Source: Leucoraja ocellata (taxonomy: Eukaryota). Taken from it: 64,000 bases of DNA. The notes under the pieces were generated by a model that saw only the letters and a list, made by a program, of their open reading frames with translations, did not search any database and was not told the origin of the DNA. Each line of letters starts with the position of its first letter. Position 1 is the stretch's first letter. The position numbers were made by a program, and so were the translations under genes. The stretch spans positions 5,022,001-5,086,000 of the forward strand of contig JAWMAR010000148.1 in NCBI GenBank assembly GCA_036785375.1, given 5' to 3'. Below, in pieces: positions 1 through 64,000 of this stretch.

Positions 1-479
1 TGAAAACAAGTCTGGCTGGTTATTGCTTGGGTGGAGGAAGAACATTCATATGGATTGGCTGGGCTGTAATGGCACATGTCCATACCGCAATTACTTCCCT
101 TTGATACAAATGGCCTCAGTACACATGGACGGCTGTGGCAGTTCCACTCTGGTTTTCTTTCAATTACCTTCTGCTTAAACTGTAAAGAGAGACCATGATT
201 ATGCCCTATGTGGTCAAATGGCTCCCAAGTCACTCGTACATTAAGAATAAACAGCGCAGTTAGGCACGAGCACTGCATCATGTTATCATGAGTCAGCATT
301 TTCAGTCGAAGAACAGAGAATGAAATAAAAAGATGTTTGTGTGACAAATATTTGGCAGAACTGGAAAAATTTTGTTTTTTATTTTCCACATATCCTTGGT
401 CTTCTGAATCTGAATAAGAACATGGGCAAAGAACAGATGTACTTCGAGGCTCCTGGCAGCCATGGGTGTTCCAGGCAAT

Positions 480-1640
480 TATGAATTTTCAGCTGACCCA
501 ATGTTCCACTCCATGTGATTTAAATTATATGTTCGAAGATCACGCACTGCATGGATCTCAATTAAAAACATGAAAGAAATGTACCATGATTGCAAGGTTT
601 GTAGATGGGATGCTTTCAGTTGGCAGAATGTCCTACTGTTGTACAACTTGTATAAATAATTAATTTGTACATTGCAATCAAAAACTATTGCACAGTCCAG
701 TACAAAGATCACCCATAATAATCTTTTGAAGACTACCAGAGGGAAAATAAAATAAACAAATTAAACTCCAGTTTATTACAACCTCCTGGGACCTTTGACT
801 AGTTGTTAATAATTCAATTTTAAAAGCAAATGCTGCTCAGCAAGCGGTTTAGAGATTATCATTTGTCAGTCCGTGTGAAATTCATGTACTGTACATGGTC
901 TAATGACATTTCATCATGGATTCTATTTCACTCATGGTAACTTGCAAGGATAAACACTTCATAAAATAGTATCCGTCCTTCAAATTTACTAAGCAATCAC
1001 AGCATGTTGTCACCGACAGGCCACCTTCAAAGATGAGCATGATAACACTAAAATCTTCATGCTTCATGTAGTGCACGGTGACTTCACTTTCATGTGCCTG
1101 CTACATGGAAAGACCATAGAATCAACGGCAAATTTTCCAATGATATGAACACACACTTATAAAGCTTGTGAACATCGTTCGAATTTGATGGTTCCTTCCT
1201 TAAACCTACTCATCATTTCTCTGGACAATCATTTATTACCAGTTCAGCTGCAAAGCTTTCTTCACCGCAGCTACCAAACAATTACCAACTTCATGAACTT
1301 ATCCCTTCTATGAATATTTCACAAAGACCAATGCTAGAAATCTTCTGAAAAACATGTTAGTACTTGCTGAAGCAGAATAACAGTGCATATCCTCAAGCAC
1401 TTTGTGTCCTTTTTTGCAAACCAGTATGTGCAGTTCCTTGTTCCTACATCCAAGAGTGCTTCTGGATACTTTTTCTGCTATATTTCTAAGAGTAACTGAT
1501 CGAGAACATGCAGATAATGTCTCGATCTTTTCTCAATATGGTGAAAAAAATGTTCATACACCAATCCCAAGATACTTCCATGCTTTGTGCGAAACCTCTC
1601 TCATGTACTTAATGATATTAGGGTATTTTAGGAGAAACTG
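480..1640 (-). mobile_element. Possible heavily decayed pogo/Tigger transposase relic
   Basis: Minus-strand peptide IFVLDCA...SHLQTL loosely resembles the DDE_1 motifs LLLDNA...SxLQPLD. Boundaries uncertain. Confidence 0.25.
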
Positions 1641-1717
1641 ATTACCTGACATGCAACACATATCTGAAGAGGATGGTCTGAGCATCTTCTGACTTTTCAT
1701 TTCTATTATTGGGTATG

Positions 1718-1895
1718 TTTAGAAGGAATTGCAGATGCTGGTTTATACCGAAGATAGACAGAAAATGCTGGAGTAACTCAGCGGGTCTGGCAACATCTTT
1801 GCAAAAAAGGAATAGGTGACACTTCGAGTCACCTATTCCTTTTCCCCAGAGATGTTGCCTGACCCGCTGAGTTACTTCAGCACTATGTGTCTATC
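1718..1895. mobile_element. Penelope-derived fold-back element
   Basis: gaaggaattgcagatgctgg terminus with inverted arms; degenerate 14-bp flanking repeat (1704-1717 vs 1896-1909, 11/14). Confidence 0.75.
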
Positions 1896-2221
1896 CATTA
1901 ACGGGTATGATAGACTCAGCAATGATAATGCAATAGTAGGTAACTAGATTTTCATGTTAGAGATGACCAATGTTGGGCAAATTTGCAAAATAAATGTTAT
2001 TTTCTACTTGTAAGCCCATGCTTGAATTTTATTTTGTCTTGTATGCTCGAGAATCAAGTGTTTCATTTGCTGAGGATTTGCAAATGAAATTAAACTTTAT
2101 GCAATCATAAGCAAACAACTTCAATTCAAACCTAATAAGGGAAGGAAGCATTATAACCAGAGGATTGTAATCACTTCATGCAAGTACTGATGTATCTCAA
2201 AATTTTAAATAAAATGATTAC

Positions 2222-2320
2222 CATTCCCTTTTCTGCCAAGAATGAAATGGATTGGTCCATACCACCACCTTCAGTCCCAATGTAGCGCTCACATCTTGCA
2301 CAGATTTCTGCAAGTTCTAT
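2222..2320 (-). CDS. GALK2: N-acetylgalactosamine kinase GALK2, coding exon 6
   Basis: Translates [33 protein letters not shown] (GHMP-kinase GMDQ catalytic motif). 99 bp, flanked by AG and GT, phase 0/0. Confidence 0.96.
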
Positions 2321-2417
2321 CTATAAATAAATTGGAAAGAATAATTACACATATTTAGTCTACACATCAGTCAATAGTGGAAAAAGAATACATTGATTCA
2401 GGAATAAACTGTTGACT

Positions 2418-2706
2418 TAGTTTAGTTTAAAGATACAGCAGGGAAACAGGCTCTTTGGCCCACCAAGTACGCGCTGATCAACGATCTCCCATGCACTAGC
2501 TCTATCCTACACAATAGGGCCAATTTTGCAGAAGCCAATTAAACTACAAACCAGTTAAGTGAGAGGAAACCGGTGCACCTGGAGAAAATGCACGCGATCA
2601 CAGGGAGAACATAAAACTCCGTCAGACAGTACCCATAGTCAGGATCGAATCCAGTGCTCTAGCCCTTCAAGGCAGCAACTCTACCATTGCACCACTGTGC
2701 TGCCCC
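2418..2706 (-). mobile_element. tRNA-derived V-SINE (HE1-like)
   Basis: (gttta)n tail at left, V-domain, B-box complement ggatcgaa, tRNA-like head at right. Confidence 0.85.
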
Positions 2707-2834
2707 AAATTGATTACAAGATTGGTAATGCTTGTAAATCAGATCCAGCTCAATGGTTAATTTCCAGTAAACCTTTGCATTTTCAATCACAATTTGTGTC
2801 GCTTATTGATTAAAACTATAAAGGAATAATCAGT

Positions 2835-3047
2835 AGGTACACAAAAAAGCTGGAGAAACTCAGCGGGTGCAGCAGCATCTATGGAGCGAAGGAAATAGGC
2901 AACGTTTCGGGCCGAAACCCTTCTTCAACGTTTCGGCCTGAAACGTTGCCTATTTCCTTCGCTCCATAGATGCTGCTGCACCCGCTGAGTTTCTCCAGCT
3001 TTTTTGTGTACCTTCGATTCTCCAGCACCTGCAGTTCCTTCTTAAAC
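2835..3047 (+). mobile_element. Penelope-derived fold-back element with a perfect 14-bp TSD
   Basis: Long inverted arms; aaggaataatcagt at 2821-2834 and 3048-3061. Confidence 0.88.
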
Positions 3048-3220
3048 AAGGAATAATCAGTGATGTGATTGGGGATTGACCAAAGTTGAAAACCACAATA
3101 TGCAAAGAAGTGGAATGGCTGCAATAAAACAAACTGAAGGCAAAACTAAATTGTAAACTTTAAGAAGTTGCTGGAAATGTACAATTTGAATTTGCTTCTA
3201 CCATAATTTTCCCTGGTAAT

Positions 3221-3528
3221 TTTAGAGTTTGGAGATACAGCGAAGAGACAGGCTCTTTGAACCACCGAGTTGACGTCGACCATCGAACACCTGTCCATTA
3301 GTTCCATATTATTCCACATTTGCATGCTACACGCTAGGAGCAATCTACCGAAGCCAATTAACCTACAAACCTGCATGTCTTTCGAATGAGGGAGGAAACT
3401 GGAGCGCTCGGAGAAAACTGACACGGTCACAGGAAGAACGTCCAAGCTCCACAAAGACAGCATCTGTAGTCAGGACCAAACCCGGGTCTCTGGAGCTGCA
3501 AGGCAGCAGCCCTACCGCTGTACCACCC
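3221..3528 (-). mobile_element. V-SINE (HE1-like)
   Basis: Same head, V-domain and tail layout as the other copies. Confidence 0.85.
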
Positions 3529-4148
3529 TAATTAAGCGGGGAAATTCTGCTCACAGACCTTGCACCACACTAGAAGTCTTTCTGAATAATGAGACCATAC
3601 ATCAGAATACAGATTTCACATTTGCATGGAAAGTAGCCGAAAGCAGTTACTAAGAAAATAAAATTACAAGCAATTAGATGTAATGTTATTTCAAATGTGA
3701 TTTTATGAGCTTTTATTAAGAAAATGCACCAAATAATGTTTTAATGATTTGATTTTGTTTTTGAACATTTCTAAATGTCAGGGGCAGTCAGAAACATTGT
3801 GGCATAAGCCCTCAACACCATAGATGGTTTATTCAGTAGGGTCAGATGATAATATTTCCAGCAAATTATCCTTGCATGTACATTTGTGTAAGTGCAGGGC
3901 AATTGGGTATCAATTCACAATTTTGATTTCTTATTCTAATCTGCAACTCGCCAAAGAGTAGAATCAACTACCCTTTTTAGTATTTTGCTTTGCCTATTCT
4001 TAACAGCTTGTCCATTCCTGATAGTTTTCATGCATTAACCATATTGCTGTTGGTAGGAGCCACATATAGGCCAGACAATAAGTTTGGTCATATTTTCTTT
4101 CATAAAAGGCCATTAGTAAACCACATAGATCACTATGACAATTTAAGT

Positions 4149-4292
4149 TGCAGACTGCATCAGTCTGAAGAAAGGGCTCGACTCAAAATGTCACCTATTC
4201 CTTCGCTCCATAAATTCTGCCTCACCCACTGAGTTTCTCCAGCTTTTTTGCCAACCTTCGATTTTCCCAGCATCTGCAGCTCTTTCTTAAAC
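4149..4292 (+). mobile_element. Penelope-derived single-arm element with a 14-bp TSD
   Basis: gtctgaagaa...ccagcatctgcagctctttcttaaac; flanks atgacaatttaagt and atgataatttaagt. Confidence 0.82.
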
Positions 4293-4547
4293 ATGATAAT
4301 TTAAGTAGTCACTTTTGCTGACATTAACTTTGTTTCGGATTCCCATCATCTGCAGCATTTTAGTTTTATACAGCTAATATTGCCATCTTTATATTTCAGA
4401 TTTTCTTTAATTGAACTGAAACGCCTGTGCTCTGGATTAAAATTTGTAATACCTGTCTAGAAGAATGACAACTAAGCAAATGTAGATTGCAATTAATTAA
4501 ACTTGTATGTATACAAGTAAAATATATGTTACATTTACATTTCAATC

Positions 4548-4672
4548 CGTCTGGAGAAGAGCCCTAACCCAAAACATCTCCTATCCATGTTCTCCAGGGA
4601 TGCTGCCTTACCCGCAAAATTACTCCAGCAATTTATCTTCCTATTTTTTGGAAACCAACATCTGCATTTCCT
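4548..4672 (+). mobile_element. Penelope-derived arm, degraded
   Basis: gtctggagaagagccc...gctgcct...tactccagca...catctgca. Confidence 0.65.
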
Positions 4673-5374
4673 TTTTTCCACTGTTTATATATTTCAATTA
4701 ATATTTTAAATATTGGCTTAACCAGTTCAAAAAGAGATATTAAAAAAAGTGTATTACGCAATCTTTAAAAATACAGATAAATGACCAGCAACGAGGCTGG
4801 AAAGTTTTAAGAAAACTTCCTATTATGTGTAAAGAGGTCTGGCTGGCCAATATTAACTTGAATGAAATGAAATACTGAGACTGCTCCAGTTCAATATTAA
4901 AAAATACATCTCTCTGGGGCTTTCAATCTGCCAAGACGTTCTCCCCAATGACAATGACCACTGAATACAGAGATGAACTGTTCCCTCGTGCAGTAGATAA
5001 TAATCAAAACAACAAGGCCACCCACTGTTTTGCTGGATTCGTTCACACTGTAATTGCGTTATCCTACAATTTTCCTCATGACTGTGGGTACGCACACACA
5101 GAGCAAAATCTAAATGTAACCAATGAAGCATGTGGACGATTTAAAGAGGGCAATTGAAGAGATATCCATTTGGAAGCTAGTGGTAAATATTTCATATTTA
5201 TTATTTTTATACAATTCTTTCCAGTGTGGTAATTGAAATAAAAACTAAAAGTGATATAATTTTGTATTAGTCAGCACCAGCACGGAAATCAGGAGTATTT
5301 TATTATCACATGCACCAAACTGGAACAATATAACTCTTACTTGCTACAGCACAACAGATTACTAAACACAGTAC

Positions 5375-5570
5375 TCAATAGGTCATTGAGGTCTGGAATG
5401 AGACCTCAATTGAGAACTGGAAACACGTGACGCCTGTATGGTCGTGAGTAGTCGCCCTAAGAGTCGTACCTTTATCTGGTCGAAACATGTTGAAATTTTT
5501 CGGCGATCTGCTGCGACTATGACGGGTGCCGGCAGTCGCCGAATAAAATCGTGTAAGTGGGACAGGCACT
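5375..5570. mobile_element. Partial PIF/Harbinger-type MITE
   Basis: Right end aagtgggacaggcact followed by TAA, resembling the TIR of the 8211-8415 element; CpG-rich. Confidence 0.6.
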
Positions 5571-6929
5571 TAAGGCAAGAAGGCCAAACCAAACATTTCA
5601 TTAACTTTGCTTCCAAATACTAGGAAATTATACCATTCATTTCAGCAGAAAGCAATTAACAGAGATCCCATGGAAGCGCTACAATGTCAACTTTCCATCT
5701 ATTCCTGTCCTCTTCCATCTACATGTAAGTAATCCTCTCAAAAGTATAAAATGTTGATAGGAAAAAAATCAATTGACATCTGTTAGTATTAATAAACATT
5801 CTATTATACCCATGAGATTAATAGTGTTTATAATATTCAAATTAAAATTGCTGTTGCAAACAATATATTATTTATTTTAAAAATTCAAGTCTAACACAAT
5901 TTAGTACGAGCTCTATTATTGGTCTTGCATGGAGCAAAATAGCGTGCCGTATAAATATAAATCAGGAAAAGTACTTCTGGGTAAGCCTAAAACCAGTTAG
6001 CTCCTATTATACACGAGACTAATTAAAGTCACCATCTGCTTCAACTTTGCATGCTAAGTTCCAATTTCCTGTTATTTCACATATGTTGTACAGTAATGGC
6101 ACTTATTTTCATCAGGAGCTGGGACGTTTGTCAGACGTTATCTGGTTGTCATCATAGCCACCAGAATTAAGCAACGATGTTATCTATTCTAATAGGTTTT
6201 GCTCTCATGTCTCTACTATGCATGGCTCAGAGCGTTTAATGCAGATTTGCCACAAATCTGGTTTCAACATGCTTCATTTCTCACTTGCGTTATGAAATAA
6301 ACAAACCTGACACAAAGACCGCTTCTCTTGTGCAACAGAATTCCACGTATACAAGTTTGTCCAGAATGCATAAAAAAATGAATAGTTTGAAAATAAGGTA
6401 ATGTTTGGTCCATTCTCAAATCCATCTTCGTTTAAAACATATACGCAGTACTGCTGAAAGCATTTGTCCAATTTTATACATTAGAATTTTTTTTTTTTTT
6501 TTTTAAACTGGCTTTCCAATGTTTTTCAGCCAAGGGGCCTCTTACATAAAAGTGTTTCATAACCCTGGCACAACTAAGTATTTCTCCCACTTCTCCTCCA
6601 GAAGCGTTCTCCTTTCTCCTCCTTCATTGCTGCTTTTTCACTCTGTTTTTATGTTCCCACCTGTGGAAACTACTCTCATCCCTCAATCATTTCCGCTACG
6701 TAACGTGCATCATTTTTATCGGGCGGCATAGATTGTTTTCCCATATTATATTCCCAATGTACCATTGTCTTGCACTTGCGACTTCTATTTCAGCTGCAGC
6801 TGAAGAACTAAGTCTGCTAGTTTCACTGAGACTTTAACACTGCATAACACCTAAATTCATACATCACAGAAGCCCCAACTAAGCTAGAACTATTTGCCCG
6901 CATCCGGCCCATATCCTTCTAAATATCCC

Positions 6930-7100
6930 CCTATTTCCTCTCTGACCCTTCCAGTTTTCTTTCCCCCAACCCCTGCAATGTCTGAAGAAGGATCCCAAGC
7001 CGAAACATCACCTATCCATGTTCTTCAGGGATTCTGCCTGACCCGATGAGTTACTTCAGCATTTGTGTCTTACCTTGGTAAACCAGCATCTACAGTTCAT
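6930..7100 (+). mobile_element. Penelope 3' repeat arm
   Basis: tctgaagaaggatcccaagccgaaacatcacc...ccagcatctacagttc. Confidence 0.7.
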
Positions 7101-7679
7101 TATCTTAACATTCCCACTAAATCTTTCCTATCCACGTACCTGTCCAAGTGCCTTTAAATGTTGTTATTGTACCCGTCTCAACTACCTCTTCAGGCACTTG
7201 TATGTTTTTCATGCAAGATCTTAATATCATAACAGTTAATAAAACTTTTTTAAAGCAAAGTAAAGTAAATGCTGGAATCCTGAATTAAAGGCAGAAACAT
7301 CAGCCGCTTCCTTTCTCCACAACTACTAACTGGTCCTCTGCGGATTTCCAATCCATTACAACAAATCTGCAGAATGTTACCTGGTAATGTTTGTAAAATG
7401 GGGACATTGCTCATCATCTCTTTTATCTTTCCCATTTGTCTATCTGAAAATCTGTGGTTCAAAGAATGATCATTCACTTGTCTCACCCCGAAGAGAAAGG
7501 ACAAATCTTGAGCCATTTCATCAAATGAGCACAAGAATCTGCTGCAACCCAATTGTAAGACAGCAATATCTGTTTGGGGTGTTTTAATTTTCTTCCAGTT
7601 TCTTCATTGCAATTTAGAGTGCATATAAATATGTTAAACTGTTTAAAGAAAATTCATTCAGGACAGAACTATCGCATAT

Positions 7680-7915
7680 TTGACAACAGCTTTAAATTGA
7701 GAGGGGCAAAATTTAAAGGAGGCGTCTACGGCGGGTATTCTTACACAGAGGGTGTGAGTGCCTGGAAGGCAGTACTGGTGTGTGGTGGTGGAGGAAGGTA
7801 CACTAGTGGCATGGAAGAGGCTTTTGGGTAGGCACGTGAATATACAGAGAATGGAGGGGTATGCATTATGTGCAGGCAGGTAAAAGTTGGTCTTGGAATC
7901 ATGTTCGGTATAGAC
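7680..7915 (+). mobile_element. Old CR1 LINE 3' fragment
   Basis: Degenerate ORF2 C-terminus (SFKLRGAKFKG...TEGVSAWK). Confidence 0.7.
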
Positions 7916-7935
7916 CTTTTTAGTTTTTTAATTTT

Positions 7936-8446
7936 ATGGTTTTAGAGATACCGTGCGGAAACAGCCCCTTCGATCCACTGAAAAATCTGCGCCGCCCAAC
8001 GATCCCCGCACATTAACTCTAACCTACACACATTAGAGACAATTTACATTTATACAAAGCCAACTAACTTACAAAGCTAAACGTCTTCGGAGTGTGGGAG
8101 GAAACTGAAGGTCTTGGAGAAAACCCACGCAGGGAGAACATACAAACTCCGTACAGAGAGCACCCATCGTAAGGATCGAACCTGGGTCTCTGGCGCTGCA
8201 AGCGCTGTAAAGGGCCTGTCCCACTTTCACGACCTAATTCACGACATTTTTTACTCGTGGACATCCTTCGTCATGTTGAAAAAAACGCCCCGACCTACTT
8301 GATGCCACGAGTACCTACGACCTCCTACGACCTCGTGAAGACCATGCTGCGAGTACGAGTCAAGGGCAAACTCGGCAGAGGTTGTGAATTAGATCGTGAA
8401 AGTGGGATAGGCCCTTAAGGCAGCAACTCTACCGCTGTACGCCCCA
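7936..8446 (-). mobile_element. V-SINE interrupted by a MITE
   Basis: SINE head gctg|taa|ggcagc is split by the insertion at 8211-8415. Confidence 0.85.
8211..8415. mobile_element. PIF/Harbinger-type MITE
   Basis: 35-bp TIRs (agggcctgtcccactttcacgacctaattcacgac, 3 mismatches) and a TAA TSD at 8208-8210 and 8416-8418. Confidence 0.88.
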
Positions 8447-9575
8447 CATAGGCTCATGGGCCATCAGGCCTATTTCTGCACTGTACTCTTCGAAGATCAT
8501 CGTTGATTATCTGCAGCAGTGGCCCGTCAACCTCGTATACATGGTCATCCCTTTCACAGTTTAAAATTAATATAACCTTCACGAAGGCTGTATAGGTGGT
8601 AATACCTACTCTTGTTTTAGTCCATGCCGAGGCTTAAAATAAATGACTCCAATGTCTGGATCTAAGATGCAGGAAAAAGGAGCAAGTCTCCAGGGTTCAT
8701 TATGGAAAGACGAGAGAGGGATTATGAGATATCACTAAGTAAAAAAATGTAGAGCAAGTAGATTTGGCAACAGAAGACAGGAAATTACATCTGGAGTCAA
8801 TCTTGGAAGATAAAGGTGGTGGTCAATATTTCTATGCGAATTAATAATTGTTTTTCATATTTCTATTATGTTAAGGATAAGAGCTGGCACAACAACGCAA
8901 TGTCACAAAAGATTCTTGCAAAACAGATTTTGTTTTTGCTATTAAGCCAACTCAAAAATGACATTACCTGGATGACCAGGGGGAATTGATTTATTTTGGG
9001 GTCTGGAATCTGTTTTCTTTGAATGTGATTCTGTTATTGGACACGAGAAGTGTTTGCTATAAATATACACTACCACAGCCATAAAAATGTACAAAACCAC
9101 TAGGGCCCAAGCATTCAATAACACTTAAAATCACTAGATACGATTAAATCTAATTAAATCCTACTGGTTAGGATGAAATCTAATTAGCTCAATTATCTGA
9201 AAAATTATCGTTACCCAAAAGTCCCTTTTCCTCTAATTTCCAATCAGAAATATTCAAACATTGAAACTCCTTGAAATTGTTTTAACAGACTCTAACTGGG
9301 GAATGGTGTAGATGACGATGGGGTGGAGGAAACATGTGGCGGCTTTGCTGGATATCAAAGCTTTTCTGTGAACAGGGCTGCCACTTACCGCCAGAGCCCT
9401 AACCACAAAGGGCTCCGACTCCACTCAATCATCACCAAATCCAGTTACTGCTTTCTGTGAGGTGCCCTTAATATGCCATGCCCAGTGTATCAAAAGCCCA
9501 GTGTACAATGCTGCTCATCGGTCAACTCTCTCATAAACCGCGGATGGGGTGACGTTCATATTAGTTACACAGTAC

Positions 9576-9719
9576 CTTTGATAGGACCTTTCCATTCGCT
9601 ATCACGGTGATGAGACCTGCGCAGCAAACCAGTGCGCTAGAGCTAGAAAGTCCTGAGCTCGCTGGGATCGTGCCATCAACCATACAGTTTATTCCACTGG
9701 AAATAGGGTTAAAATGCTC
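9576..9719 (-). CDS. GALK2: GALK2 coding exon 5
   Basis: [48 protein letters not shown], containing the PxxxGLSSS ATP-binding loop. 144 bp, AG/GT flanks. Confidence 0.96.
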
Positions 9720-10504
9720 CTGATGAAACAAAAATCGTGCATTTTTGTATCTGTGCAAATAAAACATAACTCCTATTTCATGTCTGAAAGTTTTAGCATG
9801 CATTTATTCTAAAGTATTTAATCACAATGTAGTGCAATAATGAGACATTTAATATTAAAGACCTGGGGTCAGAATTTATTGACAGCCACACTCGTACAAC
9901 GATCGACTAAGCCTGAATGTACCATCCATAAAGTCCACCAGTGAGAAATTATTTGCAGAAGCTATCCTTTCCTTATAAATTAGGCACTGTAAAGCTTTTG
10001 CGCCACATTTCTAACACGTGACAGGAGCATTTAGTCTCTGACCTTTCTCAAGCTGCAGAAACTTTTTATCATGTGTGGGATCAATGGCAAGCAAAGTGCT
10101 GTGAGCCTCAGCCTTTTTATTCGACATTATGTCCAAACCATTACTTCTGAGAAATACCCGCCCTCCCAATAATTCAGTTCATTATAACTTATCAAATGCT
10201 GCTCTCCCTGTACATTTCCAATCAAGTTTAATATTTAGATTGGCTCAGTGGTGCAACGATAGATCAGAAAAGGTCAAATTCCCTATCCGAGTCTTCTTAA
10301 TTCACATCAGTCAGTGAAATGCTAGAGGAGTGGCAATTGTGCAGACTTTATGCATTAGAATTGGGGAAAACCGACTTCAGATTGCAAGAGATGCATATCT
10401 TTGGGAACATTGGGCAAGGTCTACATTGGGATGAGCTGGATGCTAACAAAGTATGAACCACAGAGATATGTATATGTAGAAACTGTATATGTGCAAATTT
10501 GGAG

Positions 10505-10665
10505 CAAAACACAAAGTGCTTTGTAACCTCAGCTGGTCAAGCAACATCCGTGGAGAAAATTGATAAGCAACATTTTGGGTCAGGTTCTGAAGAAGGGTCG
10601 GATCAAGGGTCTTGATCTGAAATGGCGTAAATCCGTTTCCCCCACAGATGCTGCCTGATCCACAA
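10505..10665. mobile_element. Degraded Penelope-derived fold-back element
   Basis: cacaaagtgct...ctgaagaagggtc...gatgctgcctga. Confidence 0.65.
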
Positions 10666-11145
10666 AGTATGAACATCTGAAAGAAAATCTGGAAAATAAA
10701 ATTTAACACTAGGTGACAGAAGTAGCGAGTATGTAAGTGCAAGGAATACACTTTCCTAAAATATAAGCCCTAATTTCTCTCCACTGCAACAGAGAAAGCA
10801 AAAGGAGAGTCTCCACAGTTTGTTCAAAAGTGTCACAATAGATATCACGAGATTTAAAAAAAAATTAAATCATTGCTTTACGCTTGCCGAATAATTTTTT
10901 TAATGGTATTTAAACTGCATCTAGTAAGTACTGTTTTACAATTGCCAAGACCGCATGTGTTCAAAAATTGTGAAAGATGGCAGCAATACGAGGTCAGCCT
11001 ACATGAAATATAAAATGCAGAATAATTATATGAAATTATTAAGGGAATATGAAGCAAAGACTGACATGGGCCTAGATGGAAATGAGATACTGTTCCTCAT
11101 CTAGTCTCAATAATTTTAGATTTTCATAATTCATGTTACCATTTT

Positions 11146-11959
11146 AAATGTGAGGTTATCCATTTTGGTGGCAAAAACAGGAAAGCAGACTATTATCTAA
11201 ATGGTGGCCGATTGGGAAAGGGGGAGATGCAGCGAGACCTGGGTGTCATGGTACACCAGTCATTGAAGGTAGGCATGCAGGTGCAGCAGGCAGTAAAGAA
11301 AGCGAATGGTATGTTAGCTTTCATTGCAAAAGGATTTGAGTATAGGAGCAGAGAGGTTCTACTGCAGTTGTACAGGGTCTTGGTGAGACCACACCTGGAG
11401 TATTGCGTACAGTTTTGGTCTCCAAATCTGAGGAAGGACATTATTGCCATAGAGGGAGTGCAGAGACGGTTCACCAGACTGATTCCTGGGATGTCAGAAC
11501 TGTCTTATGAAGAAAGACTGGATAGACTTGGTTTATACTCTCTAGAATTTAGAAGATTGAGAGGGGATCTTATAGAAACTTACAAAATTCTTAAGGGGTT
11601 GGACAGGCTAGATGCAGGAAGATTGTTCCCGATGTTAGGGAAGTCCAGGACAAGGGGTCACAGCTTAAGGATAAAGGGGAAATCCTTTAAAACCGAGATG
11701 AGGAGAACTTTTTTCACACAGAGAGTGGTGAATCTCTGGAACTCTCTGCCACAGAGGGTAGTTGAGGCCAGTTCATTGGCTATATTTAAGAGGGAGTTAG
11801 ATGTGGCCCTTGTGGCTAAGGGGATCAGGGGGTATGGAGAGAAGGCAGGTACGGGATACTGAGTTGGATGATCAGCCATGATCATATTGAATGGCGGTGC
11901 AGGCTCGAAGGGCCGCATGGCCTACTCCTGCACCTAATTTCTATGTTTCTATGTTTCTA
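11146..11959 (+). mobile_element. Young 5'-truncated CR1 LINE (ORF2 C-terminus, 3'UTR and (ttctatgt)n tail)
   Basis: Open frame RDLGV...LVRPHLEYCVQFWSP...RRLRGDLIETYKI...FFTQRVVNLWNSLP to TGA at 11862; octamer tail. Confidence 0.95.
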
Positions 11960-14124
11960 AAGTATTTAACTAATAGTGATTTATGAAATACTGCTCAGAA
12001 ATTCAATGAAATCATATCTGCAGAACTCCTTTTGTCTGTAAGCTTGATACTGTTTGCAAATTCACTCATTTACCAAAGTATTATCTATTCTGCACAAATC
12101 AGTGTTCACAGCCCTAAAATGGTCCATAACTAATATTTCCAATCATTGGGCAAAATGATTGATAATTATATATATGTTTGTGTGAGTATGCATACATAAA
12201 TATACACTGAACTTTTTTTTCTTTTTCTTCTTTTTTTCCCTCTCGCTTTTCATATTGTTTACAGAGTACTATGTTTACATATTCTGTTGTGCTGCAACAA
12301 GTAAGAATTTGTTGTTCTATCTGGGACATATGACAATAAAACACTATTGTCTCAAACCAGCCTCCTGCCATTACACAGTTCTTCCTCATGGCTATACTTA
12401 AATGCTCCCCAAACATCTACCTTGAATACATTTCACAGTTCTTGCTTGGCCTTTTAACTTAATTTAATTGTGTTATTTCCAAAGTGTGCCCCATGTGAGT
12501 GAAACGGCCAAATATTTTGTAGGTACATGGTAACCCTGCTTAACCTTCATTACGAAAAATCAAATAACAATAGTTACTGCCAAATATAAATATCCATTTG
12601 TGGAAAAATAGAAATTACATGAAATGAGGTCAGGCCACTCAAAGCGCGATACACTTTTAACCTTCATAGCAGAGATTCCGTGACAGTACTATTTTCCCAT
12701 AGCCAGTTAAAATTGGCTGGGTTGGGGAGGAAAATACAATTATGGGTAATATATTTTACTCCAGAGTAAACTGGATATTTAAGTCTTAAGATTTGTTTTT
12801 AGGGTCAGGACAGTTGCACAAATAATAATAATACGGAAATGTGTCTAGTGACCAAAAATGTTGCCCTTTGCCAATATACATAAGCACAAAGAATCCCTTG
12901 GATATAGCTATTTGTTGGCACAAATAGGCAAAAAGTAATAGAAATTCTTGACATTTTCAGCAGAAAACAATCAAGTCTATTTTATAGAGCTCTACCCTGC
13001 TGACATGCAAGTATAAAGTTTCAAATTATTTACAGAAAATATAAAAATCCACTGAAAATAACATTTTGTTATAAAAATTAGTAATGTTCCCATAGCAGTT
13101 TGCGAGCAAATTACGAGTTGATATATATATGGATGCCAGATATTTTGTCCTAGAGAACTCCAGCCAAATCTAGAATGAAAAAAAAGGTTTGAGCAATATG
13201 TCTGGGCAGCACTGATCCACAGGGTTCGGCCCTTGCATGGATGTAGCTTATAAAACTATCACGCAATGTTTCACAAAGTGCTTTGGTTTCAGCAAATAAA
13301 GTCTGCCAAGTATTGCTCTACTCGTATCCCAGTGGAGTTAGAAATTCAAATTAATATAAACAGGCTATACCCTTGGAACCTTTTAACACTCCTACTTTAG
13401 TCTGCAGTGTTTCAAACTACTTTAGGGACCTGCTTGGTTGTGCAAAAACCCGAGTTATGCAATCCCCCCCCCTCCCATCCCAGCATTGTGTACTGATATT
13501 ATGCATAATGTGGGCTCTCAAATGAGTTTGAGGTTTTAGTCTGCAATTTCTCCCATTAAAAATCTCTAATCCATGCGAACGGTTGCCAAATAAAAGGGAA
13601 ACACTTACTCCGTGGATGGGAATAATTATAATGGAACTAAACCAGTGCAGGTTTCAGAACAATTCCTCAGATGTGGTTCAAGAATGTCATCAAGAGACAT
13701 CCAGAACCAAGTCATGGTGAACATTAAAAACACTATTTGCTCGAGCACAAGGAAGAGTGAAGTCCCAACCAGCTGTTTCTCTCCCTAGAATACAATGACT
13801 GATCATTTGCATGGTTAAGGAACTGACTGCTGGCAATATCGGTACAGTTGCGCTTGTTCGAGCTTTCCCGTCCCGTATATTAATTGCTAACTCTTTTCAG
13901 GCATTTTCCCCACTGGGATCAAACATTTATTTCCACCCAAAGCTGCAAAATTAAGATGCCAGAACAAAGTTAAAGGAAACTTTAAATCAACCAAATTACT
14001 AGTTTACCATTGTTTTCAGAACTTTGTAAGTATCCAAAAATTGCTAATGTGGCATCCAAATGTAATCCTGTTCCACATATGGTGAGAGCACACACACACA
14101 CCGCAAAGGAAGTCTTTCCTTGAT

Positions 14125-14335
14125 CGGACTTTGCTGGCTTTACCTTGCACTGAACGTTATTCCCTTGTACTGTACTATAAATGTACCATAATACACTGTA
14201 CATACACTGTGAATGGCTCGATTGTAATCATGTATTGTCTTACTACCACTGGATAGCATGCAACAAAAGCTTTTCCCTGTACCTCGGTACATGTGACTAT
14301 GTAAACTAAACTAAGCCATAAACAGGAATTACTTT
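14125..14335 (+). mobile_element. LINE-like 3' tail fragment (probably L2 clade)
   Basis: Related sequence occurs in reverse at 39485-39720; ends in (aaact)n. Confidence 0.55.
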
Positions 14336-14564
14336 CACTATTCACTGGGATGCTAAACACACATCACCAGAGATCAACCATGTTTTGTGGAAAGCCTGTT
14401 GGTCTCTTTTCAAATTTATTTAATCATGTTTAAGTTAGACTCAATGACTGAAATTGGAGAAAGAAAAATATACATAGGTGCTGCCATTCATTAGTTAGTG
14501 CAGCATACAATTCTTTCTCTGTTTCATACCACCCAAATAGTCTTGCAATATCTTCCCTTCAAGT

Positions 14565-14765
14565 GTTCAAGATGGAACTGCAGATGCTGGAAAATCGAAG
14601 GTACACAAAAAAGCTGGAGAAACTCAGCGGGTGCAGCAGCATCGATGGAGCGAAGGAAATAGGCAACATTTCAGGCCGAAACCCTTCTTCAGAAGAAGGG
14701 TTTCAGCCCGAAACGTTGCCTATTTCCTGCGCTCCATACATGCTGCTGCACCTGCTGAGTTTCTT
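14565..14765 (-). mobile_element. Penelope-derived fold-back element
   Basis: Same family as 2835-3047 in the opposite orientation; inverted arms centred near 14691. Confidence 0.85.
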
Positions 14766-16323
14766 CATTAAAAGTGTCTAATTAATGAACATCTTGATTT
14801 ATCACTCACCTTCCCATTTCTACCTTACTTTGAAGTGAATTATCCTTATCAAGTGCTGTGCTTTAACACTCATTATTTAAAAGCGGCCATTTTGTCTTCC
14901 AATATATTTATCTCATGCTCAATAGATAAATATTGTTCTGCCCGTAATAGACCAATCGAAATGTGGATTTGGAAAGAAAGCCAATGACTCCTTCCCCATC
15001 TTGCAGGAATATTTCTGCAACAATGGGAAGGCAGGTACCCATGTTGAGGTACTTCCTCAAAGGAATCCCAGGAATACATTTGCATTATAAACGCTACATG
15101 TTCGTAAAGATTTTTTATAGCGAGTCACTTTTAAACAGTATTTCATTTGTATGTCTATGAATTCAATGAACACTTCTAGTTTAAGACGTGGATATATCAG
15201 CTGAAATATTTCATCCACTAAACAACAATTTGAAACAAATCAAATTAGTATTATCTTGGCATCTATCTGGCAAATTACCCATGTATGCATTGTGCACAAA
15301 AACAGATCATGTATAATGCAGTCATTTGCTACCCTATCAATCTCTTAATCATCAGTTAGCTACTGGAGGTATTATAAATAGCAACAACGAGTGACACTTT
15401 TTCCAATTAGGTCCCCTGATGTTCAGTTTGGATCTGTCAGAAACAAATTTCTAAATAAATCACAGCTTTTGTCCAAACGTGGATAGAAGAAATGCAGGCC
15501 AAGGATGACAAGAGAGATGTTCCCCTCAACATCAATACAGCATTCAGCCAATTATGTAGAAATACATCATATCAAGACACACATAATGTGATGAAAGGAA
15601 AATTCTCTGGAGACTCTGTTATTCATACTAAAAAGAAAGCAACTATCATTGCCAGAGACTAGTTCTCACGGCATAGAATACTGTCCTTTGTTGCAAGGTC
15701 ACATACAATTGCCATTCCAATCAACTCTTGAGAGAGCTGGGAGGCAAAGTGCAGCTGGAAATGTAGGCAAGATATACAGGGTGGCCAGAGTATGGCCAAG
15801 GATAAGATCAGATATGCGGAAACCATAGGAAACCCAAGCAGGGTTCAGTTGGAAGCCAAGGGCCAGTGTATAGTTGGAGACATAACCAAGTGTGCCATAG
15901 AGGGAAGGAAGTGCTAAGGGCTGAAGGAGATGTATTGTAGCGTTATGGGAGATGGTCAACAAGCTGCAGGTTGTGAGGAGGAAATGAACTCTATGAATTG
16001 AGGGACAGGAAGCACAGAGGATGTGAGAGGTTTGGAGAAGGGTGGGCAAGGAGGAGGGAGAAAGTGTGCAGGAGCACCGGTACTTCAGTCCAAACACATG
16101 GGTCTGTGAAAGCTTGTGAGTGCATACGTATGAATGGCACAACGTGGGCAATGATCTGCTTTGCCTGTATTAAAAGGATCCCACATTGAAGGATTTTTGT
16201 TAAAGTGACCCCAGATTTGGAAGCAGTGAAACCACCAGCCTAAGATCTCTCTACGAAAGCTCCTGATCCAAATACAAACAGCTCCATCTCTTTGTTCCGC
16301 TCTTTCATAAAGACCAACAGTTA

Positions 16324-16635
16324 GGGCGTTACGGTGAGGCAGCGGTAGATTTGCAGCCTTACAGCGCCAGAGGCCTGGGTTCGATCCCGACCATGGGTGC
16401 TGCCTGCACGGAGTTTGTACGTTCTCCCCGTGACCGTGTGGGTTTACTCCGAGATCTTCGGTTTCCTCCCACACTCCAAAGACGTACAGGTTTGTAGGGT
16501 TAATTGACTTGGTGTAAGTGTAAATTGTCCCTAGTGTGTGTAGGCTTGTGTTAATGTGCGGGGAACGCTGATTGGTGCGGACACGGTGGGCCGAAGGGAC
16601 TGTTTCCGCGTAGTATCTCTAAACTAAACTAAACT
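16324..16635 (+). mobile_element. Full-length V-SINE (HE1-like)
   Basis: A-box-like head, B-box ggttcgatcc, V-domain, (aaact)n tail. Confidence 0.9.
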
Positions 16636-18169
16636 TAGGCTGTTTTCTAAAACAGCCTAAGTTTTAGTATCCATAGTAGTTTTAGTATACTAATATCAGT
16701 ATTTAGTATCCATCACAATTTCTAGGAGTATAAGGCAATAACTCCAATCTATACAAGTCCCTAAATGATATCTAATTTAGGCAGACTAAATTAGCAATAA
16801 TTTTCACAAATGTGAAATTGTGACCCCCAGAGAAAAGAAAACACCACATTCTCTTGTCTTAAATGTTAACATCACCCCTTGATGGAAAATGCTACAATAA
16901 CTGATCAGAAATGTAATTAGAAAAGCCATGTTAACATTCTGGCTGGTCTAATTCATTACACATAGTGATGTTCAAAACCACTCTTCACCACCAACCAGAC
17001 CCATGGCAGTACTGTAATAAACACTCACTACTGGTTTTAATAGGAGGAACCACATAACATCCAGGCAGAGCAGTTTGCTGCTCTCAACCCAAGAAAAATG
17101 AAACGACAATTTTTCTAAATGGAATTGCTTAATTTCAAACTAATGCCGAAAAACGATTCCATAGCTTTCTCCACATTTAATGGAAATGCTGTTTATCCAA
17201 AACACAATTGTTGCAACATTAGACTCTAATCTTTTGATCACCATGAAAGCACTGAACCATCATCTTATCCAAGAATGAATCACTTAATTGGCCCTTGACA
17301 GGCTACTTTTGCTTCATGACATACGGTAATCTATATTTGTATTGCAACGGGCTCCCTGCATGGATTATCCACAGATGGTGCCAGCTATCTAGTACTTTTT
17401 GTTGATGTAGAAGTTTGGGCAGGAGGATATTCCTCACGTGACAAGCGAATCAGGCCGTGTCCCCTGCTGCAAATAAGCCTCTGGAGGCCTATCCTTAGGT
17501 TCCCTCTCTGAACTGTGTTGACAGCTTTTCTTAGATTGCTCCTAGTTAAAATTAGTGAAATAAATTAACTAAATATGCAATCGCAACATGGCTCGCAGTG
17601 AAACATTATTCATCATATTTTTCTCCCTGTGCTCGAAATCCTACCCTCTGCCATCACCAAATACATCAACTTTCTTATATAAATCACAATGCTTTAATTA
17701 TAAGAAATACCCAACCATTTTTGTTGTTGAGTCCAGACTGCGTAGATCGATGTCCTATAACTTCACCACTCTTATTACCACCACCAACTCAGATGGAAAT
17801 CTGCAAACCTTTGACACCCCAATGCAAGATTATTATTTATGTCATCTGTGTTACCTATCATCTACCTTACCACTGTTAGTAAGCACAGTGTAACAAAGCA
17901 AAGCATCAGTGGAAAGTCAATGAATGTGGAGTATTTCGTTTTCTTAAAGGTGCCGCATTGAAGCTTGCACTGACACCATATTGGAATGAATAGAAGCCTA
18001 ACTGATAGAAAGTCCCAGAAAGATAAACGGACCATTTTCAGTTGGTAAAGTGCAACTGAGAAGAAATGTAGATGCTTTCTTATTATATTTCAGGAAACAT
18101 CTCAAAGTAAAATGGATATTTTTTTATGCTAGGGGATTTATCTTTGCTCCATAATTGTAATCAAATTAG

Positions 18170-19385
18170 TGTAACAGGGTTTGTAATTTTTACTCGACGA
18201 TTCAGAATCCAATTTAATGATTTAGAATGAAGACATCATGCATTATATTTAAGTTTGCTGACAATACAATACAATAATAGATTATAAGACAATTTTGGAG
18301 GAAGGCACAGAACTTTTGTAAAAGGATATAAACTGCTTAAGTGTGTGAATAGGACTCTGAAGGATGGAGTACAATGTGGAGAAAAGCAAAATGATTCATT
18401 TTAGGAGGAAAAATAGAAAAGTAGGGCAATCACGGTGGCACAGCGGTAGAGTTGCTGCCTTTCAGTGAATGCAGAGCCGGAGACCCGGATTCGATCCTGA
18501 CTACAGGCGCTGTCTGTACGGAGTTTGTACGTTCTCCCCGTGACCTGCATGGGTTTTCTCCGAGATCTTCGGTTTCCTCACACACTCCAAAGACGTACAG
18601 GTTTGTAGGTTAATTGGCTTGGTAAATGTAAACATTGTCTCTAGTGGGTGTAGGATAGTGTTAAAGTGCGGGGATCGCTGGTCGGCGCGGGCCCGGTGGG
18701 TCGAAAGGCCCGTTTCCGCGCTGTATTTCTAAACTAAAACTAAATATGATGACTTAATTGAATGCTGTTGTTCAGAGATACATTGGCATTCTCACAGAAG
18801 AAATGCACAAAGCAAGTTTGCACTACAGTAGGTAATTAGGAAAGTATAAGAAGCATGGTTTTATCAGCCTATATTGCAAGAATAATGGGATCCAAAAGTA
18901 GGTAAGATTTTCTGCAATGGGACATGATTTTGGTGAAACTATGCTTACAACACTGCTTGCAATTTTGATCTAATTTAAGAAATGATACTCTTGTCTTTGA
19001 AATAGTACACGGATTGTTTATTTAAAATATGAAGAGACAACATAACGAGGAAAGATTGGCACTTTGCACCTAAACTCGGTGAAGTATGAGAGGTAACCTT
19101 ATTAAAACTTTGGTGTTTGCAGGATGACAAGGAACCTGCTGACAAGATGTTTCCTCTGGTTTTGGGTATTGAGACCTCATGGAATATACTCGGGAGAAGT
19201 GATCGCTTATTCATTATTGAGATGAGGAAGAATTTCTGTTCTCAAAGGCTCATGAATCTCTGGAGTTCTATAATCCAGGGCACTGTAGGTGCTGACTCAT
19301 CATGTATATTGCAGTCTGTTCATTTTTCAACTACAGGGAAGCAGGAGTTGAAGCTAAGGTCAGATCAGATATGGTTTGCATGAAA
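18170..19385 (+). mobile_element. Old degraded CR1 ORF2 fragment with a nested SINE
   Basis: Remnants KFADNT, YNVEK, EMRKNFCSQRLMNLWSS; many frameshifts. Confidence 0.75.
18424..18744 (+). mobile_element. Full-length V-SINE nested in the old CR1
   Basis: tRNA-like head, V-domain, aaact tail. Confidence 0.9.
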
Positions 19386-19791
19386 ATCAAAACTGAGTCA
19401 AGAGTGCAAATAGCATACTTCTCGTTCTTAAGTGGAGGGGTAAGAGAATGTTCCTGAACTTCTTTAAACTTCTCTGCTTTTTTTGTTTGTTTGGAAGTGC
19501 AGATGTAGCCATGGCTTCGTAGTTCATCTGAAACAATTCACATGGATGTACAAAGTATTTATATGTTTTATGATCAAGTTTCTGGAGTTGCCACCACTGA
19601 GCCACAAATTATATCTAAGCTACCATCCGTCCTTAATCTACAAGGTGTCTATTTTATACAACTATGATCAAACGCAGACGTATCTGCTTTCACAAACATT
19701 TGGATAAATGGCATGGTAGACTTACTACATTCCAAAATTGGAATTTTAAATAAAAATGATCGACTCTGGAAAAATAATTGCTTTGCCTTAC

Positions 19792-19882
19792 CTGAATTCC
19801 TTTAAATCCGCAAAGAAAGTAGTATTGCCAAAGGGGTTTAGTTGTGTCAATGTGGATCTTGTTTATATGAACACTATAATCC
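19792..19882 (-). CDS. GALK2: GALK2 coding exon 4
   Basis: (L)[30 protein letters not shown]. 91 bp, phase 2/0, compatible with neighbouring exons; AG/GT flanks. Confidence 0.95.
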
Positions 19883-20167
19883 CTGCAGAAATAAAGATCA
19901 TTGTTGAAGTATATTCTAAAGAATAGCTAACTGCTGCCACCTGTTGGCTGGAAGGAAAGGTCACTAACAACCATGTCATTGTTCAAATCACAAAAGCAGT
20001 AAAACTGTTAAGCCAGCACACTTGGGACTTTACTGGTGCTGGACTGGCAGATTTTCCAGTCTTTGGGATATAATTCCAATCAATATTGCAGCACACTTTT
20101 AATGAAAAAATGTTTTAAGATAGTATCATAGCTATTCCATTGAACCACATACATTTCAAGGGCAAAG

Positions 20168-20322
20168 AACACAAAGTGCTGGAGTAACTCAGCAGGTCAG
20201 GCAGCATCTCTGGCAAACATGGATAGGTGTCGAGATGCATTGTCTCCAGAGATGCCACCTGACCGGCTGAGTTACTCCAGCACTTCATGTCTTTTTATGT
20301 ATTAACCAGCATCTGCAGTTTC
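20168..20322. mobile_element. Penelope-derived fold-back element, centre deleted
   Basis: Inverted arms; flanking direct repeat atttcaagg. Confidence 0.75.
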
Positions 20323-21264
20323 TAAATTTCAAGGAAACATGAGAACCAGGACTTCACTGATTTGAGCGGAACGACTGGAACCAGGGTCCAATTAAATTCG
20401 CAGGAAAGCTAGGCATCAGCACTTCACAACATAGATGCTAAACAATTGAGATTGTGTAGTATATTAACAGTGTTGCTTTGTAAATCCATTTGGCGGATCA
20501 CTAGCCCAATAATCTAAAAGAGTTAACAATTTAAAAGTTATTGCACATTTTAAAATTAAAATAAAATTAAAACTAGTCATATTATCAGGCAGCCATATGA
20601 GCCTTAAATGATCAATTTGATAGAAATATTTTATGTAATGGCTGTTTACTATAATTTATTATACTAAGTAATGAGTAACAGTTTAATAAAAAATAATTTC
20701 AATAAATGTTGAAAGGGGGGTTTAACAATTAGAATTCCCCTATAGCCAAAATGTCCCGAATATTTTCCAGATTCTTCATGAGAAGAGAAAACATGCAGCC
20801 AGTCTATTCTCCCTATATATATATATATATACTCGGACAGGTCTGCAGGGTCAGAATCAAAACATTTCTAATCATCACACCGAGATTCAACTCTTCCTCA
20901 CAAGAGGACTAATATGAAAAGGGAATCTGGAAGGTGCAGGTCATTATTTTCAATAATGCTAGATTTATTGCTCTTTTTATCTATCTACAAACAAAAGCCT
21001 ACCATACAATGAGCATAGCATCTACTTCTTTAGAGGAATAACATCTCCAAATGATCAAACCAAGAACTAAAAATGTTGATTTCTTCAAGCTGCTAACACT
21101 TCACATCAAATAGCCACTTGACTAAATGCGAATGGGTCAAAAAGGTAGCAAAAGGTTGAAAACAAAGCACAACATCTTTGATCTTGAAATATTTTTCTCC
21201 CAGAGAGTCATGACTGTTTGGAAGACAGTGTGAAAACACTGTTTCTAAATATTCCTATGGTAGA

Positions 21265-21464
21265 CACAAAATGCTGGAGTAACTCAGTAGATCAGGCAGC
21301 ATTACTGAAGAAAAGGAGTGGGTGACGTTTCAGACAGAGCGAGAGTTCCGACCTGACATGTCACCTATTCCTTTTATCCAGAGATGCTGCCTGACCCACT
21401 GAATTACAGGTATTCCAGCATTTTGTGTCTATCTTCGATGTAAGCCAGTTCCTTCCTACACATT
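21265..21464. mobile_element. Penelope-derived fold-back element inserted into an old CR1 3' fragment
   Basis: TSD ttcctatggtaga at 21252-21264 and 21465-21477. Confidence 0.8.
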
Positions 21465-23334
21465 TTCCTATGGTAGAGATGGATAGATATGGTAAATTAT
21501 GGCAGAGATGGAAGTAAATGGTAGAGATGGAAGGAAAAGGAAAATTACCGTCGGTTTAGACATCATCTTATGACAGAACAGACATGAGTGGCCAAATGGC
21601 CAGTTGCCCACACATGTCTGTTCTGTTATAAGATGATGTATTTGTTGATACAACAAACTGAAATTATTGACCCGAATGATCAGAGAAAGCAGCCAGATCC
21701 CCGATTTATCAGCGTTCCCAAAGGACAGCACCTCAGTGAATATATAATTCCTCTCAATATTGTACAAATTACAGTTCTGCAAGTATTACAATGGGATGAC
21801 ATGACAGACAAACAATATTGACCAGAAAATTATGTTTCTAGAACAGAAATATCTCCATTCACAAGTTACCACTACACAGTGACTTTTCCAATATCTGCAT
21901 TGATTTTTTGGTATTTCTTTTAATGTTAAATCAAATCATTTACGATATTTAAAAAAAAACAAATTTTAGTAAACGTCGCCCTGATAATTTTATGGTTGTT
22001 TAATGTTATAAAAAGTCTCCTCCCTCTTCTGTATAGGATTTCATTCAAAAATGTCATCTAAACTTGATGCTGGTCCGTAACTTGTTAAAATTGAAACTGA
22101 AAGTCAGCATCACAAAGTTTCAATGTGATCACTTAGCGCTGCAGGAATTACTGTAACTCAAGTGAAATCAGACACCATAGTTACTAATGAAATGAGTCAT
22201 GAGTGTGGAGTGTAGAAATTTTAAAAAAATGTTAGTGTACAATCTGAACATCAATCAAAATCTGGAGCATATGGTGGTGGTGGTTGAAATAATGTTTGTA
22301 TTAGCTTGTGATAGGTTTTGCAAGGGTCAGAATGACATTTGTGAGAACATTTGTTGTTGACAGCTGCAGTGAGGCAGTGCAATAAGGTCCATAATTCGGT
22401 AATCCAGCGGCTGGGAAAGTTGCACTTCAGAAGATTTAATTTTAAATCACTTGACCTGTTCCTTGAAGCAGTCGTATATATATTTAGAAAGTTGAAGGGC
22501 CCACTTAGAAAGTTGACGTTCTGTTCTCCCACAGTCAACATTAAACGTACTGCTTGCTGGTGCCTCATAAAGGGCAACAAGTCCATAATCGTGATACACG
22601 AGTTGGGTTGAGAGCCCCGTCACGCAAAAGCTGGAGTAGGGAAGTAACAATTATGGAGACGTTCAGAAGAGGTTTAGATGATTTCTACATCCTACCTCAT
22701 TTGAATGTCCTCCTAATTTTTGCTTAAAGCTCACTGGAATGATGGTGGGGGGGGGAGAGGAGACTGGTCGCTGCAGGTTTCTAGTAAGTACCTAAGCGAA
22801 TAATACTCATTGAAGTAAATGTGGCCTTCTCCTGACAGTTGTGCTTGAAGAAGTGGGGCAAGGATGGGAGGGAGAAAAAATAAATCCAAATTAGCCCTGT
22901 AAACTAGTCTGTCCCCCCAAGCCTACAATAAAACTTGCCACTAACTTTAGTTGACAGCTCAGGACTTGGGCATTTATGCATTTTACAATCACAAGACCTT
23001 TGGGATCTGAATTATATTATTGAACCAAGATATTTAAATATTTGGGGATGCCATGCATATAGCAGGCGTCTTGACACTTCTGAAAATAGAGTGAAAATAG
23101 TGAACACAACTGGTGACTAAATGCCACACAGGTACAGTTAAAGTTAGTGCTGTCAGGCGGCATCCTTAATCACTTACACACATGGATTTAATTTTACTCT
23201 CAGATATGCATAAGTACAGATATCAATATCACTGCCATCATCTTTGTCAATGCCCATTGCGATACATTTGTATTTAGGAACTACTTTAGTAAAACATTAT
23301 TCCAGTAGAAATGTACATGTTACTTCCCTTTGAT

Positions 23335-23630
23335 TAACATAGAACAGTACAGCACAGGAATAGGCCCTTCAATCCACAATGTCTGTGCGGAATATGTCAA
23401 AACCAACACTTATCTGTCTGCACAAAATCCAGATCCCTCCATTGGGAATTGCCTATTCATATGTTATTTTCATAGCTGCCTGCTGCCTGCACCACCATCC
23501 CTGGTAGTGTGTTCCAGGCCCTTATCACTCTCTGTGTAAAAGCTTGCCTGACCATCTCCTTGCCCTGAACATTTCCTCCTCACATCTTAAAGCTATGCCC
23601 TCTTGTATTTGATTGTTCCATCCTGGGAAT
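23335..23630 (-). mobile_element. CR1 3' fragment
   Basis: catagaacagtacagcacagg tail and reverse-strand ORF2 end. Confidence 0.7.
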
Positions 23631-25289
23631 GAAAAACTTGGAAGTTAGATACTTAGGTTAAGATACCAGTATTTAATCTATTTTCAATCTGAATCCAAAC
23701 AAAAGTTTTCAAACAAAGTCAAAAGGTTTTTGACTGCTCCTATTCTAATTTGCTTCTAATAGACAAGATATGAGCACATTCCTATTACGGGCAATAACAA
23801 AAGTAGGAGATGGCCACTTAGACCTAGCACAGTAAGTCATAAGGTCAAGTAATAGGAGTAGAATTAGGCCATTTGGCCCATCGTCTACTCTGCCATTCAA
23901 ACTAGGCTCCCTCCTAACCGCTTTCTCCTCTTCTCCCCATAACCTCTGACACCTGTACTTTCGAAAGTATTTTCTAAATAACCTTAAGTGCCCCAAACAT
24001 AATCACCAACTGCAACAATTACCTCATTTAGTGATCAAATTGGAATTCCCATCTATATTTCTTAATTCTTGTTCTATTCCTCCCCCCCCCCCCCCCCATT
24101 GCCTGGTATCCCCACATTAATACAATTGATATACTGCTGTTACTTTTCATGCATTTTATAGCTTGGCCTGCATCTCAAGCCTGCCAAATCTGAAATGCAC
24201 AATTAGGAAATTCATTAGTTCCCAATTTTTCAATTGTGCGATTTAGCATATGTTCTGAATCTAATTTAGCAGAAGCACATCCATCCAATGTGCAAAATAT
24301 AAATTAAGTTGAAATTTAGTAAGTTGCAAATCAGAGAAAACTGGTGTATCTTTAATTCTAGAAAGAATATACCATATATTGTTATCTATGTTATTTTGGC
24401 TGGTAGCATGTAATATGAAATGGCTAAGCCCGAGTACCTATTACAAACAACAAACGCAGGAGATGGGCACTTAGACCAAGCACAGCAAGTAGCTTGAACA
24501 ATATATATGTTTTAAATAACTTCAATAATATAAACTCATTCCCACTTAAAATTTGAAATATAAATAATCCCCAAATATTTCCATACTCGTAGCTAAAATA
24601 TATAAAAATTCAGGTTTCATCAACGTTTGCAGATAAGAGTTTGTCTTGGCATCATGATCGGCACAGGCATTATGGGGCTTGTTCCTTTGCAATATTGTAT
24701 TATTCTATTTTAATAAATCTTACTCTTTCTGAATCGGTCCTTAACATACCTTTCACCTCATCCCTCATCTTTATGAAGTATCATCGCTAATTTGCTTTTA
24801 TTTTCCTCATGCCATGAAGAGTTTCCCACCAATTTCTTGGTCAATGACTCATTCCTGGATATCTGTCAACTGATTTCTGTTACCCGACTTCTCAGCAATC
24901 TACAACAGCAACACAAAGTAGAAACAAGCAATTGCAGATGCTGGTTTACACCTGACCCACTCTTTATGTCCTTTAGATCAACCCAAAGTAATCTGTCTCC
25001 AATTTTTCTTCCTCTTTATTTTTGGCATTTATTAGAAAAGCACAGCTTAGATCAGCAATACACCTCATTAAAAACTTACGGATTCAAATCAAGATCTTTA
25101 TAACCCCATGGTGCACCCTGCTATAATTAAAATACTTAAAAAAAATCTCAATATTAACTTTAAACATAACAATACAGAATTCAAATTTAGCACTGTCAAG
25201 ACTTTTCAGTAAACACAAAGCCCCATTAAAAAACTGGAATAAAATTGCAATAGTTCTTTCTTATTCCGGTTTCAAATTAAATTGCTCAC

Positions 25290-25413
25290 AGGTATACAGG
25301 ATTAGTGTTTGCCAGCTGGATGATACTTGTTTGCGTTGGTGTGACAGCTGCCAAGATATCTTGTTCTAAAGCCATTGGAAGTACAGCGTAGCCACTGTAA
25401 TCAATGTGTTCCC
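25290..25413 (-). CDS. GALK2: GALK2 coding exon 3
   Basis: (G)[40 protein letters not shown](L), the galactokinase sugar-binding signature. 124 bp, phase 1/2. Confidence 0.96.
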
Positions 25414-26959
25414 CTGCAAAATATTTAAATTACTAAAATTATACAAGCATTTCATAACAAAAAGATTACATAAATTAGGCTAATTAAATAATTTTATGAA
25501 TGCCTGTCAGATTTCATGTTAAGTAATATAGAAAGCGGGTATTTTCTATCCCTCTTCCTGATAACAGAGAACCAAGGCATAATATCCCACATTTATAGAT
25601 CCTCCTATTCAAGTAGCCATTCTTTGGCATACTAGCTGATCAGAGCCATTAGATTAATAAAATGTATCTAGATCCGGTCCTCATGCATGTTTTTCAGCAA
25701 CTTCATGAGATAGAGATCAGATGGCTGTTTTGTGTCCTTCCCCCAAAGGATTGTGCATGTCAATTGGCAATTTACAATGTAGATTGAGATAATCTTTTTC
25801 ACCACAAGGCAAGGACCTGGGTGCTTTGTAAAATTAAGCCATGATTACTGTTGCCCACTATGTAATTGTAGTAAAAGGAAAGCTTTAACAACTTTAATTA
25901 ACAACATTTGGGCCACAATCAAAGCAGTGCATCTAAAGATCTAGTTTTCTAGTTCACATGCTAACGATACTAGTTTTTAAATCATCCTCACTTAATTGCC
26001 TTTGCGGTTTAGTTGTGTAACCATCTGATTTTCATCTTTTCCAAGAAACAGAACGTAATGCAAATTTTATGCTGTTCTCAGAATCTGCCTTTAGTTCACA
26101 TTGGCCCTTAAAGAATCGATAGAATGCTGGAAGAACTCAGCAGGTCAAGCAGCATATGTGGAAACAAAAAGGTGTAATGCTATTGATGCTGCTTGACACC
26201 GTGTTCTTCGAGCATTCTATTTTATTTAAAAGAATCCAAAGTACATTAATGTAAAACTAACATCTATCCAACTTTGGTTAATTCACATATGAAATTTATC
26301 ATCGCCAGCTTAAAGCTTAGCATAATTGACAAATTTAGGGAGTTCAATGCTTATTCCAGTTCCTGACCGTATTCCATGATGATATTTCCATGAGGAATTG
26401 AGTAAGAACTGCATAAAAGGAGTTCATGCCTTTCAGATGAGATATTAAATTAAGGTCCCATCTACAATATATCCAAACCAGCATTTATCCCTGAACAAAT
26501 ATAACCAAATCATTCACCTTACTGCCATTTTCAGGAAAGTGCCATGTACAAATGTATGTACAGTTATGTTTCCCTGACATTATAACATTGAGCAACTACA
26601 CTTCAAAGGCAATGAATTAGCTATACTAAGCTGTGGGATAATTTACAGTTACAGACAGGTTCATGAATGATATTAATAACAATTTAAATCACACAATAAC
26701 ATTGTCCATGCTTGTGGGCTGGCAACATTTAAATAAATGCACATCATGCATCAATAATAACTTTGCTGAGTACAAGCAATATTTTTTTTAAAAAGCTACC
26801 GGCAGCAACTATTCTGATCAATTGCCATTAACTTTTGTTTAGTTTGGCTCACTGAGGTCTTTCCAAATAGTTCCTTTTAAGCAACACGTGGTGAGGATTA
26901 GATGGATTACTGAATCTGACAAGTGACACAAAGAGTACAGTCCTGCCAATTGAAGCTAG

Positions 26960-27445
26960 TGGCAGGGGAAGTGACCACTACCCTTCTTGTGGCACTTTTC
27001 CACACAACTGCAGGAGGTACAGCAGCTGCCTTCCCATCTCATCCCTTCCCACCTTCCAGGGACCCAACTGTCCTTCAGGGTGAAGCAGAAATTTGCTTGC
27101 ACTACTTCCAACTTAGGTTGTAGCGTTTAATGCTCACAACCCAGTCTTTTCAGAACAGTCGAGTTACATGTCATTTTAATTCTAAGCGTCTAGTTATATA
27201 TCATTTTAATTCTACATCCCACTCCCTCTCTGATCTCTCCATATTTGATCTCTCACATTGTTGTATTGAAGCCCAAGACACACTCGAGGCACAAGTTCTC
27301 ATCTTCCATCTAGGACTCCATACTGAATTTAATTATTTCTGATAATAAGACTTTATTGTTTATGCTTGAATGTCTACTCACCATAACCTTAACTCTGTTT
27401 CTCTCTCTGCATAGTTGCTGCCTGACCTGCTGAATATTTCCATTA
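26960..27445 (+). mobile_element. Decayed Penelope-like element: GIY-YIG endonuclease end plus 3' repeat
   Basis: Remnants TFQGPNCP..VKQKFACTTSNL and HFNSTSHSLSDLSIFDLSHC...LEAQVLIFHLG...EFNYF, then gctgcctgacctgctga. Confidence 0.75.
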
Positions 27446-28139
27446 CTCTCTTCTACTTCATGTTTGAGGTAGCTAATGTGTTCCACATCTCAAGTCCAAT
27501 CTTCCTTCATTGTTTTTCCTCTATCGTTTGTCCTCAATCATCTCCCTCATTTTACACTACTATGATGTTTGGTATAATTGACAAACCGTCACCACCCTCG
27601 CTCTGACAGCACCAACAGTACAGTATTTGTATAACCTGGATTCCCCTGGTCTCTACTCACCACGGGCATTCCCTTTGTTCTCACCATCCCTCCCTCTCTA
27701 CTATCTTTTAGTTTGGTCCAGTAATATCATACCACATGCAATATTTGCACGCCAATGCTTTTGCGTAACAAGCAAATCACAAGCATGTTGAAAGAAATTA
27801 GTAACGTAGCCAATAAATTTTACTTAGTCATTCTCCTCCAGAATAAATTTAAACATGATGCTATTGCACGCACAGGCATCACTGAGACAAATGTTGAAAA
27901 TGATATCTTAAACTAATTTAAATTTGAAATACTTTGAATATTTATAAAACAAAATACAATGCTACTAATGGCTGTGGCAAATTTGTTACTAAAGGTTTAT
28001 CAAAAGGTTGCACACATAATACCAAAATGATGTTGAAGCTGATAGATATTTTTAACATGTGGCAAAATTGCAATTGAATATGAGATAATACATTTATTTA
28101 TTTTTAAGTTGTTAGTTTATTCAATATTTATTCACATAC

Positions 28140-28228
28140 CAATTAAATTAACTCGACCAGGAGCCCGTGCATAAAATGCAGGTGGCATGCCATATTTAGA
28201 TATAAAGGCATCTTTCAATTTTCTGAAT
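28140..28228 (-). CDS. GALK2: GALK2 coding exon 2
   Basis: (R)[29 protein letters not shown](G), with the APGRVN motif. 89 bp, phase 2/1, tttgcag acceptor and gtatgt donor. Confidence 0.96.
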
Positions 28229-28977
28229 CTGCAAAAAAAAGTAATAACACAACATAAATTATTTTTGCAATGCTTCGGAGGCAGTAAAAAAAACAGATTT
28301 TTATTTGATTTTTATGACGTTTTCAAACATATTAATATTAAATTATGAACTCAAAATAAGGAAAACAGAAATCATAATAAATGGAATTTTCCAACAACAC
28401 AGAAAAAGCTGGAATAATGTCAGCGGGTCAGGCACCATCTGTGAAAAGAGAGATAGTCAATGTTTCAGGTTTGGCACTTTCACCAGAACTGGGAAAAAGA
28501 TAAACATGTTATTCTAGATAGTGGCGAATATGTGAGAGGGCAATAGGTGGAATAGAGGGAATTGCCCGATAAGATGTTTGACACTTTAATTTGCCATTCA
28601 CTTTCACTCCAATCTCAGTCTGTGGTCTCCTCCTCTCTTACAATGAGACCCAAAACAAGCTGCACATATTGCTATTTCTCTAATTTCTTCCATTTTTATA
28701 CTATACAAACATGTTACTCAGCCAAAGATGCTGATCCATCCCCTATTTGCCATTTTTTCCACCATAATCAGAGATATTCCCTTTGTTCCACTGATTGGCC
28801 TCCCTTACCTTCTCTACTATCTGGGATAATTGATTTCACGATGTCTGAGTCCCGATGAAAGAACCCAGAACTGAAACATTAACTGTTTCTCCTTCCATTG
28901 TTGCTGCCTGGCCTGTTGAGTATTTACAGTTTGACAACTTTTACATTTCCATTTACAGCATTTCTTTTCTGTTTCTT

Positions 28978-29150
28978 AGGGTGGCAAAGTGGCGCTGCAG
29001 CCTCACAGCGCCAGAGACCAGGTTTGATCCTGACCACAAAGGCTGTCTGTACCGAGTTTACATGTTTTCCCAGTGTATTTTCTCCCGCTGTTCCTGTTTC
29101 CTCCCACATCCCCAAAACGTGCAGGTTTGTAGGTTAATTGACCCTTGTAA
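28978..29150 (+). mobile_element. V-SINE 5' half (duplicate at ~45507-45670)
   Basis: Degraded head and V-domain. Confidence 0.75.
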
Positions 29151-29511
29151 GTCATTGCAGTTATTGTTGCTATTGCAATATATTTGGTGGGACATCAGGC
29201 AGTGACAAAATTGCTCCAAGTTGTGACTTTCTAGAAATGTATAAATTGAAAACAGTTTTGATCATCCTTGAAAAGACCTTTCAGAATGTTTGACTGGGGG
29301 GGGGGGGGGGGTGAGAAAATTTGCATGAAAAATGGCAATGCTAACATTTCAACTAAATGGCATATTTTTAAGGAAAAACACAAAGTGCTAGAGTAACTCA
29401 GTGGGTCATGCAGAAGGTGACGTTTCAGCTCAAGACCCTTCTTCCTTGCAGATGCAAAATGCAAAATTAAATACAGCACAGCAACTGGCCTTTCAGTCCA
29501 AATGCTGTAGC

Positions 29512-29745
29512 CAGGGGTTCCCAACCTTTTTCGTCCTGTTTACCCCTGGCAACTTTAATAGCACATAATAATGTTATTTCACTTATTTATGAACAACTAA
29601 TGATGAACAGATACCAGTATACCAGAACCATACACAGTCAGTCAGTGAGAAAAAATATGTACAAATCCAGAATCAACAAATTTACCCCCTTAGTAGACAA
29701 AATTTACCCCCTGGGGGTAAATTTACCCCAGGTTGGGAACCCTTG
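29512..29745. mobile_element. hAT-type MITE (duplicate at ~46053-46286)
   Basis: TIRs caggggttcccaacc and ggttgggaacccttg; internal palindrome aatttaccccctgggggtaaatt. TSD not clean. Confidence 0.65.
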
Positions 29746-29799
29746 CTGCAAGCCATTGTTTATTTTCTGCAATATGCTCCTTGCATGCCTGATAACCGT

Positions 29800-30475
29800 G
29801 CCCTTTCTAGAATTCTTAACTTTTACTCACTCTCGCTTTGACGTAGACAGTTTCCTTTTAAATTGTTTCTATGTTTCTTGGCTCTAAGATTCTCCCTTCT
29901 CTGGGACTCCCCCTGCTGGCCTTCAAATCACTTTGGGCCATTTTTATTTCCAACTGCCAGTGTGACATCAACTGTCTTGACTTCCCAACTCCGTTACCCA
30001 CCCTAATTTCACCCCCTCTGAACGCGCAGCCCCATCATTCACTGAGCAACAATCCAAACAGTTGTTAAACCCGCCGATAAGCGAGGTGCCGCTGTGGTCT
30101 GGTAGGCTGCCCTCTACAGTGCTGAGGCCAGGCACCAGCTCTCAGACCCCTTGACCAAGACTTCACAGACAAACAGCAGGCTATCATCTCCCAAAATGTT
30201 TCTAATCTCATCACCTCTGGCGATCTGCTCTCCACAGCCTTCAACCTTATCGTTCCGCAGCTCCGCACTACCAGCTTCTACCTCCTCCCCAGGTTCCACA
30301 AACAGGACTGCACTGGCAGACTCGTTGTTTCCGCCTGCTCCTGCCCCAGAGATCTCATGTCCTTGTACCTTGATTAGATCCTATACCCTCCTTGTTCAGT
30401 CCTTTCCCATCTACATCCGAGAAACCTCTCACACCCTTCAACTGCTCAATATTTTATTATTTCCATGCCTTCAGG
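29800..30475 (+). mobile_element. Decayed Penelope-like reverse-transcriptase fragment (duplicate at ~46340-47015)
   Basis: Frameshifted remnants KPADKRGAAVVW, FYLLPRFHKQDCTGRLVVSACSCP, LLVQSFPIYIRETSHTLQLL. Confidence 0.8.
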
Positions 30476-30922
30476 ATCACATTTAATAGAATAATATTGC
30501 TTAAATATATAGTTATTGGATTTTGCATTTCGAAAAAGTCCCAGCTGAGAGGAAGACAGCAAAATACTGCAAATATTCAGGGTGAAAATGACTCGAGGAC
30601 AGTTTTTTAGGAAAATAAAGGAAATGGTAACATAATACTTATACAGTTGAGTGAGTATGATTTTATGGATGAGAAATTGTGTTCAACCAATTGATGACTT
30701 CTTTGACAAAGTAACTAGCATGTTAGATAACAAGGAAGCCAATGGATGTACCTAATTTTGTTATACAAAATTTGGTCTGTGAAGTGCCCCATAAAAGATT
30801 ACCGCATTAGAAAAGCACCTGTGGACTTGAACGTAATAGGTTAAATCCAGGGGGTCAGATATGGGGCTTTATGTGTGGGCCAGATATATTGTCAGTGCAG
30901 AGGGGCTAGGAGCAAGGCCAAG

Positions 30923-31345
30923 TTTGCTCGCTGAATTTCATCAAAAGTCAATAATGCCTTACTTTTGATGAAATTCAGCGAGCAAATGCGATAATTCCCG
31001 ATATTTTGGACCTTTAAATCTCCACGGCAAATGTCTGCTAAGCACTTCCGCTGTTTTTCCACCTTCAGTTCCCTCTTGTAATTACCTTACTTTCGATTTT
31101 TTTTTGCCTGAAAATTTAGGTCGCTGTGCTTCACGGTCACCCCGACTAGCACAGAACATTTCAGCTCAAAAATCGTCCGTTTTCCATGTTTTTAACGGGT
31201 GTGAAAGTGCGTGTTTCCCCATTCATTAACATGTACCGAAGTGACATATGTCCTCCAGTTAAATTTTTCGGTCACGTGAGAGGGGATCTACGCTCATTTG
31301 ACCTTTGGTGAAATCACCCTATGGGAGTGTTCAGCACTGGGAACC
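30923..31345. mobile_element. Unclassified CpG-retaining segment with a terminal 26-bp hairpin (duplicate at ~47465-47888)
   Basis: Perfect inverted repeat at 30923-30948 and 30961-30986, adjoining a CpG-rich block unlike its flanks. Confidence 0.4.
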
Positions 31346-32473
31346 TAAGCAGATAAGCAGCTATGATCAGGGTAGAATAGGGGGGGCAGGTGTAAGACTG
31401 GGCTCAGGGTCAGGAATGAGAGAAGGTATGCAATTGGAGTCAGGGTCAAGAATAGTACCAGGTGTGCAGTGAGACCTAGGTTGGTCAACATGGGCCAAGT
31501 GTGTTATAATCTGATTTCCATACATGAAAATATTAAGATCATTCATGTGCTGCACCTGCTGATCAGAGCCTGGCTCTACTGTGGAATGTAATTAGGAATG
31601 TAATTTAGCCTAACCTTATTCATAGCTAATCCAATATAAAACATAAATATTGCATTCAAGTGTAAGTTAAAATGCTCGCTACAGCATGCACCAGATTGCA
31701 CAATTTCAAGCTGAAAAATGCAAAAGCTCGAACCAATGGCGCTCCCTCGGGCTTGGTCTGTCGCAATTTCTAACTCCCAATTGCCACCCAATGTTGGCAG
31801 CCCTGCTACTTTAAAACCCCTAGCCAAACACTGTCCACCAATATGTGCCAGATATTTTATGTTACTTTGGTGTCATGCACAAAGATCTTATAGTCATGCA
31901 CACTTGGCCACTGTGCACACACGAGCCATGACGAAACTAAACAGTGTAAACGTGTTGCACTCGTGACAGTCCTTGCGCACCTCGTGACATAATCCCAATT
32001 AAAATCTCTTTAAAACGTTTGGAAAACTATGACGAATGTAAACGACTGGGTAAGAGTAGTCTGTCGATTAGGGGAACGTATGCAGTTCATCAAATAAACC
32101 AAATCAATTGTGTTACAAGTGAAATGAGTGATTGAATTGACGGAATTTTCGTGGACGGGTGTCGATTTACACTATGTTATGTCCGTGTCGAACATAACAC
32201 AACTGATCGCGTCTTGTCAGATGGATATTTCAGAAAAGCTGAACTCGCATTGTTTGTTAACCAAATAAAAAGCACAACTGTTCGTCTCGTGATTAATAAA
32301 GCCTGAAATCATCAATCCCATCATTAAGCATCGCAAACAGTAAAATAGAGGCACAAGGAACTCTGGCTAATAGTTTACAAACCACACACACGCACACCCC
32401 AAGTGTTGGAGTAACTCAGTGGATTACTCAGCCAAGTTGCTTAAACCGAGGTAAAGTTGCGAGGGCTCTATAC

Positions 32474-32529
32474 CTTTCATTTTCTGACACTTGCAAGAAC
32501 TGCTGCGGCGGCGTGGCGCCGTCCTCCAT
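32474..32529 (-). CDS. GALK2: GALK2 coding exon 1 (copy A)
   Basis: ATG in good Kozak context (GGGATGG), MEDGATPPQQFLQVSENE(R), phase-2 donor AG|gtatag that matches exon 2. Lies in the GC-rich promoter region. Confidence 0.85.
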
Positions 32530-32970
32530 CCCTCTTCCTCGTGGGAGGGGTTCGGTCCTGTCTTGAAACCACCCCCGGCGCTGGTTTCTCTGGTCTGGGG
32601 CGAGGAGGAGTCTTACCCTGTTCTGGGATTCCTTCCCCCGTATCTCCTTGCACAGGGTATGAAAGCACCTTGTAGTGAGATTTCCCCAGGACTGCTCGCA
32701 CAGCCGAGAGAGAGGAGATAACTTGGCTTGGGATTCCCCTGGAGGCTCCTTGTCCTGTCGTGGGATCCTTGCACAGCTGAGGGCGAGGAGGTGCCCTGTC
32801 CTGATCTGGGATCCCTCCCCCGTAGCTCCTTGAACGGCCGGGGAGTGTACAGACGCTCTATCGTGGCTTGGGACTCCTCCGGCGGCTCCTTGCTCTGCCC
32901 TGGACCAGCCTCCTGGCACGGCCGAGGGTGGGAAGGTGCCCTGTCCTGGCTTGGGATTCCCCTGACGGTT

Positions 32971-33330
32971 CCTTGCCCAGTCCCTACGATCCCTTGCCCT
33001 GTCCCTACGACCCCTTGCCCTGTCCCTACGACCCCTTGCCCTGTCCCTACGACCCTTGCCCTGTCCCTACGACCCCTTGCCCTGTCCCTACGACCCCTTG
33101 CCCTGTCCCTACGACCCTTGCCCTGTCCCTACGACCCCTTGCCCTGTCCCTCCTCCAGGCTACTTGCACAGTCGAGGGTGTGCAGACGGCCTGTCCTGCC
33201 TTTAGGATTGCCCCCGGCGCCTCCTTGCCCTGTCCCCACTCCCCCTTGTCCTGTCCCCACTCCCCCTTGCCCTGTCCCCACTCCCCCTTGCCCTGTCCCC
33301 ACCCCCCCCCCCTTGTCCTATCCCCACTCC
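32971..33330. repeat. Two-part 21-bp minisatellite (copy A): about 8.7 x CCTTGCCCTGTCCCTACGACC, a 71-bp spacer, then about 5 x CCTTGCCCTGTCCCCACTCCC
   Basis: Units counted directly: 32971-33151 and 33223-33330. Confidence 0.93.
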
Positions 33331-33544
33331 AGGCTACTTGCACAGCCACAGTACAGGGTGTACAGACGCTCTGTCCTGCCTTGGGCTCTCCCCCGGCGGC
33401 TCCTTGCCCCTGTCCTTGTCCTTACTCCAGGCTACTTGTGCAGCTGAGGTTATAGAGCCACACTGAGTCCTTGGGCCAGGCTCCCAGATCCGCTCTCCAC
33501 GGATATCCTGCCAACCGATGCCGGAATTACCCCGGAGGGGGTGT

Positions 33545-33680
33545 GAGAAGGAACTGCATATGCTGCTTTACACCAGAGATATGGACACAAAATGCTATAG
33601 TAACTCAGCGGGACAGGCAGCATCTCTGGAGATAAAAGAGAACGGGCGTCATTTCGGGTCGGGACCCTTCTTCAGACTGA
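33545..33680 (-). mobile_element. Penelope-derived arm inside the promoter (duplicate at ~50105-50240)
   Basis: gaaggaactgca...taactcagcgggacaggcagcatctctgg...cgggtcgggacccttcttcagac. Confidence 0.82.
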
Positions 33681-33912
33681 GTATTCAGGAACAGGAACCG
33701 TAACCATAAACATAAACCCACTGCGCTAAACTACGTCCATCTTCTTTTGCAGATTGTTGTTATTGTTTAACATTTCCCCACAGAAGCCCAGCACAGGCCC
33801 CGCTTCCGTCGGGTTGCTAGGGCGTGTGTCACAGGCAGCAGCTTCCCCCGGTCGATGCCGGGGGGGGGGATGGTGAGGGGAGCGCACTCACACACGCCAA
33901 ACTACTCCCAAG

Positions 33913-33966
33913 ATGTCTGACATGGAGGATGACTTTATGTGCGATGATGAGGAGGACTACGACTTG
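33913..33966 (+). CDS. COPS2: COP9 signalosome subunit 2, exon 1 (copy A)
   Basis: MSDMEDDFMCDDEEDYDL followed by a gtatgg donor; 54 bp. Confidence 0.97.
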
Positions 33967-35660
33967 GTATGGCTCTAGTGTCCGCGGTTTACCGCGTAGA
34001 ATTAGATCTCGTTTTCTTTTGGAGGTAGTTCCTGGCGGCTGAGAGTGGAGAGGCCGGTTTTCTCCTTCCTGCTGCAGCAGGAGCTGTGGCTGCTGTGTGT
34101 GTGAGACCGAGCTCCAACATTTCAACCTTACTACCTGCAGGCGGAATCTCAGTACGAATTAAAACGCAGCTGAGGTTGATCTGCCTTTCATTTCTTTCAA
34201 ATCCATACTATTCCGGGTGGTGTTTTAGTTGCTGATTCCCAGATATCTGGTAACCTTGTGAGACGGGCCTAGCCCGCCGGGTTAGGCCGAAATAGATTGG
34301 GCCTATTCTTGTTTCAAGAGACCCAATACTTCAAAATTATCTCACAGTGTCTCTTGTACGATTGCTATTAATTCTAATTATGTAGGTTCCAGTACGAAAA
34401 TTGTGAGTTTCAACGTGTCAGTTGATCTAGGGCCTCAATCTACCTGAACATAAATAATGTACTGTGTCTTGTACAATTGTCATTAGTTCTATTCATATTG
34501 GTTCTAGTACGAACATTGTGAATCGCCAATGCCATCTCATTTAGGGCCTCCTAATTTGCCTTAACATAAATAATGTATGACAACAACCTCTGAATACTTA
34601 TACTGAAATTGTAATAATAACTAAGCTATTGGTGTTAGTCTGTAATGTTTTGAAACTGTAGCTCTCTGTCTGTGTATTATCACATATTCTTTTGAAATCA
34701 AAATTAAGCAGTTAATCAAAATTAAATCAAATTGAACTTTTATATAACCTTTCAATGTTTTTATAATTTCAATTAAAATCAAGTGCTTTTTGCCTTCATA
34801 GAATTGATCGTTTTGCAAAATAATAGTAGACAGATTTATGAAAATGAATATTAATGAATTTGAACAGTGTTAATACGCTATCAACATTGTCATTGAATTT
34901 TAGGGAAATGTACTCGAACTAGGATTGCGCAAGCTTTATTGACAGCAAAGCAATTTAGTAGTTAATCCATTGATGGAGATTATTGTTTATGACATAATCT
35001 GTTGAAATCACCACTGTCACAATTCACCTTATGTATATATAGATAAGTTTTGAAAGTCCTAATTCAGGATACACTTTCCATGATATTGAGGGTGTAAAAT
35101 TCAGTAAACATGCAATAGTGTCACAGTTTGGTCGAATCAAATGTTTAATCCAAAACCGGTACAATCTATGAAATTTGCTGCAGATACAATTTTCATAAGA
35201 TACTCTTAGAATGTAGTCATTTTGACATCCCAGTCTCTGTGCCCCTCATTTCAAAAGATTAATTGTTTGAAGGATATTTTTTAAATTGGCTTCTATGTGA
35301 ATATCTGGGGCGAAAAAATTGTATTCTAGGTTTTGTTGTGTAATAATGCAAAGTTTTCAAGGAACTGCCAGTATTTCATTTTATGCATTTCACCAGGGGT
35401 TCTTTTACCAAGGATTATAACTAATGTTCTTTCATCCATTCTTTATTTGAACGGAATACCTTTCACACATTAGTTGGCAAATTTATTTTAATTATTAATC
35501 AATGTGCAGTTTCAGGAAGCTAAATCAGTAAAGGTACTATATAGTTATTATTCATTGGTGGTTCTGTTATCTTTCTATTTTCACTTTCTAGTGTCGTCAG
35601 ATGAATATACTTTCTTGCAAAATCCATTTCCACGATACTATGCATACACTGAAGAAAATT

Positions 35661-36280
35661 GTAAGGAACTGCAGATGCTGGTTTACACCTAAAATAAACG
35701 CAAAATGAATTGAAGGTAGACAAAAATGCTGGAGAAACTCAGCGGGTGCAGCAGCATCTATGGAGCGAAGGAAAAAGGCAATGTTTCGGGCCAAAACCCT
35801 TCTTCAGTCTGAAGAAAGGTTTCGGCCCGAAACGTTGCCTATTTCCCTCGCTCCATAGATGCTGCCGCACCCGTTGAGTTTCTCCAGCATTTTTGTCTAC
35901 CTTCGATTTTCCAGCATCTGCAATTCTTTCTTGAACAAAATGAATTGAATTGAATTGAATTTAATACTTTATTGTCACATGTGACAAGGTCACTGTGAAA
36001 TTCTTTGCTTACATACCCAAAGTATGCAAATAGTAGCCTATCGGTGCTTACAAAATGCTGGAGTAACTCAGCTGGTCAGGCAGCATCTCTAGAGAAAGGG
36101 AATAGGTGACGTTTTGGGACAAGTCTGATGATAACATTAAGATATTCTTTAAGAGTAGTAACTTTTGACGTCCAAGTCGCTTCGGCCCTTTGGGTCTGAT
36201 GAAGGGTCTCGACCGCAAAAACGTCATCATATATCTCTTTTCTCCAGAACCCGCTGATTTACTCCAGCATTTTGAGTCTA
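35661..36280. mobile_element. Three-level nest: outer fold-back element, then a LINE-like tail, then an inner fold-back element at 35715-35935 (duplicate at ~52284-52910)
   Basis: Inner element has 96-bp arms (35712-35807, 35809-35904) and TSD caaaatgaattgaa. The outer element is split with caaaatg duplicated. Confidence 0.8.
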
Positions 36281-36393
36281 AAATTGTAATCCTAACTTGT
36301 TTGAATGTTGAAGCAGAGAGCTGTTAGTTATAACACTTCGTCATAAGGAGTCAATTTATAGTTATTTACAGTTGGTTATTTCACATGCTCTAA

Positions 36394-36582
<189 letters not shown>

Positions 36583-37089
36583 TAGGAATTTACATTCTAA
36601 TCCAAGCGAGCATTTCGACTATATTATCAAATACTAAGGGTGATAATTTTATGTACCTGTTGAGCAAAGATAGTTCTATCATTCTGAAATTGTACAATGT
36701 CACAGCACAGAAATGGGTTATTTGAGTGATCAGATCTGCACTGATCTATTTTGTATGAGACATTTTAGTGATTTCATTTTATTGTTTTATGGGAAACAAA
36801 GGAATAATATATTTCTATATTTTATTTTCATTGTCATTTTTATTATCTTGAATTTATACATTAATTTTGTGACCCTTTCACCAACCAGTTTCTGCAATCT
36901 ATCACTATTTGGTTTATTGCCACTCTGTCATCTTAAAATCCATTGGGTCTCTACTTTATTTGCTTAAATGGAAAAAATAACACTGGATTTGCAAATACAT
37001 GTAATGTTGATAAGAACTAAGCTTGAATATTTGTGTTTGTTTTTATGTCCCTAGAATAATGAGATGTCCAAAATTTGCAATATGCTTGT

Positions 37090-37382
37090 AGACTTTAGAG
37101 AGATAGTGTGTAAACAGACCCTGTGGCCCACCGTCCGCACCGACCAGTGATCACCGTGTATACCAGCACTGTTCCACATGTTAGGGACAATTTACAAAGC
37201 CAGTTAAGCTACAAAACTGTACATCTCTGGAATATGCGAGGAAACAGGAGCACCCGGAGAAAACCCACACAGTCATAGGGAGAACGTACAAATACCATAC
37301 AGACAGCACCCATAGTCAGGATCGAACCCGGGTCTCTGTCGCTGTAAGGCAGCAACTTTACCGCTGTACCACTGTGCCGTCC
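37090..37382 (-). mobile_element. V-SINE (duplicate at ~53719-54017)
   Basis: Head, V-domain and tail on the minus strand. Confidence 0.85.
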
Positions 37383-38267
37383 TTCAACTAACTCTTAGCA
37401 CCCAGATTGTGTAATTTATTTTATATTCTATACCACTGGACATAAATCAAATTGTCTTTCTCTTTATTGAACAGACTCTATATCTGATTCTATTAAAATG
37501 AGTTGTAAATTTGCATACCTAAATCCCTCTTGTCCCTATTAAATAATAGCATTGCTTTCTTTTCCCTATTATTGTATTTTTTTTAATGTTATTTTTCTAT
37601 ATTAAGCTGCATCGGTCAACTATCAGCCCATGCTTTTGCAGTCTTTTACCAATCTTCTCGTGACTGCCATTCCCCTCCTCTGATTTGTGTAATTTAGTAT
37701 ATTATTTCATGTACATCCCACTGGACATTTATCTGTGAGTCATAGTTAAATACATGGCAGCTAGAATTTAAATTTACTCTGCCCAGTTGGGAAATCAGTA
37801 GTGAGTACACATTCAAAATGAATTGAACTGACGTAAATGTTACTCTTAATTTATACATTTAGTAAAGAACAGTACACAGACTCCATAATTGATCATTCAA
37901 AATATAATCTAGTAAATAGGATTTTATCTAATTTAGGTAATTTCCCTACATTTGTATTTATGATCACTGTCATATTAGATTTGTTTTGAAGGAACCTGTG
38001 TGTGAAATGTTAATATCGTTCCAGTTTCTGCTCTTTAGTTTTTTTTTGCAGGTTACAAAATTATGATTCTTATTTAATGAAGATATGAAAGTGCAGTTTC
38101 TGTTGACAATTTCTTAAATGATTCCCCCATGCATGAAATTCACGAGACTTACTGGTCATGCATATTTATTTATCACCAGTCAAAAGACCATTCCTCCACC
38201 ACTACACTCTATCTTCTTTGACCATGCCAATTTTGTATCCAACTCGCCACAGATCCCATGTGACTTA

Positions 38268-38448
38268 GAAACATAGAAATTAGGTGCAGGAGTAGGCCAT
38301 TCGGCCCTTCGAGCCTGCACCGCCATTCAATATGATCATGGCTGATCATCCAACTCAGTATCCCGTACCTGCCTTCTCTCCATACCCCCTGATCCCCTTA
38401 GCCACAAGGGCCACATCTAACTCCCTCTTAAATATAGCCAATGAACTG
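38268..38448 (-). mobile_element. Very short young CR1 3' end, present in copy A only
   Basis: Reverse complement of about 11770-11950; absent at the homologous site near 54877. Confidence 0.93.
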
Positions 38449-38574
38449 TTTGTTTTGAAGGAACCTGTGTGTGAAATGTTAATATCGTTCCAGTTTCTGC
38501 TCTTTAGTTTTTTTTTGCAGGTTACAAAATTATGATTCTTATTTAATGAAGATATGAAAGTGCAGTTTTAATGA

Positions 38575-39170
<596 letters not shown>

Positions 39171-39484
39171 GATGCATGTTCAAGTGCTTATGCTTTGTAA
39201 AGAAGAATATTTTTGAATTTAAAAGAGAAGTAAATGAGAGATGTAATTGCTAAATAATATTATTTTGTCAATACAGGGGGGTGACTATTGTCCAGAAACG
39301 GAACTGGGTCTTCCATTTAAATACTGTAACTACAGGAGCATTTCACGGGTTGCTTGTCCTGCAGTGAATGACTCGCTTCCTAACACCTCAAAACAATTCA
39401 ACCCATTCAGTTCCACTGCTTAAGAAACTTTAAGCCCTCATGATTGGCATCCCATCCACCACCCTAAACATTCATTCCTTTTCA

Positions 39485-39725
39485 GTTTAGTTTATTATTG
39501 TCACGTATACCAAGGCACAGTGAAAAACTTTTTGTTGCGGTGCTGTCCAGTCAGAGAAAAGACTATACATAATTACAATCAAGCCGTCCACAGTGTACAG
39601 ATACATGATAGAGGATATAACATTTAGTACAAGCTAAAGTCCTATTAATGATAGTACCAAGTTCTCCAATGAGGTTGATGGAAGTCTGGACTGTTCTCTA
39701 GCAGGTGAGAGGACAGATCAGTTAG
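39485..39725 (-). mobile_element. LINE-like 3' tail fragment (duplicate at ~55777-56015)
   Basis: gtttagtttattattgtcacg tail, related to 14125-14335. Confidence 0.55.
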
Positions 39726-40224
39726 CTTTTCTCATTGTGGTTGTATATGTACTGTCTACAGAATGCACTACACTTACCTACCAAGATTCCTTCAACAGCA
39801 TCTCCCAAACCTGCACATTAAGTAGGGCCATGGGGCTTGTTATTGTGCTGTACTGTTCTAATAGCAGTGTGTCCAGGCTAGCACCACCATGCCAGGTCCT
39901 CTCTATGTCTCATGCCTTTTTGACTGGGAAATACATCCATTTATATCACTGGGCCTAAATCCCAGATCTTGCTTTTCAACAGCACCCATGGGAATACCCT
40001 CACTGGAAAGATTGCAGTGGTTCAAGAAGGCAGCTTACTGTCACTTTTAAAGGGCAGTTAGAGATAAGCGTGAAACACAGGCCATGCCATTGGTGCCCAG
40101 ATCCCAGATTTTGACTTTAATGGAGTGCTTTTGATGAGACGTTTCTTTGTACATGTTCAACTATTTATTTATTCTAAATGTTTAATTATAAATATGGTCA
40201 ATTAAAGACACAAATGGAAGATAA

Positions 40225-40377
<153 letters not shown>

Positions 40378-40667
40378 TAAAATTCATCTGAAAAGAACTT
40401 TGTTATTAACTTATCATTTCATAATGGGGTAATATTCCAGTGAAATCAAGGTGGACCTCTTGGTTGATGAACCTATGATTGGTATAACTGGAAGTGTACC
40501 CTTCTGCTCAGTTGAGTGCGAGTGGAACTCACGAACACTAAACTGGTGACTACATTATAATAGGTCAGCACAAACCTGTGAACGTCTCCCACGCTGGGAA
40601 ATGTGATTGATGAATCCACACCAGGTTTTTCTGGCACAACCAAAGCTGGCCCATCAAACAGATGAAA

Positions 40668-40881
40668 TGTGTAGGAAGGAACTGCAGATTCAGGTTACAC
40701 CGAAGATAGACACAAAGTACTGGAGGAACTCAGTGGGACAGGCAGCATCTCTGTAGAAAAGGAATAGGTGATGTTTCGGTGAATAGGTAAAGATGGGTCT
40801 CTACCCGAAATGTCACCAATTCCTTCTCTCCAGAGATGCTGCCTGCCCCACTGAGTTACTCTGGCATTTTGTGCCTACCTT
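40668..40881. mobile_element. Penelope-derived fold-back element (duplicate at ~56960-57172)
   Basis: gtaggaaggaactgcagat terminus and inverted arms. Confidence 0.8.
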
Positions 40882-43800
40882 CTGGCCCATTGAAGTGCAT
40901 GGGAGAAATTGACAGCAGGAGGAAGATTTAGATTTTAATTACTTTTAAACGTATGTACATGATTTTACTACTTATATTTAAGAAGTGATTTTGAATATTT
41001 GTGAATGTCAATTGGGGGCTCTCGTTATCAATGCTGTTCTGACAGCACAGCTGATCACTTGCCCAAGGCCACATCAGTGTACTGGAAGCCGGCTTCCCTG
41101 GAGAAGACTGTGCCCAGGACTGTGCTGGAAGAAACAGCCTGGTTCAGTGTTCAAACAGCGGGTGGCAGTGAAACAACTCTGTCAATAGTTAAGTGAATCC
41201 ACAGCTGTAACAATGTTGTGGAGAGAGGAAAAAAATAGCAGAATGTAAATATGCTGCTTGTCAAACCCAAACCTTAAATCCATACTTTAAGTGTGAAAGT
41301 GTAAATATTCATGAATACATTTTAATGTTGAGTCTGTAAGGCTGGCAAGCAAGTAGTGGATGATTAACGCTAGATTGTGAGAAACAGAGAGGCCACAATT
41401 TAAAGTTGTTTAGACAAGAAGAAAAAGCTTCTGGTTCTTACTGTTTATGACTTGCAGAATGTGCATGAACGGTCAAATAAAGAAATAAACCTTGTATTCA
41501 ATAACTTGGAGTGAATAAACATGCTGGATATGAGGCACTGCACAGAGGAATAACTTGAGAAACATCAGTACCAAGGCTAGATACTAATAGACTGAAAAAC
41601 AAATGGGTATTGGATTAGAAAGGATGAATAAAGAGACATGAATTTGGTACCTAAATTTTTGAATGCAGTGGAATACAAACCTGTTGAAGCCATATAGTGG
41701 GTTCGAAGGAGTCACAAATCGACAAGAGGCAAGAATGCAGCGTTCCGGGGAAGGATGAGGCCGGGCAACAAAATAATGGTGATGCTGGTTATAACTTGGA
41801 CTCTAGTAGTTAATGTCGATCGGGCCATTAAGCTGAACATTTTACATGTGGATAAATCCATGTGTTAGGTCGATTAGCCAGGTGAACACTGGAATAGTTC
41901 ATAGAGGAGTCAGCAAAAGTATGGATAAGGATCCATGTTGCATGTATGAGAGAGATGGTTGATGAAGAGAAAATTTGGTTTTTGAAAGGGCATTCAGATG
42001 CTAACAGTATAGTTTAACCTGAGCGTGCTGGGATGAATCTGTACCAGGTTTTGGAACGATGCAGCCACTGAAGATGAGGTTTATGTGATGTGAGCATTTT
42101 GTGTCAGGATTTTAAGTCTCATCGAAAGCCAAGAATGTAGTAGTGTGATTAAATTTCACATGACATTTGTATGCTGCGGGATCCAACTAGTGAATGTGCT
42201 AACAAGTGTTTGCTGCTTGGGATTATTCTCTTTGACATTTGATGCATGTAAATTTGTACTTTCCAAGTCACCTTTCTTAAAATCAGAAAACTGAGTTTAA
42301 TCATCAAATAACACTTGCACCTGCCACTGAAATACATCATCAGTTGACTTTTTTTTTTCTTTTGCTCCTTGTTGTTTTGTTTGGCCATCAGTACATCATG
42401 CAAACAATTGAACATGATCTCTAAGCTAATGTTACTTATCAAAAAGGTTGAGGTGATGTCCCATGTCTCAAGATGGAGAGTAGTTGCTCTGACCATTTAA
42501 AATGGGTCTCTTTAATCGGAACACATTCTCTTTATGTATTTAACAGATTAAACCTTGTTTAAGATTGTTTGAAAATGGGCAGAAAGTTTAAGTGGCTGAA
42601 CTTTTTTTTTGTTAGAATACCCCAATGCCTTTCTTCTGTCAGGATATTATTGTACGATTGCTGTTCCGTGATGACTTGCTGGAACACATGCACACATAGG
42701 TATGGTCATCAGTGATGTATGGCAGCATTTAATCCATTGACTCTCCGAAAGAGTAGAAATTTAGGTGAAGGTCTGGAGGATGCTACATCAAGAGCATGAA
42801 TCAGAAAATTTACACTGTGAAAGCTACTTAGCCCATCGTGCCTATGCCAGTCAAAGAAGAGCTATAATCCCACCTTCCAGCAGGAGACCCTGTGGCAGGG
42901 TCATCGTTCAATTATATGTTTAATTTCCTCAAAGCAGATTGACAGCTTAATTTACCTAATTAAACCAAATCCTACTTGTGTCCTTGAATTTTGGTATGCC
43001 TTCTGTTTAGCATAGTAAATGCATGTCCCATTGTGTTTATTTTGATCTTCTGCAATGTGTCACCGATAAAGGCAAACATGATAATTTAGTATTAATTAAG
43101 CACTTCAGTTTGCCACTGGAATGCCAACTCTTCTGTGTTATGCCTCTTAGAATCTGCTATATTGTATGTTCCAGAGATTCACAAACTTGATCTTTCTGTA
43201 ATACTTTTTGCATGAAGGTTTCAAAAGATAACTAATGTCTTTGTCTTTAGTGGTTCTTGAGTTCAAGTTCCAACTTTGCAGTCCTTCTCTTCTGACTAAC
43301 AGGCAAAGTTTATGTATGGAAAGGAAAATATTATTTTTGCATAGTTTATAGCCAAAGCCACACGTTTAATACAGTCACATGTAATAGAGGAAGATGTGGA
43401 GCTGCTTATATTTTAGAGCAAGTTGTGCAAACATCAGTTATATGTGAAATAGAGGGAGAAATATCCAAGGAACACCAGGATATCTCCTCTGTACTTTGGT
43501 GCTGTTACATTATTTGTATCCATGTAGGTTGGGCAGCGTCCACTTTAAATGTCTCCTCCTGAAAAAGTGACTGCCCACAGCACTCCCTCTTCCCCCCCCC
43601 CCCCCCCCCCCCAAATCTCATGCTTGAATAACTGTTCAAGTACCTGAATAGGTTATAAAATGTAAATCAGCTGAATCTGGTGAGAATCCTATGACGGAGT
43701 CTTGACAGGTAGAATTTGGACCTTTGAAGCAAGCACCCTCCCACCCCAGTTGTTAGTTTCCATGTGTTTCTGTACATTGCAACACTCGTCATAGTGAATG

Positions 43801-44583
43801 AGGTTGGATTTGCACAAAGGTTGAATCTGACGTGTTCATGGGCATTTATTAAACTTATTGCAAAATCATGATGTACAGAACAGGCCACCACCAATGATCT
43901 GTAACGGGAAATGTAAAAAAAAAGTTGCCAGTTAATTCCTGACCACTGCACCAACTGAAAATAATGTAATGGGAACAGCTTTAATCGTGAACTGTGAAAG
44001 ACAGTGAGATTTCAGTTGTCTGCAAATGTGGTGGTACTGTAGAGTGTTGTTTTCCTCTTTAGAAAAGTTGCTCTTGGTGGCTTTTTTTTCTATAGCCACC
44101 AGAGGAAAAATAATAGCTTCCAATCCAAATGTTCTAAATCTCTGCATCTACTGCAGGGTTTCCCCCACTGCAATCGATACTCCTGCTTAATACATGCACT
44201 ATTTGACAGCATGAAACTGGTTTCATTTGAAGTGTATTAGATTGAGGTAGAATGGGCGTCCTGTATTTTTATTTTTTGCCTTGTTTATTTAACACACCCA
44301 CAAAAATTCCCATCGGCCCTTTTCCTCCACAAAACTCCAAGTTTCATAACTTGCCGTGATGAGGAAGTTAGAAACATCCATTTGGTGTTCCCAAGTAGGA
44401 ATAGGAGAGAAAATGATAATAGGGAAGCAGTCTAGGAATCTTTAATATATTTTATTCCAGTCTTATTTCTCTTTGTTTTGCCTGCTTTTATGTTATATTT
44501 GCATTTTCATTTTTGTTTCTGATCTTGTGTTGATTTTATTGTGATGTCTTCCCCCTCTGAACCCGTGTTCTTGAATTATTTTT

Positions 44584-44783
44584 NNNNNNNNNNNNNNNNN
44601 NNNNNNNNNNNNNNNNNNNNNNNNNNNNNNNNNNNNNNNNNNNNNNNNNNNNNNNNNNNNNNNNNNNNNNNNNNNNNNNNNNNNNNNNNNNNNNNNNNNN
44701 NNNNNNNNNNNNNNNNNNNNNNNNNNNNNNNNNNNNNNNNNNNNNNNNNNNNNNNNNNNNNNNNNNNNNNNNNNNNNNNNNNN
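44584..44783. other. Assembly gap (200 N)
   Basis: Run of exactly 200 N, a round placeholder length. Confidence 0.99.
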
Positions 44784-47700
44784 AGCATTCATCACTGTGG
44801 TGGAAGGCACAAGAAATCATAATAAATGGAATTTTCCAACAACACAGAAAAAGCTGGAATAATGTCAGCGGGTCAGGCACCATCTGTGAAAAGAGAGATA
44901 GTCAATGTTTCAGGTTTGGGACTTTCACCAGAACTGGGAAAAAGATAAACATGTTATTCTAGATAGTGGCGAATATGTGAGAGGGCAATAGGTGGAATAG
45001 AGGGAATTGCCCGATAAGATGTCTGACACTTTAATTTGCCATTCACTTTCACTCCAATCTCAGTCTGTGGTCTCCTCCTCTCTTACAATGAGACCCAAAA
45101 CAAGCTCAAAACACAATGCCTTAACTTTTACCTGCACATATTGCTATTTCTCTAATTTCTTCCATTTTTATTTGAATCAGGATCAGGCATTTTTACCTGT
45201 CATCTCTTTTTCCTTTTTATAAATCAGACTATACAAACATGTTACTCAGCCAAAGATGCTGATCCATCCCCTATTTGCCATTTTTTCCACCATAATCAGA
45301 GATATTCCTATTGTTCCACTGATTGGCCTCCCTTACCTTCTCTACTATCTGGGATAATTGATTTCACGATGTCCGAGTCCGGATGAAAGAACCCAGAACT
45401 GAAACATTAACTGTTTCTCCTTCCATTGGTGCTGCCTGGCCTGTTGAGTATTTACAGTTTGACAACTTTTACATTTCCATTTACAGCATTTCTTTTCTGT
45501 TTCTTAGGGTGGCAAAGTGGCGCTGCTGCCTCACAGCGCCAGAGACCAGGTTTGATCCCGACCACGAAGGCTGTCTGTACCGAGTTTACATGTTTTCCCT
45601 GTGTATTTTCTCCCGCTGTTCCTGTTTCCTCCCACATCCCAAAAACATGCAGGTTTGTAGGTTAATTGATCTCAGTAAATCCTTTGTAAGTCATTGCAGT
45701 TATTGTTGCTATTGCAATATATTTGGTGGAACATCAGGCAGCGACAAAATTGCTCTAAGTTGTGACTTTCTAGAAATGTATAAATTGAAAACAGTTTTGA
45801 TCATCATTGAAAAGACCTTTCAGAATGTTTGACTGGGGGGGGGGGGGGGGGGTGAGAAAATTAGCATGAAAAATGGCAATGCTAACATTTCAACTAAATG
45901 GCATCTTTTTAAGGAAAAACACAAAGTGCTGGAGTAACTCAGTGGGTCATGCAGAAGGTGACGCTTCAGCTCAAGACCCTTCTTCCTTGCAGATGCAAAA
46001 TGCAAAATTAAATACAGCACAGCAACTGGCCTTTCAGTCCAAATGCTGTAGCCAGGGGTTCCCAACCTTTTTCGTCCTGTTTACCCCTGGCAACTTTAAT
46101 AGCACATAATAATGTTATTTCACTTTTTTATGAACAACTAATGATGAACAGATACCAGTATACCAGAACCATACACAGTCAGTCAGTGAGAAAAAATATG
46201 TACAAATCCAGAATCAACAAATTTACCCCCTTAGTAGACAAAATTTACCCCCTGGGGGTAAATTTACCCCAGGTTGGAAACCCTTGCTGCAAGCCATTGT
46301 TTATTTTCTGCAATATGCTCCTTGCATGCCTGATAACCGTGCCCTTTCTAGAATTCTTAACTTTTACTCACTCTCGCTTTGACGTAGACAGTTTCCTTTT
46401 AAATTGTTTCTATGTTTCTTGGCTCTAAGATTCTCCCTTCTCTGGGACTCCCCCTGCTGGCCTTCAAATCACTTTGGGCCATTTTTATTTCCAACTGCCA
46501 GTGTGACATCAACTGTCTTGACTTCCCAACTCCGTTACCCACCCTAATTTCACCCCCTCTGAACGCGCAGCCCCATCATTCACTGAGCAACAATCCAAAC
46601 AGTTGTTAAACCCGCCGATAAGCGAGGTGCCGCTGTGGTCTGGTAGGCTGCCCTCTACAGTGCTGAGGCCAGGCACCAGCTCTCAGACCCCTTGACCAAG
46701 ACTTCACAGACAAACAGCAGGCTATCATCTCCCAAAATGTTTCTAATCTCATCACCTCTGGCGATCTGCTCTCCACAGCCTTCAACCTTATCGTTCCGCA
46801 GCTCCACACTACCAGCTTCTACCTCCTCCCCAGGTTCCACAAACAGGACTGCACTGGCAGACTCGTTGTTTCCGCCTGCTCCTGCCCCAGAGATCTCATG
46901 TCCTTGTACCTTGATTAGATCCTATACCCTCCTTGTTCAGTCCTTTCCCATCTACATCCGAGAAACCTCTCACACCCTTCAACTGCTCAATATTTTATTA
47001 TTTCCATGCCTTCAGGATCACATTTAATAGAATAATATTGCTTAAATATATAGTTATTGGATTTTGCATTTCGAAAAAGTCCCAGCTGAGAGGAAGACAG
47101 CAAAATACTGCAAATATTCGGGGTGGAAAATGACTCCAGGACAGTTTGTTAGGAAAATAAAGGAAATGGTAACATAATACTTATACAGTTGAGTGAGTAT
47201 AATTTTATGGATGAGAAATTGTGTTCAACCAATTGATGACTTCTTTGACAAAGTAACTAGCATGTTAGATAACAAGGAAGCCAATGGATGTACCTAATTT
47301 TGTTATACAAAATTTGGTCTGTGAAGTGCCCCATAAAAGATTACCGCATTAGAAAAGCACCTGTGGACTTGAACGTAATAGGTTAAATCCAGGGGGTCAG
47401 ATATGGGGCTTTATGTGTGGGCCAGATATATTGTCAGTGCAGAGGGGCTAGGAGCAAGGCCAAGTTTGCTCGCTAAATTTCATCAAAAGTCAATAAAGCC
47501 TTACTTTTGATGAAATTCAGCGAGCAAATGCGATAATTTCCGATATTTTGGACCTTTAAATCTCCACGGCAAATGTCTGCTAAGCACTTCCGCTGTTTTT
47601 CCACCTTCAGTTCCCTCTTGTAATTACCTTACTTTCTATCTTTTTTTTTGCCTGAAAATTTAGGTCGCTGTGCTTCACGGTCACCCCGACTAGCACAGAA

Positions 47701-49037
47701 AATTTCAGCTCAAAAATCGGCCTTTCTCCATGTTTTTAACGGGTGTGAAAGTGCGTGTTTCCCCATTCACTAACATGTACCGAAGTGACATATGTCCTCC
47801 AGTTAAATTTTTCGGTCACGTGAGGGGGGATCTACACTCATTTGACCTTTGGTGAAATCACCCTATGGGAGTGTTCAGCACTGGGAACCTAAGCAGATAA
47901 GCAGCTATGATCAGGGTAGAATAGGGGGGCAGGTGTAAGACTGGGCTCAGGGTCAGGAATGAGAGAAGGTATGCAATTGGAGTCAGGGTCAAGAATAGTA
48001 CCAGGTGTGCAGTGAGACCTAGGTTGGTCAACATGGGCCAAGTGTGTTATAATCTGATTTCCATACATGAAAATATTAAGATCATTCATGTGCTGCACCT
48101 GCTGATCAGAGCCTGGCTCTACTGTGGAATGTAATTAGGAATGTAATTTAGCCTAACCTTATTCATAGCTAATCCAATATAAAACATAAATATTGCATTC
48201 AAGTGTAAGTTAAAATGCTCGCTACAGCATGCATCAGATTGCACAATTTCAAGCTGAAAAATGCAAAAGCTCGAACCAATGGCGCTCCCTCGGGCTTGGT
48301 CTGTCGCAATTTCTAACTCCCAATTGCCACCCAATGTTGGCAGCCCTGCTACTTTAAAACCCCTAGCCAAACACTGTCCACCAATATGTGCCAGATATTT
48401 TATGTTACTTTGGTGTCATGCACAAAGATCTTATAGTCATGCACACTTGGCCACTGTGCACACACGAGCCATGACGAAACTAAACAGTGTAAACGTGTTG
48501 CACTCGTGACAGTCCTTGCGCACCTCGTGACATAATCCCAATTAAAATCTCTTTAAAACGTTTGGAAAACTATGACGAATGTAAACGACTGGGTAAGAGT
48601 AGTCTGTCGATTAGGGGAACGTATGCAGTTCATCAAATAAACCAAATCAATTGTGTTATAAGTGAAATGAGTGATTGAATTGACGGAATTTTCGTGGACG
48701 GGTGTCGATTTACACTATGTTATGTCCGTGTCGAACATAACACAACTGATCGCGTCTTGTCAGATGGATATTTCAGAAAAGCTGAACTCGACATTGTTTG
48801 TTAACCAAATAAAAAGCACAACTGTTCGTCTCGTGATTAATAAAGCCTGAAATCATCAATCCCATCCCGGGACTTGCGAGTCTATCATTAAGCATCGCAA
48901 ACAGTAAAATAGAGGCATTAGGAACTCTGGCTGATAGTTTACAAACCATACACACGCACACCCCAAGTGTTGGAGTAACTCAGTGGATTACTCAGCCAAG
49001 TTGCTTAAACCGAGGTAAAGTTGCGAGGGCTCTCTAC

Positions 49038-49093
49038 CTTTCATTTTCTGACACTTGCAAGAACTGCTGCGGCGGCGTGGCGCCGTCCTCCAT
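49038..49093 (-). CDS. GALK2: GALK2 coding exon 1 (copy B)
   Basis: Coding sequence identical to 32474-32529; donor is gtagag instead of gtatag. Confidence 0.8.
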
Positions 49094-50474
49094 CCCTCTT
49101 CCTTGTGGGAGGGGTTCGGTCCTGTCTTGAAACCACCCCCGGCGCTGGTTTCCCTGGTCTGGGGCGAGGAGGAGTCTTACCCTGTTCTGGGATTCCTTCC
49201 CCCGTATCTCCTTGCACAGGGTATGAAAGCACCTTGTAGTGAGATTTCCCCAGGACTGCTCGCACAGCCGAGAGAGAGGAGATAACTTGGCTCGGGATTC
49301 CCCTGGAGGCTCCTTGTCCTGTCGTGGGATCCTTGCACAGCTGAGAGCGAGGAGATGCCCTGTCCTGATCTGATCTGGGATCCCTCCCCCGTAGCTCCTT
49401 GAACGGCCGGGGAGTGTACATACGCTCTACCGTGGCTTGGGACTCCTCCGGCGGCTCCTTGCTCTGCCCTGGACCAGCCTCCTGGCACGGCCGAGGGTGG
49501 GAAGGTGCCCTGTCCTGGCTTGGGATTCCCCTGACGGTTCCTTGCCCGGTCTCTCCGACCCCTTGCCCTGTCCCCACGACTCCTTGACCTGTCCCTCCTC
49601 CAGGCTACTTGCACAGTCGAGGGTGTGCAGACGGCCTGTCCTGCCTTTAGGATTGCCCCTGGCGCCTCCTTGCCCCGTCCCCACTCCCCCTTGCCCCGTC
49701 CCCACTCCCCCTTGCCCCGTCCCCACTCCCCCTTGCCCCGTCCCCACTCCCCCTTGCCCCGTCCCCACTCCCCCTTGTCCCGTCCCCACTCCCCCTTGCC
49801 CCGTCCCCACTCCCCCTTGCCCCGTCCCCACTCCCCCTTGCCCCGTCCCCACTCCCCCTTGCCCTGTCCCCACTCCCCCTTGTCCTGTCCCCACGCCTGG
49901 CTACTTGAACAGACACAGTACAGGGTGTACAGACGCTCTGTCCTGCCTTGGGCTCTCCCCCGGCGGCTCCTTGCTCTGCCCCTACTCCAGGCTACTTGTG
50001 CAGCTGAGGTTATAGAGCCACACTGAGTCCTTGGGCCAGGCTCCCAGATCCGCTCTCCACGGATATCCTGCCAACCGATGCCGGAATTACCCCGGAGAGG
50101 GTGTGAGAAGGAACTGCATATGCTGCTTTACACCCGAGATATGAACACACAATGCTGCAGTAACTCAGCGGGACAGGCAGCATCTCTGGAGATAAAAGAG
50201 AATGGGCGTCATTTCGGGTCGGGACCCTTCTTCAGACTGAGTATTCAGGAACAGGAACAGGAACCATAAACATAAACCCACTGCGCTAAACTCCGTCCGT
50301 CCCCCTTTGCAGATTGTTGTTATTGTTTGACATTTCCCCACAGAAGCCCAGCACAGGCCCCGCTTCCGCCGGGTTGCTAGGGCGTGTGTCACAGGCAGCA
50401 GCTTCCCCCGGTCGATGCCGGGGGGGGGGGGATGGTGAGGGGAGCGCACTCACACACGCCAAACTACTCCCAAG
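49094..50474. promoter_or_regulatory. Shared bidirectional promoter region (copy B)
   Basis: Divergent ATGs 1382 bp apart; GC- and CpG-rich. Confidence 0.72.
49540..49897. repeat. Two-part 21-bp minisatellite (copy B): about 2.7 units, a 71-bp spacer, then about 11 units mostly CCTTGCCCCGTCCCCACTCCC
   Basis: Units counted: 49540-49596 and 49668-49897. Confidence 0.93.
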
Positions 50475-50528
50475 ATGTCTGACATGGAGGATGACTTTAT
50501 GTGCGATGATGAGGAGGACTACGACTTG
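50475..50528 (+). CDS. COPS2: COPS2 exon 1 (copy B)
   Basis: Identical to 33913-33966. Confidence 0.97.
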
Positions 50529-53022
50529 GTATGGCTCTAGTGTCCGCGGTTTACCGCGTAGAATTAGATCTCGTTTTCTTTTGGAGGTAGTTCCTGGCGG
50601 CTGAGAGTGGAGAGGCCGGTTTTCTCCTTCCTCCTGCAGCAGGAGCTGTGGCTGCTGTGTGTGTGAGACCGAGCTCCAACATTTCAACCTTACTACCTGC
50701 AGGCGGAATCTCAGTACGAATTAAAACGCAGCTGAGGTTGATCTGCCTTTCATTTCTTTCAAATCCATACTATTCCGGGTGGTGTTTTAGTTGCTGATTC
50801 CCAGATATCTGGTAACCTTGTGAGACGGGCCTAGCCCGCCGGGTTAGGCCGAAATAGATTGGGCCTATTCTTGTTTCAAGAGACCCAATACTTCAAAATT
50901 ATCTCACAGTGTCTCTTGTACGATTGCTATTAATTCTAATTATGTAGGTTCCAGTACGAAAATTGTGAGTTTCAACGTGTCAGTTGATCTAGGGCCTCAA
51001 TCTACCTGAACATAAATAATGTACTGTGTCTTGTACAATTGTCATTAGTTCTATTCATATTGGTTCTAGTACGAACATTGTGAATCGCCAATGCCATCTC
51101 ATTTAGGGCCTCCTAATTTGCCTTAACATAAATAATGTACGACAACAACCTCTGAATACTTATACTGAAATTGTAATAATAACTAAGTTATTGGTGTTAG
51201 TCTGTAATGTTTTGAAACTGTAGCTCTCTGTCATACATGCATTTGGTACATTTTGTCATATTTATCAAAATGTGTATTTGTCTGTTACATGTGTATTATC
51301 ACATATTCTTTTGAAATCAAAATTAAGCAGTTAATCAAAATTAAATCAAATTTAACTTTTATATAACCTTTCAATGTTTTTATAATTTCAATTAAAATCA
51401 AGTGCTTTTTGCCTTCATAGAATTGATCGTTTTGCAAAATAATAGTAGACAGATTTATGAAAATGAATCTTAATGAATTTGAACAGTGTTAATACGCTAT
51501 CGACATTGTCATTGAATTTTAGGGAAATGTACTCGAACTAGGATTGTGCAAGCTTTATTGACAGCAAAGCAATTTAGTAGTTAATCCATTGATGGAGATT
51601 ATTGTTTATGACATAATCTGTTGAAATCACCACTGTCACAATTCACCTTATGTATATATAGATAAGTTTTGAAAGTCCTAATTCAGGATACACTTTCCAT
51701 GATATTGAGGGTGTAAAATTCAGTAAACATGCAATAGTGTCACAGTTTGGTCGAATCAAATGTTTAATCCAAAACCGGTACAATCTATGAAATTTGCTGC
51801 AGATACAATTTTCATAAGATACTCTTAGAATGTAGTCATTTTGACATCCCAGTCTTTGTGCCCCTCATTTCAAAAGATTAATTGTTTGTTTGAAGGATAT
51901 TTTTAAAATTGGCTTCTATGTGAATATCTGGGGCGAAAAAATTGTATTCTAGGTTTTGTTGTGTAATAATGCAAAGTTTTCAAGGAACTGCCAGTATTTC
52001 ATTTTATGCATTTCACCAGGGGTTCTTTTACCAAGGATTATAACTAATGTTCTTTCATCCATTCTTTATTTGAACGGAATACCTTTCACTCATTAGTTGG
52101 CAAATTTATTTTAATTATTAATCAATGTGCAGTTTCAGGAAGCTAAATCAGTAAAGGTACTATATAGTTATTATTCATTGGTGGTTCTGTTATCTTTCTA
52201 TTTTCACTTTCTAGTGTCGTCAGATGAATATACTTTCTTGCAAAATCCATTTCCACGATACTATGCATACACTGAAGAAAATTGTAAGGAACTGCAGATG
52301 CTGGTTTACACCTAAAATAAACGCAAAATGAATTGAAGGTAGACAAAAATGCTGGAGAAACTCAGCGGGTGCGGCAGCATCTATGGAGCGAAGGAAAAAG
52401 GCAATGTTTCGGGCCGAAACCCTTCTTCAGTCTGAAGAAAGGTTTCGGCCCGAAACGTTGCCTATTTCCCTCGCTCCATAGATGCTGCCGCACCCGTTGA
52501 GTTTCTCCAGCATTTTTGTCTACCTTCGATTTTCCAGCATCTGCAATTCCTTCTTGAACAAAATGAATTGAATTGAATTTAATTTAATTTAATACTTTAT
52601 TGTCACATGTGACAAGGTCACTGTGAAATTCTTTGCTTACATACCCAAAGTATGCAAATAGTAGCCTATCGGTCGGTGCTTACAAAATGCTGGAGTAACT
52701 CAGCTGGTCAGGCAGCATCTCTAGAGAAAGGGAATAGGTGACGTTTTGGGACAAGTCTGATGATAACATTAAGATATTCTTTAAGAGTAGTAACTTTTGA
52801 CGTCCAAGTCGCTTCGGCCCTTTGGGTCTGATGAAGGGTCTCGACCGCAAAAACGTCATCTATCCCTTTTCTCCAGAACCCGCTGATTTACTCCAGCATT
52901 TTGAGTCTAAAATTGTAATCCTAACTTGTTTGAATGTTGAAGCAGAGAGCTGTTAGTTATAACACTTCGTTATAAGGAGTCAATTTATAGTTATTTACAG
53001 TTGGTTATTTCACATGCTCTAA

Positions 53023-53211
<189 letters not shown>

Positions 53212-54873
53212 TAGGAATTTACATTCTAATCCAAGCGAGCATTTCGACTATATTATCAAATACTAAGGGTGATAATTTTATGTACCTGTTGAGCAAAGAT
53301 AGTTCTATCATTCTGAAATTGTACAATGTCACAGCACAGAAATGGGTTATTTGAGTGATCAGATCTGCACTGATCTATTTTGTATGAGACATTTTAGTGA
53401 TTTCATTTTATTGTTTTATGGGAAACAAAGGAATAATATATTTCTATATTTTATTTTCATTGTCATTTTTATTATCTTGAATTTATACATTAATTTCGTG
53501 ACCCTTTCACCAACCAGTTTCTGCAATCTATCACTATTTGGTTTATTGCCACTCTGTCATCTTAAAATCCATTGGGTCTCTACTTTATTTGCTTCAATGG
53601 AAAAAATAACACTGGATTTGCAAATACATGTAATGTTGATAAGAACTAAGCTTGAATATTTGTGTTTGTTTTTATGTCCCTAGAATAATGAGATGTCCAA
53701 AATTTGCAATATGCTTGTAGACTTTAGAGAGATAGTGTGTAAACAGGCCCTGCGGCCCACCGTCCGCACCGACCAGTGATCACCGTGTATACCAGCACTG
53801 TTCCACATGTTAGGGACAATTTACAAAGCCAGTTAACCTACAAAACTGTACATCTCTGGAATATGCGAGGAAACAGGAGCACCCGGAGAAAACCCACACA
53901 GTCATAGGGAGAACGTACAAATACCATACAGACAGCACCCGTAGTCAGGATCGAACCCGGGTCTCTGTTGCTGTCGCTGTAAGGCAGCAACTTTACCGCT
54001 GTACCACTGTGCCATCCTTCAACTAACTCTTAGCACCCAGATCGTGTAATTTATTTTATATTCTATACCACCGGACATAAATCAAATTGTCTTTCTCTTT
54101 ATTGAACAGACTCTATATCTGATTCTATTAAAATGAGTTGTAAATTTGCATACCTAAATCCCTCTTGTCCCTATTAAATAATAGCATTGCTTTCTTTTCC
54201 CTATTGTATTTTTTTTAATAAGTTATTTTTCTATATTAAGCTGCATTGGTCAACTATCAGCCCATGCTCTTGCAGTCTTTTACCAATCTTCTCGTGACTG
54301 CCATTCCCCTCCTCTGATTTGTGTAATTTAGTATATTTTTTCATGTACATCCCACTGGACATTTATCTGTGAGTCATAGTTAAATACATGGCAGCTAGAA
54401 TTTAAATTTACTCTGCCCAGTTGGGAAATCAGTAGTGAGTACACATTCGAAATGAATTGAACTGACGTAAATGTTACTCTTAATTTATACATTTAGTAAA
54501 GAACAGTACACAGACTCCATAATTGATCATTCAAAATATAATCTAGTAAATAGGATTTTATCTCATTTAGGTAATTTCCCTACATTTGTATTTATGATCA
54601 CTGTCATATTAGATTTGTTTTGAAGGAACCTGTGTGTGAAATGTTAATATCGTTCCAGTTTCTGCTCTTTAGTTTTTTTTTTGCAGGTTACAAAATTATG
54701 ATTCTTATTTAATGAAGATATGAAAGTGCAGTTTCTGTTGACAATTTCTTAAATGATTCCCCCATGCATGACTTACTGGTCATGAATATTTATTTATCAC
54801 CAGTCAAAAGACCATTCCTCCGCCACTACACTATCTTCTTTGACCGTGCCAACTCGCCACAGATCCCATGTGA

Positions 54874-55029
<156 letters not shown>

Positions 55030-56515
55030 TAGAACAGTACAGCACAAGAATAGGCCCTTCACCCCACAATGTCTGTGGTGAACATGATGCCAAGACCATC
55101 ACTTATCTACCTGCATATACCCCACATCCCTCCATTCCCTACATAGAAAAACAGGTGCAGGAGTAAGCCATTCGGCCCTTCGAGCCAGCACCGCCATTCA
55201 ATATGATCATGGCTAATCATCTAAAATCAGTACCCTGTTCCTGCTTTCTCCCCATATCCCCACATATCCATATTCCCATCCAAAAGTCTTTCAAATGCCA
55301 CTAAAGTGTCTGCTTTAACCACCACCCACTGCATCCAGTTCCAGGCACCCACTACCCTGTGTGGGGGGAAGAAAATCTTGCCCCACACATCTTTAAACTT
55401 TGCTCCCTTCACTTTAAAGCTATGCCCTCCAGTATTTAACTTTTTTCCTATCGTGGGGAAAAAGATGCATGTTCAAGTGCTTATGCTTTGTAAAGAAGAA
55501 TATTTTTGAATTTCAAAGAGAAGTAAATGAGAGATGTAATTGCTAAATATTATTATTTTGTCAATACAGGGGGGTGACTATTGTCCAGAAACGGAACTGG
55601 GTCTTCCATTTAAATACTGTAACTACAGGAGCATTTCACGGGATGCTTGTCCTGCAGTGAATGACTCGCTTCCTAACACCTCAAAACAATTCAACCCATT
55701 CAGTTCCACTGCTTAAGAAACTTTAAGCCCTCATGATTGGCATCCCATCCACCACCCTAAACATTCATTCCTTTTCAGTTTAGTTTATTATTGTCACGTA
55801 TACCAAGGCACAGTGAAAAACGTTTTGTTGCGGTGCTGTCCAGTCAGAGAAAAGACTATACATAATTACAATCAAGCCGTCCACAGTGTACAGATACATG
55901 ATAGAGGATATAACATTTAGTACAAGCTAAAGTCCTATTAATGATAGTACCAAGTTCTCCAATGAGGTTGATGGAAGTCTGGACTGTTCTCTAGCAGGTG
56001 AGAGGACAGATCAGTTAGCTTTTCTCATTGTGGTTGTATATGTACTGTCTACAGAATGCACTACACTTACCTACCAAGATTCCTTCAACAGCATCTCCCA
56101 AACCTGCACATTAAGTAGGGCCATGGGGCTTGTTATTGTGCTGTACTGTTCTAATAGCAGTGTCCAGGCTAGCGCCACCATACCAGGTCCTCTCTATGTC
56201 TCATGCCTTTTTGACTGGGAAATACATCCATTTATATCACTGGGCCTAAATCCCAGATCTTGCTTTTCAACAGCACCCATGGGAATACCCTCACTGGAAA
56301 GATTGCAGTGGTTCAAGAAGGCAGCTTACTGTCACTTTTAAAGGGCAGTTAGAGATAAGCGTGAAACACAGGCCATGCCATTGGTGCCCAGATCCCAGAT
56401 TTTGACTTTAATGGAGTGCTTTTGATGAGACGTTTCTTTGTACATGTTCAACTCTTTATTAATTCTAAATGTTTAATTATAAATATGGTCAATTAAAGAC
56501 ACAAATGGAAGATAA

Positions 56516-56668
<153 letters not shown>

Positions 56669-59600
56669 TAAAATTCATCTGAAAAGAACTTTGTTATTAA
56701 CTTATCATTTCATAATGGGGTAATATTCCAGTGAAATCAAGGTGGACCTCTTGGCAGAAGAACCTATGATTGGTATAACTGGGAAGCGTACCCTTCTGCT
56801 CAGTTGAGTGCGAGTGGAACTCACGAACACTAAACTGGTGACTACATTATAATAGGTCAGCACAAACCTGTGAACGTCTCCCACGCTGGGAAATGTGATT
56901 GATGAATCCACACCAGGTTTTTCTGGCACAACCAAAGCTGGCCCATCAAGCAGATGAAATGTGTAGGAAGGAACTGCAGATTCAGGTTACACCGAAGATA
57001 GACACAAAGTACTGGAGGAACTCAGTGGGACAGGCAGCATCTCTGTAGAAAAGGAATAGGTGATGTTTCGGTGAATAGGTAAAGATGGGTCTCGACCCGA
57101 AATGTCACCAATTCCTTCTCTCCAGAGATGCTGCCTGCCCCACTGAGTTACTCTGGCATCTTGTGCCTACCTTCTGGCCCATTGAAGTGCATGGGAGAAA
57201 TTGACAGCAGGAGGAAGATTTAGATTTTAATTACTTTTAAACGTATGTACATGATTTTACTACTTATATTTAAGAAGTGATTTTGAATGTTTGTGAATGT
57301 CAATTGGGGGCTCTCGTTATCAATGCTGTTCTGACAGCACAGCTGATCACTTGCCCAAGGCCATATCAGTGTACTGGAAGCCAGCTTCCCTGGAGAAGAC
57401 TGTGCCCAGGACTGTGCTGGAAGAAACAGCCTGGTTCAGTGTTCAAACAGCGGGTGGCAGTGAAACAACTCTGTCAATAGTTAAGTGAATCCACAGCTGT
57501 AACAATGTTGTGGAGAGAGGAAAAAAATAGCAGAATGTAAATATGCTGCTTGTCAAACCCAAACCTTAAATCCATACTTTAAGTGTGAAAGTGTAAATAT
57601 TCATAAATACATTTTAATGTTGAGTCTGTAAGGCTGGCAAGCAAGTAGTGGATGATTAACGCTAGATTGTGAGAAACAGAGAGGCCACAATTTAAAGTTG
57701 TTTAGACAAGAAGAAAAAGCTTCTGGTTCTTACTGTTTATGACCTTGCAGAATGTGCATGAACGGTCAAATAAAGAAATTAAACCTTGTATTCAATAACT
57801 TGGAGTGAAAAAACATGCTGGATATGAGGCACTGCACAGAAGAATAACTTGAGAAACATCAGTACCAAGGCTAGATACTAATAGACTGAAAAACAAATGG
57901 GTATTGGATTAGAAAGGATGAATAAAGAGACATGAATTTGGTACCTAAATTTTTGAATGCAGTGGAATACAAACCTGCTGAAGCCATATAGTGGGTTTGA
58001 AGGAGTCACAAATCGACAAGAGGCAAGAATGCAGCGTTCCGGGGAAGGATGAGGCCGTGCAACAAAATAATGGTGATGCTGGTTATAACTTGGACTCTAG
58101 TAGTTAATGTCGATCGGGCCATTAAGCTGAACATTTTACATGTGGATAAATCCATGTGTTAGGTCGATTAGCCAGGTGAACACTGGAATAGTTCATAGAG
58201 GAGTCAGCAAAAGTATGGATAAGGATCCATGTTGCATGTATGAGAGAGATGGTTGATGAAGAGAAAATTTGGTTTTTGAAAGGGCATTCAGATGCTAACA
58301 GTATAGTTTAACCTGAGCGTGCTGGGATGAATCTGTACCAGGCTTTGGAGTGATGCAGCCACTGAAGATGAGGTTTATGTGATGTGAGCATTTTGTGTCA
58401 GGATTTTAAGTCTCATCGAAAGCCAAGAATGTAGTAGTGTGATTAAATTTCACATGACATTTGTATGCTGCGGGATCCAACTAGTGAATGTGCTAACAAG
58501 TGTTTCTGTTTGCTGCTTGGGATTATTCTCTTTGACATTTGATGCATGTAAATTTGTACTTTCCAAGTCACCTTTCTTAAAATCAGAAAACTGAGTTTAA
58601 TCATCAAAATAACACTTGCACCTGCCACTGAAATACATCATCAGTTGACTTTTTTTTTCTTTTGCTCCTTGTTGTTTTGTTTGGCCATCAGTACATCATG
58701 CAAACAATTGAACATGATCTCTAAGCTAATGTTACTTATCAAAAAGGTTGAGGTGATGTCCCATGTCTCAAGATGGAGAGTAGTTGCTCTGACCATTTAA
58801 AATGGGTCTCTTTAATCGGAACACATTCTCTTTATTTATTTAACAGATTAAACCTTGTTTAAGATTGTTTGAAAATGGGCAGAAAGTTTAAGTGGCTGAA
58901 CTTATTTTTTGTTAGAATACCCCAATGCCTTTCTTCTGTCAGGATATTATTGTACGATTGCTGTTCCGTGATGACTTGCTGGAACACATGCACACATAGG
59001 TATGGTCATCAGTGATGTATGGCAGCATTTAATCCATTGACTCCGAAAGAGTAGAAATTTAGGTGAAGGTCTGGAGGATGCTACATCAAGAGCATGAATC
59101 AGAAAATTTACACTGTGAAAGTCACTTAGCCCATCGTGTCTATGCCAGTTAAAGAAGAGCTATAATCCCACCTTCCAGCAGGAGACCCTGTGGCAGGGTC
59201 ATCGTTCAATTATATGTTTAATTTCCTCAAAGCAGATTGACAGCTTAATGTACCTAATTAAACCAAATCCTACTTGTGTCCTTGAATTTTGGTATGCCTT
59301 CTGTTTAGCATAGTAAATGCATGCCCCATTGCGTTTATTTTGATCTTCTGCAATGTGTCACCGATAAAGGCAAACATGAGAATTTAGTATTAATTAAGCA
59401 CTTTAGTTTGCCACTGGAATGCCAACTCTTCTGTGTTATGCCTCTTAGAATCTGCTATATTGTATGTTCCAGAGATTCACAAACTTGATCTTTCTGTAAT
59501 ACTTTTTGCATGAAGGTTTCAAAAGATAACTAATGTCTTTGTCTTTAGTGGTTCTTGAGTTTAAGTTCCAACTTTGCAGTCCTTCTCTTCTGACTAACAG

Positions 59601-61780
59601 GCAAAGTTTATGTATGGAAAGGAAAATATTATTTTGCATAGTTTATAGCCAAAGCCACACTTTTAATACAGTCACATGTAATAGAGGAAGATGTGGAGCT
59701 GCTTATATTTTAGAGCAAGTTGTGCAAACATCAGTTATATGTGAAATAGAGGGAGAAATATCCAAGGAACACCAGGAGATCTCCTCTGTACTTTGGTGCT
59801 GTTACATTATTTGTATCCATGTAGGTTGGACAGCGTCCACTTTAAATGTCTCCTCCTGAAAAAGTGACTGCCCACAACACTCCCTCTCCCCCCCCCAAAT
59901 CTCATGCTTGAATAACTGTTCAAGTACCTGAATAGGTTATAAAATGTAAATCAGCTGAATCTGGTGAGAATCCTATGACGGAGTCTTGACAGGTAGAATT
60001 TGGACCTTTGAAGCAAGCACCCTCCCACCCCAGTTGTTAGTTTCCATGTGTTTCTGTACATTGCAACACTCGTCATAGTGAATGAGGTTGGATTTGCACA
60101 AAGGTTGAATCTGACGTGTTCATGGGCATTTATTAAACTTATTGCAAAATCATGATGTACAGAACAGGCCACCACCAATGATCTGTAACGGGAAATGTAA
60201 AAAAAAAATTGCCAGTTAATTCCTGACCACTGCACCAACTGAAAATAATGTAATGGGAACAGCTTTAATCGTGAACTGTGAAAGACAGTGAGATTTCAGT
60301 TCTCTGCAAATGTGGTGGTACTGTAGAGTGTTGTTTTCCTCTTTAGAAAAGTTGCTCTTGGTGGCTTTTTTTTCTATAGCCACCAGAGGAAAAATAATAG
60401 CTTCCAATCCAAATGTTCTAAATCTCTGCATCTACTGCAGGGTTTCCCCCACTGCAATCGATACTCCTGCTTAATACATGCACTATTTGACAGCATGAAA
60501 CTGGTTTCATTTGAAGTGTATTAGATTGAGGTAGAATGGGTGTCCTGTATTTTTATTTTTTGCCTTGTTTATTTAACACACCCACAAAAATTCCCATCGG
60601 CCCCTTTCCTCCACAAAACTCCAAGTTTCATAACTTGCCGTGATGAGGAAGTTAGAAACATCCATTTGGTGTTCCCAAGTAGGAATAGGAGAGAAAATGA
60701 TAATAGGGAAGCAGTCTAGGAATCTTTAATATATTTTATTCCAGTCTTATTTCTCTTTGTTTTGCCTGCTTTTATGTTATATTTGCATTTTCATTTTTGT
60801 TTCTGATCTTGTGTTGATTTTATTGTGATGTCTTCCCCCTCTGAACCCGTTTTCTTGAATTATTTTTCTTTTTTTTTGCCACATTACTTTTTCTTCCCAT
60901 TTTAACATCTTTCTGTCCTTTTCATATTTTTATTTCTATCTCCTCCTTACCCTTCCCTTTTTTTCCCCCACCTTACCTGCCCTCTCTGGAACCTGTTGCA
61001 ACTACCTTGGTCAAGCAGCAGAAGTCGATGAAGAGGCAGGGTAGCAGCGGGGGAATCGCAGAAACGGACCTGAAAGCTTGCTTTGGCGGGGAAGCTGAAT
61101 CAAAGGTCAGAAAAATATTTGCGTAATGTCAGGATGGATAGATGTGACAAAACTGTAACATCAGTGTTTGCTTTTGCTGGTGCGGGTGGTGAAGTGGTTA
61201 AGTAAATCAGTTACTTCAATCTGGTATCAGTCATCTAATTAACCTGGCAGTAAGTACAGGTATAGACTTATGGAAATGGCAGGATTGTAAGCACATTTGA
61301 TCTTTCTACCATTTCAAAGTAATGTAAATCATGTTTAATTTCCAAGATTTGAGTTGAGGAAGCCTCAAGACCTATGGTCCCATAGTTATGTACTTATAAA
61401 ATTGTTGGTAATATAGAAAACTAAATGATTGAAACAAATTAACTAAAGTAATATTCTGTAGGCTTTAATTTCTGCTTTTGAGACCCATTGTACTTCAGTA
61501 TATTTTGCAGGAAACACTGGCTCTTCAAACAATGTCTTTGGTTCAGTGTCAAATTATTCAGATTTAAACTGAATAAAAATAATTTTCTACTGTTGAGAAA
61601 GCTAATATTAAAGTCAGAAGTAAATTGTTCATAACTTAAAACAAATGAAATTTAGTGCTCCTTCAACCTCACGACCATACTTCTATGATCATGGAAAGCA
61701 AACTGTCTGTGGCTGCTGAGTTTGGGATTAATTTTGCAAAACTTTGGAATGGCAGTGAATAACACTGAATAATGTCAATA

Positions 61781-61998
61781 CAGGCATTCCCCAGGTCACA
61801 AACACCTGACGTGGACACCTATATATATATTCTCTCTCCCTCTCTCCCTCTCTCCCAATGGTTCTTATCATTCTTGCGTGCTTTTAATGCCATACATTAC
61901 AATAGTTACGGTATCGTGTGATTGTTGTGTCTTTTATGACTGAAATTCTTGTGTATGTCTGTAAATACGGAACCTTTTTATTACCTGGGGACGGCCTG
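61781..61998. mobile_element. Tc1/mariner (pogo/Tigger-type) MITE
   Basis: 18-bp TIRs caggcattccccaggtca and (reverse complement) caggccgtccccaggtaa, with TA on both sides. Confidence 0.75.
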
Positions 61999-62365
61999 TA
62001 GATGTAAAAATAAACTGTGCCCAAAAAAAATTGATATGTATGGTGGATAAAGGGGTAAGGGCACCAAATAGAAGATAGCTTGAATTGGGTTGAGGAAGGA
62101 ATGGCCCCTTTTCATTTTATTCCTTAATATTAACAACGACCAGTTTTATAGACCCAATGTAAACACCTGATCCATTCATAATAATAATAGACAATAGGTG
62201 CAGGAGTAGGCCATTCGGCTCTTCGAGCCAGCACCATTCTTCTGGTTGCAAATATTTCAGTTTTCTGCTTGTGGTCCAAATCGAATCACTCTCAATACTT
62301 TAAAGTGGATACTTCAAAAAGCCACACTGGGGGGAATTGCAACTCTTTGCATGTTTATTTTTCAG

Positions 62366-62455
62366 ATGGACTTATTGCAAGAATTTTATGAAACTACCCT
62401 TGAAGCTTTAAAAGATGCAAAAAATGACCGATTATGGTTTAAGACAAACACAAAG
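62366..62455 (+). CDS. COPS2: COPS2 exon 5
   Basis: [30 protein letters not shown]; 90 bp, AG/GT flanks. Confidence 0.97.
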
Positions 62456-62558
62456 GTAATCCTTCTATTTGTTGAATTGCATTCTGACCAGCTTACCATC
62501 CACCCCTTGATAACTATTGTGAATAATGCTCAATTGATTACCGTATATTTGTTTTCAG

Positions 62559-62636
62559 CTTGGCAAGCTATATTTGGAAAGAGAAGAGTTTGGGAAATTA
62601 CAGAAAATATTACGCCAACTCCACCAGTCATGCCAG
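62559..62636 (+). CDS. COPS2: COPS2 exon 6
   Basis: [26 protein letters not shown]; 78 bp, AG/GT flanks. Confidence 0.97.
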
Positions 62637-63392
62637 GTATTCTGATTTTACTTAAAAAAATATTGTTAATGCATCAACATACAGATTATATAACCGGGTT
62701 TAGTTGGGAATAACCTTGTGATGTTGCCCATGCAAGATTTACCCAACAGTAAAACTCCGATGATCTGGGACAATAGGGTCAGACATATTGCCTCAAAAGT
62801 GTCACAAATGTTAGTGACGGTCTAAACAAGACATTGGTTATGATGACGGCAAAGCCTGTAAGCATTTAACAACTTTTAAAGGCTCGTGGAGTCAATCAGT
62901 GTTTGGCAAGTTCTCTGAAACAGCAATGAGTCATAGAGCTGAACGGCACAGAAACAGGCCCTTCAACCCAACTTGTCCATGCCAACTCAATTTGCATTGT
63001 GTACTTTGCCCACATTTAACACGTATCCCTCCAAAGGCTTCTTACTGATGGAACACAGCGAGATTTGTGCACAGATTTGCTGTCCTGTCCAAAACAATAT
63101 ACTGGCTTTGGATAAAGTTCATAACAATACCAAACTAATTTAAGGGATGAGAGAATTGTCCTATCTAATTAGATCTCTGGAGGTTGAGGGGAGACCTGAT
63201 AGTAGTCCAGGAATCTGGATTTTTTTTTAACTTCTCTGGAGAGTTGTGGAAGCTAGTATTGGAGATATTTCAAGAGGAAGTAGATATATTTTTGAAAGAT
63301 CCACTATAATCATATTGCACCAGGGTCAAGGTGATCTACTCCTGCTGTCTTTTTATGTTCTTGTGGCCCAAATGTATTTTATTATTTCATAG

Positions 63393-63722
<330 letters not shown>

Positions 63723-63746
63723 TAGTACAGTTAGATAATATGTCAA

Positions 63747-64000
63747 CGAAGATAGACACAAAAAGCTGGAGTAACTCAGCGGGTCAAGCAGCATCTCTGG
63801 AGAAAAGGAATAGGTGACGTTTCAGGTCGAGACCCTTCATCAGACTGAGAGTCGGGGGAGTGGGAAATGTGAGAAATGAAAAGGTGCATGGAACAAATGA
63901 ATAAAAGGTATGCAAAAGAACGAGTCAAAGCCAGAAACGATGATCAAGGAAAGATGGAGCCCACAATGGTCCACTGCTGTCTGTGGAGAAGGTGATAACT
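63747..64000 (-). mobile_element. Penelope 3' region with the best-preserved hammerhead-like core
   Basis: Minus strand 63843-63816 reads CTGATGA-A-GGGT-CTCG-ACCT-GAAAC-GTC; the element continues past the window edge. Confidence 0.8.

Follow-up and report, generated by a model that had tools for sequence, protein, structure and literature searches.

The window analysed here, a stretch of 64,000 nt of Leucoraja ocellata DNA, ends within an intron of COPS2. The exon upstream of this intron lies in the window (Table 1), and the next COPS2 exon lies beyond it, at L061:1580 in the adjoining sequence. We read the preceding exon as also being part of COPS2 (COP9 signalosome subunit 2). On the COPS2 exons, stranded reads from a relative have the orientation that plus-strand RNA would give. 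Within the intron, on the minus strand, lies a minimal type I hammerhead motif; as the COPS2 exons are on the plus strand, this copy is antisense to its host, and the host pre-mRNA therefore bears the reverse complement of the motif.

The 28 nt at 63843-63816 match exactly the letters given in an earlier, sequence-only reading of this DNA. They comprise CUGAUGA, an extra A, a 4-bp helix II with a CUCG loop, GAAA, a loopless ACGU helix III and the cleavage triplet GUC; the 10.1-11.1 pair is G.U in this copy and G-C in the family (81 of 116 copies). That reading had called this the best copy, with a stem I of about 2 bp, and both statements hold: among 20 core-like sites compared, one of which (62244) is probably a chance match, 63843 alone combines the full core, four helix II pairs, the helix III CG and a 2-bp helix I, and helix I is likewise 2 bp in locus L259. 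The core pattern has 13 matches in the window at no more than one mismatch (0.86 expected; none of 100 shuffles reaches 13), and a family profile search found 38 copies. No Rfam hammerhead model was among the 30 window matches at E <= 10. Sub-threshold matches to Rfam mir-722 fall on inverted pairs at 14657-14725 and 2893-2955 (E about 1e-7 to 1e-6) and probably reflect hairpin shape only.

All of the variant copies reported earlier are present (35809+, 14692-, 52430-, 6982+, 33675- and 36196+). The accompanying claim that stem II pairing is kept among them is correct in part, failing at 6982 (A.G), 35809 (A.C at 10.1-11.1) and 36196 (G.G); U16.1 is lost in 33675, and both G12 and U16.1 in 36196. 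Not all of these copies are independent, because the window contains a tandem duplication of about 16.5 kb (28367-44583 versus 44812-60867, 95-98% identical), so that 33675/50235, 35807/52430, 35809/52432, 36196/52828 and 40787/57079 are pairs. Between the two halves lies a run of N (near 44584-44811), and they may represent a true duplication or an uncollapsed haplotype; they contain a 21-bp GC-rich minisatellite (32971-33415 and 49474-49894) whose copy number differs between them. Elsewhere in the window, a 258-codon open frame at 11086-11859 (+), without a match in Pfam, resembles the RT C-terminus of a CR1-type LINE. No tandem array of complete hammerhead units, the arrangement by which non-LTR retrozymes are recognised, occurs in the window.

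Table 1. Features of the window (PLE, Penelope-like element)
Feature	Position	Strand	Remarks
Core of the minimal type I hammerhead (C3 to C17)	63816..63843	-	Read from sequence
Core with 2-bp helix I (U-A and G-C, then A.C mismatched at the third position)	63814..63845	-	
3' fragment of Neptune-type PLE: 3' UTR, motif, pLTR to about +95	63748..64000	-	
COPS2 exon upstream of host intron	63393..63567	+	58/58 aligned residues identical to human CSN2
Preceding exon, AG/GT boundaries	62366..62455	+	
Head-to-head inverted stub pair, cores 35807- and 35809+, one long hairpin	35709..35947		Duplicated at 52332-52571
Head-to-head inverted pair, cores 14692- and 14690+	14550..14767		
Head-to-head inverted pair, core 2928- with C3 mutated	2820..3060		
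Stub, CCCG loop, U16.1 lost	33540..33696	-	Duplicated at 50097-50260
Stub, core intact, helix II and helix III broken	6956..7105	+	
Stub, G12 and cleavage triplet disrupted	36187..36285	+	Duplicated at 52820-52915
Stub, G12 lost	4157..4304	+	
Decayed PLE ORF fragment (region before RT)	29898..30447	+	Duplicated at 46439-46988
Decayed PLE linker/GIY-YIG remnant	27059..27315	+	

The parent element

The fragment that carries the 63843 copy was identified by tblastn (E 2.5e-7) and by blastn to EN-linked loci. It extends past the window to about 64230 and includes a GIY-YIG C-terminus (64200-64087) and its stop codon, which lies 238 nt upstream of C3 on the same strand. Among 30 genomic loci chosen by the GIY-YIG peptide alone, 21 have the motif no more than 800 nt downstream on the same strand, and walking upstream from GIY-YIG leads to a CX4CXXC linker and RT motifs. 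Full-length copies, located with the N-terminal portion of a homologue from shark as query, have a unit of 3,946 bp and an ORF of 1,221 aa with an RT and, at its C-terminus, a GIY-YIG domain; the same 1,233-codon open frame was found in at least 15 of the 150 scored rows of that search. The ATG of full-length elements lies 164 nt after C3, and the motif is present in both pLTRs of 15 of 17 near-full-length loci, which had been selected for long open frames. L259 shares at least 99.5% identity with ten of the 16 other loci, and head-to-tail arrays occur among them. Such arrays make up L259-L262 (G000:C300, C8 and C1), where units within C300 are 99.97-100% identical and a long proline-rich stretch, which varies in length between copies, lies ahead of the RT in the ORF.

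In Pfam, the 1,221-aa ORF matched RVT_1 at E 1.6e-6 and GIY-YIG at E 0.013, neither reaching the curated cut-off, and homologues of the protein carry PF00078 and PF01541; the closest named proteins, from two sharks, are 63-66% identical. A PDB sequence search with the RT-EN part returned 0 matches. A CX2-5CxxC linker is given as the Neptune signature in the PLE classification on which we draw in part (PMC8557442), and on its linker motif alone the element is assigned to the Neptune clade. Other PLE features are also present, namely the tandem and inverted pLTR structure and a tail of 30-40 bp.

The earlier proposal of a minimal hammerhead of Penelope origin is supported by direct linkage of the motif to RT and GIY-YIG. 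The same reading regarded the copies as relics, some possibly still active. The former description suits the copies in the window, which are 5'-truncated stubs; continued activity is plausible for the family elsewhere, given its intact and near-identical full-length copies, and not for those in the window. We consider it probable that the motif is a minimal type I hammerhead in the pLTR of a young and hugely abundant Neptune-type PLE, and that 63843 is a 5'-truncated antisense insertion in the COPS2 intron, likely inert.

Abundance, decay and conservation

We sampled 1.2 Mb at evenly spaced round coordinates on the 57 largest contigs and found 574 family copies, which extrapolates to about 1.6 million in the genome; the intact 32-nt motif has 48,687 exact matches genome-wide (reversed control, 0). 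Rows from a satellite locus, L123, were left out of the counts of helix pairing, subfamily differences, core retention and truncation (17 of 286 and 17 of 574). Among 260 core-spanning sampled copies, the core is intact in 107; 44 keep the core together with helices II and III, 35 (about 13%) add the 2-bp helix I, and seven a third pair. G12 and the helix III CG lie in CpGs and are retained in just 68-76% of copies. Where helix III was scored, its CG is kept in 60 of 121 copies, the remainder being mostly the CpG-decay products CA and TG, and it is intact in 63843 and L259. Most family copies have decayed, mainly at CpG sites.

Copies often lie in opposite orientations, with 44 head-to-head and five tail-to-tail pairs among 286 copies; inverted arrangements are known for PLEs (PMC8557442, in the part cited), and the pairs are predicted to fold as one long hairpin. 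Two derived structures were also observed. In the excluded locus (L123, G000:C17:7000001-7010000, about 5770-7430), a tandem array of a 66-bp unit derives from the 3' part of the element; it begins at GAAAC and lacks the CUGANGA half, and is thus a PLE-derived satellite without the ribozyme. At 140 sites genome-wide, an inverted insertion places the post-cleavage sequence, as its reverse complement, directly against a core. Such joints can build a long helix I; it reaches 14 bp in L168, where G12 is mutated, and the other five of the six seen are broken. Intact inverted-joint copies, if any, would be better ribozyme candidates than the parent motif.

Across four subfamilies the core is invariant, and differences within the motif are confined to loop 2, U-A to U.G changes in helices II and I, and C17 to U17. 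The sequence-only reading had proposed comparing core with flanking positions across subfamilies, and the outcome is weakly in its favour: none of 11 non-CpG core positions is variable among subfamilies, against 17 of 60 flanking positions (P = 0.037 by Fisher's exact test, with a 12% threshold chosen after the first table had been viewed). For stem II covariation, which it had also proposed to examine, we found one-sided, pair-preserving or loop-only changes and no two-sided compensatory pair. Identity to the consensus is 0.94 in the core and 0.91 at invariant flanking positions, which indicates ordinary decay after insertion. Core invariance thus weakly suggests selection on the motif in source elements.

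Cleavage, insertion ends and the role of the motif

Even L259, the youngest of the intact full-length elements, has a helix I of 2 bp, and a third pair is present in 16% of copies. The published search descriptor for minimal hammerheads requires a helix I of at least 3 bp (PMC4209133, in the part cited), which 11 of 71 sampled matches to core and helix II reach and which both 63843 and L259 fail; the alignment in that paper does contain 2-bp cases, found by hand, from Culex, Drosophila virilis and Oikopleura. No longer helix I or type III arrangement was found, except for a weak 3-bp extension past an internal loop. In energy models, which leave out tertiary contacts and protein, the double hammerhead is predicted at about -7 kcal/mol versus -29 to -38 kcal/mol for competing dimers; the predicted probability of helix II is about 0.1 or less, and folding z-scores are 0.4-0.5. 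In the competing hairpin, GGGU is predicted to pair with the sequence just after the cut site, against helix II. The published minimal hammerhead was inactive as a monomer and had low activity as a dimer. Because helix I is so short even in the youngest element and the fold is disfavoured in prediction, self-cleavage by the family motif is doubtful; it likely cuts poorly or not at all.

The 5' ends of insertions bear on the same question. Between +50 and +15 the hazard of truncation stays near 0.01 per nt; it rises to 0.11-0.19 per nt at -1 to -4, where 101 of 212 copies at risk end; at the cut site itself (first base after, +28) we found four of 387 ends, which is no excess. Among 203 core-bearing copies, 52 keep a recognisable 3' UTR upstream, 56 adjoin an inverted copy and 95, possibly including a few misfiled old-subfamily copies, adjoin unrelated DNA. 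On their 3' side, long copies stop at +93-95 in eight of 16 loci, at +129-131 in seven and elsewhere in one. An extra G precedes the start in 14 of 21 local copies, as expected from cap copying; genome-wide the extra base is G in 9,796 cases, T in 7,491 and A in 73,437 (C not counted), so that the G excess is modest. An uncut template RNA likely starts where these 5' ends are in excess, 1-4 nt ahead of the core. In a polyA RNA run from a relative, of which about 6% was read, there was no pile-up of ends at the repeat, which is a weak test because of random fragmentation, and the repeat was equally represented on both strands (6,252 versus 6,208). In these reads the motif region, too, is equal on both strands, and the PLE coding part at L151:1800-2900 is 1.5-2 times more antisense than sense.

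For the anole PLE, the part of the report on which we draw (PMC11167929) describes RT initiating internally at two sites that bound the tail, with unprocessed RNA as the main substrate and hammerhead mutants inserting normally. A comparable course can be sketched here. To judge from the DNA ends alone, the element RNA would start 1-4 nt before the core, and RT would initiate internally about 95 or 130 nt downstream on uncut RNA, as it does for the anole element in vitro. Initiation in the copy at the RNA 5' end would yield stubs of 100-135 nt, and initiation in the downstream copy would yield long insertions. Selection in source elements would have maintained the motif, which would cleave weakly at most, as a dimer or with the help of protein; after insertion, copies would decay neutrally. 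Our tentative proposal is that the transcript of this cartilaginous-fish PLE starts right where the hammerhead begins, so that helix I is left with 2 bp, that the motif is a 5'-end element and not a cutter, and that internal RT initiation 95 or 130 nt downstream has stamped more than one million stubs of 100-135 nt; taken as a whole this is possible and still short of probable.

A related reading, which we regard as rather unlikely, is that in this lineage the motif has ceased to act as a ribozyme and owes its conservation to a promoter or protein-binding role at the RNA 5' end. The 2-bp helix I, the competing GGGU hairpin and the presence of YAGT before the core in 41 of 46 endonuclease-linked copies, which we take to fit the initiator consensus, would agree with it, but variation within the motif is limited to what a hammerhead tolerates, and a 2-bp helix I is shared with the minimal hammerheads from mosquito, fly and Oikopleura named above. 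Conversely, the motif could be an efficient ribozyme of the active element, two pLTR copies of which form a double hammerhead and release a unit-length RNA that may circularise as template, a model proposed by Cervera and De la Pena (2014; PMC4209133, in the part cited). Two motif copies lie 3,946 nt apart, head-to-tail arrays exist, ACGU is palindromic, the core is invariant across subfamilies, three more helix I pairs are possible beyond a 2x2 internal loop in the youngest subfamily, and the anole hammerhead cleaves in vitro (PMC11167929). This is nevertheless unlikely: 5' ends are not in excess at the cut site, and inverted junctions there (140 of 1,437) do not outnumber other joints at microhomology, to judge by the 100 listed. 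The predicted double-hammerhead fold also lies 20-30 kcal/mol above its alternatives, the published minimal hammerhead had no monomer activity and low dimer activity, and eight of nine Xenopus dimers did not cleave.

The sharp 5' edge might also have another source than transcription start, being either a 3' splice site (YAG|U) or a product of fold-back at a CAG-N-CUG palindrome. A conserved YAG follows a pyrimidine-rich tract, Drosophila virilis offers the precedent of an intron ending at helix I, and many inverted junctions fall at the palindrome; however, non-inverted stubs mostly retain G(-2) (75%) and often A(-3) (59%), both of which would be lost on splicing, and the flanks upstream of these stubs bear no relation to one another. 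For the one donor tested, at the ORF stop, the intronless form gave 0 exact matches to a single pattern, and thus no intronless junction. We therefore consider this origin improbable. Recruitment of the 63843 copy for cleavage or regulation of the COPS2 transcript is hardly credible, even though this is the sole window copy with all hammerhead features, since it is antisense to COPS2, its 10.1-11.1 pair has decayed, and 35 of 260 core-spanning copies are equally intact by chance of age.

Relation to known hammerhead elements

The motif belongs to a kind already published by Cervera and De la Pena (2014), and in the part of that work on which we draw (PMC4209133) the PLE minimal hammerheads agree with it in the CUGANGA core, the extra nucleotide after A9, G10.1-C11.1, the loopless palindromic 15.2-16.2, the copies in both pLTRs, and the large numbers of single copies and opposite-strand pairs. 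In minimal hammerheads helix II measures 3-7 bp, and an additional base follows A9; the 4-bp helix II found here conforms; the departure from the published descriptor lies in helix I (2 bp here, 3 bp needed). The host family is new relative to that source, whose Table S1 and Fig. S3 contain no cartilaginous fish, and exact intact copies number 48,687 here versus about 4,000 in coelacanth and 9,000 in Xenopus. Our literature search found no paper on the motif of this family, which may be catalogued in Repbase, Dfam or preprint supplements.

As in EN+ PLEs of the Neptune group, so far as these are described in the part of PMC8557442 cited, the element has an RT, a CX2-5CxxC linker and, at the C-terminus, a GIY-YIG domain, with partial tandems, inverted 5'-truncated copies and a 30-40-bp tail; it is set apart by its roughly 1.6 million copies, mostly stubs of 100-135 nt. 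The anole Poseidon element PAc, in the corresponding part of PMC11167929, likewise has its hammerhead in the pLTR and no RNA ends seen at the cut site, and its two RT start sites are matched here by two 3' ends about 35 nt apart. The PAc ORF starts inside the hammerhead, whereas here the ATG lies 164 nt downstream, and PAc cleavage has been shown, whereas the present motif is known from sequence alone. Non-LTR retrozymes, as covered in the parts of PMC7229834 and bioRxiv 10.64898/2026.07.22.740005 on which we draw, also carry type I hammerheads, are related to PLEs and number as many as 120,000 in axolotl; the preprint's sampling includes one chondrichthyan. They consist of tandem repeats with mostly canonical ribozymes and form circular RNAs, in contrast to the dispersed pLTR stubs with minimal motifs described here.

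Most of this family, with its roughly 49,000 intact cores, would escape searches whose descriptor demands a helix I of 3 bp. The 63843 copy is itself ordinary, and its value lies in leading to an intact young element and to the statistics of insertion ends. The role of PLE hammerheads is described as unclear in the cited parts of the literature (PMC8557442, PMC11167929), and this genome offers both a young, intact Neptune element and a huge record of insertion ends. If our tentative proposal is true, internal initiation on unprocessed RNA would be confirmed in vivo by the record in this genome, and what PLE hammerheads do would become directly testable in a Neptune element that is still active and has identical copies.
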